Shown: positions 1 through 64,000 of the stretch, one piece after another | Layout of the letters: each line of letters begins with the position of its first letter | Position numbering within the stretch: the first letter of the stretch is position 1 | Assembly: GCA_002305475.1 (NCBI GenBank) | Contig: DBRB01000015.1 | Span: forward strand, 72,987 to 136,986 | Direction of reading: 5' to 3' | DNA: 64,000 nt | Source: a candidate division WWE3 bacterium UBA1379 | GTDB lineage: Bacteria; Patescibacteriota; WWE3; UBA101185; UBA10185 | The notes under the pieces: generated by a model | What the model was told of the DNA's origin: nothing | The model's database searches: none | What the model saw: only the letters and a program-made list of their open reading frames with translations | Program-made: the position numbers and the translations under genes

Positions 1-1
1 T

Positions 2-391
2 CAGATTCTTGTACGTATTCTGTTCAGATTAAAAGTGCATGATACGCAGACCGGCCTAAAAGTTTACAGGCGGAAAGTGTTGGAAAAAGTATTACCCAGA
101 CTAATTATCAACGGGTTTGCCTTTGATATTGAACTATTAGCAGTAGCTCATCACCTGGGATTTATAAAGATTATGGAAGCACCGGTGGATATCGCCTTGA
201 AATTCAGCACTGATTCGAAATTTAAAAAGAGTAGACCTCTTTTTTTTGATTACAATATTCGGAAAATGCTGATTGATACTTTCGAAGTTTTTTATCGGAT
301 CAACATACTAAAATTTTACGATGATGGTAATAAAAGAAAGTGGGTAGATGATAAAGACCTCGAAATGAGAATTATTGCAGGGGAAAGCTGA
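2..391 (+). CDS. Family-2 glycosyltransferase, C-terminal fragment (5' end lies outside the window)
   Basis: The reading frame is open from position 2. The sequence GLKVYRRKVLEKV...GFAFDIELL...IMEAPVDI is typical of the C-terminal half of DPM1/GtrB-like GT2 enzymes. The ORF track shows only 35..391. Confidence 0.55.
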   Translation, partial: QILVRILFRLKVHDTQTGLKVYRRKVLEKVLPRLIINGFAFDIELLAVAHHLGFIKIMEAPVDIALKFSTDSKFKKSRPLFFDYNIRKMLIDTFEVFYRINILKFYDDGNKRKWVDDKDLEMRIIAGES

Positions 392-494
392 TGAAAATTA
401 ATAAAATAATCCCTGTTCTTTGGTAAGTTTATCCATCTTCAGTTATAATTTATTTACTTCCGTTTCATTATGAAGCCATTAATTATCACATCCC

Positions 495-2570
495 ATGAAT
501 AAACATACCCCAAAACTAGATTTGAAGATACTTGATATTATTCTATTACTAATCTGTTATATCAGTATTTTCTCAATCGTTCTGTTAGTAATCGGGGTAT
601 TTAAGCCGTTATATGTCCTCATACTTTCGTTTATATTGTTATTTTCCACTTTGAAGGTATTCAATATACACATTATTATCCATGACGATCGTTTAGGTTG
701 GAAAATAGCCTTTATTTTAATAATCGCATTAGTACTTAGATTAAAACCGTATCTGTATGTAATGGGCGGTCAGGACCAGGGGACTTATGTAAATATGTCA
801 CGCCAGTTTGAATTGCAGGGGAGTTTATATACTACAGATCATTTTCGTAATACATTAACTGATGAACAAAAAGAAATGTATGATGTACATGGAAAATATT
901 TAATGCCGGAATTCCAGGAATGGGATCATCAAAAATCCGCACAGATTATGAAACTTTATCCCATGCATCCAGCCTGGATGGCAATATTCTCATTCCTGTT
1001 GGGAGCAGATAACCGGGTTTATTCATTAACATTCTTTTCTCTTTTATCCATTTTAGGATTTTTTTTAGTTGCTCTGGCTATTACCCGTAAAAAAGGTGTT
1101 GCTGTTTTAGTAGCCATGTTTTTGACTATTAGTCCTATCCATGTGTTTTTTGCTAAATTCCCTGTGACGGAAACTGTTGCCTTGGCATTTACATCATTTG
1201 GTATTTACTATCTTATTTCATATATTCGAGGTACAGACACGGAGGTACAGGCACCCTGGAAGTTAATACTTTCAGTACTATTGTTCAATGCATTTTTCTA
1301 TACCCGACTTAGTTCTTTTATGTATATTCCCTTATTTTTAGGTACCGGTTTTCTGTTTTCCATAGTAATAAAAGATACAGTTGTAAAACGAAATCTCAAG
1401 TACTATGTGGCGTCAGTATTAATACTCGTTCTTATATCATACATTGTCCATTTCAAGTTTTTATACCCGCTGTTTTATGAAATTTACTTGGGTTATTTAA
1501 AACAATTTTTAGGAGAGTATTCTACCCGAAAAATTATCGGTGTTTTCGGATTGCTGATAATTTTAAGTTTCTTGTTTGACATTGTTGCGAAAAAGAAGGT
1601 TGTTCAGAAAATGGTGGCAACTTTACATAAATATTTATGGGTGTTTTATCTCTGCTTTTTGATAGTATTAGCATTTACTACCTATAGGCAATATAATATG
1701 TTGGTTTACTCCGATGATTATGTACTTTCTAATCTTTTTTATAGATGGGAAGTTGCCGGGCAAGGATTGGATTCACTCAGACATATTACCTTATACGGTA
1801 TAATCACACATTTATCACCGTTTGGTTTTATTCTGTTAATCATTGCTTCATTTTATGAATTATTTAAAAAGAAAAAGGATATTTACATAAATTCATTTAT
1901 TGTTTATGTATGGTACTTTATAGCCTTAAATTCCTATTTTACCTTTATTTTCATCTATAACTATTATAGTTCACGATATTTTTTGAGCGAAATAGTTCCT
2001 TTTGCATATCTGATTATTGCAGTATTTTTAACAAAAATTTGGGGAAAACATAAGATTGTTACGACTCTGCTTGCCTGCGGAATTCTTCTTTATAATATGT
2101 ATTTCCTACCTCTTCCGGTATTAGAAAATGAAATGCCTAATTTGGATTTTTATGAAAAAATTCAGGAGAAAGTGAAAAGTGATTCCTTACTCCTGGTGAA
2201 TAAAAACTTCCGTTTTGGTAATGCAGCAGTTTCCCCTCTTAAGTATTATTACGATTATGACGTTTTCCCCTTTTATTACAATGAAGATATTAATACAAAG
2301 GAAATTGAGGAACTATCAAAAAAGTATAATCATGTATATTTACTGACGGCAACAGATGATAAGATGTATGCTTATACTCCAAATAAAGATACATTAAGAT
2401 TCAGATACGATTATTTTAATACACCAGGTGGTTGCACACAGCATTCATATTCATACCTTCCTATAGAAAAATCTGTAAAACTCCCGTTTTCTGATTATAT
2501 CGGTTGCTGGTTCCTCCCCAGTGTGAAATATACTGGGTATTCAGACCTGTATTTATATACGCTGAAATAG
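495..2570 (+). CDS. Large polytopic membrane protein, GT-C-like fold suspected (N-terminal multi-TM region plus C-terminal soluble domain)
   Basis: 691 aa with about 12 hydrophobic helices and a hydrophilic YY/FY-rich C-terminal domain. The architecture resembles the other large membrane proteins in this island at 10393, 24008 and 25767. Confidence 0.4.
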   Translation: MNKHTPKLDLKILDIILLLICYISIFSIVLLVIGVFKPLYVLILSFILLFSTLKVFNIHIIIHDDRLGWKIAFILIIALVLRLKPYLYVMGGQDQGTYVNMSRQFELQGSLYTTDHFRNTLTDEQKEMYDVHGKYLMPEFQEWDHQKSAQIMKLYPMHPAWMAIFSFLLGADNRVYSLTFFSLLSILGFFLVALAITRKKGVAVLVAMFLTISPIHVFFAKFPVTETVALAFTSFGIYYLISYIRGTDTEVQAPWKLILSVLLFNAFFYTRLSSFMYIPLFLGTGFLFSIVIKDTVVKRNLKYYVASVLILVLISYIVHFKFLYPLFYEIYLGYLKQFLGEYSTRKIIGVFGLLIILSFLFDIVAKKKVVQKMVATLHKYLWVFYLCFLIVLAFTTYRQYNMLVYSDDYVLSNLFYRWEVAGQGLDSLRHITLYGIITHLSPFGFILLIIASFYELFKKKKDIYINSFIVYVWYFIALNSYFTFIFIYNYYSSRYFLSEIVPFAYLIIAVFLTKIWGKHKIVTTLLACGILLYNMYFLPLPVLENEMPNLDFYEKIQEKVKSDSLLLVNKNFRFGNAAVSPLKYYYDYDVFPFYYNEDINTKEIEELSKKYNHVYLLTATDDKMYAYTPNKDTLRFRYDYFNTPGGCTQHSYSYLPIEKSVKLPFSDYIGCWFLPSVKYTGYSDLYLYTLK

Positions 2571-2603
2571 ACTTCTATTTATATTTGAGCTAATATTTGT
2601 TCT

Positions 2604-2843
2604 ATGAATAACGAAGATAAGCTTAAAGAAATATTTTCCTCATCTCTTGGTATTAAATTGGATGATATTAAAGAAAACCTGAAATATCATTCCATTCCTC
2701 AATGGGATTCTATTGCACATATGACTTTAGTAGCAGCTATTGATGACGCATTCGGTACTATGTTAGATACTGATGATGTTATTAACCTAAGTTCATTTGA
2801 TAAAGCTAAGGAGATTCTAAAAAAGTATGGAGTCGACTTTTAA
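2604..2843 (+). CDS. Acyl (peptidyl) carrier protein
   Basis: 79 aa, acidic. A WDSIAHM motif sits at the position of the phosphopantetheine-attachment Ser (DSL/DSI) of ACPs. It is directly followed by an SDR, an adenylating enzyme and AcpS. Confidence 0.65.
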   Translation: MNNEDKLKEIFSSSLGIKLDDIKENLKYHSIPQWDSIAHMTLVAAIDDAFGTMLDTDDVINLSSFDKAKEILKKYGVDF

Positions 2844-3585
2844 CCTATTAAAGGGAAAAACTGCCATTATTACTGGTTGTGCCAGCGGTATTGGATTAAG
2901 TACTATGGAATTATTTGCAACATGCGGTGCTGATGTTATGTCAATCGGTATTACAAAGGGAAGTCTTGATGAAGTATCGGCACGACTATCAAAAGAACAT
3001 TCAGTTTCGGTAATTCCCTACTACTTTGATATTTCTTCATATGACTCAGTAAAAAATTTCTATAGTATGTTAGTTAAGGAAAACAGGAAAGTAGATATTC
3101 TGATAAACAATGCAGGAATTTTAAGGGATGCTCTTATTCCTATGATTACTGAAGAGATACTGAAAAAGACTTATGAAGTTAACGTATTCGGATCCATTTT
3201 CATGATGCAGTATGCATCCAGAATGATGATGAGACAAAAGTCGGGAAGTATAGTAAATATTTCTTCCATTATCGGAACTCATGGAAACGAAGGGCAGGTA
3301 GTTTATGCAGGTAGTAAAGCGGCTTTAATCGGTGTGACAAAATCAGCTTCCAAAGAATTGGCAGGATATAATATCCGGGTAAATGCCATTGCTCCGGGAT
3401 TTATTGATACAAAAATGTCCCGTTCTATCCCTGAGGAGAAGTTTAATGAACGTCTCACCCAGATAAAAATGGGTCGGATCGGATCACCGGTAGATGTTGC
3501 TCAATGTGCATTATTCCTTTCCTCTGATCTATCATCTTATATCACCGGTGAAGTAATCGGGGTGGACGGTGAAATGATTATATGA
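2827..3585 (+). CDS. SDR-family oxidoreductase, 3-oxoacyl-ACP reductase (FabG)-like
   Basis: TGCASGIGLS glycine-rich NAD(P)-binding motif, NAG, and the YAGSKAA catalytic Y-x3-K. 252 aa. Confidence 0.8.
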   Translation: MESTFNLLKGKTAIITGCASGIGLSTMELFATCGADVMSIGITKGSLDEVSARLSKEHSVSVIPYYFDISSYDSVKNFYSMLVKENRKVDILINNAGILRDALIPMITEEILKKTYEVNVFGSIFMMQYASRMMMRQKSGSIVNISSIIGTHGNEGQVVYAGSKAALIGVTKSASKELAGYNIRVNAIAPGFIDTKMSRSIPEEKFNERLTQIKMGRIGSPVDVAQCALFLSSDLSSYITGEVIGVDGEMII

Positions 3586-4964
3586 GTTTCTTTCATACTT
3601 TAGATAAATTCAGTAATAATACTGCTCTTGTTGATTCTTTTGGAAATCAGTATTTATACAAGGATTTAATAGAGCTTTCTGATTCTTTTGCATCTAATCT
3701 TAAAAGCGGAAAAAAGAATCTGGTATTAATTCTTTGCAGAAATAATATTGAAACCATAAAGGCATATTTAGGTACAATTCGTTCAGGAAATACGGCATGG
3801 CTCTTAACTGTGGATATTGATCCAACACTAAAGGAAAATCTAATAAACTGCTACCGGCCTGATTATATCTGGCAGCCGGGTCCGGATAACAATGATTATG
3901 TATTGACGGAATATAATATAGAGAGAGATTTTGAGATATATAAGGACTTAAGTCTGTTATTAACTACTTCTGGTAGTACGGGTAGTCCTAAGCTGGTTCG
4001 GCTGACGCAGAAGAATCTGAATAGCAATGCACAAGCTATTGCGCAATATCTACAGCTTGATTCGTCGGAAAAACCTATTACTACTCTGCCACATCATTAT
4101 ACGTATGGCCTTTCTGTTCTAAACAGTCATTTAACAGTTGGAGCTCAGGTACTTCTTACTGAGGATTCTATAGTAACCTCGGAATTTTGGGATTTTTTTA
4201 AACGGGAAGGAGCTACTTCGTTTGCCGGTGTCCCTTATACTTATGAAACTTTAAAGAAGCTAAATTTTTTTAATATGGATCTTCCCAGTTTGAGATACTT
4301 CACACAGGCAGGAGGTAAGCTTCATCCTGATCTGGTAAAAGAGTATGCTGAGTTTTCACACAAAAAAGGAATAAAATTTTACGTTATGTATGGTCAGACA
4401 GAAGCAACCGCCCGGATCTCCTATCTGCCACCCGAGCATAACATTGAAAAGTATGCCAGTATGGGGATAGCTATCCCTGGTGGAACCCTAAGTGTACTTG
4501 ATGATGAGGGGAAAGATATTAAAGAACCGTTTGTAGATGGGGAACTTTGTTATGAAGGAGAGAATGTCATGCTTGGTTATGCAACTGAAGAAAAAGAGTT
4601 GGCGGAAGGGGATAAAATGCAGGGAAGATTGTTAACCGGAGATATTGCTCATTATGATGAGGATGGGTATTTCTATATCACAGGCAGAAAGAAGAGATTT
4701 CTAAAAATATATGGACAGAGGACAAATTTGGATGAGCTGGAAGGATCGTTAAAAAGATTAGGGATTGAGTGTGCCTGCGGTGGAAAGGATGACCTTTTAA
4801 TGATTGCCTGTATTGATTCTTCTCGCAACGAGGAAATAAAGGATCTATTAGTGGAAAAATATCATTTTTTTCATAAATCTTTTAAAATCGTCAATGTAGA
4901 TAAAATTGAGAGAAATGAGTCGGGAAAAGTACAATATGAGTCAGTATTTAAAAACTATCTTTGA
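3582..4964 (+). CDS. AMP-binding (adenylate-forming) acyl ligase
   Basis: TSGSTGSPK (A3), YGQTEAT (A5), TGDIAHYDEDGYFYITGRKK (A7/A8) motifs. The start overlaps the upstream stop (ATGA). Confidence 0.8.
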   Translation: MSFFHTLDKFSNNTALVDSFGNQYLYKDLIELSDSFASNLKSGKKNLVLILCRNNIETIKAYLGTIRSGNTAWLLTVDIDPTLKENLINCYRPDYIWQPGPDNNDYVLTEYNIERDFEIYKDLSLLLTTSGSTGSPKLVRLTQKNLNSNAQAIAQYLQLDSSEKPITTLPHHYTYGLSVLNSHLTVGAQVLLTEDSIVTSEFWDFFKREGATSFAGVPYTYETLKKLNFFNMDLPSLRYFTQAGGKLHPDLVKEYAEFSHKKGIKFYVMYGQTEATARISYLPPEHNIEKYASMGIAIPGGTLSVLDDEGKDIKEPFVDGELCYEGENVMLGYATEEKELAEGDKMQGRLLTGDIAHYDEDGYFYITGRKKRFLKIYGQRTNLDELEGSLKRLGIECACGGKDDLLMIACIDSSRNEEIKDLLVEKYHFFHKSFKIVNVDKIERNESGKVQYESVFKNYL

Positions 4965-6057
4965 TAAAAAACCCTATGAAATCGCAACCAACGAAAAAGA
5001 TGACCTATTACTTAGGGAGATGAATGAACTTCATGAGTTTCATTCAAAAAACTGCAAAGAATACAAAAGCATTTGCCGTGCTTTAGGTATTAGTGAGGGC
5101 GAGTTTAATAGCCTTAAGGAATTTCCCATGTTACCCGTATCCATTTTTAAAGAACTTGATATAAAAAGTATTAAAGATGAAGATGTGGTGAGAATTCTTT
5201 ACTCTTCGGGAACTACTTCTATGAAGAAATCAAAAATATATCTTGATGCTATGACTTCTGCCAATCAGACCAAAGCACTAACAACCATAGTGAATGACTT
5301 TATCGGAAAGAACAGAATACCCATGATTATAGTGGATTCCAGATCCACCATTACAAACAAAAACAATTTTTCAGCCAGAGCGGCTGGTATAGTAGGTATG
5401 CTTACCTTCGGTAAAGATTACTTTTACTTATTAAAGGATGACGATACTTTGGATATTACAGGACTGGAGGTGTTTTTAGATAAATACGGCAGTCAACCAA
5501 TTATTATCTTCGGATTTACTTTTATGGTTTGGAAGTATCTTTATCAGGAACTGATAAAAACGAAAAATAGCCAGGTTAAAATAAATTTAAAGGATAAATT
5601 AAATAATGCTGTTTTAATACATAGCGGGGGCTGGAAAAAACTACTGAATGAAAAAGTTGATAACATAACTTTCAAGAATATATTAAAAGAAGAATTAGGG
5701 ATCAAAAAAGTTCATAACTTCTATGGAATGGTAGAGCAGGTAGGTTCTGTATTTATGGAATGTGAAGAAGGTTATTTTCATACCTCGAATTTTTCAGAAG
5801 TTCTCATTCGAAATCACCTTGATTGGTCTGTAGAGGAAAATGGTAAAGAGGGAATTATTGAAGTAATTTCCGTTCTTCCGCAAAGTTATCCAGGAAATGT
5901 TTTATTAACAGAAGACATTGGGGTAATTCATGGAGTGGATGATTGTAAGTGTAAAAGAATGGGTAAGTACTTTACGGTTAAAGGCAGAGTCGAAAAAGCG
6001 GAAGTAAGAGGATGCAGTGATACATATGAACTGAAGGAGGTTCAGAACTATGTTTGA
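4936..6057 (+). CDS. LuxE-like acyl-protein synthetase family protein
   Basis: About 373 aa with an SSGTTS motif and a size typical of LuxE (PF04443-like). An alternative start at 4906 gives 383 aa, as in the ORF track. Confidence 0.5.
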   Translation: MSQYLKTIFDKKPYEIATNEKDDLLLREMNELHEFHSKNCKEYKSICRALGISEGEFNSLKEFPMLPVSIFKELDIKSIKDEDVVRILYSSGTTSMKKSKIYLDAMTSANQTKALTTIVNDFIGKNRIPMIIVDSRSTITNKNNFSARAAGIVGMLTFGKDYFYLLKDDDTLDITGLEVFLDKYGSQPIIIFGFTFMVWKYLYQELIKTKNSQVKINLKDKLNNAVLIHSGGWKKLLNEKVDNITFKNILKEELGIKKVHNFYGMVEQVGSVFMECEEGYFHTSNFSEVLIRNHLDWSVEENGKEGIIEVISVLPQSYPGNVLLTEDIGVIHGVDDCKCKRMGKYFTVKGRVEKAEVRGCSDTYELKEVQNYV

Positions 6058-7261
6058 TATTTTATGCCCGAAAAATGGAACATATGAAGATGTCTTAAAA
6101 TCAGAAAATTTTCTTCCGTACGGTTCCGCTGTGGTGGATTTTTTTCAGCAACTTTCTAAAAATATTCTTCAGAATAGTAATTATAAGAAATATCCGGAGA
6201 TTATTGCCTTAGGTTTCTGGTTACGAAAAGCCAATCTTATTAAGATGCAAAAGGACGTGTTTGAAAAAGAAACCACAAAGGACAATATAAAATTAGCAAG
6301 AGGTCTGGTCTTTCATATTGCACCGTCGAATGTAGACACTGTTTTTGCTTACTCTCTTTTTGTATCACTTCTGATGGGAAATAGAAATATCGTAAGGGTA
6401 TCAAGTCAAAGTTCTTTGGTTTTGGATTTACTTATAACTGAACTTAATGACATTCTATCATTAAAGGAATTCAAATCCCTAAGAAATAATTTGTTGATTG
6501 TCAGGTATGAACATAATGATGATACAACCACGGAATTTTCTTTGAGGTGTGATGTTAGGGTGATCTGGGGAGGGGACCAGACGGTAAATAAAATTAGATC
6601 TCTACCTTTGAATACTTCGGCACATGAGATTGTTTTTCCTGATCGGTTTTCTTACTGTGCAGTAAAGTCGAAAGAGTTTCTGAGTTTAAATCATCCTTTT
6701 GAACTAACGGATAAATTTTATAAGGATGTTTATACCTTTGATCAGAATGCATGTTCATCACCTAGGATGATATTCTGGATAGGTAGTTCTGAGGATAACC
6801 AAAAAGCTCAGGAAAAATTCTGGAGTTGTTTTAATGAAGTTGTAGAAAGTTACAGCGGGATACTGGAGCAGGATCATTCCTTACGAAAGCTAAATTCCAC
6901 AATTATTACGGCTGTAACAACAGAGGGAAAAGTTAAGATTATAAACGGATCCACTAACCGTATTACAAGAGTTCAATTTGATTCATTAAAGGATGTTCGA
7001 AGAGATGACCACTGTGGACTGGGATTATTTTATGAGGTGTGTATCAAAGATTTAAATGAACTTTCTTCTTTTTTCAGTTCAAAAGATCAAACCTTGAGTG
7101 TTTACGGGTTTTCAAATCAGGAGATATCTGATTGTCTTAATAAAGGTTGTAGGAGTATTTCCAGAGTAGTACCAATCGGAAAAGCTTTAGAATTTGATGT
7201 GGTATGGGACGGATATAATTTATTTGATGAGCTGACTAGAGAAGTCAGTATTGTTTCTTAA
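6050..7261 (+). CDS. LuxC-like acyl-CoA (acyl-protein) reductase family protein
   Basis: 403 aa. The N-terminal region (FLPYGSAVVDFF...FHIAPSNVDTVFAYSLF) resembles the LuxC fatty-acyl reductase family. It is translationally coupled to the LuxE-like gene. Confidence 0.5.
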   Translation: MFDILCPKNGTYEDVLKSENFLPYGSAVVDFFQQLSKNILQNSNYKKYPEIIALGFWLRKANLIKMQKDVFEKETTKDNIKLARGLVFHIAPSNVDTVFAYSLFVSLLMGNRNIVRVSSQSSLVLDLLITELNDILSLKEFKSLRNNLLIVRYEHNDDTTTEFSLRCDVRVIWGGDQTVNKIRSLPLNTSAHEIVFPDRFSYCAVKSKEFLSLNHPFELTDKFYKDVYTFDQNACSSPRMIFWIGSSEDNQKAQEKFWSCFNEVVESYSGILEQDHSLRKLNSTIITAVTTEGKVKIINGSTNRITRVQFDSLKDVRRDDHCGLGLFYEVCIKDLNELSSFFSSKDQTLSVYGFSNQEISDCLNKGCRSISRVVPIGKALEFDVVWDGYNLFDELTREVSIVS

Positions 7262-7262
7262 T

Positions 7263-7634
7263 ATGTGTATTCAGGGAGTAGGTATTGATATCGCAGAGAT
7301 AGAAAGATTCAAGGATAAAAGTGATTCTTTTTTCCGTAAAGTATTTACCGATAACGAAATAGAATACTGTCTGCAGAAAGGAGAACCAGCTCAGCACTTT
7401 TCTTCAAGATTTTCCGCAAAGGAAGCTGTTATTAAAGCTTTAGGATTAATGGGAATCTTTGATATTACCTATAAAGATATTGAGATTATTAATAGTGAAA
7501 ATAAGGTTCCAAGTTGCAGGATATATAAAAACGGTAAGATTACAGATGAATTTAATGTTAAAATCTCTATGTCTCATGCTCGGGGTTATGCAGCTGCAGT
7601 GGCCCTGATCAGTGAAAATTGCAAACAAGAATGA
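7263..7634 (+). CDS. acpS: Holo-ACP synthase (4'-phosphopantetheinyl transferase, AcpS type)
   Basis: GVGIDIAEIERF...FTDNEIEYC...RFSAKEAVIKALG is canonical AcpS. The ATG at 7263 is preferred over the TTG at 7251 used by the ORF track. Confidence 0.8.
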   Translation: MCIQGVGIDIAEIERFKDKSDSFFRKVFTDNEIEYCLQKGEPAQHFSSRFSAKEAVIKALGLMGIFDITYKDIEIINSENKVPSCRIYKNGKITDEFNVKISMSHARGYAAAVALISENCKQE

Positions 7635-7642
7635 TATAATAT

Positions 7643-8653
7643 ATGGCAGTCCCAATATTAAAATTAGCAACAATAGGCATTCTTCCTTCTCCAATAAAAA
7701 AGATGTACTACAAATCAAGAGGGGCAAAAATCGGTAAGAACGTTAATTTAGGTATTTTGTCAGTTATTGACTGTAAAAACCTAGAAATTGATGACGGAGT
7801 GAAAATGGGAATGATGACTTTTATCTGTGCCAAAAATGTGAAGCTTGGAAAACGGGCTCAGATAAAGATGATGTCGGCTGTGGATACCGGGGATCTGGAG
7901 ATGGCTGAAGATTCCATAATAATGGAGCAGGTTACTATCGGAGGAATGCTAACTCCCAGATCAAAACTCTATATGGGAAAAAGAGTCAGAATCTTTCCTT
8001 TCAGTTTTATTAATACTACTGAACCGGTAATTATTGAAGATGATTCAGGCGTAGGTGGGGGTAGTTATATCTTCACTCACGGTTCCTGGTTGTCTGTATT
8101 AGAAGGTTATCCGGCAACTTTCGGTCCGGTAAAAATTGAGAAAAATGTCTGGCTTCCCTGGAGAGTATTTATTATGCCCAATGTAACAATAGGTGAAGGT
8201 TCCGTAATCGGAGCAGGATCTGTAGTGACTGCGGACATACCTGAAAAATCCTTAGCATCCGGTTCTCCTGCTAAAGTTATTTTGGATAAGGGGAAATTTT
8301 TAAGAGTTCCAAACGAGGAGAAGAAGTTTGAGATAGTAAAAAAAATCATTAAAGAATTTACTGAATTTCAGGATTATCAAGGAATAGATAGTTTTTATCA
8401 GGAAGAAGGGGATAAGGTAACCTTTGGAATTAAATACAAAGATAGAGATTATCAAGGATTGTTGATTAAAGAAGTTACAGAAGATGTTGGTAGTTGCAAC
8501 GTCTTGATATCCATGCACTCTATTTCTGAACCGCCAACAGCATATTGGTTTGATCTTGAAAACAAGAAAGCAAAGCTTCCTTCAAATTATTTTTCCAAGG
8601 AAATAAATTCATTTTTTAGTCACTACGGAATAAGATTTGATTTTATTGACTAA
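7643..8653 (+). CDS. Hexapeptide-repeat (left-handed beta-helix) acyl/acetyltransferase with a C-terminal extension
   Basis: Repeated [LIV]-G-x-x-x-x hexads (IGKNVNLGILSVID..., VTIGEGSVIGAGSVV). 336 aa. Candidate N-acyltransferase in the WbpD/RfbO role. Confidence 0.6.
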   Translation: MAVPILKLATIGILPSPIKKMYYKSRGAKIGKNVNLGILSVIDCKNLEIDDGVKMGMMTFICAKNVKLGKRAQIKMMSAVDTGDLEMAEDSIIMEQVTIGGMLTPRSKLYMGKRVRIFPFSFINTTEPVIIEDDSGVGGGSYIFTHGSWLSVLEGYPATFGPVKIEKNVWLPWRVFIMPNVTIGEGSVIGAGSVVTADIPEKSLASGSPAKVILDKGKFLRVPNEEKKFEIVKKIIKEFTEFQDYQGIDSFYQEEGDKVTFGIKYKDRDYQGLLIKEVTEDVGSCNVLISMHSISEPPTAYWFDLENKKAKLPSNYFSKEINSFFSHYGIRFDFID

Positions 8654-8667
8654 AAAGTATCTTTATA

Positions 8668-9759
8668 TTACTTTTGAAGTCTTTCGTTATCCATCATATC
8701 CATCCACATAGCAAACAGAAGGGATTGAAATCCTGTGATGGTAAGAAACATAAAAGCCATAGTACTCTTGTCTGATAAGTATGCACCGATCAGAAAAGAT
8801 TCTATGACTCTCACAAAGAATATTGTATCGATAAGAAGTAGAATAAAACCTAAATGATATAAGAGAAATAACGGGTGAAAGTCGCGGATGAAATATTTTG
8901 TATAAAGACGTTTCCAAAACAGTTTAAACAGTAGCCAGGAAATTTTATGAATCACTTTGGCAATTTTCATTTTGGAATGTTCGCCTACATTATAAACAGG
9001 TTTGCTTGGGATTTCTTTGATTGTGCAATTGGCAATATTTAACTTAACTAAAATATCATTTGGGCATCCGTAGTAAGGATAGATATCAAATATCTTCATT
9101 AATTTTAAACATTTCAGATTTACTGCCGTATAGCTAGTCTGAGTATCGGATACTCTCCAGTAACCGCTGGCAATTTTTGTTAATAAAGATAAAACAGAAT
9201 TTCCGAATAACCTGACTGGCGGAATAACTACACTGGCTGCCGGATGGGTTAATCTGTTAATTTTGGTGGAATCAACCTCTCCGTTTATTACCGGCATACA
9301 CACATCTTCAAGTTCGGAAGGGTCCATTTGTCCATCTCCATCCATGATTGCAGTACAGTCAATATTATGATCACGACACCATTTGTATCCTGAAGCATAC
9401 GCTCTTCCCACATAACCATTGCTTAAGTGTTTAATTAGAACAACTCTGGAAGTAGGGCTTGATATGATTTCACTGGGTACATATTTGCAGTTTTCTTTTT
9501 CTTCTAACTCCTGGGCAATAATATCTGCATGATTGTATTTTGTCTGAGTAATTTTTTCCTTGCTGTCTTTTAAAGGGGTTACTTCCCTATGTTCTTTTTT
9601 AATGAAATCTTCAACTATTTGTGCTGTTTTATCCGTGGAGTAATCATCGATGATAACAATCCTGTCTACAAAATCAGGCATGGTTTCGATAACAAAGCCT
9701 ATTTGAGTTTCTTCATTATGACATGGAGCAACTACAGCAACAGTTTTCCCTTTAAGCAT
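8668..9759 (-). CDS. GT2 glycosyltransferase with C-terminal TM helices (polyprenyl-phosphate sugar transferase-like)
   Basis: VAVVAPCHNEE...IVIIDDYSTD (DxD region) with C-terminal hydrophobic helices. Confidence 0.7.
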   Translation of the reverse strand: MLKGKTVAVVAPCHNEETQIGFVIETMPDFVDRIVIIDDYSTDKTAQIVEDFIKKEHREVTPLKDSKEKITQTKYNHADIIAQELEEKENCKYVPSEIISSPTSRVVLIKHLSNGYVGRAYASGYKWCRDHNIDCTAIMDGDGQMDPSELEDVCMPVINGEVDSTKINRLTHPAASVVIPPVRLFGNSVLSLLTKIASGYWRVSDTQTSYTAVNLKCLKLMKIFDIYPYYGCPNDILVKLNIANCTIKEIPSKPVYNVGEHSKMKIAKVIHKISWLLFKLFWKRLYTKYFIRDFHPLFLLYHLGFILLLIDTIFFVRVIESFLIGAYLSDKSTMAFMFLTITGFQSLLFAMWMDMMDNERLQK

Positions 9760-9824
9760 TAGACAAATATAATATGGAGAAGACTACGTAGTCAAATATT
9801 TGCATCCTGTGTTTGTAAGAATTA

Positions 9825-10400
9825 TTATTGAATCTTTTCGCAAATTACTAACATTGATTGTTGCCATGCCAAGAGTTTTTGAATGATATTATAGTTTGGT
9901 TTATTGCCGGGATAGTATATTAATTTGGTTATTCTGAATCCTGAAACAGTTAGTATCCGTTCTAATGTAAATTTATCATGCCATAAAGTATGTGTAGGAT
10001 TGGGTTTCAAAAAAACAGTCGGCCATTTTGCATTAGGGGTGGTTAACACAAAGATTCCTTTATCGGATAAATGATTGTGAATATTTCTTAAAAACAATTC
10101 CTGGTTTGCCACATGTTCGATTACATCTCCCGCTATGATGACGTCAAATGTTTGATTAAATTTATATGTTTCCATATTGCCCCAGTGTATTCTTTCATCA
10201 TCGGGTAAGTTTTCTGTTTCCAATTTAAAGGTCCTTGTTGTTGAGTCAACTATGTTTGGAAGATCAATTCCGGTTAAAGACTTGCAATTAGTTTTTGACA
10301 GTTGGTTCCATAGACTATATGCTTCTGTCTGGCCGATGCTTCCGATATCCAGGACATCCTTGTTTTCAACTAGTTTTTCGATAATGTGTTCTCTAATCAT
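9825..10400 (-). CDS. Class I SAM-dependent methyltransferase
   Basis: VLDIGSIGQ (motif I), DVIIAGDVIEHV and the FVLTTPN post-I/II motifs. 191 aa. Confidence 0.65.
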   Translation of the reverse strand: MIREHIIEKLVENKDVLDIGSIGQTEAYSLWNQLSKTNCKSLTGIDLPNIVDSTTRTFKLETENLPDDERIHWGNMETYKFNQTFDVIIAGDVIEHVANQELFLRNIHNHLSDKGIFVLTTPNAKWPTVFLKPNPTHTLWHDKFTLERILTVSGFRITKLIYYPGNKPNYNIIQKLLAWQQSMLVICEKIQ

Positions 10401-12288
10401 ATGGTATTGGATATTTTGTAATCACAATATTATTCACCTTAGTTACATGAGGTTCAATACTTACAGGTAATGTTTTTATATAACTAAGCATTTCATCCTG
10501 AGCACCCGTGACATCTCTATAAGAATAGAAGAAGCTGCTTGGAATATCGGAGCTTATCAGTACAATATTTTTAACTCCATTTTTCTTTAAATCTTCATAA
10601 GTAGGCATAGAGAAATATCTAAGGTGCGTATAAATTTTTTGTGTCCCTAAGGTCTTTCCCATATATTTTTTCGGTATTCTAGGATCAAGTTTCCATGCCC
10701 ATTCTTGTTCCATGTAAGTATCATTAATATAGAAACCTATAAGTTCTTCCAATCCTGCAGTATAGTTCATAAGCACCGGAAATTCTCCTATAGCTTGGGC
10801 AATCTTTTCTGCATTGTAATTTCGTCCGTAAACCATTGTGCTTGCAATTTGTCCTTGAAGACTTAAGCTGAAGTACACAGCAATGCTTGGAAAAAAAGTG
10901 CATATCGATAATAAAAGAATAAAAATTCCTTGAGCATATTTTATCCGGATTAATATCCAAATCGGAGACAGAAACTGGTTTATGATATTGGGAAAAAGAA
11001 TTGCGAATAAACCCATTAAAAGAATGATATTAAGTCCTATTTTTATCATTAAATATCCTTCCTCGAATAAAAGACTCAGAATGACCATAATCGAAGTAAT
11101 AGTCAGAACAGATATTTTAAATCTGAAACTCATTCTCTCTTCATTTGTCAGATATAAATAAAATATGAATACAAAAGGCGCGATAGGAAATAGGTATCTT
11201 CCGTGTCCGCTCATTAACATAAATACCAATAGGTATGTCCAAAAAATCACTGAAAGGAAAGATAATTGGAATTCCTTTTCTTTTAACCAACGTCGGAACA
11301 TAAATATTGATGAAAAAAATGAAGGCACAATGATACCAAGTGGTATAGACGTGTAGCCAAAATTTCTCGGATATAATGTTTTTCCGAAATACAGGAGAAT
11401 AATGTTAACAGATTTTAGTATCAACCCTTTCGGGGAATTATCCTCTCTATCCACATAAAAAGTGGGGATTTTTCTTGAGTTTATTCCCATAAAGTTTCTG
11501 GTTGAAGAGTACGGATTAAAATTTCCCGTCAATGTATCGGCATGAATATCTTCTTCAGTCATTAAGAAAATATGTGCGTGGTAGATATTCAAAGGTATTA
11601 AACCGGTATACATCATTAGAATTAATGCAGCCAATGCCGGTGTGAAATTGAAAAGAAGAGTGGTGGTCATGTCTTTTAAAGTGTTAAGTGGTTTTATTCT
11701 AAGCCAGTTGGATGCTATTAATTTCGTAATAACAAACCAGATAAAATACCCTAATGCAATACTGTAATAAACATGTTCTTTTGCATCGAACATGAACAGG
11801 AATATTAATCCTACAACGATAGGAGTTTTCTTTCTGATAATTGCGTGAATGAGAAGAAGAACTGTAAATAGAACAGGAATTTCTCTTAAATAAGTAAAAT
11901 AGTTAAGAACAAAATGATAGGAAGATACAAGCAATAAAGTACCGAAGAAGGCTAATTTTTCCATTTTTAAATCTTCTTTTAGTATTTTGTAAAACAAAAC
12001 AAGAGATAATATTCCGAATATATAGGTTGAAATTGTAGCTACCGCAACCGAAGGCCCGGTAAAAATATAAAATATGGCAACCGGTACTTTTGACAGCACT
12101 CCGTGCAGGCTGACTCCATAATTTCCCGGCCATATACCTTTTTTAATTAACTCGGAAAGAAGTACCGTTTCCCGAAGATAATATGTTTCGTCACTGATTG
12201 GAGTTCGGAAAAACAGCATTACAAATGAAACTATCACCAATATTCCTATCAGATAACTTAATTCTGAATTATTTTTCAGATAGTGCAT
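10393..12288 (-). CDS. GT-C-fold glycosyltransferase-like polytopic membrane protein (ArnT/PMT-like)
   Basis: 631 aa, multi-TM. The first-loop ISDETYYLRE resembles the DE-x-RY acceptor-loop motif of the ArnT/PMT family. A C-terminal soluble domain is present. Confidence 0.45.
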   Translation of the reverse strand: MHYLKNNSELSYLIGILVIVSFVMLFFRTPISDETYYLRETVLLSELIKKGIWPGNYGVSLHGVLSKVPVAIFYIFTGPSVAVATISTYIFGILSLVLFYKILKEDLKMEKLAFFGTLLLVSSYHFVLNYFTYLREIPVLFTVLLLIHAIIRKKTPIVVGLIFLFMFDAKEHVYYSIALGYFIWFVITKLIASNWLRIKPLNTLKDMTTTLLFNFTPALAALILMMYTGLIPLNIYHAHIFLMTEEDIHADTLTGNFNPYSSTRNFMGINSRKIPTFYVDREDNSPKGLILKSVNIILLYFGKTLYPRNFGYTSIPLGIIVPSFFSSIFMFRRWLKEKEFQLSFLSVIFWTYLLVFMLMSGHGRYLFPIAPFVFIFYLYLTNEERMSFRFKISVLTITSIMVILSLLFEEGYLMIKIGLNIILLMGLFAILFPNIINQFLSPIWILIRIKYAQGIFILLLSICTFFPSIAVYFSLSLQGQIASTMVYGRNYNAEKIAQAIGEFPVLMNYTAGLEELIGFYINDTYMEQEWAWKLDPRIPKKYMGKTLGTQKIYTHLRYFSMPTYEDLKKNGVKNIVLISSDIPSSFFYSYRDVTGAQDEMLSYIKTLPVSIEPHVTKVNNIVITKYPIPYD

Positions 12289-13502
12289 ATTATCCTTTGG
12301 TATTTTTCTGAAACTTTATTTATATCAAATTCTTCTTTTGCATAAATAATACTATCTTGTTTTATCTCCTGTAATTTATTGCTTGCTTTTAAGTCCATAA
12401 GGTATGTGATTTTGTCTGCCAGTTCATCTACATTTCCTTTTGAAAACGTAAATATACACTTATCTGTCTGGTCCGTATCATTAAATTGGGGCAGATCAGA
12501 AACCAGAACTGGGCATCCGCAGCTTAAAGCTTCCATCATCACAACTGGCCAGCCTTCACTGTAGGAAGGAAGTACCAGAAAATCAGAGACCGCCAGATAC
12601 TTGGGAAGATTATTATTTGGGACTAACCCCAAAAATCTCACATTATTAGTTATACAAAGATTTTCACATTTTTTTTGTGCAGTTTCTCTGAGTTGACCTT
12701 CGCCGGCAACAAAAAGGATGGTATCAGGATATTTTTCCAATACTTTTGGCATGCTATTAATAAGATCAAGGATACCTTTAGCCTGAATAATTGAGCCTAC
12801 AAAAATAATGATATTGCTATTCAGACTAAGATCCAGGGATTCTTTTAGATCTTCAATATTGTTTACCGGTTTAAAAACACTTCTGTCTACACCCATTGGA
12901 CATACCTCCACTAGTGCTTTATCGTGGAGTTTTAATATTTTCTTTTTAAGATAAGAATTTACAGTTGATACATAATTGCAATTTTTAAGAATTAATCTGT
13001 CCAGATACTCGAAAAAAGCCAGAGTTAATCTGTTTAAATCACTGCCGTGTATGGTAAGAATGACATTAACATTGGGATTAAAAATTTTTTTAAAAATGAT
13101 CGTACTTAATCCGGAAGGATAAAGCCAGTGTGGATTAATTACATCTATATGGTTTTCTTTAGTAAGTTTCTTTATGGCAAATATTTGAGAGATGAAAACT
13201 AAGGGGAGTATGGCAAATAAATAAGGTTTTTTTTGCAGGTTAGGAAGAATTCCGTCCCCATAGAATAAACCAAAATCCCCAAAAGGTGTAATGGGATTTC
13301 TATATACTTCTATTCCATCCCAATTTTCAATCTTTGCTAATCCCTTACTGTGAGGAGTAAGAACTAATACCCTATTATATTTAATCAACCCTTCAGCTAG
13401 TTTCATCACAAATCCGCCCATCATCTCATCTTTTTTATTAGATGCAGGAAAAGATGAAGTAATAATTAATACAGTTTTTCTATTTGATTTGGTATATGAC
13501 AT
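12276..13502 (-). CDS. GT4-family glycosyltransferase
   Basis: FVGSIIQAKG...SYSEGWPVVMMEALSCGCPVLVSD (E-x7-E motif region). Confidence 0.75.
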   Translation of the reverse strand: MSYTKSNRKTVLIITSSFPASNKKDEMMGGFVMKLAEGLIKYNRVLVLTPHSKGLAKIENWDGIEVYRNPITPFGDFGLFYGDGILPNLQKKPYLFAILPLVFISQIFAIKKLTKENHIDVINPHWLYPSGLSTIIFKKIFNPNVNVILTIHGSDLNRLTLAFFEYLDRLILKNCNYVSTVNSYLKKKILKLHDKALVEVCPMGVDRSVFKPVNNIEDLKESLDLSLNSNIIIFVGSIIQAKGILDLINSMPKVLEKYPDTILFVAGEGQLRETAQKKCENLCITNNVRFLGLVPNNNLPKYLAVSDFLVLPSYSEGWPVVMMEALSCGCPVLVSDLPQFNDTDQTDKCIFTFSKGNVDELADKITYLMDLKASNKLQEIKQDSIIYAKEEFDINKVSEKYQRIICTI

Positions 13503-14637
13503 AATCTCCCGCCGTATAAATTATATCTGTTCTTCTGCGGAGAAACTCAACCATTTTATTATTATAAGCATCATATTTTGTATTATGAAGAATATATTTT
13601 ATATTTATTCCCGGTGTTGGTGTTTTATCTATAGTATCGGAGTCAGGATTCATGACCACAATTTTGTTATTTTCCCAATAACATGTAACAGCACCCATCC
13701 AGTTGCCGAACCAACAGTATAATCCAGGTTTATCCGTATAGTAGTAAAACTCGGATAAGTTATTTACCACGAACCATTCATGAGAATTTGATGGCATATT
13801 ATTAATAAAGTCAAATATTGTCTTAGTCGGGTGATCCTTTAACTGTGATTCCTTGTCTTTATTTTCAGTGCTAATATTACCGGTTAAATAATTGTTATTT
13901 TCCTTATTAAGTACAATGAATGCTTTAAAAGAGTTTATCAGTACAAGAATTAAAATACTGACAAGGATTATAGATTTATATTTACGGATAAATACATTAG
14001 AAGTAATTTCATTTATAAGGTAAAAAATCAAGGCAAGAGTAATTGGTTGATTAGTCATTTGGTAGCGATAGTTATAGGGGTCTTTGAAAATCAGTATAAC
14101 TGAAACAATATAATATAGGAAAAACGCGATTTCCCATCTTTTACGTTTCCTGATTGTAACAATCCCATACAAGAGGAGAGGAATGGCTAACCAGTTCAGG
14201 TTACCTAAAAGTTTAAATCGGAAAAACTGACCCAAATTACCATTGAAAAACATTTTTCCATCTGTCTCTACATCTCTGTCTGTGCTGCTTAGGTCTGAGT
14301 AATACCCAAGTGATATTAAATTATCTTTAATCAGGATTTTTTGTTCCTCACTAACATTCGGATCGATATAAAGGTATTCCGGGTGCATAGGGTCCGGGTG
14401 GTAGTATTTTTTCAAAAGAGATATTTGCTGTTTAAATGCAGCATTATTTGGTGATTCTTCTGTTAAAGCGGAAACAGCAATATATTCTGGCAAGCTTAGT
14501 TCAGAGACATCTGTATTATTAATTATTGAATACACGTTAAATACAACAAGGTATGCTAAAAAAATGCATCCGATGATTGATATTCCGGTAATTACTTTAA
14601 ACTTTCCTGTATTAATTTCCATTGCAGTTTGAGCCAT
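13480..14637 (-). CDS. Membrane protein of unknown function
   Basis: 385 aa, with an N-terminal TM, a central soluble region and additional C-terminal TM helices. Gene overlaps couple it into an operon. Confidence 0.35.
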   Translation of the reverse strand: MAQTAMEINTGKFKVITGISIIGCIFLAYLVVFNVYSIINNTDVSELSLPEYIAVSALTEESPNNAAFKQQISLLKKYYHPDPMHPEYLYIDPNVSEEQKILIKDNLISLGYYSDLSSTDRDVETDGKMFFNGNLGQFFRFKLLGNLNWLAIPLLLYGIVTIRKRKRWEIAFFLYYIVSVILIFKDPYNYRYQMTNQPITLALIFYLINEITSNVFIRKYKSIILVSILILVLINSFKAFIVLNKENNNYLTGNISTENKDKESQLKDHPTKTIFDFINNMPSNSHEWFVVNNLSEFYYYTDKPGLYCWFGNWMGAVTCYWENNKIVVMNPDSDTIDKTPTPGINIKYILHNTKYDAYNNKMVEFLRRRTDIIYTAGDYVIYQIK

Positions 14638-15722
14638 GTGACCCAGACATCTCCAAAGAGGATATCAAATAAATAATGAACTGCTCCAAACACTAATATC
14701 AATATTCCGATGATTAAAAGATTAATGATTTTGTTTTTAATACTTTCTCTAGAAAACAACCCATAAAGAATAAATAATATTCCGGCTAAGGCAAAACCCA
14801 AAGAATGGGCATTTGCCATAAATCCCCCCGATATTCCGAAAAGTAGTACCAATAGTCTATTTGGTTTCTCAATTACCTGTAGAAGAAGACTTAGTGTTAT
14901 AACTAGGAAGGCTATCCTGTAAGTATCTAAGTGATAGTATAGTAATGAGGCACCGAAGGCTGGTGTGAGAACCAGAGCTGTAGCTGCAATAAAAGCAATT
15001 ACTTTATCTTTTTTCATTAACCAGTACAGCAGTTCCAGCACAATAATGATCCAGTACCACCCTGTTACACTGCGAAAGTAGTAATCTCCCTGACTACTGG
15101 TGATATCATTCCAGAATCTTTCCCAGGTCCCAAAAATTGGAAAGTTCATCCCGTGAAGACCAACAAAGTAGAATCCGGTCGTTGGATCAAACCTTTGATT
15201 TGAATAGTTAATCTGTTTTCGTTCAGATAATACCTTACCCCATGTCCCATATTCAAAGGTATCGTGTCTTATAATCGGAATTTTAACTACGATAATTTGC
15301 CAGGCAAGGAAAAATATTGTTAAAGCAGAAGCGATAAAGAGAAAAATTTTTGGTTCGGTCTTTTTCTTTTCCTGAAGGAAAGTTAGGGTACTATCCCTTA
15401 GTTTATGCAAATTTTTTCTTCCGATTATCAAAAGATAAGTAAACACAGCAAACACAACGGAAACATAAAAAAGAGATGATTGTTTAGGTATTAAGATAAG
15501 AAGGTAGTAAATAAGCAGACTACAGATAGAAGGAGCTATTGCTGCTGAGATTAGATAAAGTTGGGGTAAACTTAAGACTTTTTTCTTATCTAATGTATAT
15601 ATAAACAAAGCCACAATTCCCGTAAAAAGAACATTAATGATATACAGCAGTATTAGATATGATAGGAAGTTATAAAACATATATTTACTTTGGATTATAG
15701 AGCTTGGGTTGACTGTTAACAA
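14592..15722 (-). CDS. Polytopic membrane protein of unknown function (possible polymerase or GT-C-like)
   Basis: 376 aa with about 10 TM helices. An alternative start at 15680 removes the overlap with the upstream gene. Confidence 0.35.
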   Translation of the reverse strand: MLTVNPSSIIQSKYMFYNFLSYLILLYIINVLFTGIVALFIYTLDKKKVLSLPQLYLISAAIAPSICSLLIYYLLILIPKQSSLFYVSVVFAVFTYLLIIGRKNLHKLRDSTLTFLQEKKKTEPKIFLFIASALTIFFLAWQIIVVKIPIIRHDTFEYGTWGKVLSERKQINYSNQRFDPTTGFYFVGLHGMNFPIFGTWERFWNDITSSQGDYYFRSVTGWYWIIIVLELLYWLMKKDKVIAFIAATALVLTPAFGASLLYYHLDTYRIAFLVITLSLLLQVIEKPNRLLVLLFGISGGFMANAHSLGFALAGILFILYGLFSRESIKNKIINLLIIGILILVFGAVHYLFDILFGDVWVTWLKLQWKLIQESLK

Positions 15723-17685
15723 TTTTAATTACTTCGCTTATGTGTAATCCTACAGTATCACAGTACCATTTAATAGATTCCAAACGAGGTCTGCTTTCTT
15801 CTAACAGTAAATCGTAAGCTTTTGCTCTTGAAATCTGACCGTTTCTTATCTGATTGCTTCTAAAAGTATCAATTTCTGTAAACCCGCCCATTGTATAGTA
15901 AATATAGTTATAAAAGGAAGCGGTTCCGTCTCCGATTCTCCAGGTAGATTTTGTATCAGGTGAGGTTTCCCAATCATATTGTTCAATTAGTGTTTTATTT
16001 ATTTCTTCTTCGTCCCATTGGATGTAATCAAAAAACGAGTAGTAGTTGATTCTTGGTTCAATGTAGTAAGAAAAGTAGGCACCTATGGTATCTAGTAATG
16101 ATGTGTTTAAATATGCAGGGTTTATTAGGTATTGTTTTGAATAAAAATTTGCTAATTTAATTTTTTGTGAAAGGGTTAAATGATCAATTCTTTTCTTATT
16201 AAAATTCGGAGATATTCCGCAATAGCCTATCTTGAAATTGGTTTCTTCAAGTCTATTGCTCATCCACACATCCATTTTAATTCCCGTTCTTCTCTTTACT
16301 ACATTCACATAATAGAAAAACTGTTTATCTCCCGCCATAAATAATGGAACCGTACCCAGACTGGGTTTTTTCAACCAGGCAGTCACATTTTTTCTAATAT
16401 TTTCCCTCTTTCTTTGAATATCCGCAGAGATTAGGATATTTTCTATCCCCAGACTTCCGCACATTCTGGCAATATTACGTCTTGCAAGATCAGTAACCAT
16501 TCCCCAGTCATAAGTATACGTTACCGGGTTTAAACCAAGCTCTTTTTTTAAATAATGCAATCCATAACTTGAATCTCTTCCCCCACTAAAAGGAACAATG
16601 CAATCAGCTTGTCGGCTTGTACTTCTAAATTGTTCGGCAATTTCCATAAACTTATCTTTTCCTAATGGGGTAGGAACATTATATGATTCACAATAGTTGC
16701 ATACTCCCTCTTCATTAAAGGAAATAAATGGCATAGTTTCTGGGAGTAGACATTTAGAACACCTTCTTAGCTTTGCGATTGCTTCCTTATTTTTTTGATA
16801 TTCTTCTTCTTCAATTTTTTGAACGTCTGAAAAATCTTTATCATTTTGGGATCTGGTTGTCGGCAGTACTACATTTACCTTTAAACTTTCAACTTGTATC
16901 TGTCTTTCTTTTGTTTTGTTTTCAAATAAATCCTGAGTAGTTTCATTAAATGTAAAACATACTTCTCCATCTGTATCAATATTTACCAGTCTGCATGAAT
17001 AGGGGGATGTTTGTATAATTGGATCATCTTCTTTAAATAGTTTTGGAAATTTAATTTTTACTTGTTCCAGAAAATATTTTTCGGATGCGAATATTCTGAT
17101 ATCGTTGTTCGGGTTTATAAGTTCATATAAAGATCCATTGTTAGTAAGAAAGGCAATATGGTTTAAATCGGAAAAGAGGGAAATGATTGTATATGCACCT
17201 TTAAGTAATTTTACCGTTTCAAGTATTGCGTCTTTCAAGTTATGTTTTGTGCTAATAAAATTCCTTAATAAGGAATTGAATACCTCAGTATCAACCTGAT
17301 ACTCTCGTTTTAAATTAGGAAATTCCTCCCATAGTTTTGCATCATTAACAATTATCCCGTTATGAACCGAAGCAATTCCTTCTTTCACAACCGGTTGATT
17401 ATTGTAATCCACTGCAAAGGTTCCGTTTGTTTCCATTCTTGAGTGTCCGACTACAGCAAGTATTTTCTGGTCATGAGTAAACAAGTCATTATATTTTTTT
17501 GTCCGAATAAAATTGGAAGCTCGGATTGGACTTTTTATAATTTTTATATCTTTATCTGTGACTACAGCTATACCGGATGCATCCTTGCCCCTTGACTCTG
17601 AAAGCTTGATAATAATGTTTGAGATACTTTGTAGATCTTGGTTGTTTAACCTATTATTATGGATAATTCCGAACACACCGCACAT
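15685..17685 (-). CDS. Fusion protein: N-terminal class-II (Ntn) glutamine amidotransferase domain plus C-terminal WbpG/PseA-like N-acetyl-sugar amidotransferase (PP-loop) domain
   Basis: It starts MCGVFGI (Cys2 nucleophile of GATase-II). In the middle is CSKCLLPETMPFISFNEEGVCNYC, which matches the CxxC...GVCnxC zinc-ribbon signature of WbuX/WbpG-family amidotransferases. This is followed by the PP-loop FSGGRDSS. 666 aa. Confidence 0.6.
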   Translation of the reverse strand: MCGVFGIIHNNRLNNQDLQSISNIIIKLSESRGKDASGIAVVTDKDIKIIKSPIRASNFIRTKKYNDLFTHDQKILAVVGHSRMETNGTFAVDYNNQPVVKEGIASVHNGIIVNDAKLWEEFPNLKREYQVDTEVFNSLLRNFISTKHNLKDAILETVKLLKGAYTIISLFSDLNHIAFLTNNGSLYELINPNNDIRIFASEKYFLEQVKIKFPKLFKEDDPIIQTSPYSCRLVNIDTDGEVCFTFNETTQDLFENKTKERQIQVESLKVNVVLPTTRSQNDKDFSDVQKIEEEEYQKNKEAIAKLRRCSKCLLPETMPFISFNEEGVCNYCESYNVPTPLGKDKFMEIAEQFRSTSRQADCIVPFSGGRDSSYGLHYLKKELGLNPVTYTYDWGMVTDLARRNIARMCGSLGIENILISADIQRKRENIRKNVTAWLKKPSLGTVPLFMAGDKQFFYYVNVVKRRTGIKMDVWMSNRLEETNFKIGYCGISPNFNKKRIDHLTLSQKIKLANFYSKQYLINPAYLNTSLLDTIGAYFSYYIEPRINYYSFFDYIQWDEEEINKTLIEQYDWETSPDTKSTWRIGDGTASFYNYIYYTMGGFTEIDTFRSNQIRNGQISRAKAYDLLLEESRPRLESIKWYCDTVGLHISEVIKIVNSQPKLYNPK

Positions 17686-17808
17686 AGTAAATGATTCTCA
17701 TAGATTATCATAAATTTAAATATATAGATATTTTTTAAAGTCTTGAACTAATTTAAGTTGCTTGTAATTCTCTTTACCCTATAATAGATTATATGATACT
17801 TTTAATAT

Positions 17809-18828
17809 ATGTCGCTTAACTTTGCATTAATCGGAGCAGGTGGATACATAGCTCCAAGACATCTTAAAGCAATTAAAGAAACGGGAAATAATTTGGTAGC
17901 TGCTGTTGATAAAAATGATTCAGTCGGTATTCTGGACAGCCATTTCCCTGAAGTTGAATTTTTTACTGATTTTGAAGCATTTGAAAAATTCGCTTGTAAA
18001 CTTAAGAGAAGCAATCCGGAAAAAGCAATTAATTATGTCAGTATTTGTACCCCCAACTATTTACATGAGGATCATATAATCTCTGCCTTAAGGCTTGGAG
18101 CTAATGTGATTTGTGAAAAACCCTTAGTATTAAACACAGAAAGCTTGGATAACCTTCAGGCAACAGAAATGGAACTGGGTATGGGTAAGGTAAATACTGT
18201 ATTGCAGCTTAGACTTCACCCCGTTCTCCAGCAGCTGAAAGATAGGATTAATAATGAAACCAGGGACCATCCTTATGATATAGATCTTACTTATATAACT
18301 CCGCGTGGAAAGTGGTATTACATCTCCTGGAAAGGGGATTCAAAAAAATCCGGCGGGGTGATGATGAATATTGGTATTCACTTTTTTGATATGCTTACAT
18401 GGATTTTCGGAGGTGTGAAAAGCCAGGCAACTTATTGTTTGAATGATACAAAAGCTTCAGGACACCTTGAACTGGAAAAAGCCAGAGTGCGCTGGTACCT
18501 GTCACTGGACAGAAATGATCTTCCAGAAACGTACAGGCAGAATAATAAAGCATACAGATCCATTACTATTGATGGAGAAGAATTATCTTTTACCGACGGA
18601 TTTACCGATTTACATACTGAGATATACAAAAAAGCCATCGCCGGTGATGGCTTTGGTATGGAATATGCCAGGCCATCCATAGAACTGGTGGAAATGATCA
18701 GAAACTCTTCTATTGCACCAATAAATTCAAAACTTGCTCATCCTATAATTCTAGGAAATCACTTTTCTTCACAGAAACAGGAAATTCCTGCCGCTGTCCC
18801 TATAGACGCTAAAGTTGAAGAAAAATAA
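17809..18828 (+). CDS. Gfo/Idh/MocA-family NAD-dependent sugar-nucleotide oxidoreductase (WbpB/GnnA-like 3-dehydrogenase)
   Basis: N-terminal Rossmann fold (ALIGAGGYIAPRHLKAI) and the EKPL motif in VICEKPLVL. It is followed 2 nt downstream by a DegT aminotransferase. Confidence 0.8.
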   Translation: MSLNFALIGAGGYIAPRHLKAIKETGNNLVAAVDKNDSVGILDSHFPEVEFFTDFEAFEKFACKLKRSNPEKAINYVSICTPNYLHEDHIISALRLGANVICEKPLVLNTESLDNLQATEMELGMGKVNTVLQLRLHPVLQQLKDRINNETRDHPYDIDLTYITPRGKWYYISWKGDSKKSGGVMMNIGIHFFDMLTWIFGGVKSQATYCLNDTKASGHLELEKARVRWYLSLDRNDLPETYRQNNKAYRSITIDGEELSFTDGFTDLHTEIYKKAIAGDGFGMEYARPSIELVEMIRNSSIAPINSKLAHPIILGNHFSSQKQEIPAAVPIDAKVEEK

Positions 18829-18830
18829 TC

Positions 18831-19925
18831 ATGCAAATACCCTTTGTGGATCTCAAAACACAATACAAAAATATTAAAAAAGATATTGATCAATCTTTAT
18901 TTGAAATCATTGAAAATGGCACGTTTATTTTAGGAAAACCGGTTGAAGAATTTGAAAAAAACATTTCTTCTTATTTAGATGCTTATTCTTTAGGGTGTGC
19001 ATCCGGCAGTGATGCTCTACTTTTGGCGTTGATGGCATCCGATATAAAAGAAGGGGATGAAGTAATAACCACTCCTTTTACTTTCTTTGCTACTGCCGGT
19101 GCTGTTGCACGGTTGGGAGCTGTACCTGTTTTTGTGGATATTGATGAAAAGACTTTTAATATTGATCCGGTAAAAGTTGAGCAAGCAGTAAGTGATAAGA
19201 CCAGAGCTATTATTCCTGTACATATTTTTGGTCAATCTGTGGATATGGATCCTGTATTAGAAATATGCGAAAGACGTAATCTGACTTTAATTGAGGATGC
19301 ATGTCAGGCGATAGGTGCAGAATATAAGGATAAAAAGGCAGGAACAATGGGTAGATTCGGATGTTTTTCTTTTTTCCCGACTAAAAACTTAGGCGGATTC
19401 GGCGATGGGGGGTTGATAACGTGCAAAAATGAAGAAGATTACAAATTACTTAAAAAATTACGTGTTCATGGTTCTGAAAAAAAGTATTTCCACGATGTAA
19501 TCGGAATAAACTCAAGACTGGATGCTATTCAGGCAGGTGTATTAAACATTAAACTGAAATATCTAGATGAGTGGAATACCAGGAGGGTTGAAATTGCTCA
19601 GAAATATTCTGAATCACTAAAAGATCTGGTTCAGACTCCTTATGTAATTAAAGACGCTGAACACATTTATCATCAGTATGCCATTTTAACTAAAGATAGA
19701 GACACCCTTTTAGCACATCTAAATCAAAATGGTATTTCCAGCGGAGTATATTATCCGCTTCCCTTACACCTTCAGAAATGTTTTGAATATCTAGGTTATA
19801 AGGAGGGGTATTTACCTGTTAGTGAAAAGGTATCTAAAGAAATTCTCAGCCTTCCGATATATCCGGAAATGACGGAGGCCCAGGTTGAATACATAATAAA
19901 CACGGTTCGCTCATTTTTCTCATAG
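18831..19925 (+). CDS. DegT/DnrJ/EryC1/StrS-family PLP-dependent sugar aminotransferase (WbpE/GnnB-like)
   Basis: DEVITTPFTFFAT, the PLP lysine context FSFFPTKNLGGFGDGG, and the IPVHIFGQ motif. 364 aa. Confidence 0.85.
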   Translation: MQIPFVDLKTQYKNIKKDIDQSLFEIIENGTFILGKPVEEFEKNISSYLDAYSLGCASGSDALLLALMASDIKEGDEVITTPFTFFATAGAVARLGAVPVFVDIDEKTFNIDPVKVEQAVSDKTRAIIPVHIFGQSVDMDPVLEICERRNLTLIEDACQAIGAEYKDKKAGTMGRFGCFSFFPTKNLGGFGDGGLITCKNEEDYKLLKKLRVHGSEKKYFHDVIGINSRLDAIQAGVLNIKLKYLDEWNTRRVEIAQKYSESLKDLVQTPYVIKDAEHIYHQYAILTKDRDTLLAHLNQNGISSGVYYPLPLHLQKCFEYLGYKEGYLPVSEKVSKEILSLPIYPEMTEAQVEYIINTVRSFFS

Positions 19926-20043
19926 TTACAAAAACACACAAATCCAAATATATATTTGACACATTGAATGTTTTCTATAGAATCAGGATAATAGGAATAC
20001 GCTCCTATTGTTTGAATATATATCGTGTATTTAATAAAAAAAT

Positions 20044-20988
20044 ATGTCTGAGAAAAAGAAACTGGTTTCAATCGTATCACCAGCCTATAACGAAGATGTA
20101 AATATACCCCTGATGGTAGAAGAGGTGAAAAAAAGCCTTTTACCTTTAAGTGATAAATATGATTTTGAATATATCATTGTCAATGATGGAAGTTGGGACA
20201 ATAGCTGGGAAGTGATTTGTGAGGAGAATAAAAAAGATTCCAGGGTAAAAGGAATAAATTTTTCAAGAAATTTCGGACACCAGATGGCCTTGACAGCCGG
20301 TTTGGATCGGGCAAAGGGAGATGTTGTAATATATTGCGATTCTGATTTACAGCAACCGCCTTCATTATTTCCAAAGATGTTAAAACTTTGGGAAGATGGG
20401 GTGAAAGTTGTACATACAAGACGGACTTTTACTGACGGAGAAGGCACATCTAAGAAATTATTATCCAAATTATTTTATAAATTCATAAATCTTTTATCTG
20501 ATACGGAAATAAAAGAAGGTTTTGCCGATTTTAAACTACTTGATAAAGAAGTGCTGGAAAAAGTTAAAAGTATGCGTGAGCATAACCGTTTCTTACGCGG
20601 TATGGTTCCCTGGCTGGGTTTTAAGTCTGCAATCCTGGAATACAAAGCGGGAAAGCGTCTACATGGAACACCCTGGTACAACTTCAGTAGAAATCTCGAG
20701 TTTGCAAAAACAGGCATTATGTCTTTTTCCATAAAACCGTTAAAATATATAGGATATTTTGGTGTATTTTTAACCATAGGATCTATAGCAATATTATTTT
20801 TAGGAGCTGTAATCAGTTTTATAAAAGGGGCATTGTATTTCTCACCCACATTTTATCTGCTGGTATTTAATACACTTTTAAACGGATTGATGATGAGTGC
20901 ACTAGGTATTGTGGCATTGTATATCAGTTATATTTATCAGGAGGTTATAAACAGGCCGTTGTATTTGATTTCCGATGTTGTTGAATAG
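20044..20988 (+). CDS. GT2 polyprenyl-phosphate glycosyltransferase (ArnC/GtrB-like) with two C-terminal TM helices
   Basis: VSIVSPAYNE...YIIVNDGSWD...IYCDSDLQ, and a C-terminal hydrophobic pair. Confidence 0.75.
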   Translation: MSEKKKLVSIVSPAYNEDVNIPLMVEEVKKSLLPLSDKYDFEYIIVNDGSWDNSWEVICEENKKDSRVKGINFSRNFGHQMALTAGLDRAKGDVVIYCDSDLQQPPSLFPKMLKLWEDGVKVVHTRRTFTDGEGTSKKLLSKLFYKFINLLSDTEIKEGFADFKLLDKEVLEKVKSMREHNRFLRGMVPWLGFKSAILEYKAGKRLHGTPWYNFSRNLEFAKTGIMSFSIKPLKYIGYFGVFLTIGSIAILFLGAVISFIKGALYFSPTFYLLVFNTLLNGLMMSALGIVALYISYIYQEVINRPLYLISDVVE

Positions 20989-21025
20989 CACAGTCTTAAT
21001 CTACATAACCTCCTAAATACTTTAA

Positions 21026-22279
21026 ATGGAAAATATAAAAAAACGTAAAATTGCATTTATCAGTGCATTTGCTCGTAAAGGTCACGATAGCACTCAGTTT
21101 TCAGCTATCGGCAGCTATTCAAAAACTCTTTTAAACACATTAAATACACAAGATAGAGAAAATATCGAAGTATTGGCACAAATCGAACCGAATGAAACCG
21201 GCTATGAATATGATGGTTTGTTGGTGTCCAGAGTTTGGAGAAAAGATAACCTGTTATTCTTCCTGGAACTTCTTTTCTACGTCATGAGAAAAGGTTTCAA
21301 GGTTGTTCACATTCAACAGGAGGTTTATTGTTTTGCTCCCAAATACGCTCCCTATATTTCACCCTATTTATTAGTATTATTACAGTTGTTATTAAGACTT
21401 CTCGGTATCAAAGTTATTGTTACTATCCATGGTGTTGTACCTCTGGCCTATATAAACAAAGATTTTACTGAAAATAATAAAGTTGCTACTCCGCTGATAA
21501 TCACAAGACACGGTCTGAAAACACTATATTATGGGTTAGTTTCAACAGCAAATAAAGTCATAGTACACAACGAACTAATTAAGGGATATCTGATAAATGA
21601 CTATGGTGCCAATGTGAATAAAATTATTGTAATTCCCTTGCCTTTGTATACATATCCGGAAAATAAAAAGAATCCCGATATACTACAGAAATTGAAAGAT
21701 CAAAAGAAAAAAATTATTCTTTTTTTCGGTTATCTTGCTCCCTATAAAGGTCTTGATACATTTATTAAAGCATTCCAATCTTTTAATCTTAGTGAGAATA
21801 ATGCAGTTGCACTTATATCAGGAAGTATCCCAAAAAGATTAGTAAATGATCCTAAATATTTAAAATGGCTCGAAGATCTTAAGGAATTATCCAGTAAAAT
21901 ATCAAAGGATATTATCTGGGATCAGAGGTTTATTCCTGATAATGAGATTCAGAGTTATTTTATTAATGCTGATATTGTAGTTGTACCATACTCTGAGGGT
22001 ATTGCATCATCAGGACCGCTCGCTCACTCTGTTAACGCAAATAAACCTACACTGTTATCGGAAGTATTTAGGGATGTAGTGGATGATACTCTGATATTTG
22101 GGAACACATCTGAAGAATTGGGAAGCGCACTATCTAAGTTCTTTTTGGATAATAATTTCAAGGATACGCTATTAAATATGGTTAATCGTCAGAAAGAGTT
22201 ATGGTCTAGTAGAAATATCGGAAAACTGACTCACGGAGTGTATCGGGAACTATTTGTTAATGAAATAAAATATGATTGA
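21026..22279 (+). CDS. Glycosyltransferase, GT4/GT1-like
   Basis: C-terminal Rossmann region FFGYLAPYKGLD...VVVPYSEGIASSGPLAHSV. 417 aa. Confidence 0.5.
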   Translation: MENIKKRKIAFISAFARKGHDSTQFSAIGSYSKTLLNTLNTQDRENIEVLAQIEPNETGYEYDGLLVSRVWRKDNLLFFLELLFYVMRKGFKVVHIQQEVYCFAPKYAPYISPYLLVLLQLLLRLLGIKVIVTIHGVVPLAYINKDFTENNKVATPLIITRHGLKTLYYGLVSTANKVIVHNELIKGYLINDYGANVNKIIVIPLPLYTYPENKKNPDILQKLKDQKKKIILFFGYLAPYKGLDTFIKAFQSFNLSENNAVALISGSIPKRLVNDPKYLKWLEDLKELSSKISKDIIWDQRFIPDNEIQSYFINADIVVVPYSEGIASSGPLAHSVNANKPTLLSEVFRDVVDDTLIFGNTSEELGSALSKFFLDNNFKDTLLNMVNRQKELWSSRNIGKLTHGVYRELFVNEIKYD

Positions 22280-23192
22280 AAAATATCTTAATCCTAATTT
22301 AGTAAAAATACGTTTGTATGATCATAATCTCCCGGGATTTAGTATTGGATCTTTAGATAATTGGGACAACATAAAAAAGTCTGAGATATATTTATTGGAT
22401 ATTAACGTTGTCTTGGAAGAAATCACGATTCCCAAGTCTTTTGAATTCCGTAAAGGAAATTACATATACAAGGACTCAGTTTGGTACTATCAAAGAAAGA
22501 TTGGTCCTATTGAAGTAAATTATTCTTATTCCGAGATTTCAAAAGTATTTACATATTATCCGGGCTTTATAGGAAAAATTCCGTTTATTTATAACTCCTT
22601 TTACCCGTTAGGTTATGAAGTTTCCAACATCATCATTTATGAACTGTATAAATTTGGTTACATTGCAATAAGATCCTGTGCTTTTAGATTTAATAAAAAA
22701 AATTTTCTTCTGATTTCCCCGTCGTTTAACGGGAAAAGCATGCTGCTTGATTTTCTGGTAAATAAAGAAAATGCAGAATACATTGCGGAGGATTTGGTTT
22801 TTATTAGTAAAGATTGTCTGGTTGGTGTTCCCTGGGATAGTCATAACTATGGGAGAAATTCTGGAATAAATACAAAATCGAAAAAGGCCTTGGATAAGGT
22901 AGAAGATAAAATAGACTATCTAATATGGTTTAATGTTTCCGACCAAGAATTAGTTCAGAAAACGGATTTATCAATAAAAAATATTTACAGCTATCCTTTA
23001 TTGGAAAGTATTTCTTATTTTGGAAAGTCATTATCATCAGCGATGATGTATTTTCATAATGACTATGATGTTAATAATGTTATAGATATATTTACCGGGT
23101 TTTTATCGGATACTAAAATATTAAATCTTAGAACAAACGGATATAATACTGAAAGTATAATGAGTTTGCTTAGAGAATTATCCAATGAATAA
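22272..23192 (+). CDS. Hypothetical protein with an HprK-like kinase domain (degenerate P-loop)
   Basis: NFLLISPSFNGKSMLLDFLVNKENAEYIAEDLVFI aligns with the HPr kinase/phosphorylase core vLItGdSGiGKSetaLeLvkrG-rLVADDav-I. Confidence 0.35.
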   Translation: MIEKYLNPNLVKIRLYDHNLPGFSIGSLDNWDNIKKSEIYLLDINVVLEEITIPKSFEFRKGNYIYKDSVWYYQRKIGPIEVNYSYSEISKVFTYYPGFIGKIPFIYNSFYPLGYEVSNIIIYELYKFGYIAIRSCAFRFNKKNFLLISPSFNGKSMLLDFLVNKENAEYIAEDLVFISKDCLVGVPWDSHNYGRNSGINTKSKKALDKVEDKIDYLIWFNVSDQELVQKTDLSIKNIYSYPLLESISYFGKSLSSAMMYFHNDYDVNNVIDIFTGFLSDTKILNLRTNGYNTESIMSLLRELSNE

Positions 23193-23886
23193 TGAAGTTG
23201 CTCAGCACTGGAATAGTTTAGGAGAAAAATATTCAAGCTCCTGGAAAGGAGTGGGCAAGGAATGGATGAATAATCAGGAGAAGGATTTCATTATGAAAGG
23301 TATAGGTTATGCGGGTGATCCGGTAAATAAACAGGTACTAGATGTAGGAAGCGGAACGGGGCGAATACAGGAAATTATAAAAAGCTTTGGGTATTCCGAT
23401 ATTTTAGGGGTGGATATTTCCCAGGAAATGATTTCCTTTCTGAGTAAAAAGTTTTCCGACTCAACAGTATCATTTAAAAGAATTGATTCCATCAGAGAAG
23501 TAAGCGGAAATTATGATCTAATCACAGCAATCAGAGTATTAAAGTACAGCGATACATGGAAGGACGATCTGAAACATCTTATGACACTTCTTAAACCGGG
23601 TGGAATTTTTGTTTTTACCATGCCAAATGAAAATTCCGTTACCAGGTTTGCACCTTATCCTATTAAAAAATACAAAACAAATCTAAAAGAACTATACGGA
23701 ATTATCTCATCTGAAGGATTTGAGATCTTGGAAATATGCACCAAATTCAGACTGCCTGATTTTTTATATGAATTTAAATTTGAAACCATGCAGAAGCTAG
23801 TGATTTTAATTGAGAAAGTAATGAATAAAATATTGCCGGATGTTTTATTAGGTAAGATTTTTTATGTTACCGTGAAAAAACATTAG
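23185..23886 (+). CDS. Class I SAM-dependent methyltransferase
   Basis: VLDVGSGTGR (motif I), DLITAIRVL and LKPGGIFVF. Confidence 0.65.
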   Translation: MNNEVAQHWNSLGEKYSSSWKGVGKEWMNNQEKDFIMKGIGYAGDPVNKQVLDVGSGTGRIQEIIKSFGYSDILGVDISQEMISFLSKKFSDSTVSFKRIDSIREVSGNYDLITAIRVLKYSDTWKDDLKHLMTLLKPGGIFVFTMPNENSVTRFAPYPIKKYKTNLKELYGIISSEGFEILEICTKFRLPDFLYEFKFETMQKLVILIEKVMNKILPDVLLGKIFYVTVKKH

Positions 23887-24007
23887 AGGTGATTAGATTG
23901 GCTAACGAAATAGTGATATTTATATGTAGTTTTTGAGTCTTTTCGTGACTTAGTTAATTGAAATTAATGCAATAGTAAGAAATGCAAAATTCTAAAGAAT
24001 ATAAAAA

Positions 24008-25678
24008 ATGATAAAAGATTATTTATTTGGATATATTGAAGATAACGTATTTTTAGTAACAAAAAATGTAGTTTGGATTGACGGTCGTAATATTCGATAT
24101 GGTATGGCCGCAATTTATAGGATGCATCCCATATTTTCAGCCGTTTACTTTTTTCTATTAAAGCATCTACATCCTTTGGTTTTGTATAACTCACTGACAA
24201 TATTGACACTACTATTGGTAAGCTTTTTGTCATTTACGATATTTAGACGTTACTTTGGAAAGTATATATCGCTATTACTTTCCGCAGCTTTTGTTATGTC
24301 TCCATATTTTTACTACCATTCGAGAAATCATTTGGAGTTGATACAGCTATGGATATTTCTCATACCTTTATTAATTTTATTGAAGGCATCAACTAGTATT
24401 CACTATGTAATATTAGGGTGTATTTTGGGTATTGGGACATTAATAAATAGTTATTTAGGTTTTTTTACCATAATTTTTATAGTAATATTCTTGCTTAGTA
24501 AATTTCTTTCTTTAGAAACAAAAAAAAGTTTTATTTTGAATTTTGTAAAATCTCTGTTTTTAGTTTTTATACCCTTTTTATTAGTAGTTACAATATTTGC
24601 TTATCCTGTATTAAAGGCTAATTTCATCAATAGGCTTTCGTTAGTGGATTCCTCAGAAATTGATTCCACTTTGATAGTGGAAAGAAATTTAGAAAACTTT
24701 TTTTACTTTACAACACGACCTTGGTACTATGTTCTTCCTTCTGTTGATAACCCATTTTTTGGAGGAGTTACACAAAAAGTATTGGATTGGATGGAACATG
24801 ATTGGGGATATTTTCTTACACTTAACTATTTCAAAAGTGAGCATTCTGTTTCATTCATGGGTTGGGCGGGTATCTTATTATCCTTATTAGGCATAGGGTA
24901 CATAAAAAAGCATCCAGATTTAAAAAATCGTAAAGAAATAATCATGTTATGTATTCCAGCATTATTTTTTGTATTAATTTCGTTACCTCCATATTTTACT
25001 GTTTCTGGTTTGAAGATTTATACGCCAAGCTATTTAATGTGGTTGCTTTTTCCTATGTTTAGAGTGTTATCCAGAACAGGCATTTTTATATTATTTTCTT
25101 TATTGATCCTTAGAGGTTTTGGCTTTATCGCCATTATTGAGTTTTTGAAAGAAAAATTTGTATCTGTAAAGAATAAAAACATGGGTAATGTAGTTGTCAT
25201 AGTTGTACTAGTGTTGTTAACACTATTTAACTTAGCTGAATTCTATATTCCATTTAGATTTACAGATTTACATACTACTCCCAAAGTATATACATATATC
25301 AAAGAACATCTTCCTAAGGATTCAATTATTGCACTCTATCCATATTCAAAAACAAGTGATGCTGTATATTGGTTTCAATATTTAGATCCAATTTTAATTA
25401 ATCCACTCTATAAAAAGAGAGGTGATTTTAACTCGGCAATATTTACTAAAGAGTTGCCAACTTCGGCTGGAATACAAAAAGCAAAAGAGTATGGCGTGGA
25501 TTATGTTGTCTATTATTATAACGAGGACGCAAATGAAATAGATTTTTTCAATAATAGCCCTTTGTTAACTTTGATTTCTGATATTAATGAAGAAGCTAAT
25601 ACAAACAAAAAGACTTTGTTTTATTCAATAGAAGGCGTTGATGAGACAGATAGCGCATTCATATACAGAATAAATTAA
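24008..25678 (+). CDS. Large polytopic membrane protein with C-terminal soluble domain (GT-C-like architecture)
   Basis: 556 aa with about 11 TM helices and a hydrophilic C-terminal domain of about 150 aa. Confidence 0.4.
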   Translation: MIKDYLFGYIEDNVFLVTKNVVWIDGRNIRYGMAAIYRMHPIFSAVYFFLLKHLHPLVLYNSLTILTLLLVSFLSFTIFRRYFGKYISLLLSAAFVMSPYFYYHSRNHLELIQLWIFLIPLLILLKASTSIHYVILGCILGIGTLINSYLGFFTIIFIVIFLLSKFLSLETKKSFILNFVKSLFLVFIPFLLVVTIFAYPVLKANFINRLSLVDSSEIDSTLIVERNLENFFYFTTRPWYYVLPSVDNPFFGGVTQKVLDWMEHDWGYFLTLNYFKSEHSVSFMGWAGILLSLLGIGYIKKHPDLKNRKEIIMLCIPALFFVLISLPPYFTVSGLKIYTPSYLMWLLFPMFRVLSRTGIFILFSLLILRGFGFIAIIEFLKEKFVSVKNKNMGNVVVIVVLVLLTLFNLAEFYIPFRFTDLHTTPKVYTYIKEHLPKDSIIALYPYSKTSDAVYWFQYLDPILINPLYKKRGDFNSAIFTKELPTSAGIQKAKEYGVDYVVYYYNEDANEIDFFNNSPLLTLISDINEEANTNKKTLFYSIEGVDETDSAFIYRIN

Positions 25679-25766
25679 CACAATTATACCTATTTCTCTC
25701 TGATCTATTCCTTATTATTAGGACTTTGTAGTACTATTAGCAGTTTTGGTAAGGTAAAATAACACT

Positions 25767-27209
25767 ATGAAATGGTTTGTGAAAATAGTCTTATTATCCT
25801 TGATGGTATTTTTCTTATCTTGGTTTGTGGTTTTTAAATTGGGGATTAACAAATTAAACTTACAGTCGGAGGACACTATTCCTGCTCTTTTTCTTCCTGT
25901 CACTGTTTTAAAAGAAGGAACTTTCTATATTGATTCATACTATGAAATGATTCGTGAAAAATACCCACATCCCGATGATCCGACAGGAGAACTTAAAATG
26001 ACTCCTTTTTATTTAAGAAGAGTAGTTTTTACTCAGTATAAAGATGATGAATTCGGAAATACTTATTTGGATGTGCAACCTCACTATATATCCGCATTTC
26101 CGGTTATCAGTGGTCTATTGGCTATTCCTGTCTATATTATTCCGATGTTAATTGATATGCCTATCACCTGGGAAAATCTCACTCTTCTAGGACATATTGC
26201 AGGGGCATTAATTATTGCTTTTTCAGGTGGATTTTTCTTTCTGCTTTTGAAAAAGCACTTTGATCTTGATGAAAGAAAATCACTTATTCTGACTATTGTT
26301 TATCTGTTTGGGACTATTAACTATGCTCTTATATCCCAGGCACTCTGGCAGCATGGAAGTATGCAGCTGTTTCTTATTCTTGGTCTGTATTTTCTATTTA
26401 ATGCAATAAATGAAAAAACGTCTGATACTTTATCTCAGTATTTCTGGGCAGGATTGATGTTTGGAATTTCCATTTTATCCCGTCCGACATCCGCGCTATC
26501 CTGGATATTTATATATGTCATTATCTACTTTGCCAATCAGCATTCTGTAAAAAATCTTATTAACAGATCTCTTTTTTACACCATGGGTTTGATTCCGGTC
26601 GCTGCATTCTTTATGTGGTATAACCAGACCTATTATTTATCCATTAATAATCAGGGTTATTCTGATCAGTTAGGAGACAGCTGGCTTGGTAGATTTCCCG
26701 AAGGTTTTTTGGGTGTCTGGTTTTCTCCCAGCAAAGGGATACTTATATATTCTCCGGTAATCGTATTTTCTCTGATCGGTCTGTACTTATTAATTAAAAA
26801 CAAACACTGGCAAAAATCTATCCACTTTATTGTTTTTGCTTTAATTGTTTTGATTCATACATTAGTGATAGGAAAGTGGAAGCATTGGTACGGTGGGTGG
26901 TCATTCGGATATCGGATGAGTGCGGATATTATTCCGTATTTAGTTCTTCTGATGATTCCGTATATCCGGTCTGATTTGTTTGAAAAAACAAAAAAGATAT
27001 TCTTTGGCTTATTGGTTTTTTCCATTCTGGTTCAGATATTCGGTATTATCTTTTTTGACGGTATCTGGCATGCAGCATATGATGGTGGATATGAGGATAC
27101 CGGATGGCTATGGTCTATCAAAAATAGTGAATTCCTCTTTAATATCAGAAGAATTTTAGTTAAACTAGGGTTAATGGAGCAAGCCTGTCCACGATGTCTT
27201 CCCGGATAA
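25767..27209 (+). CDS. Polytopic membrane protein (possible GT-C-like glycosyltransferase)
   Basis: 480 aa, multi-TM, with short loops rich in W/Y. Confidence 0.4.
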   Translation: MKWFVKIVLLSLMVFFLSWFVVFKLGINKLNLQSEDTIPALFLPVTVLKEGTFYIDSYYEMIREKYPHPDDPTGELKMTPFYLRRVVFTQYKDDEFGNTYLDVQPHYISAFPVISGLLAIPVYIIPMLIDMPITWENLTLLGHIAGALIIAFSGGFFFLLLKKHFDLDERKSLILTIVYLFGTINYALISQALWQHGSMQLFLILGLYFLFNAINEKTSDTLSQYFWAGLMFGISILSRPTSALSWIFIYVIIYFANQHSVKNLINRSLFYTMGLIPVAAFFMWYNQTYYLSINNQGYSDQLGDSWLGRFPEGFLGVWFSPSKGILIYSPVIVFSLIGLYLLIKNKHWQKSIHFIVFALIVLIHTLVIGKWKHWYGGWSFGYRMSADIIPYLVLLMIPYIRSDLFEKTKKIFFGLLVFSILVQIFGIIFFDGIWHAAYDGGYEDTGWLWSIKNSEFLFNIRRILVKLGLMEQACPRCLPG

Positions 27210-27212
27210 TAT

Positions 27213-28451
27213 ATGCAAAATCCTAATCAAAGATACAATATCATTTGTTTATCTAATCAGTTATGGGATTTTCCCAACTGGACCAATAAACGTCATGTGA
27301 TGACCAGACTAGCAAAAGCCGGCCATCACGTCCTGTTTGTTGATCCTCCTCTAAATACTGGTAATGTCTTTTTCCGACAGATAAAAAGAGGATTGTGGAA
27401 TATTCGAAGAATTCTGACTCAGACCCATCGGGATACTATAGGAGCATTAATTTATACACCCCTTAATGTCATTCCTTTTAGTGAAATCACATCTTCCTGG
27501 CATATTAAAAGAATTAATAAGCTGGGAAATAAAGAATTTGATAAAGGTTTAAAAACCATATTGTGGATTTATCATGTTCAGATCCCTTATCTTATTGAAT
27601 ACATCAGTAAGCTGGAATACGATATTCTTGTTTATGATTGCGTGGACAACTATGAGGGTTTCCCTTCCAGTAGTTCATTCTATTCAGCAACCGTTCCTAA
27701 AGAAAAAGTGATGGAACAGGAGAAGATGCTGTCAGAGAGAGCGGATATTGTGTTTGCTACGGCTCCGGGTTTGGTAGATAAGCTGAAAAATTACACAGAT
27801 AAGGTGTTTTTTACTCCCAATGTCGGAGACTATGAAAAATTCAAAGTAGTAAGAAGTGATTCCAGGGAGATAAAAGTTGAAGTGCCCGTAGAATTAGAAA
27901 ATATCAAACGACCGAGAGTCGGATTTACCGGAGCTTTGGATGAATATAAATTCGATTTGGAACTTTTCAAAAAATCTGCGATGGCACATCCCGATTACAG
28001 CTTCATTCTGATTGGTCAGATTGCCCTAAAGGATAAATCTACTGATCTTTCGGACCTTGGTTTGTCTGACCTACCCAACGTTTATTTTCTGGGTTATAAA
28101 CCCTATGAGACATTGGAAGGATATTATGAGGGGTTTGATGCGTTTATCATTCCTTATCAATTGAATGACTATACAGTAGGCGGTTGCTTTCCTGTAAAGT
28201 TTCATGATGCTCTAGCAGCTGGTCTACCTACGGTAGTTACCGATTTGCCGGCATACCGTCCTTTTGATAATATCTGTTATATTTCCAAAACTGATGACGA
28301 TTTTATTGCTAATATCACGAAATCTTTGGATGAAGACAATGGTGAGCGAACCAGATCCAGAAAGGAGGTTGCCAAACAGAATTCCTGGGAGGGTAAGGTT
28401 GAAACAATGCTGTCTTTATTGAGCAGCCAAGTATTATACAAAGATCAATAG
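27213..28451 (+). CDS. Glycosyltransferase, GT4/GT1-like
   Basis: C-terminal Rossmann nucleotide-sugar binding region (FLGYKPYETLEGYY...DAFIIPY...AAGLPTVVTD). Confidence 0.5.
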   Translation: MQNPNQRYNIICLSNQLWDFPNWTNKRHVMTRLAKAGHHVLFVDPPLNTGNVFFRQIKRGLWNIRRILTQTHRDTIGALIYTPLNVIPFSEITSSWHIKRINKLGNKEFDKGLKTILWIYHVQIPYLIEYISKLEYDILVYDCVDNYEGFPSSSSFYSATVPKEKVMEQEKMLSERADIVFATAPGLVDKLKNYTDKVFFTPNVGDYEKFKVVRSDSREIKVEVPVELENIKRPRVGFTGALDEYKFDLELFKKSAMAHPDYSFILIGQIALKDKSTDLSDLGLSDLPNVYFLGYKPYETLEGYYEGFDAFIIPYQLNDYTVGGCFPVKFHDALAAGLPTVVTDLPAYRPFDNICYISKTDDDFIANITKSLDEDNGERTRSRKEVAKQNSWEGKVETMLSLLSSQVLYKDQ

Positions 28452-28487
28452 TATTTGCCTGATGGGACTGAAATAGGAGAGGATAAG

Positions 28488-28790
28488 ATGACTTCTTCAA
28501 TATTTGCAACATGTGAAGGGTGCAGTTTGCATATTGAAATGATACCGTTCATCGCTTTTTGTGGTGAGTCTGTCAGAGTCGACCTTGTAAGAGATTTGTA
28601 TGTAGACGGATGGCCTACCACTGCGTCTCGAAGAAGTAGTTTTAGGGTTAATGTCGAAGACAATGAATTAAGGGCAAAGATAGCAGAATGGTTGAAGAGT
28701 GAAGTAATGCAATCACTTTCTCTTAAAGAAGAATGTTTAGAAGGTATTGTAAATAAAATTGTTGAAATGATTCGGAAGCCTCCTGGATAG
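28488..28790 (+). CDS. Hypothetical small protein (about 100 aa) with a CEGC...C motif
   Basis: A strong SD (GGAGAGG) sits 5 nt before the ATG at 28488. Composition is protein-like and locally GC-richer. No recognisable family. Confidence 0.3.
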   Translation: MTSSIFATCEGCSLHIEMIPFIAFCGESVRVDLVRDLYVDGWPTTASRRSSFRVNVEDNELRAKIAEWLKSEVMQSLSLKEECLEGIVNKIVEMIRKPPG

Positions 28791-28954
28791 AAAAAAGCGC
28801 AACAAAAGCGATAATTTTTCTTTATTTGTGCCGTTGATGCTTCGAAGTTCTCGAGCAAAAACGGCATATCATATTTTAAATACCAGCAAATGAATACTTT
28901 ATTGAAAATATGAAATTCGTGCAGATATTGTTCCTTCAAGCTATAATTTCCTAA

Positions 28955-30103
28955 ATGAAGATACTCTATATTCTAAATTCAGGTAATCCGGGTGGTATGG
29001 AACAGCATGTATTGGATTTGGTTCGGTATATGACTGATCATGGTCATAAAGTATATGTGTGGTGTAGGGAAGGTGTAGTGGCAGACTGGTATCGTCAGGC
29101 ACAAGCACAGGTAACAACCATATCCATAAATATTGAAATTGATCCTGTATATATTTATAAGCTGGTAAAGTTTCTCAGACAGGAAAAGATTGAAATTATC
29201 CATGCTCATGAATTAAAACCGGTAGTAAATAGTGTGATAGCAGGATTTATTTCCAGAGTTAAAGTTCGAATAACTCATACACATACTCCGATATCAACTT
29301 GGAAAATCGGTTCAGCAGCAAAGGTGATAAATACATTAGTGAACACATGGGTGGTAAACATTTTAGCAACAAAAGAGATTGCTCTTACAGAATCACGGAA
29401 GGAAATAAAGAAAAACGAGGGGATTAGAGAGGAAAAACTGGAAATAATTCCCAACGGGTTGGATACCCAAAACTTTGATATCTCTCCACAGCTGAAACAA
29501 TCCTACTCTTTTGAAATTAGAAATAAGCACCAGATTCCTAAGGATGCATTTATCTTTGGTCTGGTAAGCAGACTAACAGAAGAAAAAGGTCATGAAGTAT
29601 TGATTAAAGCATTTAAGAAATTACTGGAATATTCCTTATTAAATAAGGAGAATATTTATTTGATGTTGGTAGGGGGTGGAAGACTGGAAGAAAAATTGAA
29701 AGAATTAGCATCAGAATGTGGGTTATCAGAAAGAGTGATATTTACGGGAGTATTTAGGGAGGAAGACAAAGTTAAATATTATTCTGCCATTGATATTTTT
29801 GTCTTTCCCTCATTAACGGAAGGTTTCGGTTTGGTGCTGATAGAAGCTATGTATTCAAAACTACCGATCGTCTGTTCAAATCTGGAAGTGCTTCAGGAAG
29901 TGGGAGGTTCAACTGTGATGTATTTTGAGGTTGGCAATTCAGATGATTTAGCGGAAAAAATGATGAATCTTTATCAGAAAAAAGACCGACTGACAGAGCT
30001 GACTGAAAGTGCAAGAGCAAGGGTAGAACAACTGTATACTTATGAAAAATTCGGGGATAACTACGAAAATCTGTATTTTAATCTCTTAAACCCTCATGCA
30101 TAA
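28955..30103 (+). CDS. GT4-family glycosyltransferase
   Basis: N-terminal GNPGGMEQHV and C-terminal VFPSLTEGFGLVLIEAMYSKLPIVCSN. Confidence 0.8.
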   Translation: MKILYILNSGNPGGMEQHVLDLVRYMTDHGHKVYVWCREGVVADWYRQAQAQVTTISINIEIDPVYIYKLVKFLRQEKIEIIHAHELKPVVNSVIAGFISRVKVRITHTHTPISTWKIGSAAKVINTLVNTWVVNILATKEIALTESRKEIKKNEGIREEKLEIIPNGLDTQNFDISPQLKQSYSFEIRNKHQIPKDAFIFGLVSRLTEEKGHEVLIKAFKKLLEYSLLNKENIYLMLVGGGRLEEKLKELASECGLSERVIFTGVFREEDKVKYYSAIDIFVFPSLTEGFGLVLIEAMYSKLPIVCSNLEVLQEVGGSTVMYFEVGNSDDLAEKMMNLYQKKDRLTELTESARARVEQLYTYEKFGDNYENLYFNLLNPHA

Positions 30104-30106
30104 AAA

Positions 30107-30152
30107 AAGCTTTTGTCTTTAGCTTAACACCAGGACAAAAGCTTTAGGTTAA
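30107..30152. terminator. Bidirectional intrinsic terminator between convergent genes
   Basis: AAAAAGCTTTTGTC...(16-nt loop)...GACAAAAGCTTT, a perfect 12-bp inverted repeat flanked by A-run and T-run. Confidence 0.6.
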
Positions 30153-30160
30153 TTTATCTA

Positions 30161-30505
30161 TTATCTGCAAATCTGATCCCGTAAAGTGTTAATATTTTTA
30201 TTTAGGAAGCAGTAATTTTTGGAATAAACATCTTTTCCTTTTTTACTACCACTATCGTATACTCCAATGATATGAGCCACTTTTTTAAAGACCTTCTTTG
30301 CCAGTTCTTTTGAATTATTATCATATGGGCTACTCTTTTTAAATATTGCAAACATTAACTCTTCCAACTCCATAAAAAAATTACGGTCAAAATTATCTGG
30401 AAGAGGAAGGAGTAGTTGTCTGAGAATCTTTTTTGTTTTGTTCTGATCGTTTAATCTTAACGGTGTATAAAGTACTTTACCAGTAGGTGTGAATTTACCA
30501 GACAT
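30161..30505 (-). CDS. Hypothetical small protein (114 aa)
   Basis: Canonical SD (AGGAGAAAGAC-ATG). Its start and C-terminal contexts are conserved with the neighbouring 60-aa ORF. No family recognised. Confidence 0.35.
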   Translation of the reverse strand: MSGKFTPTGKVLYTPLRLNDQNKTKKILRQLLLPLPDNFDRNFFMELEELMFAIFKKSSPYDNNSKELAKKVFKKVAHIIGVYDSGSKKGKDVYSKNYCFLNKNINTLRDQICR

Positions 30506-30639
30506 GTCTTTCTCCTATATATTTTGGCACTAAGATAATAATTAGGTGACCAGATAATACAACCTTGATGTAACAAAAGCAAATGAAAGTGCTATGCCTG
30601 TCCTGACGGAATAAAAAAGCTTTGGGTTAAAGTGGATTC

Positions 30640-30822
30640 CTATTTGCAAAGAAGCCCTTTCAGAGCATTAAGATGCCAGGATATTCTCCGATAGCTGGTT
30701 CGAAAGGAACTTTCAGCATTTCTATATTCTTCATCATTCCCATTAACTGCTTCTTGCAACGCATGAAGAATTGGTCCTAATTCGTTATTTAATGCACCAG
30801 CTAGCGCCGCCTCTTTTGCCAT
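30640..30822 (-). CDS. Hypothetical small protein (60 aa), diverged paralog-like partner of the ORF at 30161-30505
   Basis: SD AAAGGAGAAAACC-ATG. It ends ...LCK-stop, against ...ICR-stop in its neighbour. GC-richer than the surroundings. Confidence 0.3.
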   Translation of the reverse strand: MAKEAALAGALNNELGPILHALQEAVNGNDEEYRNAESSFRTSYRRISWHLNALKGLLCK

Positions 30823-30902
30823 GGTTTTCTCCTTTCTTTATCACTATCTCTATTGTTATTTATAAGTGACCAAATACTACATTCACGTTATAATAAAGGC
30901 AA

Positions 30903-32039
30903 ATGAAAATCCTCATGCAAGGCCGGTACGAACTTCTTGCTAAAGGCGGCGGCGACAAAGTACAAATTGAAAATACTGCTAAGGAACTTAGAAACTTGGG
31001 AGTAAATGTTGATATTGTTGGTGGTCCTGTAAAGGATCTTTCTTCTTATGACCTTGTGCATTTATTTCAACTTGACTGGACTCCAGAAACATATTTTCTG
31101 GCCAAAAATGCTAAAGATGCAGGAAAACCACTTGTATTATCCCCAATTCATCACAGCGTGAAGGAAGTAAAGAGATTTGATGATGAATATGTTTTCGATT
31201 TCCGCAGACTATCAAAAATATTGTTCAAAGAACAGCATAAAAGGGATACTTTCAAAAATATATACAGGTCTTTGATTAATCCTCAGAAACTTAAACCCAC
31301 ATTGCAAAGTATAAATATTGGATTAAAGAACATGCATATCAGAACACTTAGTATGGCAGATATTATTCTAGTGCAGACTGAAGCAGAAGCAACGGATTTA
31401 AAAGATACATATGGGGTAGATTTTTCATGGGTGAAAATACCAAACGGAGTTGGAGAACCGTTCTTAAAGGCAAATAAATCAGATAGTAAATTACCCAATC
31501 CACTGGGTTTTCAGGACTATATTATTTGTGTAGGTAGAATTGAGCCCAGAAAAAATCAGATTAAAGTGATTGAAGCAGTAAATTGTTTACGGAAAGAAAA
31601 GAACATGGATATAAGACTGGTTTTTATCGGATCTATGAACAGCGAAAAACATTTTGAGTATAAGTACAAGTTCCGCAAAACTCTCAAGCAGTACACATGG
31701 ATTAAACATATAGAATCAGTTCCTTATGATGTAATGCCTGCATATTATAAATATGCAAAAGTCGGTGTTTCTGCCAGTTGGTTTGAAACAACTGGACTGA
31801 CCAGCCTAGAAGCTTTATTCTGTGGTAGTAATGCTGTCGCATCAGGTAAACGGGCTAAGGAGTATCTGGGTGATCTGGTGAGCTATTGTGATCCGGGAGA
31901 CGTCAATTCCATCCAGAAAGCTATAGATACTGAATATTTTAATCAGCGTCCTACAGTTCCGGAAAATATGTTTAAGGAATATACATGGGAAAATGCGGCA
32001 AAGAAAACTTTGGAGGTTTATCACAAACTGATAAAATAA
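30903..32039 (+). CDS. GT4-like glycosyltransferase
   Basis: ICVGRIEPRKN...ASWFETTGLTSLEALFCGSNAVAS. 378 aa. Confidence 0.6.
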   Translation: MKILMQGRYELLAKGGGDKVQIENTAKELRNLGVNVDIVGGPVKDLSSYDLVHLFQLDWTPETYFLAKNAKDAGKPLVLSPIHHSVKEVKRFDDEYVFDFRRLSKILFKEQHKRDTFKNIYRSLINPQKLKPTLQSINIGLKNMHIRTLSMADIILVQTEAEATDLKDTYGVDFSWVKIPNGVGEPFLKANKSDSKLPNPLGFQDYIICVGRIEPRKNQIKVIEAVNCLRKEKNMDIRLVFIGSMNSEKHFEYKYKFRKTLKQYTWIKHIESVPYDVMPAYYKYAKVGVSASWFETTGLTSLEALFCGSNAVASGKRAKEYLGDLVSYCDPGDVNSIQKAIDTEYFNQRPTVPENMFKEYTWENAAKKTLEVYHKLIK

Positions 32040-32043
32040 TTGT

Positions 32044-34953
32044 GTGCACCCCGAATTAATAGTTATTGGATTATTATTCATAATATCTTTAGTCCTTCTA
32101 TTAACCAACTTTAAAGCTGGTTTTTATGTGCTTCTAATTTTATCTGTTTTACTACATAAAGAACTTTTCAGCATTTTCAGATGGGATATTCTTCCGGTCA
32201 GACTATTTATGGTAGCATTTACAATCTTTGCAGGTATTAAAGGTCTCCAATGGTTCATTAAAGAGAAACGCATTAAGAGTGTTTTTAATCATGCTGCAAA
32301 TCCGTTTATTCTTTTCCTTTTAGCATTATGGTTGGTTCGTGCAATATCTTTGATCTTTAGTAAGAACATGCAGTCCAGTATTCAGCTTTTGGGTTTTTTT
32401 ACCTCTATGGTGGTTCTAGGTATTTATCTTTTTTACTACTTTCAGAGCAAACCTCAGGAAATAATTAAATTTATTAAATTTTATATCTTTGTAGTTTTTG
32501 GTTTGTGTGTTTTTGCATTTATTCAGCTGATTATTTATGCACAGACAGGTAAAATTTACGGAGCATTGTGGAACGTCCCCGGACATTTATCAAGAGTCGG
32601 ATCACTATTTTGGGATGTGAACCATTTCGGGGGATTATTAGCTGGTCTTCTTCCGGTATTAGGTATATTTATTTTGGTCTCAAAAGGTGTTAAGGAAAGA
32701 TTAGGATACATGTTGCTTATTATTCCGATGTCACTGGTTCTTTTATTAACCAATTCACGTACTTCCTGGATCAGTGCCTTTATTGCATTGATGGTATTTA
32801 TCACCTTAATGATAGTGAGGAGAGTGGGTGTAAAAGGTGTGGTTGCAGTTGTTTTGGCATTGATCCTGATATCTATACCGTTTGTTATTGAGTATCAGGA
32901 TAAATCCAGTCCCTTTAGAGCCAGGGTAAAACAGTATTTCCATTACAGAATAGATTCGTTTGATTCGCACCTGCTACTGTTAAGAGGTGCATTTCAGGTA
33001 TTTGAATCATATCCGTATATTGGTGGCGGTTATGGTAGTTTCTTTGAACATTTTTCCAAGACAAAGGTAGCTGCTGAATTTTTCGGTAGAGATCCTGCGG
33101 CACTAAATGTCCGTGTACCTGCTCATACCATATGGGGGGAATTAGTGGCAGAAACAGGCATTACCGGATTGGCAGTATTCATCCTTTTTATACTTTCCGG
33201 ATTGCTGCCCCTTTTATATCTATCACAAAATCAGAAAGATAAAAAAGAATACTTAATTTCTTCAGCTATGTTAGCCGGTTTGGTAGGATGGCTTACTGCC
33301 GGAATATTTTACTCATACAATTCAGAGTTTTTCTGGCTAGTGTTCTTTATGTATTTCATCTATGGATTGAACATTTTAGGGCGGGATAAGTACGGAAAAA
33401 TTATTTCTCACTACACCCAGCATAATAGTATCGGTTTTTGGTTGATCCTAATTATCTCAGTAGGTTTGGTTTTCTTTAACTTAGGGAAAAACCACCTATT
33501 GCCTTGGGATGAGGCTATATATGCACAGATTGCTAAAAATATGGTGCAATCGGGAGATTTTATTGTTCAGAGATGGTGGCCGGATAGGGTATGGTATGAA
33601 AAACCTCCGCTTGGTATGTGGCTGATAGCAGTTTCATTCAAATTATTTGGAATTTCTGAATTTACAGCTCGATTATCTTCAGCAATATTTGGAATCGGTA
33701 CGGTATTAATTGTGTATTTCTTCGGAAGAAGAATGTTTAATAAAACAGTTGGTTTTATTTCGGCATTGTCTCTATTGACCACATTTAACTTTTTATATTA
33801 TTCCCGGGCATCAATGCTTGATGTAACTTCTACATTCTTTATTACTTTATCTCTGTTTTTATACTGGCTGGCAAAAAATAATAACAGAAATCAGATTATG
33901 TATTGGGTAATCTCCGGTCTTACGGTTGGAATGAGTATTATGGTAAAAGGGGTAGTCGGTTTTATACCATTTGCGGTGATAGGTATGTTTGAAATATATC
34001 TATTCCTGATAAAGAAACAAAAGCTTAACAGCCGACTTTTTTTGGGATATTTCTCATTCTTCATATTCAGTGTATTGGTATTTATGCCATGGCATTTGGA
34101 AATGTATAGGAGATTTGGTGCTGCGTTTATTGATAATTATCTTGGATATCATGTTCTGGATAGGGCAACATCGTCCATAGAAGATAAAGGAAGACCGTTC
34201 TTCTGGTACACGATAGTCATGAAAGTGAGTATGCGAATCTGGTTTGTGGTATTAATTCCTGCTTTACTTTCGATTATGTACGGAATTTATAAGAAATCAG
34301 ATAAAAATACATTCCTTATGATCTGGCTCGTTTTCATTTTTCTCCTATTTTCCAGCGCTACATCAAAATTAAAATGGTACATTATTCCGATTTATCCTGC
34401 TACATCTTTAATGGTTGGGTATTTCCTTGAACGAGCCTTAGATTTTCTATTCAATAAGGTGAAAGTATTAAACCCGGTAATAATTAAAACCATGTTCCTC
34501 TACTCTCTGGTGGTATTCGGCTTGTTTTATTTATTTGTGAACAGGGAGCTAGTTTACGAAACGGATTTGACGGGAGCACAGGCACTACTTTTGGAAGAGA
34601 AGGATCAGATATTCGGAACCGATACGAAAGTGTATGCAGATAGAATTGACCTGCCGTTGATCTTATATTACTCCGACAGTCCGTTTGAAGTCGTCGATTT
34701 TGCACCCTTAAATGAGAAAATATCCGTACTTACTCCTGAAGATAAATTTATCTTTATAACCAAAGAAAGTCGTTATAGAAAACTAAAGGAGAGCTACCCC
34801 AGAATAGAAAAGGTATCCGGTTATAAAGAATGGGTTATGGGTTTCATTTCGTATGGGTATGATTATGACTCTTCAACTAAAGAGGTGAATCCTATCGATC
34901 AACCATTGATTCCACCCGTAGATACCCCAATACAAATCCAAAATAACCCTTGA
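32044..34953 (+). CDS. Fusion membrane protein: N-terminal O-antigen ligase/polymerase-like (Wzy_C) domain plus C-terminal ArnT/PMT-like GT-C domain
   Basis: 969 aa with a GTG start. The N-terminal half has TNSRTSWISAFIAL...GGGYGSFFEHF...VPAHTIWGELVAETGITGL (O-antigen ligase family signature). The C-terminal half has PWDEAIYAQIAKNM (the DE-x-RYA-like acceptor loop of ArnT/PMT) and PLGMWLIAVSFKLFGISEFTARLSSAIFGIGTVLIVYFFGRRMF. Confidence 0.55.
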   Translation: MHPELIVIGLLFIISLVLLLTNFKAGFYVLLILSVLLHKELFSIFRWDILPVRLFMVAFTIFAGIKGLQWFIKEKRIKSVFNHAANPFILFLLALWLVRAISLIFSKNMQSSIQLLGFFTSMVVLGIYLFYYFQSKPQEIIKFIKFYIFVVFGLCVFAFIQLIIYAQTGKIYGALWNVPGHLSRVGSLFWDVNHFGGLLAGLLPVLGIFILVSKGVKERLGYMLLIIPMSLVLLLTNSRTSWISAFIALMVFITLMIVRRVGVKGVVAVVLALILISIPFVIEYQDKSSPFRARVKQYFHYRIDSFDSHLLLLRGAFQVFESYPYIGGGYGSFFEHFSKTKVAAEFFGRDPAALNVRVPAHTIWGELVAETGITGLAVFILFILSGLLPLLYLSQNQKDKKEYLISSAMLAGLVGWLTAGIFYSYNSEFFWLVFFMYFIYGLNILGRDKYGKIISHYTQHNSIGFWLILIISVGLVFFNLGKNHLLPWDEAIYAQIAKNMVQSGDFIVQRWWPDRVWYEKPPLGMWLIAVSFKLFGISEFTARLSSAIFGIGTVLIVYFFGRRMFNKTVGFISALSLLTTFNFLYYSRASMLDVTSTFFITLSLFLYWLAKNNNRNQIMYWVISGLTVGMSIMVKGVVGFIPFAVIGMFEIYLFLIKKQKLNSRLFLGYFSFFIFSVLVFMPWHLEMYRRFGAAFIDNYLGYHVLDRATSSIEDKGRPFFWYTIVMKVSMRIWFVVLIPALLSIMYGIYKKSDKNTFLMIWLVFIFLLFSSATSKLKWYIIPIYPATSLMVGYFLERALDFLFNKVKVLNPVIIKTMFLYSLVVFGLFYLFVNRELVYETDLTGAQALLLEEKDQIFGTDTKVYADRIDLPLILYYSDSPFEVVDFAPLNEKISVLTPEDKFIFITKESRYRKLKESYPRIEKVSGYKEWVMGFISYGYDYDSSTKEVNPIDQPLIPPVDTPIQIQNNP

Positions 34954-34975
34954 TTACATAGATTTACTAAAGTAG

Positions 34976-35185
34976 TTATGATTTTCTTCCAAAACTAAAT
35001 ATTGCTAATAACAGATATATAGCCGATGCACCAACCAGAGAGTATATGAATTTGGTTGGTACGGAACCCTGTCCTAGAATTGATGCAACAAGGTCAAAGT
35101 CAAATAACCCTATTAACCCCCAGTTAATACCTCCTACTATAGTTAGGATTAGTGCTGTTAAATCAAAAGTATTAAGCTTGTTCAT
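34976..35185 (-). CDS. DUF378-family small membrane protein
   Basis: 69 aa with the GGINWGLIGLFDFDLV motif characteristic of DUF378. Confidence 0.55.
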   Translation of the reverse strand: MNKLNTFDLTALILTIVGGINWGLIGLFDFDLVASILGQGSVPTKFIYSLVGASAIYLLLAIFSFGRKS

Positions 35186-35240
35186 ACAAAGAGCATCTAC
35201 TATAAGCTTTAAATGTAAGTTGTAATCAGGTAAAGATTTC

Positions 35241-35266
35241 CAGGGATAAACCCGGGTTTATCCCTG
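35241..35266. promoter_or_regulatory. Perfect 26-bp palindrome CAGGGATAAACCCGGGTTTATCCCTG in the divergent intergenic region
   Basis: Read directly from the sequence. The half-site GGTTTATCCCT recurs immediately before the aspS start codon (35521-35531). Confidence 0.5.
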
Positions 35267-35299
35267 TATCTGTTGTCGTTGTAGGATCTTTATGATAAT

Positions 35300-35471
35300 C
35301 TAAAAATAATAGTGATGACGGAGACTGTGACCCTCCTGAACTGCATGGTAAAAAGGCTTTATGCTGAGTAAGACCTGCCGGGTGAGCCCGTTACAGCTTT
35401 CAATGAGTGAAAAGTACCGGGTGGCACCGTCCAATATTGGACCCTGGCAGAGTTAGCCGGGGCTTGTTTTT
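35300..35471 (+). promoter_or_regulatory. T-box-like leader (putative tRNA-Asp sensing) upstream of aspS
   Basis: GUGAUGA K-turn-like element at the 5' end. Hairpin GGAG-ACUGUGACC-CUCC exposes a GAC codon. T-box-like GGGUGGCACCG sits at 35419-35429. Downstream hairpin CCCUGGC-agaguua-GCCGGGG is followed by CUUGUUUUU. Confidence 0.4.
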
Positions 35472-35531
35472 CAGACCCTACGCTGCGGCTGATTTAATAA
35501 ATAAATTTAGGGTCGATCTAGGTTTATCCCT

Positions 35532-36869
35532 ATGAGGACTATTATTAGAGATACTTTAAATAAAGTTGGAGAAAAAGCCACAATTTATGGTTGGGTTAGG
35601 CTGGTGCGTGACCACGGTAAAGTGACGTTTGTGGATGTGAGAGATTTTTCTGGTGTGATACAGGTGGTGTTTGTCGGTAATGCCGATGCTAAATCCCTGC
35701 GCAGTGAAGATGTAGTAGTGATTGAGGGTACTGTGCAGCAGAGAAAAGCCGGAACGGAGAATACGGAAATCGAAACAGGGTCAATAGAAATTTTCGGTGA
35801 ATCGCTTACAGTATTGGAGAGAGCGGGTGATCTACCTATTGATATGGGTGCTGCGGAATTAAATGTAGAGCTTCCAACTTTACTGGATCATCGTTCTTTA
35901 ACTTTACGTCATCCCAAAGTGCAGGCAATTTTTAAAGTGCAGGAAATTATTGTAGATGCGTTTCGTAATGCTCTAAAAGAAAAAGATTTTACCGAATTTG
36001 TTGCTCCAGCTATTGTTCCTACAGCTACCGAAGGCGGGGCGGAAGTTTTTAAGATTGACTATTTTGACTACAATGCCTTTTTAGGTCAGAGCCCACAGTT
36101 TTATAAGCAGATTATGGTTGGAGCGTTTGAACGGGCTTTTACCGTAGGTAAGGTATATCGGGCTGAACCGTCTGTGACAACCCGGCATCTGACTGAATAT
36201 CTATCTCTTGATGCTGAATTCGGTTTTATTAATGATTTTATGGAAATAATGGATATGGTTGAGTATGTTATGAGAAGGATTTTTAAAGATCTTAGCGAGA
36301 AAGGTGAAAAATACCTTAAACTGTATGGAGCAACAATCCCTCAGTTTTCGGATAAGATTCCTGCAGTTACTATGGACGAAGCTAAGGAAATAATTTTCAA
36401 AAGAACAGGCAGGGATATAAGAAAAAAACCTGACCTTGATCCACAAGGTGAAAAAGATATCTGTCAGTATGCATATGAAGAGTTCGGAAGTGAACTGATT
36501 TTTGTGACTCATTATCCGACAGCAAAAAGACCTTTTTATACATATCCAAATAAGGATAATACGGAGATAACGGACAGCTTTGATTTAATCGGCAGAGGTG
36601 TGGAATGGGTTACTGGCGGTCGAAGAATCAATAATTATGAACATATTGTGGAGAATGCAAAAAAGTGGGGAAATGATCCTGAAGCATTAGATATTTATCT
36701 TCAAGCTTTCAGATACGGCATGCCTCCCGAGGGTGGTTTTGCCTTAGGTGCGGAACGAATCACTATGAATATCTTAGGTCTTCAAAACATCAGAGAAGCA
36801 TCTGCATTCCCACGAGATATGGAAAGAGTTGATGTGATGCTGCGGGATATACAACCTGAGGAAGAATAA
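35532..36869 (+). CDS. aspS: Aspartyl-tRNA synthetase, short archaeal/eukaryal-like class IIb form (likely non-discriminating)
   Basis: 445 aa, lacking the bacterial GAD insertion. N-terminal OB anticodon-binding domain, class II motifs, and the C-terminal GGFALGAERITMNILGLQNIREASAFPRD (motif 3). Confidence 0.9.
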   Translation: MRTIIRDTLNKVGEKATIYGWVRLVRDHGKVTFVDVRDFSGVIQVVFVGNADAKSLRSEDVVVIEGTVQQRKAGTENTEIETGSIEIFGESLTVLERAGDLPIDMGAAELNVELPTLLDHRSLTLRHPKVQAIFKVQEIIVDAFRNALKEKDFTEFVAPAIVPTATEGGAEVFKIDYFDYNAFLGQSPQFYKQIMVGAFERAFTVGKVYRAEPSVTTRHLTEYLSLDAEFGFINDFMEIMDMVEYVMRRIFKDLSEKGEKYLKLYGATIPQFSDKIPAVTMDEAKEIIFKRTGRDIRKKPDLDPQGEKDICQYAYEEFGSELIFVTHYPTAKRPFYTYPNKDNTEITDSFDLIGRGVEWVTGGRRINNYEHIVENAKKWGNDPEALDIYLQAFRYGMPPEGGFALGAERITMNILGLQNIREASAFPRDMERVDVMLRDIQPEEE

Positions 36870-36892
36870 TCTATTCAAATTGAAAAGAAAAT

Positions 36893-36940
36893 GACGAAAG
36901 TGTCCGCTTATGAATATAATGCGGACACTTTTAAATTTAT
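36893..36940. terminator. Bidirectional intrinsic terminator
   Basis: AAAGTGTCCGC-(13-nt loop)-GCGGACACTTT, an 11-bp perfect stem. T-rich on the minus side and TTTTAAATTT on the plus side. It sits between convergent aspS and the 107-aa ORF. Confidence 0.6.
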
Positions 36941-36947
36941 GCACGGA

Positions 36948-37271
36948 TTAATGATAGCCGACTTTTTTACTTTCGGATTCTTTAATCTTTTTTAATTCTC
37001 CTTTTATATACTTGATTGCTTCTGTAATATTCATCGTCCTAACTATCAGACGAAAATTAGAAACGTCTCTCTCTTCTTTTTCTAATTGTCTGAGGATTGA
37101 TTCATACACTTCTGTTTTATTACTACAGCTTAATAAATTGTCTTTTTTTGTTTTGTTATTATAGATTGCTAAGAGTGCATGATACAAAGCCTCATTCATT
37201 TCCTTGTTCTCCTCAGTTTCATTAAGTAAACTATTGAGTGTTGAATCAAGGGAAAAGTTGGATTTTGCCAT
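36948..37271 (-). CDS. Hypothetical protein (107 aa, charged and helical)
   Basis: An ORF with a terminator immediately downstream. No family recognised. Confidence 0.3.
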   Translation of the reverse strand: MAKSNFSLDSTLNSLLNETEENKEMNEALYHALLAIYNNKTKKDNLLSCSNKTEVYESILRQLEKEERDVSNFRLIVRTMNITEAIKYIKGELKKIKESESKKVGYH

Positions 37272-37322
37272 TTTGTCTACTCTCCTTAATTTAAATGTGG
37301 TAAATGCATTAGTATTTGTGGA

Positions 37323-38513
37323 TTACTTCTTAACAAACATCAGAACATACGTCAATCCGACTGCTGATATTCCTGCTATTAGAGAGGAATATGCTAGTCC
37401 GGTAAGAGCCAGACTAGGAACCAAAATCAGGGATCCAAGTAGAAAGACTAGAAGCTTAAATACGGAAATATGGAAAAGAGCTTTTGTCTTTTGTTCCACA
37501 AAAAAGTAATTTTCCGTGAAAGTATGAATTGCTGTTAAAGCACTCGTAAAGATTAAAATATTCAGCAGTGGGAGAGATTCCAGGAATTTTTCTCCGAAAA
37601 CGAAAGGTATAAAAAACCTAGCAAAGATCATGGCACATAGTGATAACAAAAGTATTCCTGCGGAGATCAATCCTGTTTCCTTAAAGTCATACTTTTTGTT
37701 TTCTCTTTTACCTCTGGCATTTTTTGGAAGTAGTACCGTGAATATGGATAAGGACACCAGAGAAAAAATTGTGGAGATTTTATCTGCCAGAGAAAAAATA
37801 CCTACATCTGAAAAACCCTGAGCAATTTTTGCGATGCTGTTTGCAATTGCTGACCAGCTTTCTGCAATGATTTGTGATATTCCTGCAGGAAAACTCTGAC
37901 TGAAAATTAATTTTAGTCCTGAAAAATCCGGTCTGAAATATTGTAGATCTTTGGGAAGAAAAAAGAAAAGAATGATACTAGGAGCTACCGAACCTACAAA
38001 TACTAAAAAACCCTGAGTAAAATTAAGACTAAACAAACCAAGCAGAATGAATACTGCAACTACTCCTTTAATAAATGCCGGGATGGAGTTTAATAAAATC
38101 AGGTACTCAAATTTTTCTATTTTTTGAAACAGACCGAATAATGCAAAATTCAAAGTATATACGATCAGTCCGAATAAAAAGAGAAGATAAATTGTGGTAT
38201 CTGAAAAATTCAGAAATCTTAATGCTAAGTATGAAATAGGAAGAGTGACAGCAAATAGAATTATTTTTAAAGAAAGGAATTTATCTTTGATCAGTTCATT
38301 TTGAGCTAAAGCTTTGGCAACATATAGTGAGTTGGTACCAAAATCAGTTATTTTTGCAATGGCTACCAGAAGACTGGTTGTAAGTGTATATCTACCAAAA
38401 TCATCCAGCGGAAGACTTTTTGCCAGAGCGGTTAAGAATAAAAACCCCAGGGCTGCATTTAAAATGTTCCCCACACCGACAAATGAAATTTTCCATAAGG
38501 ATTTTGTCATCAC
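37323..38513 (-). CDS. Polysaccharide flippase-like protein (Wzx / MOP superfamily)
   Basis: 396 aa with about 12 TM helices. The N-terminal VGNILNAALGFLFLTALAKSL...DFGRYTL is typical of Wzx-family proteins. Confidence 0.55.
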   Translation of the reverse strand: MMTKSLWKISFVGVGNILNAALGFLFLTALAKSLPLDDFGRYTLTTSLLVAIAKITDFGTNSLYVAKALAQNELIKDKFLSLKIILFAVTLPISYLALRFLNFSDTTIYLLFLFGLIVYTLNFALFGLFQKIEKFEYLILLNSIPAFIKGVVAVFILLGLFSLNFTQGFLVFVGSVAPSIILFFFLPKDLQYFRPDFSGLKLIFSQSFPAGISQIIAESWSAIANSIAKIAQGFSDVGIFSLADKISTIFSLVSLSIFTVLLPKNARGKRENKKYDFKETGLISAGILLLSLCAMIFARFFIPFVFGEKFLESLPLLNILIFTSALTAIHTFTENYFFVEQKTKALFHISVFKLLVFLLGSLILVPSLALTGLAYSSLIAGISAVGLTYVLMFVKK

Positions 38514-38565
38514 CTCTAGATTTTATCAGTATTTCCTCTATATCACTATCGGAATGAGTGTAAAT

Positions 38566-38606
38566 AAAAAACCCCCTATAAAATCTAGCTTTATAGGGGT
38601 ATTTTC
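38566..38606 (-). terminator. Intrinsic terminator downstream of the 117-aa ORF (minus strand)
   Basis: Minus-strand read: CCCCTATAAAgctagatTTTATAGGGGG followed by TTTTTTATTT. Confidence 0.6.
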
Positions 38607-38958
38607 AGGGTGGATCCATTCTTTGCTCGTAAACATAAATTGTGGCTTTCTTGCACTCTTTTCCTACGATAAAAATACATACTACTTGTTTATATCCCAC
38701 CCAAACCTGTAAGATGGTTTCTTTACCGTTGACTGGATGTCCTTGCTTAATTTCGAGGTTTAAACCATTATCCCCCAGGATTTCCTCTAGTTGATTGATG
38801 AGTTCACTAATGACCGGTTTATCTGTCTTGGCGTACGCGATCAGAAAATCCGCAAGAATCTTTCTGAAAAAGTTGGATATCGGACAGCTTTTTTGACAAT
38901 GGCGATGAGGTAAACCGTTTTCTTCTGATGACACCTGTGTACTGAGGTAGGTAACCAT
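38605..38958 (-). CDS. Hypothetical protein (117 aa) with N-terminal HRHCQKSCP motif
   Basis: An ORF with an SD-like AAAGGA upstream and a clean terminator downstream. No confident family. Confidence 0.4.
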   Translation of the reverse strand: MVTYLSTQVSSEENGLPHRHCQKSCPISNFFRKILADFLIAYAKTDKPVISELINQLEEILGDNGLNLEIKQGHPVNGKETILQVWVGYKQVVCIFIVGKECKKATIYVYEQRMDPP

Positions 38959-39116
38959 AAGGCTCTATCCTTTTTACTCTTCTCCATTAATTACGATCCG
39001 ATGATTCGGTTTGTCACCGGTAGTATTAAAATTCACTATAATACTTTTGTTTAATTAAATAAATAGAAGCATATTGGTGTTTTTGTATGCATACTTATAG
39101 GATGTACAATTATTAT

Positions 39117-40226
39117 ATGAAAATAGCTCTGGTGTGTGATGATCTGATTCAGTTTGGCGGTCAGGAACGCCTTATATTGGCATTGCATGAACTCTGGCCT
39201 GATGCACCCATTTTTACCTCGGTGGTATCTGAAAAATGGAAGAAGATATGTGAGGAAAAGAAAATATTACTGAAAGTTTCTTTTATGCAGAAACTTCCTT
39301 GGATCGAGAAACTTAATCGGTTCTACTCGGTATTTCTTTTTCATCAGTTGGCTTTTGAGAGCTTTGATTTCACAGGTTACGATGTGATTCTGTCAGTATC
39401 TGCCCGGTATTCACATTGCATTATCACCAAACCACAGACAATTCATATCTGCTATATGAACAGTCCCGGAAGAATGATCTGGGAGCCCCATCTATATTTT
39501 AGAAAAGAAAACTTCGGAGTGTTAAGATACTTTTCAAAAATATTTCTTAGTTTTCCTTTAAGTCTTTTAAGAGCGGGGGATTATTCTTCAGCTCAGGGAG
39601 TAGATTATTTTATTGCTAATTCCCTTACATCAAAAAACAGGATAAAGAAATATTATGGAAGGGACTCGATCGTAATTCACCCGTTTGCGGATATAAAACC
39701 TTTCGAAAATACAGACAGCGGAAACTTTTTTTTGGTAATCAGCAGACTGAATGCCTGGAAAAGAATCGATACCGCTGTGGAAGCATGTACAAGGCTAAAG
39801 ATACCCTTAAGGGTTATAGGGACCGGACCTGATTTGATAAGACTGAAACGAATTGCTGGGGATACTGTGGAATTTTTGGGATATGTCAGAGAGGAAGTTA
39901 AATCGGAAATGCTGGGAAAGTGTACTGCTTTAATAAATACACAGGAGGAGGATTTTGGGATTGTGCCGGTGGAGGCAATGGCTCACGGAAAACCGGTTAT
40001 CGCATACGGAAATGGAGGGGTATGTGAAACTGTAGAGCCGGGAATAACTGGTGAATTTTATTACGAACAGACGGCAGATTCATTGATGGAAGTATTGGAG
40101 TTTTTTGATTCAAAAAAATATGACCCGGATATTTGCAAGAAATCAGCTGAACGATTTACCAAATATGAGTTTTTAACGAGTGTTCAACGTTATGTAAATG
40201 AGGTATACTTTTCTAGACGTAACTAG
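39117..40226 (+). CDS. GT4-family glycosyltransferase
   Basis: MKIALVCDD...GGQER N-terminus and EDFGIVPVEAMAHGKPVIAYGNGGVCETV. An alternative upstream ATG at 39087 is the ORF-track start. Confidence 0.75.
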   Translation: MKIALVCDDLIQFGGQERLILALHELWPDAPIFTSVVSEKWKKICEEKKILLKVSFMQKLPWIEKLNRFYSVFLFHQLAFESFDFTGYDVILSVSARYSHCIITKPQTIHICYMNSPGRMIWEPHLYFRKENFGVLRYFSKIFLSFPLSLLRAGDYSSAQGVDYFIANSLTSKNRIKKYYGRDSIVIHPFADIKPFENTDSGNFFLVISRLNAWKRIDTAVEACTRLKIPLRVIGTGPDLIRLKRIAGDTVEFLGYVREEVKSEMLGKCTALINTQEEDFGIVPVEAMAHGKPVIAYGNGGVCETVEPGITGEFYYEQTADSLMEVLEFFDSKKYDPDICKKSAERFTKYEFLTSVQRYVNEVYFSRRN

Positions 40227-40238
40227 AAGCGTTCAACT

Positions 40239-40874
40239 ATGTCGCTTTATTCTATCGGAAAAAGATTAATAGATATTATTGGGGGATTAATAGGAGTGAT
40301 ATTATTTTCCCCTTTCATGATCGGAACAGCTATTTATATTAAATTAGTATCCCCCGGCGGTACTGTATTTGTGGAAGCGGCAAAACGGGTAGGTCGAAAC
40401 GGCAAGGAATTTCCCATGTATAAATTCAGAACTATGATACCTTACGCTCAAAAATGGCTAGAAAACCAGCCGGAACTATATAAAAAATATCAGGAAAACG
40501 GCTATAAACTGGATCCTGATCCCAGATGGATCAAGGGGGCAAAAATCATTCGTAAATTCAGTCTTGATGAATTTCCACAGTTTATTAATGTAGTAAAAGG
40601 TGATATGAGTCTGGTTGGGTATAGGGCCTATTATCGATATGAACTAGATGAGCAGTTATGCATGCATCCGGAAGTAAAAGAATATTTAGATAAAGCATTA
40701 ACCGTCAAACCGGGTATTACGGGAGTATGGCAGACCAGTGGAAGATCGAAAGTAGGATTTGTGGACAGGGTAAAAATGGATGCAGCATACGCTGATAAAC
40801 AATCTTTACTTTATGATATATTTATAATTCTGAAAACACCTTATGTAGTAATTTCAGGAAAAGGAGCTTTTTGA
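40239..40874 (+). CDS. Initiating polyprenyl-phosphate phosphoglycosyltransferase, small monotopic PglC/WbaP-C-terminal type (bacterial sugar transferase family)
   Basis: An N-terminal re-entrant helix, then GRNGKEFPMYKFRTM and DELPQ-like FPQFINVVKGDMSLVG motifs. 211 aa. Confidence 0.85.
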   Translation: MSLYSIGKRLIDIIGGLIGVILFSPFMIGTAIYIKLVSPGGTVFVEAAKRVGRNGKEFPMYKFRTMIPYAQKWLENQPELYKKYQENGYKLDPDPRWIKGAKIIRKFSLDEFPQFINVVKGDMSLVGYRAYYRYELDEQLCMHPEVKEYLDKALTVKPGITGVWQTSGRSKVGFVDRVKMDAAYADKQSLLYDIFIILKTPYVVISGKGAF

Positions 40875-42817
40875 TGTCTACTAACTTTTGGCAGCCTAAT
40901 AACAATTCAAGACCTCAGGTTAATCTTAATAACCGGGGATTTAAAAAGAAGAATGGTTGGCTTAAACGTTTAGGAGTCGGCAGTGGGGTGCTGATTGCTA
41001 TTGTAGCTGTAGTCGGAATAATCGGTTTTATCTTGGTAATTAAACCCTTGTTATCTTTAGGTTCAAATGTTAGTGCCTTAAGAGCAGACGGAAGAGCAAT
41101 AAATAAAGCTTTAGTAGATCGGGACGTAGAAGCTATGGAGAAAGCTTTAAACAATACAGAGAAAGATCTCAAGGAATTCCAAATTGCCAGAGATAAGAAT
41201 GTAGGTTGGGCAAGAAACTTCGGTCCTACTAAAGAATACTATGCAGATTCGGAAAGATTTATTAATGCCGGATTATATGTAGTTGCTGCAGGTCGAGAAA
41301 CCGTCAAACTGGTTATGCCCTTCGCAGATGCAGCCGGTCTAAAAGTTTCAGGAGATACCAAGACTTCTTCATCTGAAACCGGACTTGCAGACGCTATCGC
41401 ACAGTGGGTAGCTATCATGCCGCAGATTGCAGATCAGATGGATCCTGCATTAAATTTATTGGATAAAGCAGGAGAAGAATTAAAACCGATTGATGCAAGC
41501 AAGTATCCTGAAAGCATCAGAGGATTTGCGGTACGAACCAACATTGAAGCTGCACAGACTGCATTAAGTTCAGTTGATCAGTATGCTCCCGACATTAAAA
41601 AAGCTTTAACTATTATTCCTAAACTATTAGGGGTAGGCGGTGAAAAACGATACATGATTATCATGCAGAATGATAAGGAAATTCGAGCTACTGGAGGTTT
41701 TTGGACTAACTATGCCACATTTAGAATCAACAACGCCATGTTGGTAAACCATGATATTTCCTCAAAAGATATGTATAGTATTGATCTGACCTTAGACCTG
41801 ATAGATGCTGTACACACCTTCCCTACTGCTCCTGCTGCATATCAGAGGTATCTGAAGGTCGAAAGACTGTATGCAAGAGATGCTAATATATCACCTGATT
41901 TCCCAACAGCAGTAGACAAATTCATGTATTTCTACAAACTCGCCATGCCTTTGGCTCCGGCAGAAATTAAACCGATTGACGGGATTGTGGCAATTGATAC
42001 TGAAGTGATCAAAGAGCTGTTGAATGTTACCGGACCGGTGACTGTAAATGGTGTGACATATAACAAAGATAATGTGGTTTTGGAGCTTGAAAGAACAGCT
42101 TCTCTGGAGTTAAGAGAACAGGTGGGAAGAAAGAAAGTACTGGGTGATCTAATGGAAGGTATGATGAAAAATGTGTTTGAGTCCGATAGAAATCTCTGGC
42201 CGAAAATGATTGAAACCGGAATTGATTTAGTCAACCGTAAGCATATCATTGGTTATTCATTCGATCAGGAAGCTCAGGCACTGATTGAGGAATATAAAAT
42301 TGGCGGAAGAATCATTGATCCGGTGGAAGGCGATTACTCCTATGTAGTATCTACAAACTTAGGTGGAGATAAAACCAACTGGTTTGTTAAAAAAGAAATT
42401 GATCACACCCTTTCCAAAGAAGGCAATAAGTATATAGATACCGTAACTATAAAGTATTCTTATCCACAACCCGGAGCTGAATATTCTCCTTTTGTGAAGA
42501 GATTTAGAGATTGGGTACGGGTCTATGCTCCGCTAAATTCACGACTGATTAATGTAACCGGTTCTGCGGAAGAAGCCGTAACCGATCAGGAGAGAAACAA
42601 AACTTATTTTACGGGTTATATCGAACTGGGACCTGGAGAATCTGCAGAAATGACCTTTAAATATGAACTTGCGGATAGTGTAGTGAAAAACGGAGTATAC
42701 AATCTATACATCCAAAAGCAGTCGGGAACCAACGGTGAAATCCATCGGGTGATAGTAAACGGAAAAACGGAAAATATCACTTTAACCAAAGATGCAGAAA
42801 TCTCTAAAAAACTTTGA
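40871..42817 (+). CDS. DUF4012-like secreted or membrane-anchored protein
   Basis: 648 aa with one N-terminal TM. The internal MQNDKEIRATGGFWTNYA resembles the NAElR-TGGfiG core of DUF4012 proteins, which commonly sit beside phosphoglycosyltransferases. It overlaps the PGT stop (ATGA). Confidence 0.45.
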   Translation: MMSTNFWQPNNNSRPQVNLNNRGFKKKNGWLKRLGVGSGVLIAIVAVVGIIGFILVIKPLLSLGSNVSALRADGRAINKALVDRDVEAMEKALNNTEKDLKEFQIARDKNVGWARNFGPTKEYYADSERFINAGLYVVAAGRETVKLVMPFADAAGLKVSGDTKTSSSETGLADAIAQWVAIMPQIADQMDPALNLLDKAGEELKPIDASKYPESIRGFAVRTNIEAAQTALSSVDQYAPDIKKALTIIPKLLGVGGEKRYMIIMQNDKEIRATGGFWTNYATFRINNAMLVNHDISSKDMYSIDLTLDLIDAVHTFPTAPAAYQRYLKVERLYARDANISPDFPTAVDKFMYFYKLAMPLAPAEIKPIDGIVAIDTEVIKELLNVTGPVTVNGVTYNKDNVVLELERTASLELREQVGRKKVLGDLMEGMMKNVFESDRNLWPKMIETGIDLVNRKHIIGYSFDQEAQALIEEYKIGGRIIDPVEGDYSYVVSTNLGGDKTNWFVKKEIDHTLSKEGNKYIDTVTIKYSYPQPGAEYSPFVKRFRDWVRVYAPLNSRLINVTGSAEEAVTDQERNKTYFTGYIELGPGESAEMTFKYELADSVVKNGVYNLYIQKQSGTNGEIHRVIVNGKTENITLTKDAEISKKL

Positions 42818-43352
42818 AGCGATAGTTCTCAAAAAGATTAACTATAAAGATACGGATCGGATATATACCCTCCTCTCAAAAGAGAGGGGGAAAATATCCG
42901 TATTGGCAAAAGGTGTCAGAAGAATTAACTCCAAAAGAAGCGGTAGTTTAGACACGATGAATCAGGTAGTGGTGGGAATAGCAGAGAATTCTGCTGGATT
43001 TATGACTCTGACTGAAGTAAAAAGCATCAATAGTTTTAAAAATGTGAAAGAGGATCTGGATCGTTCTTTGGCAGGATATTATATGTTAGAGCTAGTAAAT
43101 GAATCAGTGGAGGAGGAATCGGAAGGGTATGAGGTGTTTGAACTATTAAAGACTATGCTTGAAAAACTAAATGATCCGGAAATGAAGATTGGATTTGTGA
43201 TTGGAAAATTCGAATTTATGTTAATGAGGATATTGGGTTATGAACTCAGTTTGGAAAAATTGAGAAGCTTTGGAAAAGAACATATGAATGAAAGATTAAA
43301 AGCTTATGTGAAAGAAGTATTAGATACGGACTTTAAGAGTTTGGAAATATAA
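42792..43352 (+). CDS. recO: DNA repair protein RecO (short form)
   Basis: The N-terminal OB-fold (FEAIVLKKINYKDTDRIYTLLSKERGKISVLAKGVRR) matches the RecO N-terminus. 186 aa. Confidence 0.55.
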   Translation: MQKSLKNFEAIVLKKINYKDTDRIYTLLSKERGKISVLAKGVRRINSKRSGSLDTMNQVVVGIAENSAGFMTLTEVKSINSFKNVKEDLDRSLAGYYMLELVNESVEEESEGYEVFELLKTMLEKLNDPEMKIGFVIGKFEFMLMRILGYELSLEKLRSFGKEHMNERLKAYVKEVLDTDFKSLEI

Positions 43353-43370
43353 AAAAACTTATAATTACCA

Positions 43371-45782
43371 CTAGAGAGTAGTAACTGTCACTGTTACATT
43401 AACACTATATGTGCCACTTGGCTGGAATTTATTGCTTCCTACTTCCGATTTAAATTGAACAATCTGATTTGATCCAGTTGTTGTGCTAGTTCTTTGAGCA
43501 ATTTGATATAAAGAGGAAGCGTTAACATTAAGCCACTTTGCAGCAGTAGTATCATTACTCCCCCACGTAGCTGAACTGTAATCTGTAGATGTAGATTTTA
43601 AGCGGGCACCCCATTCGGAATTTGCTGCCGGTATACTCCATAACTCGGGAGTGTTTGCTACAGAGGGTGAGTAGGCACTAATGGTATCACCGTATGTATT
43701 TGTCATTGCAGCCGACGAAGCCTGCCATTCTATTTTATAACCGGAAGGATTATTGGTGATAACAGTCCAGGTAGCTTCACCTATACCGGATGTTCCGGTT
43801 CCGCTGATTGTTCCCATGGAAACATTTGCTGGTGAAGAAACTGAGATGGAAACAGGGTCAACCTGGTAAAATGCTGAATAACTATTTGTGGCGCTGACAC
43901 CGGTATTGTCTATTGTATATAACTGTGCACCATAATTTGTGTTTTTATTAAGAAAGTTATTATTAAACCGTATTTCAAAATTTAGTGTCCAGTTATTACC
44001 GGATGGTGTAGAATCTGCTGCTGTAGATAAAATAGTTGCCGCATTTTGTGTATCAGCGTCTTCGGAAAACGTGTCAGTCGACCTCGTCCATCTAAACATC
44101 AAAGCATTATACGGGGCTGAGTTGTCGCTGGAATTAGCCAGCCTGAGTTGGACATAATTTAGTGTATTACCACTATCAGCATCGGATACTACTGCCCGAA
44201 AGATCCATGTAGTTGAATTATCAGCTACTGCTGCATTTCCTGATCCGCCATAGGGATTAACAAATGTTAGTGAGTTATTTACAGGAGGAATGGATGCCAA
44301 GTATGTCACGGAAAGTATCGGTTTATTTGCTCCGGATTCATATGTCCCCATTGAAACTTCCTGTGAGCTTAAAATACTACTTCCTGGGGCACTTCCCGCT
44401 GCATCACGTGAAGATCTTAAGCAATAGTATGTAGATGCTGTTTTAGATACCCAGGTTGTGGTTAACGCACCGCTGGTAACTGCATCGGGAAGGGTACCTA
44501 TTGTGGAAGTATCTAGCAGTATATTTGGCTCTGCAGCGGCGGATAAACATCCATCATATGCAGTTTCTCTTTGTGTTGCATTTGCAAAATTCTGAACGGC
44601 GCTCCAGTTATAGCGGGCTATTTGAACATCGAAATCAACATTAGCAAAAATATCCCCAGTGACATAAGCTGTGAGAGTAACCTGTGAAACGTATGCCGTA
44701 TCAGGAAGTACACTAGTATCAAAACTGATATATGATCTGGAAATAAGGTATTCAGATACTTGTACTCTCTGTCCAATAACCATGCTTTCAGCAACTGAAT
44801 CCGCACTGGATGAGGTATTACGTGCAGTTGAATATGTAGTGTTTTGACCTCTGATGTAACCATCTGCGGCTAATGAGCCGTAATTTGGATCAATGATTAC
44901 CGGATATTTACGGTTTTCTTTTTTTAGCCATTCAATTCCCTCGTCACTGAGATGTTTTGCTATCCGTACTTCACTGCAGTTTCGTAGATTTTGATTTTCA
45001 TCCAGGCACTCCACCTGATATTTAACTCCGTAACTGAGATTTTCTTCATTATCCTTTTCGTACATATAGGGCTTAGGTAAATAAAGAAACGGTTCATCGG
45101 CATCAGATTTATATAACAGATATCTCCCATCCTCCTCTTTAAAATATAAATTTTTGAGTCTGATATTCTGCGTAATTTTAGGTATTCCTATGTACTCATC
45201 CAAAACTATCTTTTCACTGAGTTTCAATTCATTCAGTTCATAAATAAGATTAAAGCTATTTTTATCAGGTAATGAAAAACTATATACAGCTTGATTTTCT
45301 GAAGATTCAAAATCCGAATTTTCTATACCGCTGTCTATTTTTATATCGATGTCTTTATCGGAGTCATTGAATTCAATTTTATTTATTCCATATAACTCGA
45401 TTACATAATCATCTCTCTCAACTTTAATCATAGTTTTATCATTAGAAGATTTTTCTGAAAAATATGTTTTAAAAGAATTTGTCTTATTCATTAGATCAAA
45501 ATTTTCATCATCTGATTCGACAATTTCCAGTTTTATATCCTCCCAATTTCCATCCTCGGTTTGGTAATGAATAGGGCCGGAAGATATTTTGGTTGTGTAA
45601 TTGTTTCCACCCAGATGAAAAGTTTTTGATGACTCTGTTCTTAAATATTCAATTTCTTCAGGAGTAGGTTCTTTAGATTCTTCTGCATATGTTGAGGAGA
45701 TTGAGACACTTACACAGAGAAATCCGGTAACAACGAGGGAAGGTATGATGAAACGAAACATGTTTAATAGTATCCGTAGCAT
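43371..45782 (-). CDS. Large secreted surface protein with C-terminal WxL-like domain (CscC-like)
   Basis: About 803 aa from MLRILL..., with a signal peptide. The C-terminal roughly 160 aa are homologous to the C-terminus of the 225-aa protein at 46895-47572 (TWTVITNNPSGYKIEW...EWGARL...KWLNV...GTYSVNVTVTVTTL-stop). The ORF track's TTG start at 45818 is an alternative. Confidence 0.45.
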   Translation of the reverse strand: MLRILLNMFRFIIPSLVVTGFLCVSVSISSTYAEESKEPTPEEIEYLRTESSKTFHLGGNNYTTKISSGPIHYQTEDGNWEDIKLEIVESDDENFDLMNKTNSFKTYFSEKSSNDKTMIKVERDDYVIELYGINKIEFNDSDKDIDIKIDSGIENSDFESSENQAVYSFSLPDKNSFNLIYELNELKLSEKIVLDEYIGIPKITQNIRLKNLYFKEEDGRYLLYKSDADEPFLYLPKPYMYEKDNEENLSYGVKYQVECLDENQNLRNCSEVRIAKHLSDEGIEWLKKENRKYPVIIDPNYGSLAADGYIRGQNTTYSTARNTSSSADSVAESMVIGQRVQVSEYLISRSYISFDTSVLPDTAYVSQVTLTAYVTGDIFANVDFDVQIARYNWSAVQNFANATQRETAYDGCLSAAAEPNILLDTSTIGTLPDAVTSGALTTTWVSKTASTYYCLRSSRDAAGSAPGSSILSSQEVSMGTYESGANKPILSVTYLASIPPVNNSLTFVNPYGGSGNAAVADNSTTWIFRAVVSDADSGNTLNYVQLRLANSSDNSAPYNALMFRWTRSTDTFSEDADTQNAATILSTAADSTPSGNNWTLNFEIRFNNNFLNKNTNYGAQLYTIDNTGVSATNSYSAFYQVDPVSISVSSPANVSMGTISGTGTSGIGEATWTVITNNPSGYKIEWQASSAAMTNTYGDTISAYSPSVANTPELWSIPAANSEWGARLKSTSTDYSSATWGSNDTTAAKWLNVNASSLYQIAQRTSTTTGSNQIVQFKSEVGSNKFQPSGTYSVNVTVTVTTL

Positions 45783-45786
45783 TGTA

Positions 45787-46881
45787 TTACCAGAGCTTTG
45801 TGATTTGCTCTCTTTCAACTATTTCTATTTTCTTTTTTCCTGGTTTTACTCTGATTTCAAATTTGGACAGGAATGCAAAGACTAAACCGGCAATCAGAGC
45901 AATAGCACCTAGGATGATATAAATGGTTTGAGCGGGAATGACAAAGAAAGTTATTGATTGGGTATCTTTTTTACCATCATAACCTCTATCTAGCTCCAAC
46001 ACTGCTGAATATTTTCCTATGGCAAATTTCGGCTCCCATGTTAATTCCCGTGATCTGATGGAGTCCCGCAAAATAACCCAATCCTTAATATACAGTTCAT
46101 CAACGCTTTATCCGAATATATCCTTGATCACTATTCTTCCGGAGGGGATTAAGTGAACGTTACCTTCATTTTTAAAAGTCAGAAGAAAATTTATTGCAGG
46201 TTTTGTGAAAATTTTATTTGATGTCCTAAAACTTTGCAGGAAGCCGTTTAGTACCGCTTTATCTTTACCTGTATTAAATAGAAATAGCGCACCAGCACGC
46301 GAAGTAAGAGTAATTCCGGTGGTATTTGCATCATCATCTTCTTTAGCCGTCTGAACAAACACAGCGGAATAATGATCACCAGGTTCAACTTCTTTAGGAA
46401 CTGTAATTTTAATAGGGATATATGCTCTTTCTCCGAATTTTAAAATGATTTTTTCAGTTCCCAGTTGAAACCATGTCTTTGAAGAAAACTGTCCCACACC
46501 TTCTCCAAGAAAATGAGTGTAGTTGTTTGTATCAAGAGATGATGTGAAATCCTCAACATGAAGTTCAAATTCCGTGCTGTTTTTCATCCGGTTGGTAATT
46601 TGAATTTCTGTCCAGATTTCCTGACCCGGCTCAAGATCATAAATGAATCTGGTTGGCCCCAATACAAAATCATTTCTGATTTCCGTACCTTCCTGATGTT
46701 CAATTCTGATCTGCGGTTCAATTGTGGGAGTGGATTCCTCCACTTCAGGTATAGTTTCCGGTATACCTGCAGGGTCTTCAAAAATTTCTTTAATTATTAT
46801 TTCCTCCGCACATACAGTTCGCAATGATAGAGTATAAAGTAACAAGATAAATATTGAAAATAACTGTGTAATTTTTTTCAT
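45787..46881 (-). pseudogene. CscA-like (DUF916/DUF3324-type architecture) membrane-anchored surface protein, interrupted by a single in-frame TAA
   Basis: It has a signal peptide (MKKITQLFSIFILLLYTLSLRTVCA), a roughly 250-aa domain, the in-frame stop TAA at 46108-46110, then 12 in-frame codons continuing into the 94-aa ORF. That ORF carries the single TM helix (IYIILGAIALIAGLVFAFL) and a basic tail. Confidence 0.4.
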
Positions 46882-46894
46882 TTATAAACGGGCA

Positions 46895-47572
46895 TTAAAG
46901 GGTGGTTGCCGTCATTGTGACATTAGTGCTGTAAGTTCCCGTAGGAAGGGTATGATTGGCGCCGACCTGTACCCTAAAATATACAGTTTCTGTTGAACCT
47001 GCTGTTTCTGAATTGCGTGTAACAATCTCTCTTGGACTTGTTGCAACGTTAAGCCATTTTTCATCATCCCCGTCAGTACCCCATTCAGAGGTATTGGCAT
47101 CTGTTGAAGCAGATGATAGACGTGCTCCCCATTCTGCATCTGCAGCATCAACCGACCATGCTTCCGGTGTATCCGCAGAACCTGGAGAATAAGCATTTAT
47201 TACATCCGATCCACTGGACATTTCGGCTGTATCAGTAGACCATTCAAGTTTATATCCTGTTGAATTGTTGGTAGTAACGGTCCAGGAAGCCGACCCCCCC
47301 GATGGGCCTGTATCTCCGGTACCTGTGGTTGACCCCAGGTTTACATCAGCCGGAGATGAAATGGAGATGGTTGATCCGATTGTGACATTTACTTGCACTG
47401 TATCCGATGCAGTTGCGGCTTTTGAAATGGGAATCAGATACATGGAGAATACCAATAAATTTATTCCTGCATCGATAAAAAAAATTAGACTGAGTATTTT
47501 GTACTTATTTGGTTTATAGAGAATATGAAATTTATTGGCAGGCATACAAAATAATTGTGATGTATAGGACAA
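46895..47572 (-). CDS. Small secreted WxL-like domain protein (CscB-like)
   Basis: Signal peptide. The C-terminal domain is SWTVTTNNSTGYKLEW...EWGARL...KWLNV...GTYSTNVTMTATTL-stop, whose end resembles the WxL-domain terminus G-T-Y-x-G-x-i-T-W-x-L. The start may be the internal ATG at 47545. Confidence 0.4.
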   Translation of the reverse strand: MSYTSQLFCMPANKFHILYKPNKYKILSLIFFIDAGINLLVFSMYLIPISKAATASDTVQVNVTIGSTISISSPADVNLGSTTGTGDTGPSGGSASWTVTTNNSTGYKLEWSTDTAEMSSGSDVINAYSPGSADTPEAWSVDAADAEWGARLSSASTDANTSEWGTDGDDEKWLNVATSPREIVTRNSETAGSTETVYFRVQVGANHTLPTGTYSTNVTMTATTL

Positions 47573-47580
47573 ATAAATTC

Positions 47581-47597
47581 AGTGATGAAAATCACAC
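47581..47597. promoter_or_regulatory. Crp/Fnr-type palindrome GTGAT-N4-ATCAC between the csc-like cluster and the Crp-family regulator gene
   Basis: aGTGATgaaaATCACa at 47582-47595. A second TGTGAT half-site is at 47557-47562. Confidence 0.4.
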
Positions 47598-47725
47598 AAC
47601 ATTAATTATTGGGAAACTTGACCTATTATGCTAAATCATTTACGATTACCAAGATCTCAGCACATACGACTATTTTCTCCGCTGGTTCACAAGTTTTTAA
47701 TATTTTCAATTTATTCTTAAAAGAT

Positions 47726-48361
47726 ATGTCCTACGGGATTGAAGATAAATTTAAAGATGGTCGCAATATGTCTTTTGTAAAAGGAGATATTATACTTTCT
47801 CCTGAGAAAAACGAAGGATGTATCTTTCATATTAATTCTGGTTTGGTAAGGATATTCAGTATAAGCGAGAAAGGTGATGAGGTTACCCTCGGTTTGTTTA
47901 CCTCCAACGAAATATTTCCAATCTGGTCGCTTGGAGGTAAACATAAAAATATCTTTTACTTCGAGGCTTTAACGGAAGTGGAAGTATCCGCATTAAAAAC
48001 GGAACGATGTATAGAGATGATAAAAGATTGTGCAGTCTATTCTTTTGAAATAATGTCATTGATCTCAAAACAATATGGAAATCTTCTAGAAAGAAATGCC
48101 CGATGTAATTCCGGTATAGCATATGAACAGACATCTAACCTACTGTTTGATTTAGCAGAAAGAGTAGGTATTCAGAAAGGTGATTATGTAATTATAAAAG
48201 AGAAACTCTCCCATAAATTGCTGGCTTCGTGGCTGGGTACCAGCCGGGAAACTATAAGCAGGGTATTAAGCAAAATGTCCAAAGATGGGTTGATTGATAA
48301 TATTGACGGTTATATTTCGATAAATACCAAAAAGACTAAGTTTGTACCGAAAAACCAGTAA
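47726..48361 (+). CDS. Crp/Fnr-family transcriptional regulator (cNMP-binding domain plus C-terminal HTH)
   Basis: The beta-roll region (FVKGDIILSPEKNEGCIFHINSGLVRIF) and the HTH SRETISRVLSKMSKDGLI (CRP-like R-E-x-x-x-R recognition helix). The start is taken at the ATG at 47726; the ORF track uses the TTG at 47609. Confidence 0.7.
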   Translation: MSYGIEDKFKDGRNMSFVKGDIILSPEKNEGCIFHINSGLVRIFSISEKGDEVTLGLFTSNEIFPIWSLGGKHKNIFYFEALTEVEVSALKTERCIEMIKDCAVYSFEIMSLISKQYGNLLERNARCNSGIAYEQTSNLLFDLAERVGIQKGDYVIIKEKLSHKLLASWLGTSRETISRVLSKMSKDGLIDNIDGYISINTKKTKFVPKNQ

Positions 48362-48410
48362 ACAATATATTTCCCAATGTTTATATATTTTATAGTATAC
48401 TTACAGCATT

Positions 48411-49790
48411 ATGCCACAACAAGTATCTATATCGACTCAACAAAAAATCATATCTTTATGTAAAAGACGTGGATTTGTTTTTCCTGGTTCTGAAATATAT
48501 GGAGGTTTAGCTAACACTTACGATTTCGGACCTTTAGGTGTGTTAATGATCAGAAATATTAAAAACAGTTGGTGGGAAACATTTGTGACCAAAAGAAGTG
48601 ATATGTACGGTATGGATACCAGCATTTTAATGTCTCCGAAAGTATGGGAGGCTTCCGGACATACAAAAAGTTTTTCCGATGTTCTTATAGATTGCAAGGA
48701 ATGCAAAACCAGAACCCGCGCAGATCATCTGATCGAAAATTATCTGGAAAAAGATGGTCTTAAACATGATGTAGAAGGGAAAAGTCTAGAAGAGCTGGAA
48801 AAACTGATCAATGAAAACCGGATAGTTTGTCCGAACTGTGGAAAATTTAATTGGACCAAACCCCGTACTTTTAATTTACTGTTTGAAACTCATATCGGAA
48901 TTGTTCCTGAAAATCAGTCACTGGCTTATCTACGGGGAGAAATCGCACAGGGAATGTTTGTGAACTTTGCTAATGTTGTAGATACTATGCGCCCTAAACT
49001 TCCGTTTGGAATTGCTCAGTCAGGAAAGGCTTTTAGAAATGAGATTACACTTGGTAATTTTATTTTCAGAACATTGGAGTTTAATCTGGCGGAGTTTGAA
49101 TACTTTATAGATCCCAGATATAACTGGGAGGATTTCTTTAATTACTGGAAAGTGGAAATGAAGAAGTGGATAATGTCTTTTGGCGTACCGGAGGAAAAAC
49201 TAAGATGGAGAGAACACACACCTGAGGAACGTGCCCATTATTCAAAAATGACCATGGATCTGGAATACGAATATTCATTCGGTTTTAAGGAGATGTTTGG
49301 CCTGGCTTATAGGACGGATTATGATTTAAAAAACCATATCGAAAAATCGGGAGCTAATCTTTATTACGTTGATCCCACCACCTCAGAAAAACTGATTCCT
49401 CATGTGATTGAACCTACTTTTGGGATTAATCGAGTATTTCTGACCCTTTTAGAAAATGCATATTGTGAGGAAGACGAAAGAATTGTTTTGAAACTGGATA
49501 AAAAAGTTGCTCCGTACCGTGCAGCTGTATTTCCTCTGGTCAGAAATAAACCGGATTTGGTGGAAAAAGCCAGGGATATATTCAACAATTTGATTTCACA
49601 GGGATTTTCTTGTGCGTGGGATGATAGAGGAAATATCGGAAAGCGTTATTTAAGCCAGGATGAAATCGGTACACCATCATGCATTACAGTTGATTACCAG
49701 ACTCTTGAAGATGGTACAGTTACGATCAGAGACAGAGATACGACCGAACAGAAACGGATTAAAATTGAAAATATCCATGAATTAATCTGA
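48411..49790 (+). CDS. glyQS: Glycyl-tRNA synthetase, alpha2 homodimeric (archaeal/eukaryal-like) type
   Basis: 459 aa. The N-terminus (RRGFVFPGSEIYGGLANTYDFGPLG) and class II motifs identify it. The C-terminal anticodon-binding domain is present. Confidence 0.9.
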   Translation: MPQQVSISTQQKIISLCKRRGFVFPGSEIYGGLANTYDFGPLGVLMIRNIKNSWWETFVTKRSDMYGMDTSILMSPKVWEASGHTKSFSDVLIDCKECKTRTRADHLIENYLEKDGLKHDVEGKSLEELEKLINENRIVCPNCGKFNWTKPRTFNLLFETHIGIVPENQSLAYLRGEIAQGMFVNFANVVDTMRPKLPFGIAQSGKAFRNEITLGNFIFRTLEFNLAEFEYFIDPRYNWEDFFNYWKVEMKKWIMSFGVPEEKLRWREHTPEERAHYSKMTMDLEYEYSFGFKEMFGLAYRTDYDLKNHIEKSGANLYYVDPTTSEKLIPHVIEPTFGINRVFLTLLENAYCEEDERIVLKLDKKVAPYRAAVFPLVRNKPDLVEKARDIFNNLISQGFSCAWDDRGNIGKRYLSQDEIGTPSCITVDYQTLEDGTVTIRDRDTTEQKRIKIENIHELI

Positions 49791-49895
49791 TTTTTCAAAT
49801 CTATTTATTACTAGGTTTTAAAAAAACTTTAAATTATTCCAGTTATCATAAAATTTTTATCCGGTGTTAAGTGATGTGTGGACAAGGAGAGAAGC

Positions 49896-50864
49896 ATGAA
49901 ACCCTTGATGACTCTGGAGGTACCTGATCCTAAAGTTGTGATAGACGGTTCCTGGTGGTTTTTATACAGTACCCAGATCATACTGAGTAGTAAGCATGTA
50001 AATGTTCCCACCTACACATCAAGAAACGGAGTGGACTGGGTCTATCTAGGTGATTCCATGCCGGAACTTCCGGCTTGGGGTAGAGGAGATGTTTGGGCTC
50101 CTTCTGTCTGTAAAGTTGTAACCGACGAGTACAGGATGTGTGTAACTGTCAGAAGCAAAGACGAAGGATCAATCAGACCTGTTTTAGGAAGGTCTAACAT
50201 TATCAGTCAGGGATGGAAGTATTCAAATCTTCCACTGATACCTTCTCACCGGTTAAGACGTAATTACGGAAAGAAAGGAAACAGAGAAATTGATCCTGAT
50301 TTCTTTTACGATCCAATAACAAAAAGATGGTGGTTGGTATGGGGCGGCGGAGAAATTAAGATACAGATGATGAATGAGGAGGTGACGGATTTTGAACCGG
50401 GTACACGTCCACAAGTAATACTCAAACCCGATCCGGTACGGTGCAAATCGGAAGCTTATTGGATTGAAGCACCCACTCTAACATTTTTTGACGGACTCTA
50501 TAATCTTACATATTCTGCCGGTGTTCATTACTGGATCGGTGACAGAAAGCCTACATATGTGATTAAGCAGGCAAGAGGCATGCATCTGCTTGGTCCGTAT
50601 TTTCGGCCATCGGAGACAGATAATTGTGATGTTTCTGATTATCTTCTGACGGGTTCCCACCTGGAGGGCGGTTGGATTGCACCCGGGCATCATAGTTTCC
50701 CGATAGAAAACGGTCGGGTAGTGTTTGATGAACAGGATATTCTTTGGTGCTACCACCATGCAATACCTGGATATATTTCACCCAGAGGTAAACCTATCTT
50801 TTATATGTTCCGTTACCCTATGCGGTTTGGAGAGGATGGTTGGCTGCAAAGAGTAAAAAGATAA
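49896..50864 (+). CDS. Glycoside hydrolase family 43-like protein (five-bladed beta-propeller)
   Basis: The three GH43 catalytic positions are present: PDPKVV (base Asp), DPDFFYDPITKRWWLVWGG (pKa-modulating Asp) and WIEAPTLTFFDGLYNLTYS (acid Glu). A strong SD (AAGGAG) sits 6 nt before the ATG at 49896. The gene is GC-richer than its neighbours. Confidence 0.65.
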   Translation: MKPLMTLEVPDPKVVIDGSWWFLYSTQIILSSKHVNVPTYTSRNGVDWVYLGDSMPELPAWGRGDVWAPSVCKVVTDEYRMCVTVRSKDEGSIRPVLGRSNIISQGWKYSNLPLIPSHRLRRNYGKKGNREIDPDFFYDPITKRWWLVWGGGEIKIQMMNEEVTDFEPGTRPQVILKPDPVRCKSEAYWIEAPTLTFFDGLYNLTYSAGVHYWIGDRKPTYVIKQARGMHLLGPYFRPSETDNCDVSDYLLTGSHLEGGWIAPGHHSFPIENGRVVFDEQDILWCYHHAIPGYISPRGKPIFYMFRYPMRFGEDGWLQRVKR

Positions 50865-50886
50865 TTGATCCATTCTGTTTAGGAGT

Positions 50887-50925
50887 AAACAGGCAGATAT
50901 TTATTTATATCTGCCTGTTTTTTAT
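50887..50925 (+). terminator. Intrinsic terminator after the GH43 gene
   Basis: AAACAGGCAGATAT-ttattt-ATATCTGCCTGTTT, a perfect 14-bp stem followed by TTTTTTATT. Confidence 0.75.
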
Positions 50926-50947
50926 TAGGTTTCGGGTCTTATTTGTG

Positions 50948-51001
50948 TTGACAGTGGATGTTAAATGGTGGAATATGGATATACTTGGTGATGAATGGTG
51001 A
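50948..51001 (+). promoter_or_regulatory. mraZ promoter region with a five-unit 10-bp-periodic TGG(T/A)(G/T) direct-repeat array (MraZ operator-like)
   Basis: The -35 TTGACA is at 50948-50953. TGGAT/TGGTG units begin at 50956, 50966, 50976, 50986 and 50996, an exact 10-bp spacing. A candidate -10 TATACT is at 50980-50985. Confidence 0.5.
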
Positions 51002-51052
51002 CAGTCGAATCTTAACGTAAGCTGCCTAAGATTCGACTGCCCATACTTTGAC

Positions 51053-51463
51053 ATGAGAATGTTTCTTGGGGAGTATCAACCGAATATAACCGAAGGATCA
51101 CGCATTGCCCTGCCCAAGAAACTTCGGGATCAGATCCACGGAGATGAAGTAGTTCTCTCCAGGGGATTTGAAAAATGTATTTTTATTTATGATAAAGAAG
51201 ATTGGGTTAACGAAGCTAATAAGCAGGTTGACAGTCCGATAACAGATGTAAAGACCAGAGATCTTAAGCGATATATGTTTGCTTCTGCAACGGAAGCCGC
51301 CGTAGATTCTCAGGGAAGGTTGGTCCTGCCCGCCAATCTTAAGGATTATGCCGGGATAGAAAAGAAAACGGCTGTGATTGGAGCGGGAGATCATATAGAA
51401 ATCTGGGATTTTGATGCCTGGAATGCACATTTACAAAAAATTTCTGCCGAACTGGCTGGGTAA
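51053..51463 (+). CDS. mraZ: Transcriptional regulator MraZ
   Basis: MFLGEY...ALPKKLR...LSRGFEKCIFIY, with the duplicated MraZ/SpoVT-AbrB fold. 136 aa. Confidence 0.85.
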   Translation: MRMFLGEYQPNITEGSRIALPKKLRDQIHGDEVVLSRGFEKCIFIYDKEDWVNEANKQVDSPITDVKTRDLKRYMFASATEAAVDSQGRLVLPANLKDYAGIEKKTAVIGAGDHIEIWDFDAWNAHLQKISAELAG

Positions 51464-51466
51464 TTT

Positions 51467-52372
51467 ATGAACAACGCAGATAATATGGCGTATCACATAC
51501 CCGTAATGGTCAGGGAAGTCATTGAGTTATTAATGATTAAACCTGACGGTATATACATCGACTGTACATTGGGTGAAGGTGGACATACCCTGGAAATTCT
51601 CAGACGTGGAGGAAATGTATTAGGAATTGATGTAGATGAAAACACAATTAAACGTGCTAAGGAACGAATTAAAACTGAAGGTCTGGGAGAGAAATTCACT
51701 TTTCTGAAAGGTAATTTCAGGGATCTAAATCAGCTTGCTCAACAAGTAGGGATCAGTCAGGCAGACGGAATTTTGTACGATCTTGGATACAGTTCATACC
51801 AGCTTGGTGTAGAAGAACTGGGAATATCCTTTTTACAGGATCAGGCTTTGGATATGCGGCTAGATAAAAGTCTAGGAGTAACTGCAGCGGATCTGGTTAA
51901 TGCCCTAGGTGAGAAAGAGCTGGCCAGAATTTTTTATGAATTCAGCGATGAAAAGTATTCGAAAAGATTTGCTAAAGCTATCGTACAGCATCGTAATTTG
52001 AAGAAGTTTCAGACTACAACAGAACTTTCCGATCTGATTGCTTCTGTAGCTCCTTTAAATTATGAGCATGGAAGGATTCATCCCGCAACCAGGGTTTTTC
52101 AGGCCTTAAGGATTGCGGTTAACAGTGAAATTGACAATCTGAGAGAATCACTGCCCCGGGCCGAGAAGCTATTACTGCCTGGCGGGCGAATGGCTGTCAT
52201 CAGTTTCCATTCGCTTGAAGATAAGACGGTCAAAGACTTTGGCCGCAGCGCTCGGCCCAATTTAAATCTGGTGACGGAAAAACCACTGGTACCGTCCCAA
52301 AGTGAGACTGAAGAAAACATCAGGAGTCGCAGTGCAAAACTGCGGGTCTTCGAAAAAGTATCTAATGTTTAA
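51467..52372 (+). CDS. rsmH: 16S rRNA (cytosine1402-N4)-methyltransferase RsmH (MraW)
   Basis: HIPVMVREVIELL...YIDCTLGEGGHT...LYDLGYSSYQL...GGRMAVISFHSLEDKTVK. Confidence 0.9.
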   Translation: MNNADNMAYHIPVMVREVIELLMIKPDGIYIDCTLGEGGHTLEILRRGGNVLGIDVDENTIKRAKERIKTEGLGEKFTFLKGNFRDLNQLAQQVGISQADGILYDLGYSSYQLGVEELGISFLQDQALDMRLDKSLGVTAADLVNALGEKELARIFYEFSDEKYSKRFAKAIVQHRNLKKFQTTTELSDLIASVAPLNYEHGRIHPATRVFQALRIAVNSEIDNLRESLPRAEKLLLPGGRMAVISFHSLEDKTVKDFGRSARPNLNLVTEKPLVPSQSETEENIRSRSAKLRVFEKVSNV

Positions 52373-52447
52373 CGACATTGATACTACCTTTTAACCGGAA
52401 AGAGACTATAAATAGATAGATTAAAGAATATTTAAAGAAAAACTGCC

Positions 52448-52777
52448 ATGTTTAAAAACAATTTTAAAAATGAATCGGCCGGATTAAATCTGTCGAAAAT
52501 ACTTTTTAAAATCAGCCTGGTCTCGCTGATTCTAAGTGTTTTCGCCCAGGTATATTTTACGAATAATGTGGCAATCAGAAGCGGGGAACTAACGGATCTA
52601 AAAACAAAAAGAGAAACACTGAAAAAAGAAATTGCCGCACTTGAATACGAAGATTCACTATTATCCTCTCTTTCCTATTTGGAACAGAAATCATCAGAAA
52701 TGGGATTTGTAAAAATGACCGAAAACGTATTAGCAATCAAAAGCTCTTCTACAGCAGCTGCAGTTAGTATCAGATAA
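52448..52777 (+). CDS. ftsL: FtsL-like cell-division protein (single TM plus coiled coil)
   Basis: 109 aa. One TM helix (ILFKISLVSLILSVFAQVYF) followed by a coiled-coil/leucine-zipper-like region, in the conserved position between rsmH and the PBP gene. Confidence 0.5.
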   Translation: MFKNNFKNESAGLNLSKILFKISLVSLILSVFAQVYFTNNVAIRSGELTDLKTKRETLKKEIAALEYEDSLLSSLSYLEQKSSEMGFVKMTENVLAIKSSSTAAAVSIR

Positions 52778-52788
52778 AATAAAACTCC

Positions 52789-54594
52789 ATGAACAGATCA
52801 CGTGAAAAGAAAAACAGCACCTGGAGGATAAGTGTAATACAGGGAGTATTCATACTGGTCTGTCTATTATTTATTGCCCGGTTATTCCAAATCCAGGTTT
52901 TACAGCACAAACAGTATAAAGCTATGGCTTCCGAACAATACTGGACTTTATACGATCTTCCGGCACGAAGAGGGGATATATTAAGTAATGATGGTTTTGT
53001 TCTTGCTACAACCCAGAATCATTTCCTTTTGTTTTCCGAACCTCAGAAAATATTAAAGAAAGATGAAACAGCAAAGGTTCTTTCAGAACTAATGGCATCT
53101 TTTAAGGTGGAAAAAGATGCAAAACCGGAGGAAATTGATGAAATAAAGACGCAGTATCAGGAAAGATTTCAGGGAATATTTAAATCTAATCTTGTATGGG
53201 CAATTCTTGAACACAACCTCACACCCCCTCAAAAAGAAGAGATTGAAAAACTTAGCTTGGAAGGAATTGGGTTTGAAGTAGAACCGGTCAGATATTATCC
53301 GGAAGGAAATCTGAGTGCACATATTCTTGGTTTTGTGGCTAGCAATGAAAAAGGTGAAAAACAGGGGTATTTCGGGATTGAAGGTCAGCTGGACGGAGAC
53401 CTGAAGGGAAAACCGGGAAGAATTATTGAGGAAAAAGATGCTTTGGGTACTCCTATTCTTGTTGGCGGACACAAAAGAGTAGATCCGATAAACGGAAGAA
53501 GTGTGGTATTAACTATTAATCGTTCAGTCCAGTATTTGGTGGAAAAAACACTTAAAGATGGTGTGGAAAGATATGATGCAGCATCAGGAAGTGTTATTGT
53601 GATGGATCCTTTTACCGGTGAAATTGTGGCGTTGGCTAATTACCCCACATTTGATCCGGCAAATTTTACAGATGATGTAAAGGAATCAACCGAGTCACCA
53701 CACAGAAAAAGTATCGAGAAAAGAAACCTGGCAATTTCCGAAACATATGAACCTGGTTCGGTATTAAAACCTCTTACTGTTTCTGCGGCAATAGATTTAA
53801 AGAAAGTCACTCCGCAGACAACATTTGAAGACAACGGGCCGGTAAATTATTCAGGTTACACCATTGATAACTGGGATGGAAAGCACCATGGAACACAAAC
53901 TATCATTCAGTTATTGCAGAAATCAAATAATATAGGTGCGGCTTGGGTAGGGCATTTGGTCGGGGAAAAAGATCTTTATACCTATTTTAGTAAATTCGGC
54001 ATGGGATCAAGACATGGTATTGATCTTGAAGGAGAGGACACTGGAATTCTCAGAGATTATAAAACATGGACCGATATTGATTTGGCAAACATTGCATTTG
54101 GACAGGGAATCTCCGCTACTCCCTTACAGGTTTTAACTGCTTTTAATGTGATGGCTAACGGAGGAAATCTCATTCAGCCGAAAATTATTTCCCGAATTAT
54201 TGATGAAGAAAAAGTCATTGAAGTACCCTTAAAAACAGTCAGAAGGGTAATATCAAAAGAAACATCTGATACTATGGTTGATATGCTGACACAGGCGGTG
54301 GAAGGTGGAGAGTCGAAATATTTTAATCTTAAAGAATATAAAATAGCTGGAAAAACCGGTACAGCCCAGATTCCTATAGGCGGAAAATATGATCCGAGAA
54401 AGACTAATGCCACCTTTGTAGGATTTCTTACCAATACAAAAAAGTTCTCCATGATAGTAAGATTGGACAGACCGGAAACAAGTGTTTATGCTGCGGAGAC
54501 TGCGGTACCTCTTTGGATGAGTATTGCCGCGGAATTGGTTAAATATTACGGAATTGCTCCTGACAATATTATTCAGACAGAGTTGGAACCATAA
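52789..54594 (+). CDS. ftsI: Class B penicillin-binding protein (FtsI/PBP2-like transpeptidase)
   Basis: An N-terminal TM and dimerisation domain, with SVLKP (SxxK), SNN (SxN) and KTGTA (KTG) active-site motifs. 601 aa. Confidence 0.85.
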   Translation: MNRSREKKNSTWRISVIQGVFILVCLLFIARLFQIQVLQHKQYKAMASEQYWTLYDLPARRGDILSNDGFVLATTQNHFLLFSEPQKILKKDETAKVLSELMASFKVEKDAKPEEIDEIKTQYQERFQGIFKSNLVWAILEHNLTPPQKEEIEKLSLEGIGFEVEPVRYYPEGNLSAHILGFVASNEKGEKQGYFGIEGQLDGDLKGKPGRIIEEKDALGTPILVGGHKRVDPINGRSVVLTINRSVQYLVEKTLKDGVERYDAASGSVIVMDPFTGEIVALANYPTFDPANFTDDVKESTESPHRKSIEKRNLAISETYEPGSVLKPLTVSAAIDLKKVTPQTTFEDNGPVNYSGYTIDNWDGKHHGTQTIIQLLQKSNNIGAAWVGHLVGEKDLYTYFSKFGMGSRHGIDLEGEDTGILRDYKTWTDIDLANIAFGQGISATPLQVLTAFNVMANGGNLIQPKIISRIIDEEKVIEVPLKTVRRVISKETSDTMVDMLTQAVEGGESKYFNLKEYKIAGKTGTAQIPIGGKYDPRKTNATFVGFLTNTKKFSMIVRLDRPETSVYAAETAVPLWMSIAAELVKYYGIAPDNIIQTELEP

Positions 54595-54794
54595 ACTGCT
54601 GATACTCAACCCATCTTAAATGTACTATACTTATAGTGTGATGGATAAACACCAACTAATATTATGGATTTATCCGTTTAAATAAATCGTTTTATGAAGT
54701 AATAACGCCAAATAAAGGAGAGATTTAAGTAATTCTATTTATAAAAATTGGAATTATTCTTGTTATATAAGAAAAATTCCTATATCATTTTATT

Positions 54795-55196
54795 ATGAAA
54801 AAGATATTAATAGTGGAAGACGATGAGTCTTTTTACAATGTATGTGCAACTGCCATTAAGTTAAAAGGTTATGATGTTGTCCATGTATCGGACGGTTCAC
54901 AGGCAATTGAAAGGATTCAGAGTGAATCTCCCGATCTGGTTCTTTTGGACATTGTTCTTCCAGGAATGAGCGGACTGGATATATTGCAGAACCTTAAGGA
55001 AATGGAAGAAACAAAAAACATCAGAGTCATTATGCTCACAAATTTTGGTACTGATGCTAATGTCGATAAAGCTATTGAGTTGGGAGCGGAAGACTACATT
55101 ATGAAATACAACGTAGTTCCCCACGAACTGGCGGAAAGAGTGGCAATAGCCTTGGGAGACAGTGCCGATACAGCAGTAAAATTTGTAGGTGATTAA
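54795..55196 (+). CDS. Stand-alone response regulator receiver domain protein (CheY-like)
   Basis: ILIVEDDE...DLVLLDIVLPGMSGLD...IMLTNF...KY (conserved Asp pocket, T and K). 133 aa with no output domain. Confidence 0.8.
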   Translation: MKKILIVEDDESFYNVCATAIKLKGYDVVHVSDGSQAIERIQSESPDLVLLDIVLPGMSGLDILQNLKEMEETKNIRVIMLTNFGTDANVDKAIELGAEDYIMKYNVVPHELAERVAIALGDSADTAVKFVGD

Positions 55197-55216
55197 TAAG
55201 TAAATACCTGCCCAAA

Positions 55217-56053
55217 ATGATTGAGTCATTAATTACTATCACCAGCTCAATAACTATACTCGCTTTAGTATTCCTTTTCCTCTATGTAAAAAAATTCCAG
55301 GAAATAACTGAACTGCACAGACAGATTGAAGAGCTTGAAAAGCATGCAGGGGATGGGGACCGGGTCATGAAGGTACGGGAGGAATTTTTGGCGATGATTA
55401 TTCACGAATTAAGAGCTCCTCTTTCGGTAATTAAAGGTTCTGCTGATCTTATCATCAGAGAAGCTGGAACCTTAACCAAGGATCAGATTTCCGAACTATT
55501 AGATCAGATAAAAACCTCATCTTCCGATTTACTTGGTATGGTAAATGACATGCTGGATGTTTCGAAAATCGAAGCTGGCAGGTTTGAAATCTATCCTAAA
55601 GATGCAGTTTTAAATGATGTACTTGAAGAAGAATATAAGATGTATGTACCCCTCGCTTCTGAAAAAGGAATTGATTTCAGTATTCATCTTGATCCCTATG
55701 TATCTCATGTAAGATTCGATCCGGATAAAATTAGGCAGGTGTTAAACAATCTGCTTTCTAATGCCTTAAAGTTTACTCCACAGGGAGGAAAAGTAGATCT
55801 GTTATCCGAAAAAGTGGACGGTAAGGTTAAGATTACCGTTTCCGATACCGGAATTGGTATTCCGGAACAGATCAAGGCAAAATTATTCAATAAATTTGTC
55901 CAGGGTGCGGCTGGCAACCATTCATCAGAAAAAGGCACCGGGTTAGGTTTGGTGATTGCCAAAGGAATTGTGGAAGCACATAACGGTTCAATTTGGATGG
56001 AAGATAATAAGCCAAAAGGCGTGAAGTTTTTATTTACCTTACCTATCTCGTGA
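55217..56053 (+). CDS. Sensor histidine kinase (one TM, HisKA plus HATPase_c)
   Basis: H-box IIHELRAPLSVIKG; the N, D/G boxes (NLLSNALKFT, DTGIGIP, GTGLGLVIAKG). Confidence 0.8.
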   Translation: MIESLITITSSITILALVFLFLYVKKFQEITELHRQIEELEKHAGDGDRVMKVREEFLAMIIHELRAPLSVIKGSADLIIREAGTLTKDQISELLDQIKTSSSDLLGMVNDMLDVSKIEAGRFEIYPKDAVLNDVLEEEYKMYVPLASEKGIDFSIHLDPYVSHVRFDPDKIRQVLNNLLSNALKFTPQGGKVDLLSEKVDGKVKITVSDTGIGIPEQIKAKLFNKFVQGAAGNHSSEKGTGLGLVIAKGIVEAHNGSIWMEDNKPKGVKFLFTLPIS

Positions 56054-56065
56054 TACTATTCTCTC

Positions 56066-57445
56066 ATGATTATTCCGGATCATATTTTTAGGACATATGA
56101 TATCCGAGGGGTTTATCCTGATGAAATAAACGAAGAATCCGCTTACCACATCGGAAGAGCATTCGGAACTTTAGTCAGAGGAAAAGGGTGGTTTGATTGT
56201 GTGGTCGGGAGGGATAACCGGACATCATCTGAACCATTAAGCAAAGCTGTGATTCGGGGACTGACAGATTCAGGTTGCAATGTAATATATACAGGCCTAA
56301 CTACCAATCCTCAGATTCATTTTTTTACTCGCCATGAAAGTTTTCATGGCGGAGTTAATATCACTGCCAGTCACAATCCTCTACAGTTTAATGGAATAAA
56401 ACTAGATCTTAATGGTGCGGTTCCAGTGTGGGGAATTGGTCTGAAAGAACTCAGAGAAGTATGTCTAAAGGAAAATTATGTTTCAGGAGAAGGTGCAGTT
56501 CAAGAAAAAGATCTGTCAGAAAGTTATGTTAAATATGTAACCTCAAAATTTACTAGCCTGAAAAGCGGAAAAATTGTGGTGGACAGCGGTACAGGTGCTG
56601 CAGGTGTATCTGCGAAAAAAATATTTGAGAAATTAGGTCTGAATACTGTATTTCTGCATTGTGAACCTGACAGCAGTTTTCCCCTGGGGCCTCCCGATCC
56701 TGAAGGAGAAGTAATGCAAAAAAGATTAAGCTCAGAAGTGCTGGAGCACGGTGCAGATATAGGTTTTGCATTGGATACGGACGGTGATCGTCTGAATGTA
56801 GTGGATGAAAAAGGTAAAAGCTACCGAAGTGATGAAATTCTAATGTTAATAAGTGAGGATATGCTGAAACGATATCCCGGAGGACAGGTGGTATATGATG
56901 TGAAATGCACCGGACTTTTGGATAATGTAATAAAAAAAGCAGGAGGAATTCCGAAAATGACGGCAACGGGTCGTTCCATAATTCTTAATGAAATGAATAA
57001 ATCACTTTTGGGAGGAGAATTCAGCGGACACATCTATATCGGAGGAGATGATTATCTGGGATATGATGACGGAATATTTACAGCACTGACAGTTCTTAAG
57101 ATTATTCAGGAACATAACTTACCCTTATCTGCATTAATGAGCAGTTATCCCCGGCTGCCCAGCACATTGGAAATAAAGGTGGATGTATCAGACAAGGAAA
57201 AACCCGGCGTGATGGAAACAGTCAGAAGACTGGTTTCGGACATGGTAAAGAATGAAGACAGAATCATCAGGGTACTGTATATCGACGGAGTAAGAGCATA
57301 TATTTCCGAGACCGGATGGTTTCTCATACGCAGTTCAAATACCTCACCATATTTAAGTGTTAGAGCGGAAGGAAAAGACCAAGAGGAACTTGATGCTCTG
57401 TTATCAATTACGGAAGAAATTCTTAAAAAAGCACTTAATAACTAA
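56066..57445 (+). CDS. Alpha-D-phosphohexomutase family enzyme (phosphomannomutase / phosphoglucomutase / GlmM-like)
   Basis: The active-site serine loop ITASHNPLQFNGIKL, metal-binding FALDTDGDR, and the sugar-binding GGEFSGH-like region. 459 aa. Confidence 0.8.
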   Translation: MIIPDHIFRTYDIRGVYPDEINEESAYHIGRAFGTLVRGKGWFDCVVGRDNRTSSEPLSKAVIRGLTDSGCNVIYTGLTTNPQIHFFTRHESFHGGVNITASHNPLQFNGIKLDLNGAVPVWGIGLKELREVCLKENYVSGEGAVQEKDLSESYVKYVTSKFTSLKSGKIVVDSGTGAAGVSAKKIFEKLGLNTVFLHCEPDSSFPLGPPDPEGEVMQKRLSSEVLEHGADIGFALDTDGDRLNVVDEKGKSYRSDEILMLISEDMLKRYPGGQVVYDVKCTGLLDNVIKKAGGIPKMTATGRSIILNEMNKSLLGGEFSGHIYIGGDDYLGYDDGIFTALTVLKIIQEHNLPLSALMSSYPRLPSTLEIKVDVSDKEKPGVMETVRRLVSDMVKNEDRIIRVLYIDGVRAYISETGWFLIRSSNTSPYLSVRAEGKDQEELDALLSITEEILKKALNN

Positions 57446-57536
57446 TAATTGTTGTAATATTGCTTGTTAAATTTCTGATATACTTTAAACAGGTGCTGAA
57501 GGCACACGGTGTACATTTAATCTAGGAGAAATATAT

Positions 57537-59813
57537 ATGAAGAAAATATCTGCCCACGTACTGTGGTTTAAACAGGTTAGAAAAACGGACATCCCGATAG
57601 TCGGGGGAAAAGGTGCTAACCTGGGCGAAATGACCCATGCAGGTATTCCAGTTCCAAACGGTTTTATTGTTACAGCCGCCGCCTATTATGACTTTCTAAA
57701 AGGAACTTCTTTAAGACAAAAAATATTAACCGAACTATCCGGCTTGGATGTTAATGATTCAAAAGAGCTTCAGGCAGCATCCAAAAGGATAAAGACGGCA
57801 ATTTTAGCTGCGGATATGCCGGATGAATTAGCCGTAAAAATAAAGGAATTTTATCATGATCTATGCGGGGAACATGACAAACCGGTGGCTGTCAGATCAT
57901 CAGCTACTGCGGAGGATCTACCCGATGCATCATTTGCCGGTCAGCAGGAAACATATTTAAATGTGTGCGGATACAAAGATGTGGTGAAAAGTGTACAAAA
58001 ATGCTGGGCTTCACTGTTTGAAGCAAGAGCAATATTTTACAGGACAACAAACGGATTTAGCCATTTCAAGGTCGGTATAGCAGTACCGGTTCAATTAATG
58101 GTACAGTCGGATATCTCAGGAATTATGTTTACTGTAAATCCTCTCACTAATGAGTTGAGTGAGGTATCCATAGAAGCTGCCTATGGTTTGGGACAACCGG
58201 TAGTTTCCGGAGAATTGACCCCGGATCAGTTTATTGTTGATAAAAAGACTTTAAAGATTAAAGAAAAACAAATAGCCAAACAGACCTGGCAGCTAACTAA
58301 GGCAGGAAATGTTCCTATATCAAGAGCTTATCAAACTAAACAGAAGATGAGCGATCTGTTTGTGAAACGCTTGGCGGAAATCGGAATTAAAATTGAAGAA
58401 CATTACGGAAGACCGATGGATATTGAATGGGGTATGGAAAACAAGAAGTTGTATATTGTACAGGCCAGACCGGTTACTACCTTAAAAGCCAAGGAAATGA
58501 AGGAAGTTACAAAAATTGATGAGAAATTGGTAGGAAAATATATTCTTGAAGGATTGGGTGCATCTCCTGGTGTGGCAAGTGGTCCGGTTAAAATGGTTCA
58601 CAATTATAAAGAGATTGATAAAGTAAAAGAAGGAGATGTATTGGTTGCAGTCATGACTAATCCGGATTATGTTCCCGCTATGAAAAGAGCAAGTGCAATA
58701 GTGACTGATGAGGGTGGAAGAACCTGTCATGCAGCCATTGTTTCCAGAGAATTGGGTGTACCTGCAGTAGTCGGTTCTGTTAATGCCACAAAACTTTTAA
58801 AGGACGGAGAAATTATTACGGTAGATGGAAATGAAGGCAAGGTGTATGAGGGGAATATTACAATTACGGAGGAAGTAAAAGATACAACAGGAATTGATGC
58901 ATCAAGAATTAAAACTGCAACGAAGTTGTATGTAAACCTGGCCGAGCCTGAACTTGCCGAAGATATGGCAAAAAATAATGTAGATGGTGTGGGTTTGTTA
59001 AGAGCAGAGTTTATGATAGCTCAGATCGGTGTTCACCCAAGAAAATTTATTAAAGATGGAAAAAGCCACGAATTTGTGAAGAAGCTAGCTGATGGTATGG
59101 AGAAATTTGCCAAAGCATTTGATAAGCGACCTGTTGTCTATCGTTTTACTGACTTCAGATCCAATGAATACGCAAATCTTAAAGGCGGAGCAGAATATGA
59201 AAGACCTGAACCTAACCCGATGATTGGTTATCGTGGTACAGGGAGATATCTGGATGATCCTGAAGTATTTAAGCTTGAAATTGAAGCAATAAAAATTGTC
59301 AGAAATAAAAAAGGCTTAAAGAATCTGCATGTGATGTTTCCTTTTGTCAGAACCGTCGAGCAGCTTAGAGAAGTCAAAAAATTAATGTCATCATACGGAT
59401 TAAGACGGGGAGGTCTGTTTAAAGTATGGATGATGGTAGAAATACCATCAAATGTGATTCTTCTTGATGAATTTATCAAAGAGGGAATAGACGGAGTCAG
59501 TATCGGTTCAAATGATCTGACTATGCTTATACTTGGAGTTGATCGGGATAATGAAAAGGTTGCTCCGATTTACAGTGAAATGGATCCGGCGGTGTTGGCC
59601 AGTTTTGAAAAAATTGTTACCACTTGTAAAAAACACAGAGTAACCTGCTCTATGTGCGGACAGGCTCCGTCAGTATATCCTGAACTGGTGGATAAACTAG
59701 TGCACTGGGGTATCACATCTGTTTCAGTCAGTCCCGATGTGATCGATAAGACCAGGCTGATTGTATACGAAGCAGAAAAGAAGCTGTTAAAAAACAGACA
59801 TGTGAAAAAGTAA
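57537..59813 (+). CDS. ppsA: Phosphoenolpyruvate synthase (pyruvate, water dikinase)
   Basis: An N-terminal ATP-grasp, the central phospho-His domain GGRTCHAAIVSRELGVPAVVG, and a C-terminal PEP-utilising TIM barrel. SD AGGAG sits 8 nt before the ATG. 758 aa. Confidence 0.85.
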   Translation: MKKISAHVLWFKQVRKTDIPIVGGKGANLGEMTHAGIPVPNGFIVTAAAYYDFLKGTSLRQKILTELSGLDVNDSKELQAASKRIKTAILAADMPDELAVKIKEFYHDLCGEHDKPVAVRSSATAEDLPDASFAGQQETYLNVCGYKDVVKSVQKCWASLFEARAIFYRTTNGFSHFKVGIAVPVQLMVQSDISGIMFTVNPLTNELSEVSIEAAYGLGQPVVSGELTPDQFIVDKKTLKIKEKQIAKQTWQLTKAGNVPISRAYQTKQKMSDLFVKRLAEIGIKIEEHYGRPMDIEWGMENKKLYIVQARPVTTLKAKEMKEVTKIDEKLVGKYILEGLGASPGVASGPVKMVHNYKEIDKVKEGDVLVAVMTNPDYVPAMKRASAIVTDEGGRTCHAAIVSRELGVPAVVGSVNATKLLKDGEIITVDGNEGKVYEGNITITEEVKDTTGIDASRIKTATKLYVNLAEPELAEDMAKNNVDGVGLLRAEFMIAQIGVHPRKFIKDGKSHEFVKKLADGMEKFAKAFDKRPVVYRFTDFRSNEYANLKGGAEYERPEPNPMIGYRGTGRYLDDPEVFKLEIEAIKIVRNKKGLKNLHVMFPFVRTVEQLREVKKLMSSYGLRRGGLFKVWMMVEIPSNVILLDEFIKEGIDGVSIGSNDLTMLILGVDRDNEKVAPIYSEMDPAVLASFEKIVTTCKKHRVTCSMCGQAPSVYPELVDKLVHWGITSVSVSPDVIDKTRLIVYEAEKKLLKNRHVKK

Positions 59814-59830
59814 AAACCGGAAGAATTATC

Positions 59831-61057
59831 ATGGCTAAGATTAAAAGTATCACTGCCCATAAAATGCTGAATTCCCGTTCAGACTGGACTATCAGTACAC
59901 GGGTTATTCTAGATGACGGTTCTATCGGCGTGGAATTTGTTCCGGATGGTGCTTCCAAAGGCATTAATGAATCAATTTATCTTCCTGCAGATCAAGCGGT
60001 GGAGAAAGTTAATACAGTCGTATTAGCTCGATTAAAGGGCCTGGATGCTTCAGATCAGAAAAACATCGATAATATACTTTGCGAAATGGATGGAACGGAA
60101 AATGATAGAGTACTCGGTGGTAACAGTATACTTTCAATTTCTCTAGCAGTAGCAAAAGCATCGGCACAATCCGCTCAGAATCCTTTATACAAATATCTTG
60201 CTGAATTATTTGGAAACAAGGAAAGCTTAAGGCTTCCTACTCCTGTTTTTAATATCCTTAACGGAGGAAAACACGCTCAGAATGATCTATCATTTCAGGA
60301 GTTCATGGTAATCCCTTCTCCGAATTTTTCCTATCCTCAGGCTTTGGAAGTAGGAGTGAATATATATAAAGGGTTGAAAAAAGAACTGCATGACAATGGG
60401 TACAGTACCGGTGTGGGTGATGAAGGTGGTTTTGCACCCACAGGATTTAATCCAAAAACTGCGCTTAATATGATCAAAAATGTTGCCAAAAAAGATTACC
60501 ATCCTGGAGAGGATGTATTTTTTGGAATGGATATTGCAGCAGAGTCATTCTGGAATGGAAAAGAATATGAAATTAAGGAAGAAAGTCTTAAATTGGATGC
60601 GGAAAGTCTGATGAATTATTACGCGGACTTATTAAAAGAATATGAACTTATATATATGGAGGATCCCTACTTTGAACAAGACAGATCGGGATGGTATGAA
60701 TTTCACCAGAGGTACGGAAAAAAGCTGATGGTGGTGGCGGATGATCTGGTGGTGACTAATCCTAAATTTTTAAAAACAGCAATTGAAGAAAAACTGGCTA
60801 ATGCAGTAATTGTGAAACCAAATCAGGTAGGCACATTAACTGAAACACTCGAATTTATAAAAATGGCTAAAAAAGCAGGAATGAGCATAGTTGTATCACA
60901 CAGAAGCGGAGATACAGCAGAAGATACTTTTATTTCTGATCTTGCAGCAGCGGTTGGTGCAGAGTTTATTAAAAGCGGAGCACCGGCAAGAGGGGAAAGA
61001 GTAGCTAAATATAATCGACTGTTGGAAATCTATTATGAAATAGAAAACCGGATCTAG
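59831..61057 (+). CDS. eno: Enolase (phosphopyruvate hydratase)
   Basis: 408 aa. SHRSGDTAEDTFISDLAAAVGAEFIKSGAPARGERVAKYNRLLEI and the other enolase signatures. Confidence 0.95.
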   Translation: MAKIKSITAHKMLNSRSDWTISTRVILDDGSIGVEFVPDGASKGINESIYLPADQAVEKVNTVVLARLKGLDASDQKNIDNILCEMDGTENDRVLGGNSILSISLAVAKASAQSAQNPLYKYLAELFGNKESLRLPTPVFNILNGGKHAQNDLSFQEFMVIPSPNFSYPQALEVGVNIYKGLKKELHDNGYSTGVGDEGGFAPTGFNPKTALNMIKNVAKKDYHPGEDVFFGMDIAAESFWNGKEYEIKEESLKLDAESLMNYYADLLKEYELIYMEDPYFEQDRSGWYEFHQRYGKKLMVVADDLVVTNPKFLKTAIEEKLANAVIVKPNQVGTLTETLEFIKMAKKAGMSIVVSHRSGDTAEDTFISDLAAAVGAEFIKSGAPARGERVAKYNRLLEIYYEIENRI

Positions 61058-61078
61058 AATTAAAATAAAGATCCGGTA
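61045..61078. terminator. Terminator-like hairpin overlapping the eno stop codon
   Basis: ACCGGATCT-(13-nt loop)-AGATCCGGT, a 9-bp perfect inverted repeat. The U-rich tract lies only on the minus-strand side. Confidence 0.35.
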
Positions 61079-61396
61079 TTAAAAACAGTGAGTATAAATA
61101 ATCTTCTCATGCATCCTTATGTGAAATTCTACTTTGCATTCTTTACACCTTCCTTTTCGCATCTTATTGCCGTAGGTAAAATGAAGATCCACTTGATTAC
61201 CGCATCCACAAATTAATGTTTCTTGGCTTAAGGGAAAGAAATTTTGTGTATTAAATGTACACTTAATCGCAACACTTGAAGTTTTGTGTACCCATCCATG
61301 TTTATTATCAATAATTTCTTTATTTAAACTGCTAAATTTCTTTATCCACAATCTCCAGCTCTCACTAATGCTTTCGATTTCCCAGAATTCTCTCAT
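61079..61396 (-). CDS. Hypothetical protein with a C-terminal Cys cluster (CGCGN...CKEC, zinc-ribbon-like)
   Basis: 105-aa ORF with a hairpin immediately downstream. No family assigned. Confidence 0.3.
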   Translation of the reverse strand: MREFWEIESISESWRLWIKKFSSLNKEIIDNKHGWVHKTSSVAIKCTFNTQNFFPLSQETLICGCGNQVDLHFTYGNKMRKGRCKECKVEFHIRMHEKIIYTHCF

Positions 61397-61474
61397 CCTG
61401 TCCTCCCATTTAGAAGATGAAACATATTATAATATCGCTATAAGATAAAATCAAATAGTTGTTATGTATTTTAA

Positions 61475-62164
61475 TTATTGAATTGAATATGCAGCGTAAT
61501 CCTGAGCTAAGGGAGTTTCTACAATAGCTGTTTCTTCATCATTTAAGTGTTCAAAATATCTTCTAAACCCTCTGATACTGTTCCCATGGCAAGATACTGC
61601 AACATTCATTTTGAATTGTTTCATTAAAGGTACTATTTCATCAATAAACTCATAGACTCTTTTACAGACCATTTCAATACTCTCTCCATTGGGAGGAATG
61701 TGATCAAATGATCTTCTATCCAACTTTAACTGTTCTGGATTTTCCAAGGCAACCATAAGTTTGCTTGTTCCTTGTAAATCACCGTAGCATCTTTCCCTTA
61801 ATCTTTTATCCTGATGTATCTCCATATCTTTTATTCTTTCATTCAGACTGACTGCAATCTGCATGGTTTTTACCGCTCGGATTTGATCGGATGCAATCAG
61901 CATATCCAGTTTTTTATCCTTCAATTTTTCTGCCAGTACTTTTGCCTGTCTTATCCCTTCATCCGTTAAATCCACATTCCTCCATCCGCTGAATATAAAA
62001 TCGGCATTGTCGGTTGTCTGTCCGTGACGGAAAACATACAAAATAGGGTACTCGAGATTTTCATCTTTAGGTAACGGTGTAATTTTTTTGTATGTAAGTA
62101 GTTCAACAGCCTGATCAATTTTTTCTTTAGGATATTTTTCTATAATCTGAGGATCGATATTCAT
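61475..62164 (-). CDS. Histidine-phosphatase superfamily protein, 2,3-bisphosphoglycerate-dependent phosphoglycerate-mutase-like
   Basis: LYVFRHGQTTDN...SGWRNVDLTDEG matches the dPGM N-terminal RHG-x-x-x-N...GW-x-D-x-x-L-x-x-x-G pattern. 229 aa, adjacent to eno. Confidence 0.65.
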   Translation of the reverse strand: MNIDPQIIEKYPKEKIDQAVELLTYKKITPLPKDENLEYPILYVFRHGQTTDNADFIFSGWRNVDLTDEGIRQAKVLAEKLKDKKLDMLIASDQIRAVKTMQIAVSLNERIKDMEIHQDKRLRERCYGDLQGTSKLMVALENPEQLKLDRRSFDHIPPNGESIEMVCKRVYEFIDEIVPLMKQFKMNVAVSCHGNSIRGFRRYFEHLNDEETAIVETPLAQDYAAYSIQ

Positions 62165-62187
62165 ACGCTATTAAAAGCATATCATGT

Positions 62188-62883
62188 ATGTTATTATTTC
62201 TGAATATGTCGGAATTCTTTAGCGCACTTTTCAGCCACGATTTAAAAAATTTGATAGAACAGATAGGATATATCGGTGTCTGGGGAATCATTTTTGCTGA
62301 ATCCGGATTATTATTTGGGTTTTTTCTTCCGGGGGATAGTCTGATATTTACAGCAGGTCTCCTTGCTTCACCATTATTTAATTTTTTTAATATCTGGATT
62401 TTAATTACCGGTTCGTGGGTTGCAGCAATTGTGGGTGATAATGTGGGTTACGAATTCGGAAAAAGAGTGGGACGAAAACTTTTTAAAAAAGAAAAATCTA
62501 TCCTATTTAATCCTAAAAACCTTTTAAAAGCACAGGAATTTTATGAAAAACACGGAGGTAAAGCTATAGTTCTGGCAAGATTTATGCCGATAGTAAGAAC
62601 ATTTGCTCCCATTGTTGCAGGAATAGCTCATATGGATCACAAAAGATTTACATTATTTAATGCTATTGGAGGAACATTATGGGTTTGGGGTTTAACTTTA
62701 GCAGGATACTTTTTGGGTAGCATAATCCCCGATGTTGATAAATATTTACTACCAATTATTGGTTTGATTGTAATATTTTCCGTCCTTCCTCCCGTTCTGC
62801 ACTTGTATAAGGAGAATAAAAAGAGTTGGGATCAAAAGTTACTGGAGAATTTCCAACTCATCAGACATCGTTTGTTCAAATAA
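62188..62883 (+). CDS. DedA-family membrane protein (VTT/SNARE-associated domain)
   Basis: GYIGVWGIIFAESGLLFGFFLPGDSLIFTAG motif. The start may be the downstream ATG at 62206. Confidence 0.8.
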   Translation: MLLFLNMSEFFSALFSHDLKNLIEQIGYIGVWGIIFAESGLLFGFFLPGDSLIFTAGLLASPLFNFFNIWILITGSWVAAIVGDNVGYEFGKRVGRKLFKKEKSILFNPKNLLKAQEFYEKHGGKAIVLARFMPIVRTFAPIVAGIAHMDHKRFTLFNAIGGTLWVWGLTLAGYFLGSIIPDVDKYLLPIIGLIVIFSVLPPVLHLYKENKKSWDQKLLENFQLIRHRLFK

Positions 62884-62915
62884 CCTAATTATAAATAAAG
62901 AAAGGAGAAGGCGAA

Positions 62916-63098
62916 TTGGGTAATTCAGGTAAATCCCGAAAGGATTGGAGATCTTCATCTGGGGGTATTAATATCAATAACAACAGACCAGAAAATGAAA
63001 AATCCACATCGGAATTGGAAACACATTGTAAGGTAAGATCGTATCCCCCAATTAAGAATGGACACAGAACAAAAACTATACCTAATAATGGAAAGTAG
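62916..63098 (+). CDS. Possible small basic protein (60 aa, rich in N/S/K/R)
   Basis: TTG start preceded by AAAGGAGAAGG at good spacing. It is followed by an intrinsic terminator. Composition is of low complexity, so coding is uncertain. Confidence 0.2.
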   Translation: MGNSGKSRKDWRSSSGGININNNRPENEKSTSELETHCKVRSYPPIKNGHRTKTIPNNGK

Positions 63099-63109
63099 GG
63101 GGATACTTC

Positions 63110-63144
63110 AGCCGGGTATTATTTTCGCCCGGCTTTGTTTTTTT
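63110..63144 (+). terminator. Intrinsic terminator (plus-strand orientation)
   Basis: AGCCGGG-(11-nt loop)-CCCGGCT followed by TTGTTTTTTT. Confidence 0.65.
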
Positions 63145-63154
63145 AGAATAAATA

Positions 63155-63784
63155 CTATCTGAATTTTCTAATCACACCAGTGACTTTGCCCTGTATGGTT
63201 AGAGATTCTGCATCCACTATGATTGGATCCATGTTGTCGTTTGCGGGCTGTAGACGTATTTTCCCGTTCTTTTCTCTGTAAAAAGTCTTTAAAGTGGCAA
63301 AGTTGTTATCAATTAATGCCACCACGATTTCTCCATTTTCTGCCGTGTTCTGCTGTTGAATTACCACGTAATCTCCGTCGAAGATGCCCTCTTTAATCAT
63401 TGAATCCCCACGTACCTGAAGAACATAACAGCGTTTTGAGCGTGTTACCAGATCAGGGGAGACTAAAATGGTTTCGTTAGGATTTTCAATCGCATCAATG
63501 GGTTGACCGGCAGCAATAAAGCCTACTACCGGAAGTTCAATACCATTCAGTGCTGCGTTAACTTTTTCATCAAGGATTTCTATTCCTCTGACAGCGCCTT
63601 CATATCTTTTAATTACACCTTTTTTAACCAAAGCCTGTAAGTGTTCATGAACCGTGGCTAAAGAAGACAGACCCATGGCATCCGCGATTTCCTGCAGAGT
63701 AGGTGAAGTACTATTCTGTTGTATATACTGGGAAATATAATCTAAAATTTGACGCTGCTTTCTGTATAAAGTTATAGGACTCAT
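63155..63784 (-). CDS. lexA: LexA repressor (S24 self-cleaving peptidase plus wHTH)
   Basis: N-terminal wHTH (QRQILDYI...PTLQEIADAMGLSS...VHEHLQAL), cleavage site VVGFIAAGQP (Ala-Gly), catalytic Ser in VRGDSM and Lys in GKVTGVIRKF. 209 aa. Confidence 0.9.
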   Translation of the reverse strand: MSPITLYRKQRQILDYISQYIQQNSTSPTLQEIADAMGLSSLATVHEHLQALVKKGVIKRYEGAVRGIEILDEKVNAALNGIELPVVGFIAAGQPIDAIENPNETILVSPDLVTRSKRCYVLQVRGDSMIKEGIFDGDYVVIQQQNTAENGEIVVALIDNNFATLKTFYREKNGKIRLQPANDNMDPIIVDAESLTIQGKVTGVIRKFR

Positions 63785-63838
63785 TAGATTCCTTTCTGGG
63801 CATAAAGCCTGAAATATATTTGGTATTTCTTTGGGTTA

Positions 63839-63868
63839 ATAATAACGAATGTTACCCGAAACTGTCAA
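63839..63868 (-). promoter_or_regulatory. Candidate lexA promoter with an overlapping imperfect palindrome (possible SOS box)
   Basis: Minus-strand read: -35 TTGACA (63863-63868), 18-nt spacer, -10 TATTAT (63839-63844). TAACATTCGTTA (63843-63854), of the form TAAC-N4-GTTA, overlaps the spacer and -10. It is reminiscent of GAAC-N4-GTTC but does not match it. Confidence 0.25.
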
Positions 63869-64000
63869 CAGGTATTTTATTGAATATATAGTATTCCATT
63901 CTCTTTTATAATACCCATACAAAACCCAAAAATATTGTGTTACAATCTTTTTGTGTTTGAACTTAAATCAACCTACAAGCCAACAGGCGATCAACCCCTG

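Follow-up and report, generated by a model that had tools for sequence, protein, structure and literature searches.

The seven genes at positions 2604 to 8653 of the 64,000-nucleotide stretch analysed here (the window) are another instance of a known, widespread and biochemically uncharacterised module. We lean towards the view that the ORFs from 2604 to 7634 constitute a self-sufficient, carrier-dependent route to a short acyl group, hydroxylated and destined for a glycan of the cell surface. The genes are:

2604..2843, + strand, small acyl carrier protein (79 aa; PF00550)
2827..3585, + strand, FabG-like classical SDR (adh_short_C2)
3582..4964, + strand, short adenylate-forming ligase (460 aa; PF00501)
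4936..6057, + strand, LuxE-family acyl-protein synthetase (373 aa from ATG; PF04443)
6050..7261, + strand, LuxC-family thioester reductase (403 aa; PF05893)
7263..7634, + strand, AcpS-type 4'-phosphopantetheinyl transferase (PF01648, TIGR00516)
7643..8653, + strand, hexapeptide (left-handed beta-helix) acyltransferase (336 aa; Hexapep)

The ORF check confirmed all seven at these coordinates, and independent gene calls for the same contig in the public assembly are identical to them. All have Pfam matches above the gathering score. The seven-gene set claimed in the first-pass annotation is thus real, its families are borne out by Pfam and its catalytic residues are conserved. The junctions measure -17, -4, -29, -8, +1 and +8 nt. 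The genes do overlap or abut; the translational coupling which had been asserted is read from these overlaps.

The carrier protein matches PP-binding (PF00550) with 23.2 bits against a cut-off of 20.8, and scores far below the cut-offs of the equivalog models for AcpP of fatty acid synthase. Its phosphopantetheine serine is Ser36 in the motif Y..WDS..HM. Y28, W34, S36 and H39 are present in 70 of 70 homologues, D35 and M40 in 99%; the serine proposed from the WDS motif is therefore invariant. The transferase at 7263-7634 matches ACPS (PF01648, 68.8 bits) and passes the cut-off of the NCBIfam acpS domain TIGR00516 (72.5 bits against 59.8).

The SDR is matched by adh_short_C2 with 195.6 bits, whereas FabG models reach 240 bits and stay below their cut-off of 296; TGxxxGIG, NNAG and YxxxK are apparent in the translation. 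The claim of an adenylate-forming ligase with A3, A5 and A8 motifs is confirmed: AMP-binding (PF00501) scores 157.7 bits, and TSGSTGSPK (A3), YGQTE (A5), GRKKRF (A8) and SGK (A10) are legible. Its closest solved relatives are oxalyl-CoA synthetases (103 bits). NCBIfam matches include malonyl-CoA synthase, PimA, DltA and the 2-oxoglutaryl-ACP ligase AmcH, similarities which all remain under the family cut-offs and discriminate weakly.

The assignment of the next two ORFs to the LuxE and LuxC families withstood the HMM searches (PF04443, 193.9 bits against 24.9; PF05893, 96.4 bits against 21). The LuxE homologue starts with ATG at 4936, the alternative being TTG at 4906. It aligns with LuxE of P. 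phosphoreum (7xc6_E, E 9e-17), and K238, R355 and C364 of the latter correspond to K234, R351 and C360, which are invariant in 16 homologues. A profile of 29 LuxC homologues matches LuxC (7xc6_A) with E 1e-10, and the invariant Q-x-A-C235 aligns to the acylation cysteine in DQQAC. LuxE and LuxC are fused in loci L041, L045 and L074, and in L021 ligase, LuxE and LuxC form a triple fusion. These fusions indicate that the three enzymes act on one substrate.

The cassette had been regarded as an unusual way to tailor a glycan. This view does not hold. The core of carrier protein, SDR, ligase, LuxE and LuxC is present in 589 or more species-level genomes from many phyla and was described earlier in Aeromonas and Enterobacteriaceae. 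Among the 67 evaluable loci of the core survey, i.e., those found through LuxE, 66 possess the ligase, at least 63 LuxC, 62 the carrier protein and 59 the SDR; 28 display the exact order carrier protein-SDR-ligase-LuxE-LuxC. The core usually adjoins aminosugar or nonulosonic-acid genes. Of 67 loci, 41 have a DegT-type aminotransferase no farther than 10 kb away; NeuB is nearby in 24 of 80, and the neighbours include PglD-type hexapeptide and GNAT transferases as well as CMP-sugar synthetases.

V. cholerae O1 generates N-tetronyl-perosamine with a ligase, an alcohol dehydrogenase, a LuxE/LuxC fusion and an acetyltransferase. The suggested parallel to rfbK-L-M-N-O (wbeK-O, VC0248-VC0252) holds at the level of gene content, on which, rather than on sequence, the comparison is based. 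Both sets contain a ligase, LuxE/LuxC-type domains, a reductase acting at the aldehyde stage and an acetyltransferase, and both reside in a glycan locus with an aminosugar pathway; in V. cholerae a reduced C4 hydroxy acid results, which is bound to a sugar amine through an amide. RfbK is reportedly a carrier protein. There are differences, too. The 825-aa RfbN of V. cholerae unites LuxE and LuxC, which in the window are separate genes, the alcohol-forming enzyme of V. cholerae is an iron alcohol dehydrogenase instead of an SDR, and its acceptor is GDP-perosamine, a 4-amino sugar, as opposed to a nearby 3-amino pathway of the WbpB/WbpE type. A dedicated AcpS is present in the window but is not listed for VC0248-VC0252 in the literature consulted.

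The set 'orf1-orf2-orf3-luxE-luxC' has been reported from about 98 Aeromonas and about 71-80 enterobacterial strains. The flagellin glycosylation islands of Aeromonas group II and Enterobacteriaceae comprise the same five gene families as the window, and Lysinibacillus flagellin islands carry the five core genes amid Maf, NeuB and PseC-like genes. Such islands are associated with flagellin and with genes for pseudaminic or legionaminic acid, whereas genes for NeuB, PseB, a CMP-synthetase, Maf and flagellin were not detected in the window. Further, the Aeromonas and enterobacterial sets are devoid of the AcpS present here, and the window set, unlike the islands, is surrounded by GT-C, GT4 and GT2 genes of a Patescibacteria genome.

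In the route which we propose the family assignments and conserved residues are observed; all steps, and the exact acyl product, we infer. AcpS would convert the 79-aa carrier protein into its holo form at Ser36. The ligase, proposed to load an acid onto the carrier protein, would adenylate a small acid and transfer one carboxyl group, the acid most likely being a C3-C5 dicarboxylate, e.g., malate. The other carboxyl group would be adenylated by the LuxE homologue, passed to its own C-terminal Cys360 and from there to Cys235 of the LuxC homologue, which would reduce the thioester to an aldehyde. For the SDR we propose reduction of an aldehyde or keto group to an alcohol, here of the aldehyde; malate would yield a tetronate-like dihydroxybutanoyl group, C4H6O3. 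Finally, an acyltransferase would place the group on a sugar, the hexapeptide protein at the end of the operon being the only candidate seen.

Hints at a C4 dicarboxylate come from the oxalyl-CoA synthetase relatives of the ligase, from Clostridia and from Aeromonas masses. In 4 of 62 loci, all from Clostridia, an Ldh-family gene directly follows LuxC, and these genes specify Arg at the residue which separates malate from lactate dehydrogenases. The cassette-bearing strain Aeromonas AH-3 has a pseudaminic acid derivative of 376.14 Da plus a 102-Da moiety. Replacing one acetyl group of Pse5Ac7Ac by C4H6O3 gives a calculated 376.148 Da, and C4H6O3 itself has 102.032 Da, a match which suits any C4H6O3 isomer, the 102-Da value being nominal.

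The presumed acceptor pathway and further glycan genes are encoded in the vicinity:

495..2570, + strand, divergent GT-C-like glycosyltransferase candidate (691 aa, ~12-14 predicted membrane spans)
15685..17685, - strand, fusion of a glutamine amidotransferase and a WbuX/WbpG-like N-acetyl-sugar amidotransferase (TIGR03573, GATase_6/7)
17809..18828, + strand, WbpB-like UDP-sugar 3-dehydrogenase (PDB 3oa2 (WbpB), E 2.9e-107, 362 bits)
18831..19925, + strand, QdtB/WbpE-like sugar 3-aminotransferase (PF01041, 396 bits)
20044..20988, + strand, PgfS/ArnC-like GT2, polyprenyl-phosphate glycosyltransferase (NF047588 PgfS, ArnC)

The nearby 3-aminosugar module noticed earlier is thereby substantiated; its aminotransferase matches QdtB with 329 bits (E 4e-97) and WbpE with 278 bits (E 1e-81). 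The likeliest acceptor would be a 3-amino sugar from the WbpB-like and WbpE-like enzymes. The module is 9 kb away from the cassette, with genes on the opposite strand in between. The decorated sugar may proceed through the ArnC-like GT2 (PgfS 238.7 bits, ArnC 120 bits, both below cut-off) and then through the GT-C-like membrane protein encoded upstream. The gene of the latter ends 33 nt ahead of the carrier-protein gene and is placed likewise in L084, where its counterpart is 32% identical. The protein has no Pfam match; in its family (659 representatives) PMT_2 is matched by 4 of 36 members, and the loop GGQDQGxY is invariant or nearly so.

The P. aeruginosa route via WbpB, WbpE, WbpD and WbpG leads to 2,3-diacetamido and 3-acetamidino uronic acids. 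Similarly, the window has strong WbpB and WbpE/QdtB homologues beside a WbuX/WbpG-family amidotransferase. Unlike in P. aeruginosa, neither a WbpD-type 3-N-acetyltransferase nor a WbpA-type 6-dehydrogenase was found in the window, and the amidotransferase carries a glutamine amidotransferase domain in the same polypeptide (GATase_6/7 at the N-terminus; TIGR03573 over residues 308-655 with 137.7 bits, below the cut-off of 203). The fusion is 50% identical to a gene of L084.

A carrier-bound, partly reduced short acyl chain is still the best reading; the contention that the hexapeptide protein then transfers it to a sugar amine is not supported. The protein (Hexapep, 45 bits) is confidently modelled (AF2, pLDDT 94.7) with an extra C-terminal alpha/beta domain. 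In the PDB, Foldseek gives beta-helix acetyltransferases, O- as well as N-acetylating, as the best matches of the model (E ~1e-8 to 1e-6), and its nearest solved relatives by sequence are the galactoside and maltose O-acetyltransferases, which use acetyl-CoA. The acyl-ACP-using LpxA and LpxD structures are absent from its 50 best fold matches. An N-acyltransferase identity is thus not assignable from sequence or fold. In a survey of 80 metagenome loci of the hexapeptide family LuxE/LuxC accompany it in 0 of the 30 loci with at least 2.6 kb on both sides, and LuxC is directly upstream in 0 of the 52 with at least 1.5 kb upstream. A relative of the GATase-WbuX-like fusion, on the other hand, lies no more than 10 kb away in 18 of 48 evaluable loci and no more than 1.5 kb away in 6 of 30, and is often adjacent in the closest relatives (L092-L094, L097-L100, L105). 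Such observations speak for an alternative in which the genes from carrier protein to AcpS act as proposed while the hexapeptide protein merely shares the operon as an acetyl-CoA-dependent sugar acetyltransferase, e.g., for an acetamidino sugar together with the amidotransferase fusion, and a different enzyme unloads the carrier protein. We consider this possible, yet rather unlikely. The hexapeptide gene immediately follows LuxC or AcpS with gaps of at most 10 nt in the window, L084 and L089, genomes only about 50% identical to each other, and is adjacent to the cassette in L086. No second beta-helix transferase was detected in the 64 kb of the window, in which the WbuX-like gene is 7 kb away. 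Further, PglD-type hexapeptide and GNAT transferases flank the core in other lineages, and a soluble transferase partner hence appears normal. The hexapeptide protein is then a candidate terminal transferase, weakly linked to the cassette; because its family usually occurs without the cassette and its relatives are acetyl-CoA O-acetyltransferases, the acyl transferase may be another enzyme, and the linkage may be N or O.

The papers on flagellin glycosylation islands suggest a fatty-acid or lipid reading of the five genes; those on Aeromonas and Enterobacteriaceae label them as fatty-acid synthesis and propose a lipid component. The cassette would then be a Lux-type reductase which turns long-chain acids into fatty aldehydes or alcohols, or supplies the lipid anchor of a 'liposugar'. 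Indeed, LuxE and LuxC of luminous bacteria work on myristic acid, and their fatty acid reductase (PDB 7xc6) shares with the cassette the Pfam families, the K/R pair and the C-terminal acylated Cys of LuxE, and the acylation Cys of LuxC. However, identity is at most about 20%, the LuxC homologue is some 75 residues shorter, and LuxD, LuxA and LuxB are missing. Equivalog scores are far below the cut-offs (LuxE 79 against 550, LuxC 36 against 750). The cassette adds a carrier protein, a second ligase and an SDR, whereas fatty-acid reduction requires neither a second adenylating enzyme nor a carrier protein. The window ORFs scanned matched no ketosynthase, nor is one among the 25 commonest families shown for the two genes next to the core in related loci; with a FabA-type dehydratase in just 2 of 75, the chain is unlikely to be elongated. 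The closest relatives of the ligase act on C2-C3 dicarboxylates, V. cholerae, the only member for which a glycan acyl group is known, produces a C4 hydroxy acid, and the extra masses of the Aeromonas glycan are 60 and 102 Da, not those of a fatty chain. A lipid product is very unlikely, and the substrate is probably a short polar acid rather than myristate.

Highly improbable, too, is that the LuxC aldehyde itself is the product, either converted into an amino-acyl group through transamination by a PLP enzyme encoded nearby or condensing with a sugar amine, while the SDR reduces a keto group elsewhere in the chain. A DegT-type aminotransferase does follow LuxC directly in L006, L012, L034 and L077, and 15 of 80 core loci contain an inserted pair of E1-like, thiamine-dependent enzymes, which speaks for variable chemistry. 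But DegT enzymes typically act on nucleotide-keto-sugars and are explained by the sugar pathway, the window operon contains no aminotransferase, and V. cholerae has an alcohol dehydrogenase in place of the SDR. A DltA/DltC-like export, in which ligase and carrier protein hand an amino or hydroxy acid to the 691-aa membrane protein in the role of DltB for esterification of a wall polymer outside the cell, could appeal to partial DltA matches (84-87 bits) and to the position of the membrane-protein gene in the window and L084, yet it is very improbable: the DltA cut-off is 560, the MBOAT (DltB) and DltD families are unmatched, proteins related to the membrane protein match GT-C glycosyltransferases of the PMT type and not acyltransferases, and no homologue of it occurs in 80 other core loci.

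What sets the cassette of the window apart, besides its hexapeptide protein, is its AcpS. A private phosphopantetheinyl transferase is uncommon, as had been surmised: an AcpS-like gene stands beside the cassette in 3 of 67 evaluable loci, plus L084. The host is an uncultured Patescibacteria (CPR) bacterium of Microgenomates type; the best-scoring named matches to the AspRS encoded in the window belong without exception to Microgenomates or Patescibacteria. CPR bacteria are reported to be unable to synthesise membrane lipids, and Nealsonbacteria to have near-complete lipid pathways, yet no ACP synthase. A host from a group (Patescibacteria/CPR) reported without lipid synthesis would account for a private AcpS in the cassette, and the AcpS of the window, i.e., of 64 kb of the genome, fits such a host. 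In genomes of Chloroflexota and Gastranaerophilales, too, the cassette comes with an AcpS. These presumably have a housekeeping AcpS, and such cases weigh against the explanation by a lack of lipid synthesis.

The seven ORFs at 2604-8653, all on the plus strand, are present exactly as described, and the gene calls of the public contig, which were made independently, agree with them. Successive gene junctions measure -17, -4, -29, -8, +1 and +8 nt. Every product exceeds the gathering score of a Pfam model: PP-binding (PF00550; 23.2 bits against 20.8), adh_short_C2 (195.6 bits), AMP-binding (157.7 bits), LuxE (PF04443; 193.9 bits against 24.9), LuxC (PF05893; 96.4 bits against 21), ACPS (68.8 bits) and Hexapep (45 bits). 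The outcome which the first-pass annotation had named as adverse, i.e., LuxE and LuxC HMMs that fail to place their ORFs, did not materialize; both match over threshold. As a test for a recent foreign insert the GC content was compared: that of the cassette (0.34-0.36) matches that of the flanks (0.33-0.35). Seven proteins were looked up, five from the cassette plus enolase and AspRS, and every one is a singleton in clustering at 90% identity. Promoter and terminator scans produced no excess of sites over shuffled sequence (41 vs 44.4 and 7 vs 6.5, respectively), and an Rfam search of the window had no match.

The LuxE homologue is covered by its Pfam model over residues 14-373 and aligns with LuxE from P. 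phosphoreum (7xc6_E) at E 9e-17. Its residues K234, R351 and C360, invariant in 16 homologues, correspond to K238 and R355, the adenylation Lys/Arg pair, and to the acylated C364 of the P. phosphoreum enzyme (PMC9157457). For the LuxC homologue the Pfam match is confined to residues 78-252. A PDB search with this sequence alone gave no match up to E 10; a profile built from 29 homologues matches LuxC (7xc6_A) in the PDB over positions 76-393 at E 1e-10, and the invariant C235 (Q-x-A-C-S-S-P) falls on the DQQAC acylation cysteine of LuxC. Neither protein reaches the cut-off of the respective lux-operon equivalog, i.e., 79.1 bits vs 550 for LuxE (NF052244) and 36.3 bits vs 750 for LuxC (NF052251).

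The serine proposed as phosphopantetheine attachment site in the WDS motif of the carrier protein is conserved: Ser36 is kept in 70 of 70 homologues, in which Y28, W34 and H39 are likewise invariant and D35 and M40 are present in 99%. Against the AcpP equivalogs TIGR00517 and PRK00982 the carrier protein scores 16.7-23.6 bits, below the cut-offs of 66-106. The best FabG equivalog score of the SDR is 240.2 bits, with a cut-off of 296 (NF004198); judged by sequence, it is a classical SDR which resembles FabG and is not assignable to FabG. The phosphopantetheinyl transferase is of the AcpS type and passes the NCBIfam models TIGR00516 (72.5 vs 59.8) and TIGR00556 (87.9 vs 45.35). A type II fatty-acid synthase or polyketide fragment was considered and rejected, as ketosynthase, acyltransferase, dehydratase and enoyl reductase were not found; an NRPS was ruled out as there is no condensation domain, and a Dlt system as DltB and DltD are missing and the DltA score is low.

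The named best matches of the AspRS encoded in the window are all from Woesebacteria, Daviesbacteria, Microgenomates or Patescibacteria, which assigns the window to a CPR bacterium. Further genes of the window encode a penicillin-binding protein, MraW, enolase, many GT-C (PMT_2) proteins and a DUF4012 protein. CPR bacteria are reported to be unable to synthesise membrane lipids; the exceptions are the Nealsonbacteria with near-complete lipid pathways, yet without an ACP synthase (PMC7242380). A private AcpS would make sense in such a host. An AcpS gene is located beside the cassette in only 3 of 67 evaluable related loci from other genomes (L060, L069, L073), and also in L084 (GCA_002305115.1). 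This combination occurs in Chloroflexota and Gastranaerophilales as well, so the CPR rationale is not the sole reason for its occurrence.

The pairing of LuxE and LuxC with a private PPTase and a carrier protein had been called an unusual way to tailor a glycan. This view cannot be maintained. More than 6,000 database proteins are related to the LuxE homologue at E <= 0.001, the best with about 50-54% identity, and a scan of one genome per species located the five-gene core (carrier protein, SDR, ligase, LuxE and LuxC) in at least 589 loci, among them Bacillota, Bacteroidota, Proteobacteria, Campylobacterota, Cyanobacteria, Spirochaetes, Chloroflexota, Nitrospirota and others. The same five genes have been published for group II flagellin glycosylation islands of 98 Aeromonas strains (PMC7874193) and for about 71-80 enterobacterial strains (PMC4875605); both reports label them 'fatty acid synthesis', role unknown. 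The cassette is a further case of a known, widespread and biochemically uncharacterised kind. It has two local peculiarities: in a CPR host it brings a private AcpS, and attached to it is a hexapeptide transferase whose relevance is uncertain.

Neighbourhoods were counted in the best 80 of the at least 589 loci, 67 of which have enough flank; none of the 80 is from Vibrio. Of these 67 loci, 66 encode the ligase, at least 63 LuxC, 62 the carrier protein and 59 the SDR; the exact gene order of the window, carrier protein-SDR-ligase-LuxE-LuxC, recurs in 28. LuxE-LuxC fusions, like RfbN of V. cholerae, are encoded in L041 (9965-12322), L045 (9944-12535) and L074 (9875-12580); in L021 one open frame (7832-12328) comprises ligase, LuxE and LuxC. 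The core has a glycan-related neighbourhood: within 10 kb, 41 of 67 loci encode a DegT-type aminotransferase, 24 of 80 NeuB and 19 of 80 a PseB-like protein. Among the flanking genes are those for CMP-sugar synthetases, thioesterases, PglD-type hexapeptide and GNAT transferases, and a thiamine-dependent E1-like pair. This split E1/transketolase-like pair is part of the core in 15 of 80 loci (e.g., L006, L018, L034, L061); in L002 (6802-8611) it is placed between SDR and ligase. Such an insertion suggests a variant with a C-C bond-forming step and a different acyl group. Separately, Lachnospiraceae-type loci (L006, L038, L040, L041, L052, L068) carry two LuxE-LuxC pairs and several SDR genes per cluster and may use the reduction module twice.

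Two named systems invite comparison. VC0248-VC0252 are confirmed in the literature as the tetronate genes of V. cholerae, and the citing passage of PMC4772473 credits the pathway proposal to Morona et al. (1995). The product in V. cholerae O1 is a 3-deoxy-L-glycero-tetronyl (2,4-dihydroxybutanoyl) group in amide linkage to the sugar. All roles of that set, i.e., carrier protein, AMP-ligase, LuxE and LuxC domains, reductase and hexapeptide-type acetyltransferase, are filled in the window. However, the reductase is an SDR instead of an iron alcohol dehydrogenase, LuxE and LuxC are separate genes whereas RfbN is a fusion, and the AcpS is an addition. The parallel to rfbK-O which the first-pass annotation had drawn is a likeness of gene roles, apart from these three features, and the family of the hexapeptide protein usually occurs independently of the cassette. 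In Lysinibacillus the core is located in a flagellin glycosylation island with the same families and order as in the window, and the five genes of the window match the published lists. The flagellin-island sets are linked to pse/leg genes, Maf and flagellin; the window lacks such linkage, with no homologues of NeuB, PseB, CMP-synthetase, Maf or flagellin.

What might the core produce? The combination of two adenylate-forming enzymes with a carrier protein and with reductases for a thioester and a carbonyl, in the absence of elongation enzymes, is best accommodated by a dicarboxylic acid as substrate. Its first carboxyl would stay bound to the carrier protein, and the second would be reduced to the aldehyde and then to the alcohol. 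With malate as the substrate the product would be a dihydroxybutanoyl group, and tetronate is its 2,4-isomer. The best solved relatives of the ligase are oxalyl-CoA synthetases, and its sub-threshold NCBIfam matches include malonyl-CoA synthase, PimA and the 2-oxoglutaryl-ACP ligase AmcH. Further, in four Clostridia loci an Ldh-family gene directly follows LuxC:

L019, 12271-13275: Ldh-family gene
L032, 12226-13311: Ldh-family gene
L051, 12324-13280: Ldh-family gene
L079, 12280-13302: Ldh-family gene

These neighbours have an Arg at the Gln102 position (AG-R-x-R-K/R), which, as established by LDH/MDH engineering, marks specificity for malate over lactate. They hint that malate or oxaloacetate feeds the pathway. 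A third line comes from the flagellin of Aeromonas piscicola AH-3, for which a pseudaminic acid derivative of 376.14 Da and a terminal moiety of 102 Da, neither of them identified, have been published (PMC7874193). By calculation, exchanging one acetyl of Pse5Ac7Ac (316.127 Da) for C4H6O3 results in 376.148 Da, and C4H6O3 alone amounts to 102.032 Da. Both masses are consistent with a C4H6O3 acyl group, a link absent from PMC7874193. Ligase relatives, Ldh-family neighbours and Aeromonas masses all agree with a C4-dicarboxylate model, consistent yet not decisive. We assume a host without fatty-acid synthesis in which carrier protein and AcpS would serve glycan tailoring only, and a five-gene core, known from more than 500 species, that would act as a general dicarboxylate-to-hydroxy-acyl pathway and convert malate into a tetronate-like C4H6O3 group; taken as a whole we judge this conjecture rather unlikely.

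The question of the transferase involves the wider glycan island, in which the following features are relevant.

Features of the glycan island around the cassette
495-2570 (+): membrane protein of 691 aa with about 12-14 predicted spans; 33 nt separate its gene from that of the carrier protein downstream
15685-17685 (-): GATase-WbuX, 666 aa, a class II glutamine amidotransferase joined to a WbuX/WbpG-like PP-loop N-acetyl-sugar amidotransferase with an SGGRDSS motif
17809-19925 (+): WbpB homologue (E 3e-107) and QdtB/WbpE-like 3-aminotransferase
20044-20988 (+): PgfS/ArnC-like polyprenyl-phosphate GT2

The hexapeptide protein (336 aa) had been claimed as an N-acyltransferase, a specificity which the data do not bear out. 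In its AF2 model (pLDDT 94.7) a long helix and a small alpha/beta domain come after the beta-helix. Searches by sequence and fold returned a mixture of O- and N-acetyltransferases, with galactoside and maltose O-acetyltransferases at the top by sequence. The fold search separated neither N- from O-acyltransferases nor acyl-ACP from acyl-CoA users, the LpxA/LpxD type is absent from the 50 best fold matches, and the C-terminal domain had no match. Full-length relatives share 40-54% identity. In the window, L084 and L089 the gene is the next one 3' of LuxC or AcpS, and in L086 it adjoins the cassette. The family is usually independent of the cassette, however: among 80 metagenome loci the cassette is present in 0 of 30 with a two-sided flank, and LuxC is directly upstream in 0 of 52. 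In 18 of 48 evaluable loci of the family a fusion resembling GATase-WbuX is encoded no more than 10 kb away, often adjoining, and in 6 of 30 no more than 1.5 kb away; this proximity suggests an acetamidino-type modification. In favour of a role in the cassette, no beta-helix transferase other than the hexapeptide protein was found in the window, and the WbpB and WbpE/QdtB homologues are encoded without a 3-N-acetyltransferase of the WbpD/WlbB type, which, like a WbpA-type 6-dehydrogenase, was not found in the 64 kb. We therefore retain it, tentatively and with some doubt, as a candidate for the transferase of the cassette.

L084 repeats the whole arrangement, i.e., GATase-WbuX, a 686-aa membrane protein, carrier protein, SDR, ligase, LuxE, LuxC, AcpS and hexapeptide protein, and is the only other genome in which we saw it in full. 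Its membrane protein (2874-4934) is 32% identical to the 691-aa protein at the same position in the window. The 691-aa protein has no Pfam match even at E 5 and no PDB profile match. Its family comprises 659 representatives when clustered at 50% and lacks a Pfam model of its own; PMT_2 is reached by 4 of 36 members, and a GGQDQGxY loop is invariant or nearly so. Probably these are divergent GT-C glycosyltransferases which lack a model. In the window the GATase-WbuX gene is divergent from the WbpB/WbpE-like pair. Besides the GT2 (20044-20988, +) the island encodes several PMT_2-type GT-C proteins at 14592-15722 (-), 25767-27209 (+) and 32044-34953 (+); the last, of 969 aa, has a Wzy_C (O-antigen ligase) domain fused to a PMT/PMT_2 domain. 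The combination of GT2 and GT-C proteins suggests glycosylation outside the membrane with lipid-linked single sugars as donors. With the 691-aa GT-C-like protein and the PgfS/ArnC-like GT2 one may speculate, by analogy, about a route as in the Arn pathway, in which the modified sugar would be loaded onto polyprenyl phosphate and transferred outside the membrane. Four ORFs of the island have no Pfam or NCBIfam match: 10393-12288 (-), 13480-14637 (-), 24008-25678 (+) and 22272-23192 (+). For two of these, of 631 and 556 aa, about 13-14 membrane spans are predicted.

To our knowledge the product of the five-gene core has never been determined, and the core is among the commonest unassigned modules of bacterial glycan loci. 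With its own AcpS the version in the window is clean and self-contained, and it belongs to a lineage without other expected use of a carrier protein; it is not the best experimental system because cultivable hosts possess the same core. [quoted passage not shown] A defined chemistry would make loci for O-antigen, capsule and flagellin glycans easier to interpret, among them those of pathogens such as Aeromonas, Riemerella and V. cholerae O1.

Follow-up and report, generated by a model that had tools for sequence, protein, structure and literature searches.

Acetamidino sugars place a fixed positive charge on surface glycans and are important in Pseudomonas, Legionella and Campylobacter for serotype, colonisation and recognition by the immune system. 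The canonical N-acetyl-sugar amidotransferases (NASATs) considered here are WbpG, WbuX, LfnA, PseA and AglX of TIGR03573, together with the structure of LpNASAT (8WEX); their HisH2/HisF2 partners are WbuY/WbuZ and AglY/AglZ. To our knowledge, the route of ammonia to the amidotransferase has so far only been inferred, from these partners. The NASAT family is defined by a PP-loop and a zinc site with the motif CXXCXn[GN]XCXXC (PMC10607449), and HisH2/HisF2 are supported as the ammonia source of WbpG (PMC11445079). Our literature search found no in vitro assay of any NASAT, canonical or fused, PMC10607449 being confined to structure.

A different logic is shared by the AsnB family (WbpS included) and beta-lactam synthetase/CarA, in which an N-terminal Ntn Cys glutaminase feeds a PP-loop adenylating domain. 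GMP synthetase combines a PP-loop with a class-I glutaminase, and glutamine-dependent NAD+ synthetase combines one with a nitrilase-type domain. These two enzymes are a precedent for the gain of non-homologous glutaminases, fused or separate, by PP-loop enzymes, although their PP-loop families and substrates differ from those of the family described here.

The window, that is, the whole stretch of 64,000 nucleotides that was analysed, encodes a protein that joins a PurF/GlmS-type glutaminase to a WbpG/PseA-like sugar amidotransferase domain (Table 1). The open reading frame and its MCGVFGI start, as called in the sequence-only reading, are confirmed, with an intact frame of 666 residues on the minus strand, and the two motifs quoted there lie where it had placed them (coordinates checked). 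An identical protein, P0001, is present in public data. The AlphaFold model of the whole chain has a pLDDT of 89.8 and a pTM of 0.90, and the confidence of the model as a single unit supports one self-contained enzyme. The catalytic residues of both domains are all invariant among 40 homologues with 47–56% identity. Mean pairwise identity is 45% in the N-domain, 61% in the C-domain and 17% in the connector, and the two domains diverge in step (Mantel r 0.70, 0/2000 permutations), a pattern to be expected if they co-evolve as one unit.

Table 1. Features of the fused gene and of its neighbours in the window.
Feature	Position	Strand	Basis
Fused class-II glutaminase/NASAT-type amidotransferase, 666 aa, whole gene	15685..17685	-	Intact ORF
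Ntn (class-II) glutaminase domain, residues 1-215	17041..17685	-	Profiles and fold
Cys2 nucleophile	17680-17682	-	N-domain active site, predicted
R83	17437-17439	-	Predicted glutamine-binding residue
N109-G110	17356-17361	-	Predicted glutamine-binding residues
D132	17290-17292	-	Predicted glutamine-binding residue
Variable connector, residues 216-305	16771..17040	-	Small beta unit and long helix 276-303 (predicted model)
NASAT-type PP-loop ATP-pyrophosphatase domain, residues 306-666	15688..16770	-	Profile and fold
Tetracysteine zinc site C309-x2-C312 ... G327-x-C329-x2-C332 (CSKCLLPETMPFISFNEEGVCNYC, residues 309-332)	16690..16761	-	Family motif match
PP-loop SGGRDS, residues 367-372, predicted ATP -> AMP + PPi site	16570..16587	-	Invariant motif
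8-TM GT-C/PMT_2-like membrane protein (cluster c13), next gene in operon	14592..15680	-	Pfam PMT_2; c13 HMM 312 bits; TM prediction
4-5-TM conserved membrane protein, no known family (cluster c12)	13480..14637	-	c12 HMM 182 bits
GtrB/ArnC-architecture GT2 (polyprenyl-phosphate sugar transferase type)	8668..9759	-	GT2a HMM 340 bits
WbpB orthologue, UDP-GlcNAc(A) 3-dehydrogenase type, divergent	17809..18828	+	PDB sequence search
Sugar C3-aminotransferase, DegT family (QdtB/DesV/WbpE clade)	18831..19925	+	PDB sequence search; Pfam DegT 396 bits
Second GtrB/ArnC-type GT2, two C-terminal TM helices	20044..20988	+	5EKP GtrB E 2e-56 full length

In profile searches, GATase_6 and GATase_7 match the N-terminal part, and the GlmS, PurF and AsnB models match residues 1–216. 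The domain has an Ntn-hydrolase fold by fold comparison, and residues 1–215 match the glutaminase domains of GlmS and PurF best, in structure as in profile. M1-C2, R83, N109-G110 and D132 are invariant in the 40 homologues, and an MCG start is found in 127 of 149 family representatives. The phmmer alignment pairs the last three elements with R73, N98-G99 and D123 of GlmS in its usual numbering; the Cys1/Arg/Asn-Gly/Asp set is common to GlmS/PurF and the fused N-domain. The acceptor domains differ, being a sugar isomerase or PRTase in GlmS/PurF and a PP-loop ATP pyrophosphatase in the fused protein. PurF and GlmS are closer by profile and fold than AsnB, and the AsnB-type identity that had been proposed for the glutaminase was dropped on these grounds, whereas the proposed fusion to a sugar amidotransferase stands.

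TIGR03573 (WbuX) covers residues 308–655 of the fused protein, at profile positions 3–342 of 344 (E 6e-40, 137.7 bits), a match far beyond chance. The four zinc-site cysteines (C309-SK-C312 ... G327-V-C329-NY-C332) and the PP-loop (S367–S372) are invariant in the 40 homologues, and SGGRDS is also found in six canonical NASATs and in LpNASAT. Core residues D393, N404, D453 and R620 are common to the fused C-domain and canonical NASATs. The C-domain has the Rossmann-like core and basin-shaped pocket of LpNASAT, its nearest fold in the structure-model comparison. The fused family thus shares with NASATs the SGGxDS PP-loop, the CxxC...[GN]xCxxC zinc site and a full-length correspondence of profile and fold. 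Yet the score, though end to end, falls below the curated NCBIfam cut-off of 203.2 bits, identity to canonical NASATs is 22–27%, and dozens of the subfamily's own invariant residues replace theirs. Because of this score, and because NCBI records label the members 'hypothetical protein', the C-domain is placed by its sequence as a deep subfamily that appears to be sister to the curated TIGR03573 family, not a member of it. With such divergence, amidine chemistry and substrate can only be inferred, and the reaction or substrate class could differ.

Unlike canonical NASATs, the fused family has a class-II glutaminase built in at the N terminus and is without HisH/HisF. Within the window, the absence of these partners noted from the sequence alone is borne out: six-frame phmmer searches of its whole length with E. 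coli HisH and HisF detect no homologue at E≤10, and Pfam detects none among the ORFs scanned. The neighbourhoods of fused genes were collected from 80 loci of GTDB genomes in more than 10 phyla, with presence counted over 74 fused loci, and were compared with 39 canonical NASAT loci (37 canonical-only loci for the GT2, c12 and c13 counts). A HisH and HisF pair adjoins the canonical NASAT in 31/39 control loci versus 3/74 fused loci with such a pair (Fisher p 5e-17), and in all three of the latter it directly neighbours a canonical NASAT encoded apart from the fused gene. The distribution of HisH/HisF is complementary between canonical NASATs and fused genes. Five clusters of small neighbouring genes with a fitting size (15, 19, 21, 28 and 29) were considered as hidden HisH/HisF and rejected, none being a class-I GATase or HisF; among them are a nucleotidyltransferase, a sugar transferase and methyltransferases, and others are of no known family. 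In a split variant, L083, a stand-alone N-domain homologue of 251 residues with an MCGIFG start lies directly upstream of the C-domain gene, and the locus additionally encodes a canonical NASAT fused to HisH, followed by HisF. In this locus, both glutaminase solutions of the NASAT superfamily occur next to each other. Canonical and fused enzymes share a locus in L014, L021, L028, L040, L069, L083, L085 and L100, which suggests non-redundant roles.

The 80 loci fetched are without exception glycan loci, in which genes of the GT2, GT4, Wzx, Bac_transf and DegT types occur, and the fused gene is mostly co-oriented with the surrounding glycan-synthesis clusters. In the window, the fused gene heads an operon with GT-C-like and GtrB/ArnC-like glycosyltransferases, the minus-strand GT2 closing the same-strand gene string. 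A promoter/terminator scan of the operon gave fewer promoter-like sites than shuffled sequence and was therefore uninformative. The c12 protein has no Pfam or NCBIfam match. On the opposite strand, the WbpB-like neighbour proposed earlier is real, matching WbpB 3OA2 over its full length (E 3e-107, 362 bits) and 3O9Z (E 1e-93); the WbpE-like gene after it scores 387 bits with 7B0D, 329 with QdtB, 284 with DesV and 278 with WbpE. NCBIfam gave uninformative names for both, and it was the PDB sequence search that identified them. The second GT2 also matches ArnC (E about 1e-28), with TM helices beginning at residues 233 and 272. Since the fused gene faces the WbpB/C3-aminotransferase pair, the substrate in this window could plausibly be a 2-acetamido-3-amino(acylamido) hexose. 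Like WbpG, fused genes lie in glycan loci that sometimes adjoin a WbpB/WbpE pathway, but such genes occur in only 8/80 other loci (about 10%), so this substrate assignment is local; with 5/74 fused versus 6/39 canonical loci they are no commoner beside fused genes, and a family-wide partnership was ruled out.

We consider it reasonably likely that the fused protein is a self-contained glutamine- and ATP-dependent amidotransferase acting on a cell-surface glycan precursor, probably adding a positively charged group to the sugar. Removal of Met1 would expose Cys2, and the Ntn domain would hydrolyse glutamine to release ammonia, which would be channelled to the C-domain. There, the zinc ribbon and PP-loop domain would adenylate a sugar carbonyl oxygen, converting ATP to AMP and PPi, and ammonia would displace AMP. 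Homology points to an N-acetyl group as the most likely target, and this group would become a cationic acetamidino group. A class-II glutaminase fused in cis would probably replace the separate HisH/HisF pair of canonical members in its role.

In its general layout, with an Ntn glutaminase ahead of a PP-loop domain, the protein resembles AsnB, and 'asparagine synthetase B' is the name that some members bear at JGI. However, a plain AsnB paralogue, the alternative offered in the sequence-only reading, is refuted by profile and fold comparisons and has practically no likelihood left. The Pfam search found no PF00733 Asn_synthase match in the fused protein at E≤1, the TIGR01536 match is confined to residues 2–215 and reaches 25.4 bits where the cut-off is 267.1, and the C-domain cannot be aligned to AsnB outside the PP-loop core. 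The synthetase domain also differs from that of AsnB in its zinc ribbon, and the domain arrangements do not superpose; the two fusions are most likely independent. A non-glycan target, such as a tRNA base (as for TilS, TtuA or QueC) or a small metabolite, would make the glycan context incidental. This is very improbable, given the recurrence of glycan-synthesis clusters around the fused gene in so many phyla and an LpNASAT match that spans the whole domain and is much stronger than that to any RNA-modifying enzyme.

The same architecture might instead turn a carboxylate into a carboxamide, with the C6 carboxyl of a hexuronic acid such as GlcNAc3NAcA as one candidate, that is, AsnB/WbpS-like chemistry on a NASAT-like scaffold with no conversion of N-acetyl to amidine. 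Adenylation followed by ammonia attack is equally workable on a carboxylate, and the divergent, sub-cut-off C-domain with its own invariant pocket residues would suit such a change, as would a non-redundant role beside canonical NASATs with HisH/HisF in the eight shared loci. The window also has a WbpB orthologue, and WbpB of P. aeruginosa acts on a uronic acid in the Wbp pathway. We nevertheless regard a carboxamide product as unlikely. The fused gene has true AsnB-type enzymes (PF00733, 307 bits) as neighbours in 14/74 loci, with two of them in S. carbinolicus, and these already supply carboxamide chemistry; UDP-sugar 6-dehydrogenases form a recurring neighbour cluster in 5/80 loci only, with none found by Pfam among the window ORFs scanned; and the amidine-forming family is the nearest to the C-domain in fold and profile by a wide margin.

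The strongest partners across the family, GtrB/ArnC-like and GT-C-like membrane glycosyltransferases, hint at a lipid-carrier decoration pathway. GtrB/ArnC-architecture GT2 genes, scored with the GT2a HMM built from fused-gene neighbours, occur in 37/74 fused loci versus 3/37 controls (p 7e-6) and GT-C-like c13 in 15/74 versus 0/37, enrichments that are subject to training-set and collection biases; c12 is found in 12/74 versus 0/37. The order fused gene, c13, c12, Wzx recurs in L011, L013, L015, L047, L067 and L068. In one member of the family, a flippase-like LPG_synthase_TM domain of the MprF type is joined to the amidotransferase domain, and stand-alone LPG_synthase_TM genes directly adjoin the fused gene in L006, L024, L025 and L064. 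In Arn (Ara4N) and Gtr systems, an ArnC/GtrB GT2, a flippase and an ArnT/GtrC GT-C enzyme carry out lipid-carrier glycosylation, and the Arn pathway installs a cationic amino sugar; we know of no amidotransferase in systems of this type. A comparable set (GtrB/ArnC GT2, flippase-like, GT-C/PMT_2-like) is present in the window and in half of the family loci, and the fused family is linked to these systems by gene neighbourhood alone. From the GT2, c13 and LPG_synthase_TM associations we tentatively raise the possibility, itself rather doubtful, that the substrate is a lipid-linked sugar and not a nucleotide sugar, in an Ara4N-like, charge-modifying pathway. The GT2 would load HexNAc onto polyprenyl phosphate, the fused enzyme, working on the cytoplasmic side of the membrane, would turn the N-acetyl of this sugar into a cationic acetamidino group, a flippase would move the sugar across, and the GT-C (PMT_2-like) enzyme would transfer it onto a surface polymer. 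If true, this possibly new and testable pathway would be common in Patescibacteria, Bacteroidota, Chloroflexota and Planctomycetota.

No description of a class-II GATase/NASAT fusion was found in the freely searchable literature; an earlier one may exist elsewhere. The fused family would represent a second solution to ammonia supply, in one polypeptide that may be easier to reconstitute in vitro than a three-protein system, and its recognition would point to candidate amidino-sugar glycans in little-known phyla, Patescibacteria among them. The architecture constitutes a large, widespread and unrecognised family without a name, present in at least 564 species of many phyla and forming 411 clusters at 50% identity. 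Its cultured carriers include Cognataquiflexum aquatile, Geomonas paludis, Agrobacterium sp. RAC06 (WP_236759418.1, read from an upstream MCG start) and S. carbinolicus (WP_129355994.1), and the NASAT superfamily as a whole counts 3,764 representatives. As its members are listed in databases as hypothetical, GlmS, AsnB, TilS or QueC, many wrong annotations can be corrected.

The fused gene encodes a class-II (Ntn) glutaminase domain (N-domain) joined to a PP-loop domain of the N-acetyl sugar amidotransferase (NASAT) type (C-domain). Both motifs quoted in the sequence-only reading were confirmed in place, with CSKCLLPETMPFISFNEEGVCNYC spanning residues 309–332 and SGGRDS residues 367–372. Pfam recognises the glutaminase alone (GATase_6/7), and in NCBIfam the two parts of the protein match different families. 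Residues 1–216 match GlmS (77.6 bits), PurF (56.7) and AsnB (25.4), and residues 308–655 match TIGR03573 ('WbuX, N-acetyl sugar amidotransferase') over positions 3–342 of 344 (E 6e-40), with a score of 137.7 bits that falls below the curated cut-off of 203.2. Asn_synthase (PF00733) is absent among the profile matches of the fused protein, and Foldseek revealed no solved structure spanning both halves (TMq ≤0.34). The alternative raised earlier, an AsnB paralogue, is ruled out, because the C-domain does not score better against AsnB than against the sugar amidotransferases. The original observation is real and its core interpretation correct, with the specific product that it predicts only putative.

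The protein belongs to a large subfamily, so far unrecognised, in which a NASAT-type amidotransferase carries a class-II glutaminase in cis instead of using HisH/HisF; our literature search found no description of a fusion between these two domains. The protein collection contains 7,956 matches, the best 120 of which are all full length (634–728 aa), and a scan of GTDB, with a single genome for each species, located full-length relatives in at least 564 species. The phyla among those listed include Patescibacteria, Bacteroidota, Ignavibacteria, Chloroflexota, Planctomycetota, Proteobacteria, Verrucomicrobia and Acidobacteriota, and the cultured carriers among those listed include three Cognataquiflexum species and Geomonas paludis; Methanoperedens archaea are also found among the protein-collection matches. 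Exhaustive HMMER searching with the C-domain as query retrieved 3,764 representatives (E ≤1e-3), of which 411 reach E ≤1e-30; 141 of the best 149 have a length of 600 aa or more, and 127 start with MCG. Members are named 'hypothetical protein', GlmS, AsnB, TilS or 'predicted glutamine amidotransferase' in their sources. On RefSeq plasmids, full-length homologues are called '7-cyano-7-deazaguanine synthase', 'hypothetical protein' or 'glucosamine 6-phosphate synthetase', and canonical (typically HisH/HisF-using) relatives are rightly named 'N-acetyl sugar amidotransferase'. The RefSeq start of WP_236759418.1 (Agrobacterium sp. RAC06 plasmid pBSY240_1) lies about 21 codons 3' of the MCG N-terminus matched by tblastn, and the annotated protein probably lacks the catalytic Cys.

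HisH2 and HisF2 are thought to supply the ammonia of WbpG, whose interaction with HisF2 has been validated (PMC11445079), and the same gene triad is present in a Sphingomonas cluster (PMC11340318). A six-frame search with E. coli HisH and HisF as queries gave no match in the window, and found the pair in 3/80 loci carrying fused-gene relatives (L014, L028 and L040). In these three, the pair adjoins a separate stand-alone canonical NASAT of 383–447 aa that is distant from the fused C-domain (E 1e-12 to 1e-19, versus about 1e-150 within the fused family). With 80 canonical NASAT loci from metagenomes as controls, and counting loci of at least 8 kb, the pair occurs in 31/39 canonical loci versus 3/74 fused-gene loci (Fisher p 5e-17). 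In locus L083, the gene immediately 5' of one with a fused-type C-domain encodes a free-standing N-domain homologue of 251 aa (MCGIFG..., E 1e-32), and elsewhere in this locus a canonical NASAT–HisH fusion precedes HisF. Each NASAT branch therefore retains its own glutaminase type. We infer that the class-II domain is the probable ammonia source, L083 being the strongest evidence.

Some loci show other arrangements. L083 is domain-shuffled, the gene after the stand-alone glutaminase joining the fused-type amidotransferase domain to LPG_synthase_TM. In L053, a single in-frame stop separates the two halves, and may reflect a pseudogene, a sequencing error or a natural split. L012 contains a stand-alone 362-aa fused-type C-domain, 42% identical to that of the window, 6 kb 3' of a full-length fused gene; this copy has no glutaminase domain, and the locus no HisH/HisF. 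In L021 and L069, the fused gene is preceded by a DUF354 gene and, one gene further upstream, by a canonical stand-alone NASAT, and HisH/HisF are absent from the fetched loci.

Across 40 homologues with 47–56% identity, M1-C2-G3, R83, N109-G110, D132-T133-E134, the four zinc cysteines and SGGRDS are invariant. Mean identity is 45% in the N-domain, 61% in the C-domain and 17% in the connector (residues 216–305). Distances of the two domains are correlated (Mantel r 0.70, 0/2000 permutations; Spearman 0.28). Given the invariant residues and the co-varying distances, both active sites appear to be under selection inside one co-evolving unit.

The fused-type C-domain is only 22–27% identical to canonical NASATs and the solved LpNASAT. 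It has in common with them the zinc site, the PP-loop, D393, N404, D453 and R620, whereas YDWGM (392–396), R402-R403, WRIGDGT (582–588) and ExDTFRS (604–610) are invariant and particular to it. Fused genes and canonical systems occur together in eight loci (L014, L021, L028, L040, L069, L083, L085 and L100), and the two are therefore probably not redundant. In view of this divergence and co-occurrence, amidine formation is a best guess by homology. The main rival, amidation of a carboxylate, is weakened by the frequency of true AsnB-type genes (PF00733) as separate neighbours of the fused gene (14/74 loci), and by the rarity of sugar 6-dehydrogenase genes around fused genes, none of which was found in the window.

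In the window, the fused gene is the first of a tightly packed minus-strand string of seven genes. The divergent WbpB orthologue and C3-aminotransferase bear out the 'WbpB-like/WbpE-like' assignment made from sequence, and render a 2-acetamido-3-amino hexose derivative plausible here. No WbpA, WbpI or WbpD-like gene is adjacent, and WbpB/WlbA-type genes are present in only 8/80 loci across the family. The closest locus, L002 from a candidate division WWE3 genome, shares with the window the aminotransferase (553 bits) and, from the plus-strand cassette at 2827-8653, LuxE, LuxC and the hexapeptide transferase. The contig derives from a Logan assembly of SRR5321211, and the organism behind the window is probably of the Patescibacteria type. 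The cassette resembles a unit for acyl activation and for N-/O-acylation of the glycan; its hexapeptide transferase lies directly beside the fused gene in L004, L005, L010, L042 and L062. GT-C-like enzymes are unusually dense in the glycan locus of the window.

Features of the window and of the fetched loci
Locus	Feature	Position	Strand	Remarks
Window	Fused gene	15685-17685	-	Intact ORF, 666 aa, N-terminus MCGVFGI
Window	8-TM GT-C/PMT_2-like protein	14592-15680	-	Minus-strand string
Window	4-5-TM unknown protein	13480-14637	-	Minus-strand string
Window	GT4	12276-13502	-	Minus-strand string
Window	10-TM protein	10393-12288	-	No Pfam or NCBIfam match; sole relative among 80 loci in L016
Window	Methyltransferase	9825-10400	-	Minus-strand string
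Window	GtrB-architecture GT2	8668-9759	-	Minus-strand string
Window	True WbpB orthologue			Divergent from fused gene; 3OA2, E 3e-107
Window	C3-aminotransferase			Divergent from fused gene; QdtB/DesV/WbpE clade
Window	Second GtrB/ArnC-type GT2			Divergent from fused gene; 5EKP, E 2e-56
Window	Cassette	2827-8653	+	SDR/FabG-like, AMP-dependent ligase, LuxE, LuxC, phosphopantetheinyl transferase (7251-7634), 336-aa hexapeptide transferase
Window	Wzy_C (O-antigen ligase) + PMT/PMT_2 GT-C domains	32044-34953	+	969 aa, one chain
Window	8-TM DUF6311-like protein	24008-25678	+	Multi-TM; same glycan locus
Window	Another PMT_2 protein	25767-27209	+	Multi-TM; same glycan locus
Window	Start of dcw cluster	51053-61057	+	MraW 51467-52372; histidine-kinase-like ORF nearby, 55217-56053; housekeeping; unrelated to fused gene
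Window	LexA	63155-63784		Housekeeping; unrelated to fused gene
Window	RecO	42792-43352		Housekeeping; unrelated to fused gene
L083	Domain-shuffled regions	7186-10271; 16283-18271
L053	Gene with in-frame stop	9995-12034
L012	Stand-alone C-domain	17809-18897
L021	Canonical NASAT	7774-8934
L069	Canonical NASAT	2679-3833
L165	WP_236759418.1 gene	9001-10815

Neighbours were compared using a single HMM and an identical TM-helix criterion for 74 fused and 37 canonical-only loci. With HMMs trained on the fused set and with locus sets drawn from different collections, GtrB/ArnC-architecture GT2 was found in 37/74 versus 3/37 (p 7e-6), the GT-C-like cluster c13 in 15/74 versus 0/37 (p 0.002), the membrane protein cluster c12 in 12/74 versus 0/37 (p 0.008), and a Wzx-like flippase in 31/74 versus 3/37 (p 2e-4). 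In one family member, the amidotransferase domain is joined to an MprF-type LPG_synthase_TM domain, and in four Patescibacteria-type loci separate genes of the LPG_synthase_TM type adjoin the fused gene. This enrichment, together with the LPG_synthase_TM links, suggests without proving it a role of the fused enzyme in Arn/Gtr-like decoration by way of a lipid carrier, possibly with a polyprenyl-phosphate-linked sugar as its substrate, a connection that, if true, heightens the interest of the family. Two clusters of small soluble proteins with no Pfam match, c15 (about 260 aa; L004, L005, L010, L012, L040, L042, L062 and L076) and c29 (about 197 aa; L017, L028, L040, L041 and L045), recur near the fused gene, each immediately 3' of it in five loci.

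Follow-up and report, generated by a model that had tools for sequence, protein, structure and literature searches.

The glycosylation locus and its insert

The 64-kb window, that is, the whole stretch of DNA analysed here, comes from a WWE3 bacterium (CPR) and includes a chromosomal operon conserved in more than 20 WWE3 genomes. The genes of this operon, p480, GT, GT4_1, GT4_2 and a Wzy_C/PMT fusion, follow one another in this order and relate to cell-surface glycosylation. In related genomes the two GT4 genes are close neighbours: they overlap or are at most 53 nt apart in 26 of 27 loci, with an ATGA-type overlap in 19 of the 27, a longer overlap of 23–29 nt in the loci L007, L029 and L030, and a gap of 5–53 nt where the genes of the 26 compact loci do not overlap. 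In the genome studied here they are separated by about 800 bp, and the closest relatives (GT4_2 identity 72%, 69% and 68%) are among the loci without this spacer. Since GT4_1 and GT4_2 overlap or nearly touch in 26 of the 27 relatives, the whole of the ~800 bp is, on comparative grounds, a lineage-specific insertion that splits a formerly overlapping GT4 pair. Only two open reading frames, orf114 and orf60, lie in the insert, and the window is otherwise tightly packed.

The edges of the insert carry a 13-nt direct repeat, AAA[C/T]CCTCATGCA, with 12/13 positions identical between the copies. Its 9-mer core, CCTCATGCA, is found at the two flank sites only in the 64 kb, where 0.32 occurrences would be expected. 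The tail NPHA of GT4_1 equals nt 6–17 of GT4_2, in the frame used by GT4_1 of the relative L029, and in that relative GT4_1 reads this frame through a 29-nt overlap with GT4_2. As judged from this correspondence, the flanking repeat arose by duplication of part of the overlap that the genes once had, and its left copy now serves as the last four GT4_1 codons. The original prediction, which described a duplicated intergenic module, overlooked this arrangement: as read from the alignments, some 800 bp are inserted in an overlapping gene pair and flanked by a duplicated piece of the overlap.

Other junctions of the same operon carry, in the relatives, a GT2 gene, a PIN toxin, a methyltransferase, a GreA-like gene and a TPR-like gene. 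To judge from gene content, the junctions of this glycosylation operon are permissive and act as a hot spot at which WWE3 genomes take up lineage-specific insertions. Phage, plasmid, viral and metagenome collections yielded no donor of the insert; its DNA had no blastn match in the phage and plasmid collections, and no RNA family was found in Rfam (E<=1, positions 29900–31100). The spacer was also considered as a decayed GT4 gene, and this was rejected: when 124 GT4 homologues and all open reading frames of the related loci were compared with positions 30050–30950 by tblastn, plus-strand matches covered the first 16 codons of the real GT4_2 only, and the sole GT4 relic in the spacer is a 29-nt pseudo-start. 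Weak minus-strand matches of GT4_2 residues 59–108 to the 5' region of orf114 were put down to chance; their E of ~4e-4 comes from thousands of queries against a database of 900 nt.

The original prediction had looked to orthologous loci for variation in copy number. The relatives were compared, with the result given above; in the collections searched none exceeds 72% protein identity, so that neither the order of events nor copy-number variation can be seen. The arrangement is identical in assemblies from two samples; the second differs by 3 SNPs in 3 kb, 0 of them inside the insert, so that strain comparison is uninformative on selection.

Two tandem units with a shared frame

The motifs on which the original prediction was built all proved to be present at their positions, and the limits of the two units could be refined to 30101–30611 (unit A) and 30612–30932 (unit B), the last 30 nt of unit B being the real 5' end of GT4_2 (Table 1). 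Read on the minus strand, each unit consists of a promoter block (P), a Shine-Dalgarno sequence with ATG, a small open reading frame and a trailer (T). The units have in common the 3' trailer, the Shine-Dalgarno/start context and a block of ~70 nt comprising the promoter and the GT4 5' end, all 72–90% identical, and the spacings of the repeats between the units are 510, 478, 317 and 320 nt.

Table 1. Positions of the features in and around the insert (GT4_1–GT4_2 junction).
Feature	Position	Strand	Description
Left flanking repeat AAACCCTCATGCA	30088–30100	+	Last four codons N-P-H-A of GT4_1; matches GT4_2 nt 5–17 (30907–30919), 12/13
T_A	30101–30152		GT4_1 stop TAA, A7 tract, hairpin arms 30106–30117 and 30134–30145, AGGTTAA
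orf114	30161–30505	-	114-aa orphan, basic (pI 9.8), predicted helical
orf114 Shine-Dalgarno and start context AGGAGAAAGACATG	30503–30516	-	12/14 to orf60 context
P_A	30543–30582		Decayed divergent promoter block; 29/40 identical to P_B
Pseudo 5' end of GT4_2 (ATGAAAGTGCT-ATGCCTGTCCTGACGGAA), unit junction	30583–30611	+	22/31 to GT4_2 nt 1–30
T_B	30612–30630		Hairpin-less trailer copy TAAAAAAGCTTTGGGTTAA
orf60	30640–30822	-	60-aa orphan; start context AGGAGAAAACCATG
P_B	30863–30902		Intact promoter block; Shine-Dalgarno AAGG before GT4_2 start
Real GT4_2 5' end	30903–30932	+	Right-hand copy of duplicated segment; holds right flanking repeat 30907–30919

This sharing lies well above chance. The promoter/5'-end repeat (30543–30598 against 30863–30918) has a local alignment score of 40, compared with 15.3 +/- 2.4 in shuffles (z ~10), and the trailer AAAAGCTTTrGGTTAA agrees at 15/16 positions (z ~6). 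If the unit-A hairpin is left aside, the similarity of the trailers extends to TAA+A-tract+GCTTT+rGGTTAA, with 17/20 ungapped matches, or 18 with one gap placed by eye. In the window the promoter and trailer motifs occur only at their two sites each, and exact matches to the start context AGGAGAAANNCATG at orf114 and orf60 only; with one mismatch allowed there are 3 matches against 0.62 expected. The last codons, also claimed to be shared, have 9/12 nt in common, a marginal figure that could be chance. A possible third P-like relic upstream of GT4_1 (28879–28894, 13/16) shares on alignment the GCAAATGAA core only. Scans of JGI metagenome contigs and viral contigs with exact patterns for P, and for T with the end of the open reading frame, returned 0 matches; these patterns require 24–26 exact positions, so that diverged relatives of the T and P ends are missed.

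At the border between the units (30583–30630), TAA and T_B come immediately after the copy of GT4_2 nt 1–30, so that a right end adjoins a left end, as a tandem duplication would produce. The point at which GT4_2-derived sequence meets T is nt 17 for the left-hand junction and nt 30 for the middle one, and one simple event does not explain both.

Terminator and promoter elements

The arms of the T_A hairpin form a perfect 12-bp inverted repeat. Folding energies are -16.2 kcal/mol on the plus strand (z ~-3.4) and -16.6 kcal/mol on the minus strand (z ~-3.0), where a U7 run follows the hairpin; T_A is probably a bidirectional intrinsic terminator. T_B corresponds to T_A minus the 32 nt between two AAAAGCTTT direct repeats, and a stable fold or terminator structure is absent from it (folding z ~0).

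On the plus strand, P_B contains the best sigma-70-like site found by a promoter scan of 29900–31100: a -35 hexamer GTGACC (30866–30871), a 17-nt spacer and a -10 hexamer TATAAT (30889–30894), 10/12. P_A has kept the GTGACC but has TGTAAC instead of TATAAT, with both key positions lost; the Shine-Dalgarno sequence of this copy is AAAG for AAGG, and its pseudo-start has a 1-nt deletion. The claim that unit A holds a decayed copy of the GT4_2 promoter and first codons is borne out by these changes. On the minus strand, P_B reads TTGCCT (30902–30897), 17 nt, TAGTAT (30879–30874), and at the equivalent positions of P_A the sequence reads TTGCTT-17-TATTAT. The pattern TTGCYT-17-TAKTAT, which agrees with the consensus at 8/12 positions in each copy, below the cut-off of the scanner, is kept in both, and these hexamers may be the promoters of the small genes.

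The small open reading frames

Several features give both frames the look of coding sequences, namely length, Shine-Dalgarno site and codon usage. The ATG of orf114 is preceded at 6 nt by the Shine-Dalgarno sequence AGGAG; a frame of its length is rare in shuffles of the insert (P = 0.0018), as is a second frame of at least 60 aa, such as orf60 (P = 0.012). In-frame codon log-likelihood ratios of 0.21 (orf114) and 0.23 (orf60) are the best of the six frames in each case, the reference being neighbouring genes at 0.24–0.29. The GC content of orf60 falls from the first to the third codon position (0.54, 0.41, 0.30). AF2 gives orf60 a confident alpha-helical hairpin model (pLDDT 93.5), for which a Foldseek search of the PDB returned generic helical hairpins only, all non-significant (E > 1). 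The AF2 model of orf114, with four helices, is of low confidence (pLDDT 54).

Homologues of the two proteins were sought widely. A word-indexed search of 5.8e9 protein clusters retrieved only the queries themselves; an exhaustive phmmer search of 1.8e9 representatives with orf114 retrieved itself and one weak repetitive match (E = 1e-4); nothing significant was found in Pfam, PHROGs, PADLOC or NCBIfam, and nothing among the proteins of viral contigs. The suggestion of a toxin, immunity or anti-defence role consequently found no counterpart in these four family collections. The two proteins are also unlike each other. Their interiors have no match by BLASTP at E<=100 and no similarity by DNA local alignment (z -0.3 to 0.9), and the second was correctly described as GC-richer: orf114 has 31% GC and orf60 41.5%, the window having 36%. 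Most likely, orf114 and orf60 are real, host-adapted orphan proteins, with a predicted helical fold of 114 aa and a helical hairpin of 60 aa. Given that both are orphans and that the orf114 model is of low confidence, non-functional open reading frames are still conceivable.

Origin and operation of the insert

The explanation that we favour, and hold to be somewhat more probable than not, has several parts: an insertion into the GT4 overlap, a tandem duplication of the frame, unrelated cargos, subsequent decay, terminator and promoter roles for the shared elements, and real orphan proteins. A first module would have entered the GT4 overlap, with duplication of part of it; because of this duplication both GT4 genes would have stayed intact, GT4_1 ending N-P-H-A-stop in the left copy and GT4_2 starting in the right copy. 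A tandem duplication from the GT4_1 stop to about nt 30 of GT4_2 would have followed, leaving a pseudo GT4_2 start at the junction. As orf114 and orf60 are unrelated, at least one interior would have been replaced, or the modules would stem from different haplotypes. Later decay would have removed the hairpin of T_B, as well as the plus-strand -10 hexamer and the Shine-Dalgarno sequence of P_A, elements that by then would have had no gene behind them. Interiors that resemble each other, as a plain tandem duplication predicts, are not seen; the replacement step is ad hoc.

The insert would break the transcriptional and translational coupling of GT4_1 and GT4_2. The T_A hairpin may end both the GT4_1 transcript and the antisense transcript of the small genes, and P_B would act as a new sigma-70-type promoter for GT4_2 and the genes downstream. 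The small genes are probably transcribed from the P blocks, each acting through its minus-strand face, and transcription of orf60 may pass the hairpin-less T_B into orf114.

That the two frames are non-functional by-products, spurious or decaying, in the junk of an old rearrangement of which only the terminator and promoter matter is unlikely, though it deserves consideration. The lack of any homologue or family match for either frame, the low-confidence fold of orf114 and the visible decay of the neighbouring P_A and T_B all agree with it. Against it stand the improbability of 114 and 60 codons in the shuffles, the strong and identical Shine-Dalgarno context of both frames, codon usage that is gene-like and best in frame, the high pLDDT of orf60, the compactness of CPR genomes, and the tight packing of the rest of the window. 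The original prediction had allowed for non-functional relics on an equal footing; by the shuffles and codon usage, these are less likely than real genes.

We give a rather small chance to two independent insertions at the same hot spot. The units would then be cassettes whose cargo varies between conserved ends, T at one and P with Shine-Dalgarno and ATG at the other; each would have duplicated its target, and the conserved ends would belong to a mobile or recombination-competent cassette. Three copies of the GT4_2 5' end (left, 13 nt; middle, ~30 nt; right, real), arranged as [d]-X-[d]-X-[d], unrelated cargos that differ in GC content, and homology ending exactly at the start codon and last codons speak for such an origin. 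On the other hand, the window has no further T or P ends, and exact patterns revealed none in the JGI metagenome or viral contigs; T and P do not form terminal inverted repeats; the two small frames being the only ones in the insert, there is no recombinase in it; and the target copies are unequal (13 against 30 nt). In addition, P_A and P_B (72%) and the pseudo and real GT4_2 starts (71%) show equal divergence, in keeping with one in-situ duplication.

More doubtful still, in our estimate, is that the shared frame represents a reusable chromosomal 'expression slot' or a CPR cassette family into which unrelated small open reading frames are swapped precisely. Such a frame would offer a divergent promoter, Shine-Dalgarno sequence and ATG at the start of the cargo and, at its end, the last codons with stop and trailer; the modules would be two fillings. 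In a variant of this reading one or both frames would have been born de novo inside the inserted spacer.

The model of the original prediction, in which tandem duplication of a single small gene was followed by rapid divergence of the coding part past recognition, fares slightly worse and appears very improbable. It can draw on what the units share, namely their flanks, their Shine-Dalgarno/start context and perhaps the three final codons, and a local tandem duplication of the frame does stand. The cargos, by contrast, are not diverged copies. The interiors have no residual similarity in DNA or protein, lengths differ two-fold (114 against 60 aa) and GC content by 10 points, yet the presumably less constrained non-coding flanks are kept at 72–90%, which indicates different cargos in a shared frame.

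Finally, a toxin-antitoxin or other defence pair, with near-neutral orf60 first and basic orf114 second in co-orientation, is barely credible: order, sizes and charges (pI 6.7 and 9.8) resemble those of type II pairs, T_B without a terminator would make co-transcription possible, and in relatives a PIN-domain toxin module has been inserted into this operon, but no toxin, antitoxin or defence family was matched in Pfam, PADLOC, NCBIfam or PHROGs, the genes form no tight bicistronic operon, being 134 nt apart (a spacer that contains the duplicated P/T junction) and each having its own promoter-like block, and the duplication of the frame explains the pairing.

Under the favoured explanation of insertion and frame duplication, the locus is a clear example of a streamlined CPR genome gaining accessory genes inside a translationally coupled operon with neither neighbour lost. 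This route would combine duplication of the overlap with a terminator behind the upstream gene and a promoter from which transcription of the genes downstream resumes. The locus, one of surface glycosylation, also contributes two small orphan protein candidates, and the helical-hairpin model of one of them is very confident. If it were true that the frame is a cassette system, the case would be more notable; on present evidence, the insert is well-documented but ordinary genome plasticity by gain of accessory genes.

Comparison with known systems

The insert shares features with several known forms of genome rearrangement. With integron cassettes and MITE-like elements it has in common short tandem units in one orientation, conserved ends, variable content and a direct repeat of the target; a duplication of the target site, as made by IS elements and MITEs, is present (9 bp perfect, or 13 bp at 12/13). 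Unlike these elements, it has no terminal inverted repeats, none pairing the T end with the P end, and no attC-like structure, its open reading frames are the two small ones only, and none of the searches turned up another copy, the T and P motifs being confined to this site in the 64 kb and the metagenome, viral, phage and plasmid collections giving no match. Unequal or illegitimate recombination at short direct repeats likewise yields tandem duplications with units placed head to tail, and here the junction is a GT4_2 start fused to a stop codon and T, with a short direct repeat at the outer flanks; the differences are that the unit interiors are unrelated and that the junction does not lie at the 9-bp repeat. 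Replacement-type flexible islands of surface-polysaccharide or glycosylation clusters resemble the locus in their conserved GT scaffold with lineage-specific genes at the junctions, but the cargo here is two tiny orphans without a sugar-related domain that split a translationally coupled pair.

A further parallel is the phage moron, of the type of HK97 gene 15. A moron is an addition absent from relatives, with deviating GC content and its own promoter and terminator (PMC3594210). The present insert likewise lies between genes that are adjacent in relatives (26/27 loci), and the GC content of both orf114 and orf60 deviates from that of the window. Each unit consists of a promoter-like block, a Shine-Dalgarno sequence and a small open reading frame, the promoter hexamers on the minus strand being sub-threshold at 8/12 in both P copies; a factor-independent terminator is predicted in unit A, on the minus-strand hairpin of -16.6 kcal/mol with U7, and none in unit B. 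Unlike a moron, the insert had no match in phage collections, runs antisense to the operon and consists of two tandem modules sharing ends. Its architecture resembles that of a phage moron in being a self-contained transcription unit that has been added, here to a bacterial chromosome, within a conserved glycosylation operon of a CPR bacterium.

A lineage-specific insertion in a glycosylation operon

The host is a candidate-division WWE3 (CPR/Patescibacteria) bacterium in which a 799-bp spacer between two family-4 glycosyltransferase genes, GT4_1 and GT4_2, holds two small ORFs, orf114 and orf60, the only minus-strand ORFs within a co-directional gene run of ~19 kb. The contig with both ORFs was recovered in assemblies of two samples; 3 SNPs distinguish these over 3 kb, none of them in the insert. 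GT4_2 has its homologues in assemblies of WWE3 and Patescibacteria, the closest at only 72%, 69% and 68% identity. The gene order p480, GT(412 aa), GT4_1, GT4_2 and Wzy_C/PMT fusion (969 aa) is kept in all relatives. The fusion gene (32044-34953), located downstream of GT4_2 and present in all related WWE3 loci, combines an O-antigen-ligase-like Wzy_C domain with a PMT_2/PMT (dolichyl-phosphate-mannose-type) glycosyltransferase domain. At the GT4_1/GT4_2 junction, an ATGA stop/start overlap of 4 nt is found in 19 of the 27 related loci, an overlap of 23-29 nt in three, and a gap of 5-53 nt in four; extra DNA is present only in L024, as a further GT4 paralogue. Because the genes overlap or nearly abut in relatives, the 800 bp is a lineage-specific, derived insertion that splits a translationally coupled pair, not an ancestral intergenic region.

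Short spacers are also seen in relatives: 16 nt (TTGTATAAT...) in L006 (3888-3903) and L012 (2843-2858), with an extended -10-like TGTATAAT immediately 5' of GT4_2, and 53 nt in L011, where an AT-rich stretch accompanies a short hairpin. An uncoupled pair with an internal promoter has therefore arisen more than once.

Features of the insert and of the surrounding operon
Feature	Position	Strand	Description
GT4_1	28955-30103	+	family-4 glycosyltransferase
GT4_2	30903-32039	+	family-4 glycosyltransferase
orf114	30161-30505	-	in GT4_1/GT4_2 spacer
orf60	30640-30822	-	in GT4_1/GT4_2 spacer
CCTCATGCA, left copy	30092-30100		GT4_1 last codons
CCTCATGCA, right copy	30911-30919		GT4_2 codons 3-6
T_A (trailer, unit A)	directly 3' of left repeat		TAA, A7 tract, hairpin, AGGTTAA
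o111	28455-28790	+	111-aa orphan ORF between GT(412 aa) and GT4_1
TPR-like protein, L007	6076-6858	-	
TPR-like protein, L024	2328-3254	+	
TPR-like protein, L029	3123-3881	+	
TPR-like protein, L031	3065-3826	+	

Coding potential of the small ORFs

Dinucleotide shuffling of the insert (5000 replicates) rarely gave a longest ORF of 114 or more codons (P = 0.0018) or a second one of 60 or more (P = 0.012). Both ORFs have AGGAG 6 nt 5' of the ATG, and their codon-usage log-likelihood ratios per codon (0.21 and 0.23), the best of six frames, are close to those of neighbouring genes (0.24-0.29). The orf60 product is modelled very confidently as a two-helix hairpin (pLDDT 93.5) with no significant neighbour in the PDB by Foldseek; that of orf114 is basic (pI 9.8), and its helical model is of low confidence (pLDDT 54). 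Protein-cluster and viral-contig protein searches gave no homologue, and Pfam, PHROGs, PADLOC and NCBIfam no family match, for either protein; nothing in phage, plasmid, viral or metagenome collections matched the insert DNA, and the region matched no Rfam family. The two ORFs are rather likely to be real protein-coding genes. That they are non-functional is unlikely: their length, Shine-Dalgarno sites and codon usage all speak against it, as does the fold of orf60. Over 15 nt, orf114 (30417-30431) is complementary at 14/15 positions (93%) to GT4_1 (29167-29181; AAAGTTTCTCAGACA), roughly the chance expectation in AT-rich DNA this long.

Origin of the two units

The original prediction described two adjacent units (A, with orf114, and B, with orf60) sharing their ends, and these repeats proved real when the units were aligned against shuffled expectation. 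The promoter/5'-end block (30543-30598 vs 30863-30918) scores 40, against 15.3 +/- 2.4 in shuffles (z ~10), and the trailer AAAAGCTTTrGGTTAA matches at 15/16 positions (z ~6); each motif has two sites and none further in the 64-kb window. The start context AGGAGAAANNCATG has exact copies in the window only at orf114 and orf60, and therefore exceeds a generic Shine-Dalgarno match. Between units, identity is 29/40 in the core of the promoter block (P), 22/31 in the pseudo GT4_2 start (a decayed copy of the GT4_2 5' end), 12/14 in the Shine-Dalgarno/start, 17/20 in the trailer once the hairpin is removed, and a marginal 9/12 at the ORF 3' end. The interiors are unrelated: BLASTP finds no match between the proteins at E<=100, DNA local alignment no similarity (z between -0.3 and 0.9), and GC is 31% in orf114 and 41.5% in orf60 (window, 36%).

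At the middle junction (30583-30630), GT4_2 nt 1-30 (71% identity, 1-nt deletion) are followed by TAA and a hairpin-less trailer, T_B, whose missing 32 nt are exactly a deletion between two AAAAGCTTT direct repeats. Because the right end is here fused to the left end, the stretch between the stop codon and nt 30 of GT4_2 bears the signature of tandem duplication. Two independent insertions of cassettes with conserved ends are quite unlikely, as no other copies of the ends were found in the window or by exact-pattern scans of metagenome and viral contigs, there are no terminal inverted repeats, the insert is without a recombinase, and P and the pseudo-start have diverged to an equal extent. Local tandem duplication thus stands from the original prediction; its companion, rapid divergence of a duplicated small gene, falls with the dissimilar interiors and is very unlikely.

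The flanking 9-mer CCTCATGCA occurs twice in the window (0.32 expected window-wide), and its extended form AAA[C/T]CCTCATGCA matches at 12/13 positions. In L029 and L030, GT4_1 runs 29 nt into GT4_2 and ends in ...YENLNARPL*; in the window, the 5' end of GT4_2 read in this same alternative frame gives ..ENPHARP.., and GT4_1 ends in ...NPHA*. Because the GT4_1 tail matches this frame, the left repeat is probably a duplicated piece of a former GT4_1/GT4_2 overlap, and because that piece was duplicated both genes could stay complete.

The most economical history would have three steps. A self-contained small-gene module would have entered the gene overlap, part of which was duplicated; module and first 30 nt of GT4_2 would then have been duplicated in tandem; finally, the interior of one copy would have been swapped, or the copies would derive from different haplotypes, and redundant signals would have decayed. 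Sequence comparison supports the first two steps; the third is an assumption forced by the unrelated interiors.

Predicted regulatory signals

The P block of unit B (P_B) contains GTGACC-17-TATAAT (10/12), the top sigma-70-like site of the region, positioned to drive GT4_2. In P_A the homologous -10 is TGTAAC, with both critical positions gone, and the Shine-Dalgarno site is AAAG instead of AAGG; with no gene downstream, these signals have decayed. Both blocks carry TTGC[C/T]T-17-TA[G/T]TAT at identical positions of the minus strand (8/12), a plausible though weak candidate promoter for the small ORFs. The T_A hairpin (30106-30145) has a perfect 12-bp stem, folds at ~-16 kcal/mol on either strand (z ~-3) and is followed on the minus strand by U7. 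With the insert, translational coupling would give way to a terminator behind GT4_1 and a new promoter ahead of GT4_2, and one or two antisense small-protein genes would be added.

Upstream of GT4_1 lies a 17-nt inverted repeat (28866-28882/28900-28916, 88% complementary) with GCAAATGAA in its loop (28885-28893). This 9-mer also ends P_A and P_B, just before the GT4_2 ATG, and the upstream copy may be a third P-end relic, or chance.

The operon as an insertion scaffold

Other junctions of the operon in relatives carry lineage-specific genes, among them those for a GT2, a PIN-domain toxin preceded by a small ORF, a methyltransferase, a GreA-like and a TPR-like protein. The TPR-like family (about 250-310 aa, 31-58% identity among members) varies in site among WWE3 genomes, at the p480/GT or GT/GT4_1 junction and in either orientation. 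The PIN-domain protein (147-148 aa; PF01850, E = 1.4e-12) lies between p480 and GT(412) in L010 (4931-5535) and L026 (4903-5603), with a 51-77-aa ORF upstream and an adjoining extra GT2 gene, and the pair looks like a VapBC-like toxin-antitoxin module. For orf114 and orf60, a toxin-antitoxin pair is without family support and very unlikely.

The window operon has a second lineage-specific insertion (28452-28954), formed by o111 and a 164-bp spacer, where the GT(412 aa)-GT4_1 gap is 10-25 nt in many relatives. The codon usage of o111 is gene-like; it has no family matches and no similarity to genes of relatives at this junction, and it contains one of the three SNPs (28504) that distinguish the samples. 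Evidently, the operon serves as a scaffold permissive to insertions. The insert is a further example, of modest significance, of a known event, namely the insertion of orphan genes, with a local duplication, into a variable glycosylation locus.

The closest analogy is the phage moron, added DNA that is absent from relatives, deviates in GC and has its own promoter and terminator (PMC3594210). The insert is likewise absent from relatives and deviating in GC. Its candidate minus-strand promoters are weak, and a terminator-like hairpin is present in unit A and absent from unit B. Unlike a moron, it is chromosomal, antisense and doubled. By analogy, it would work like a moron without belonging to the moron class.
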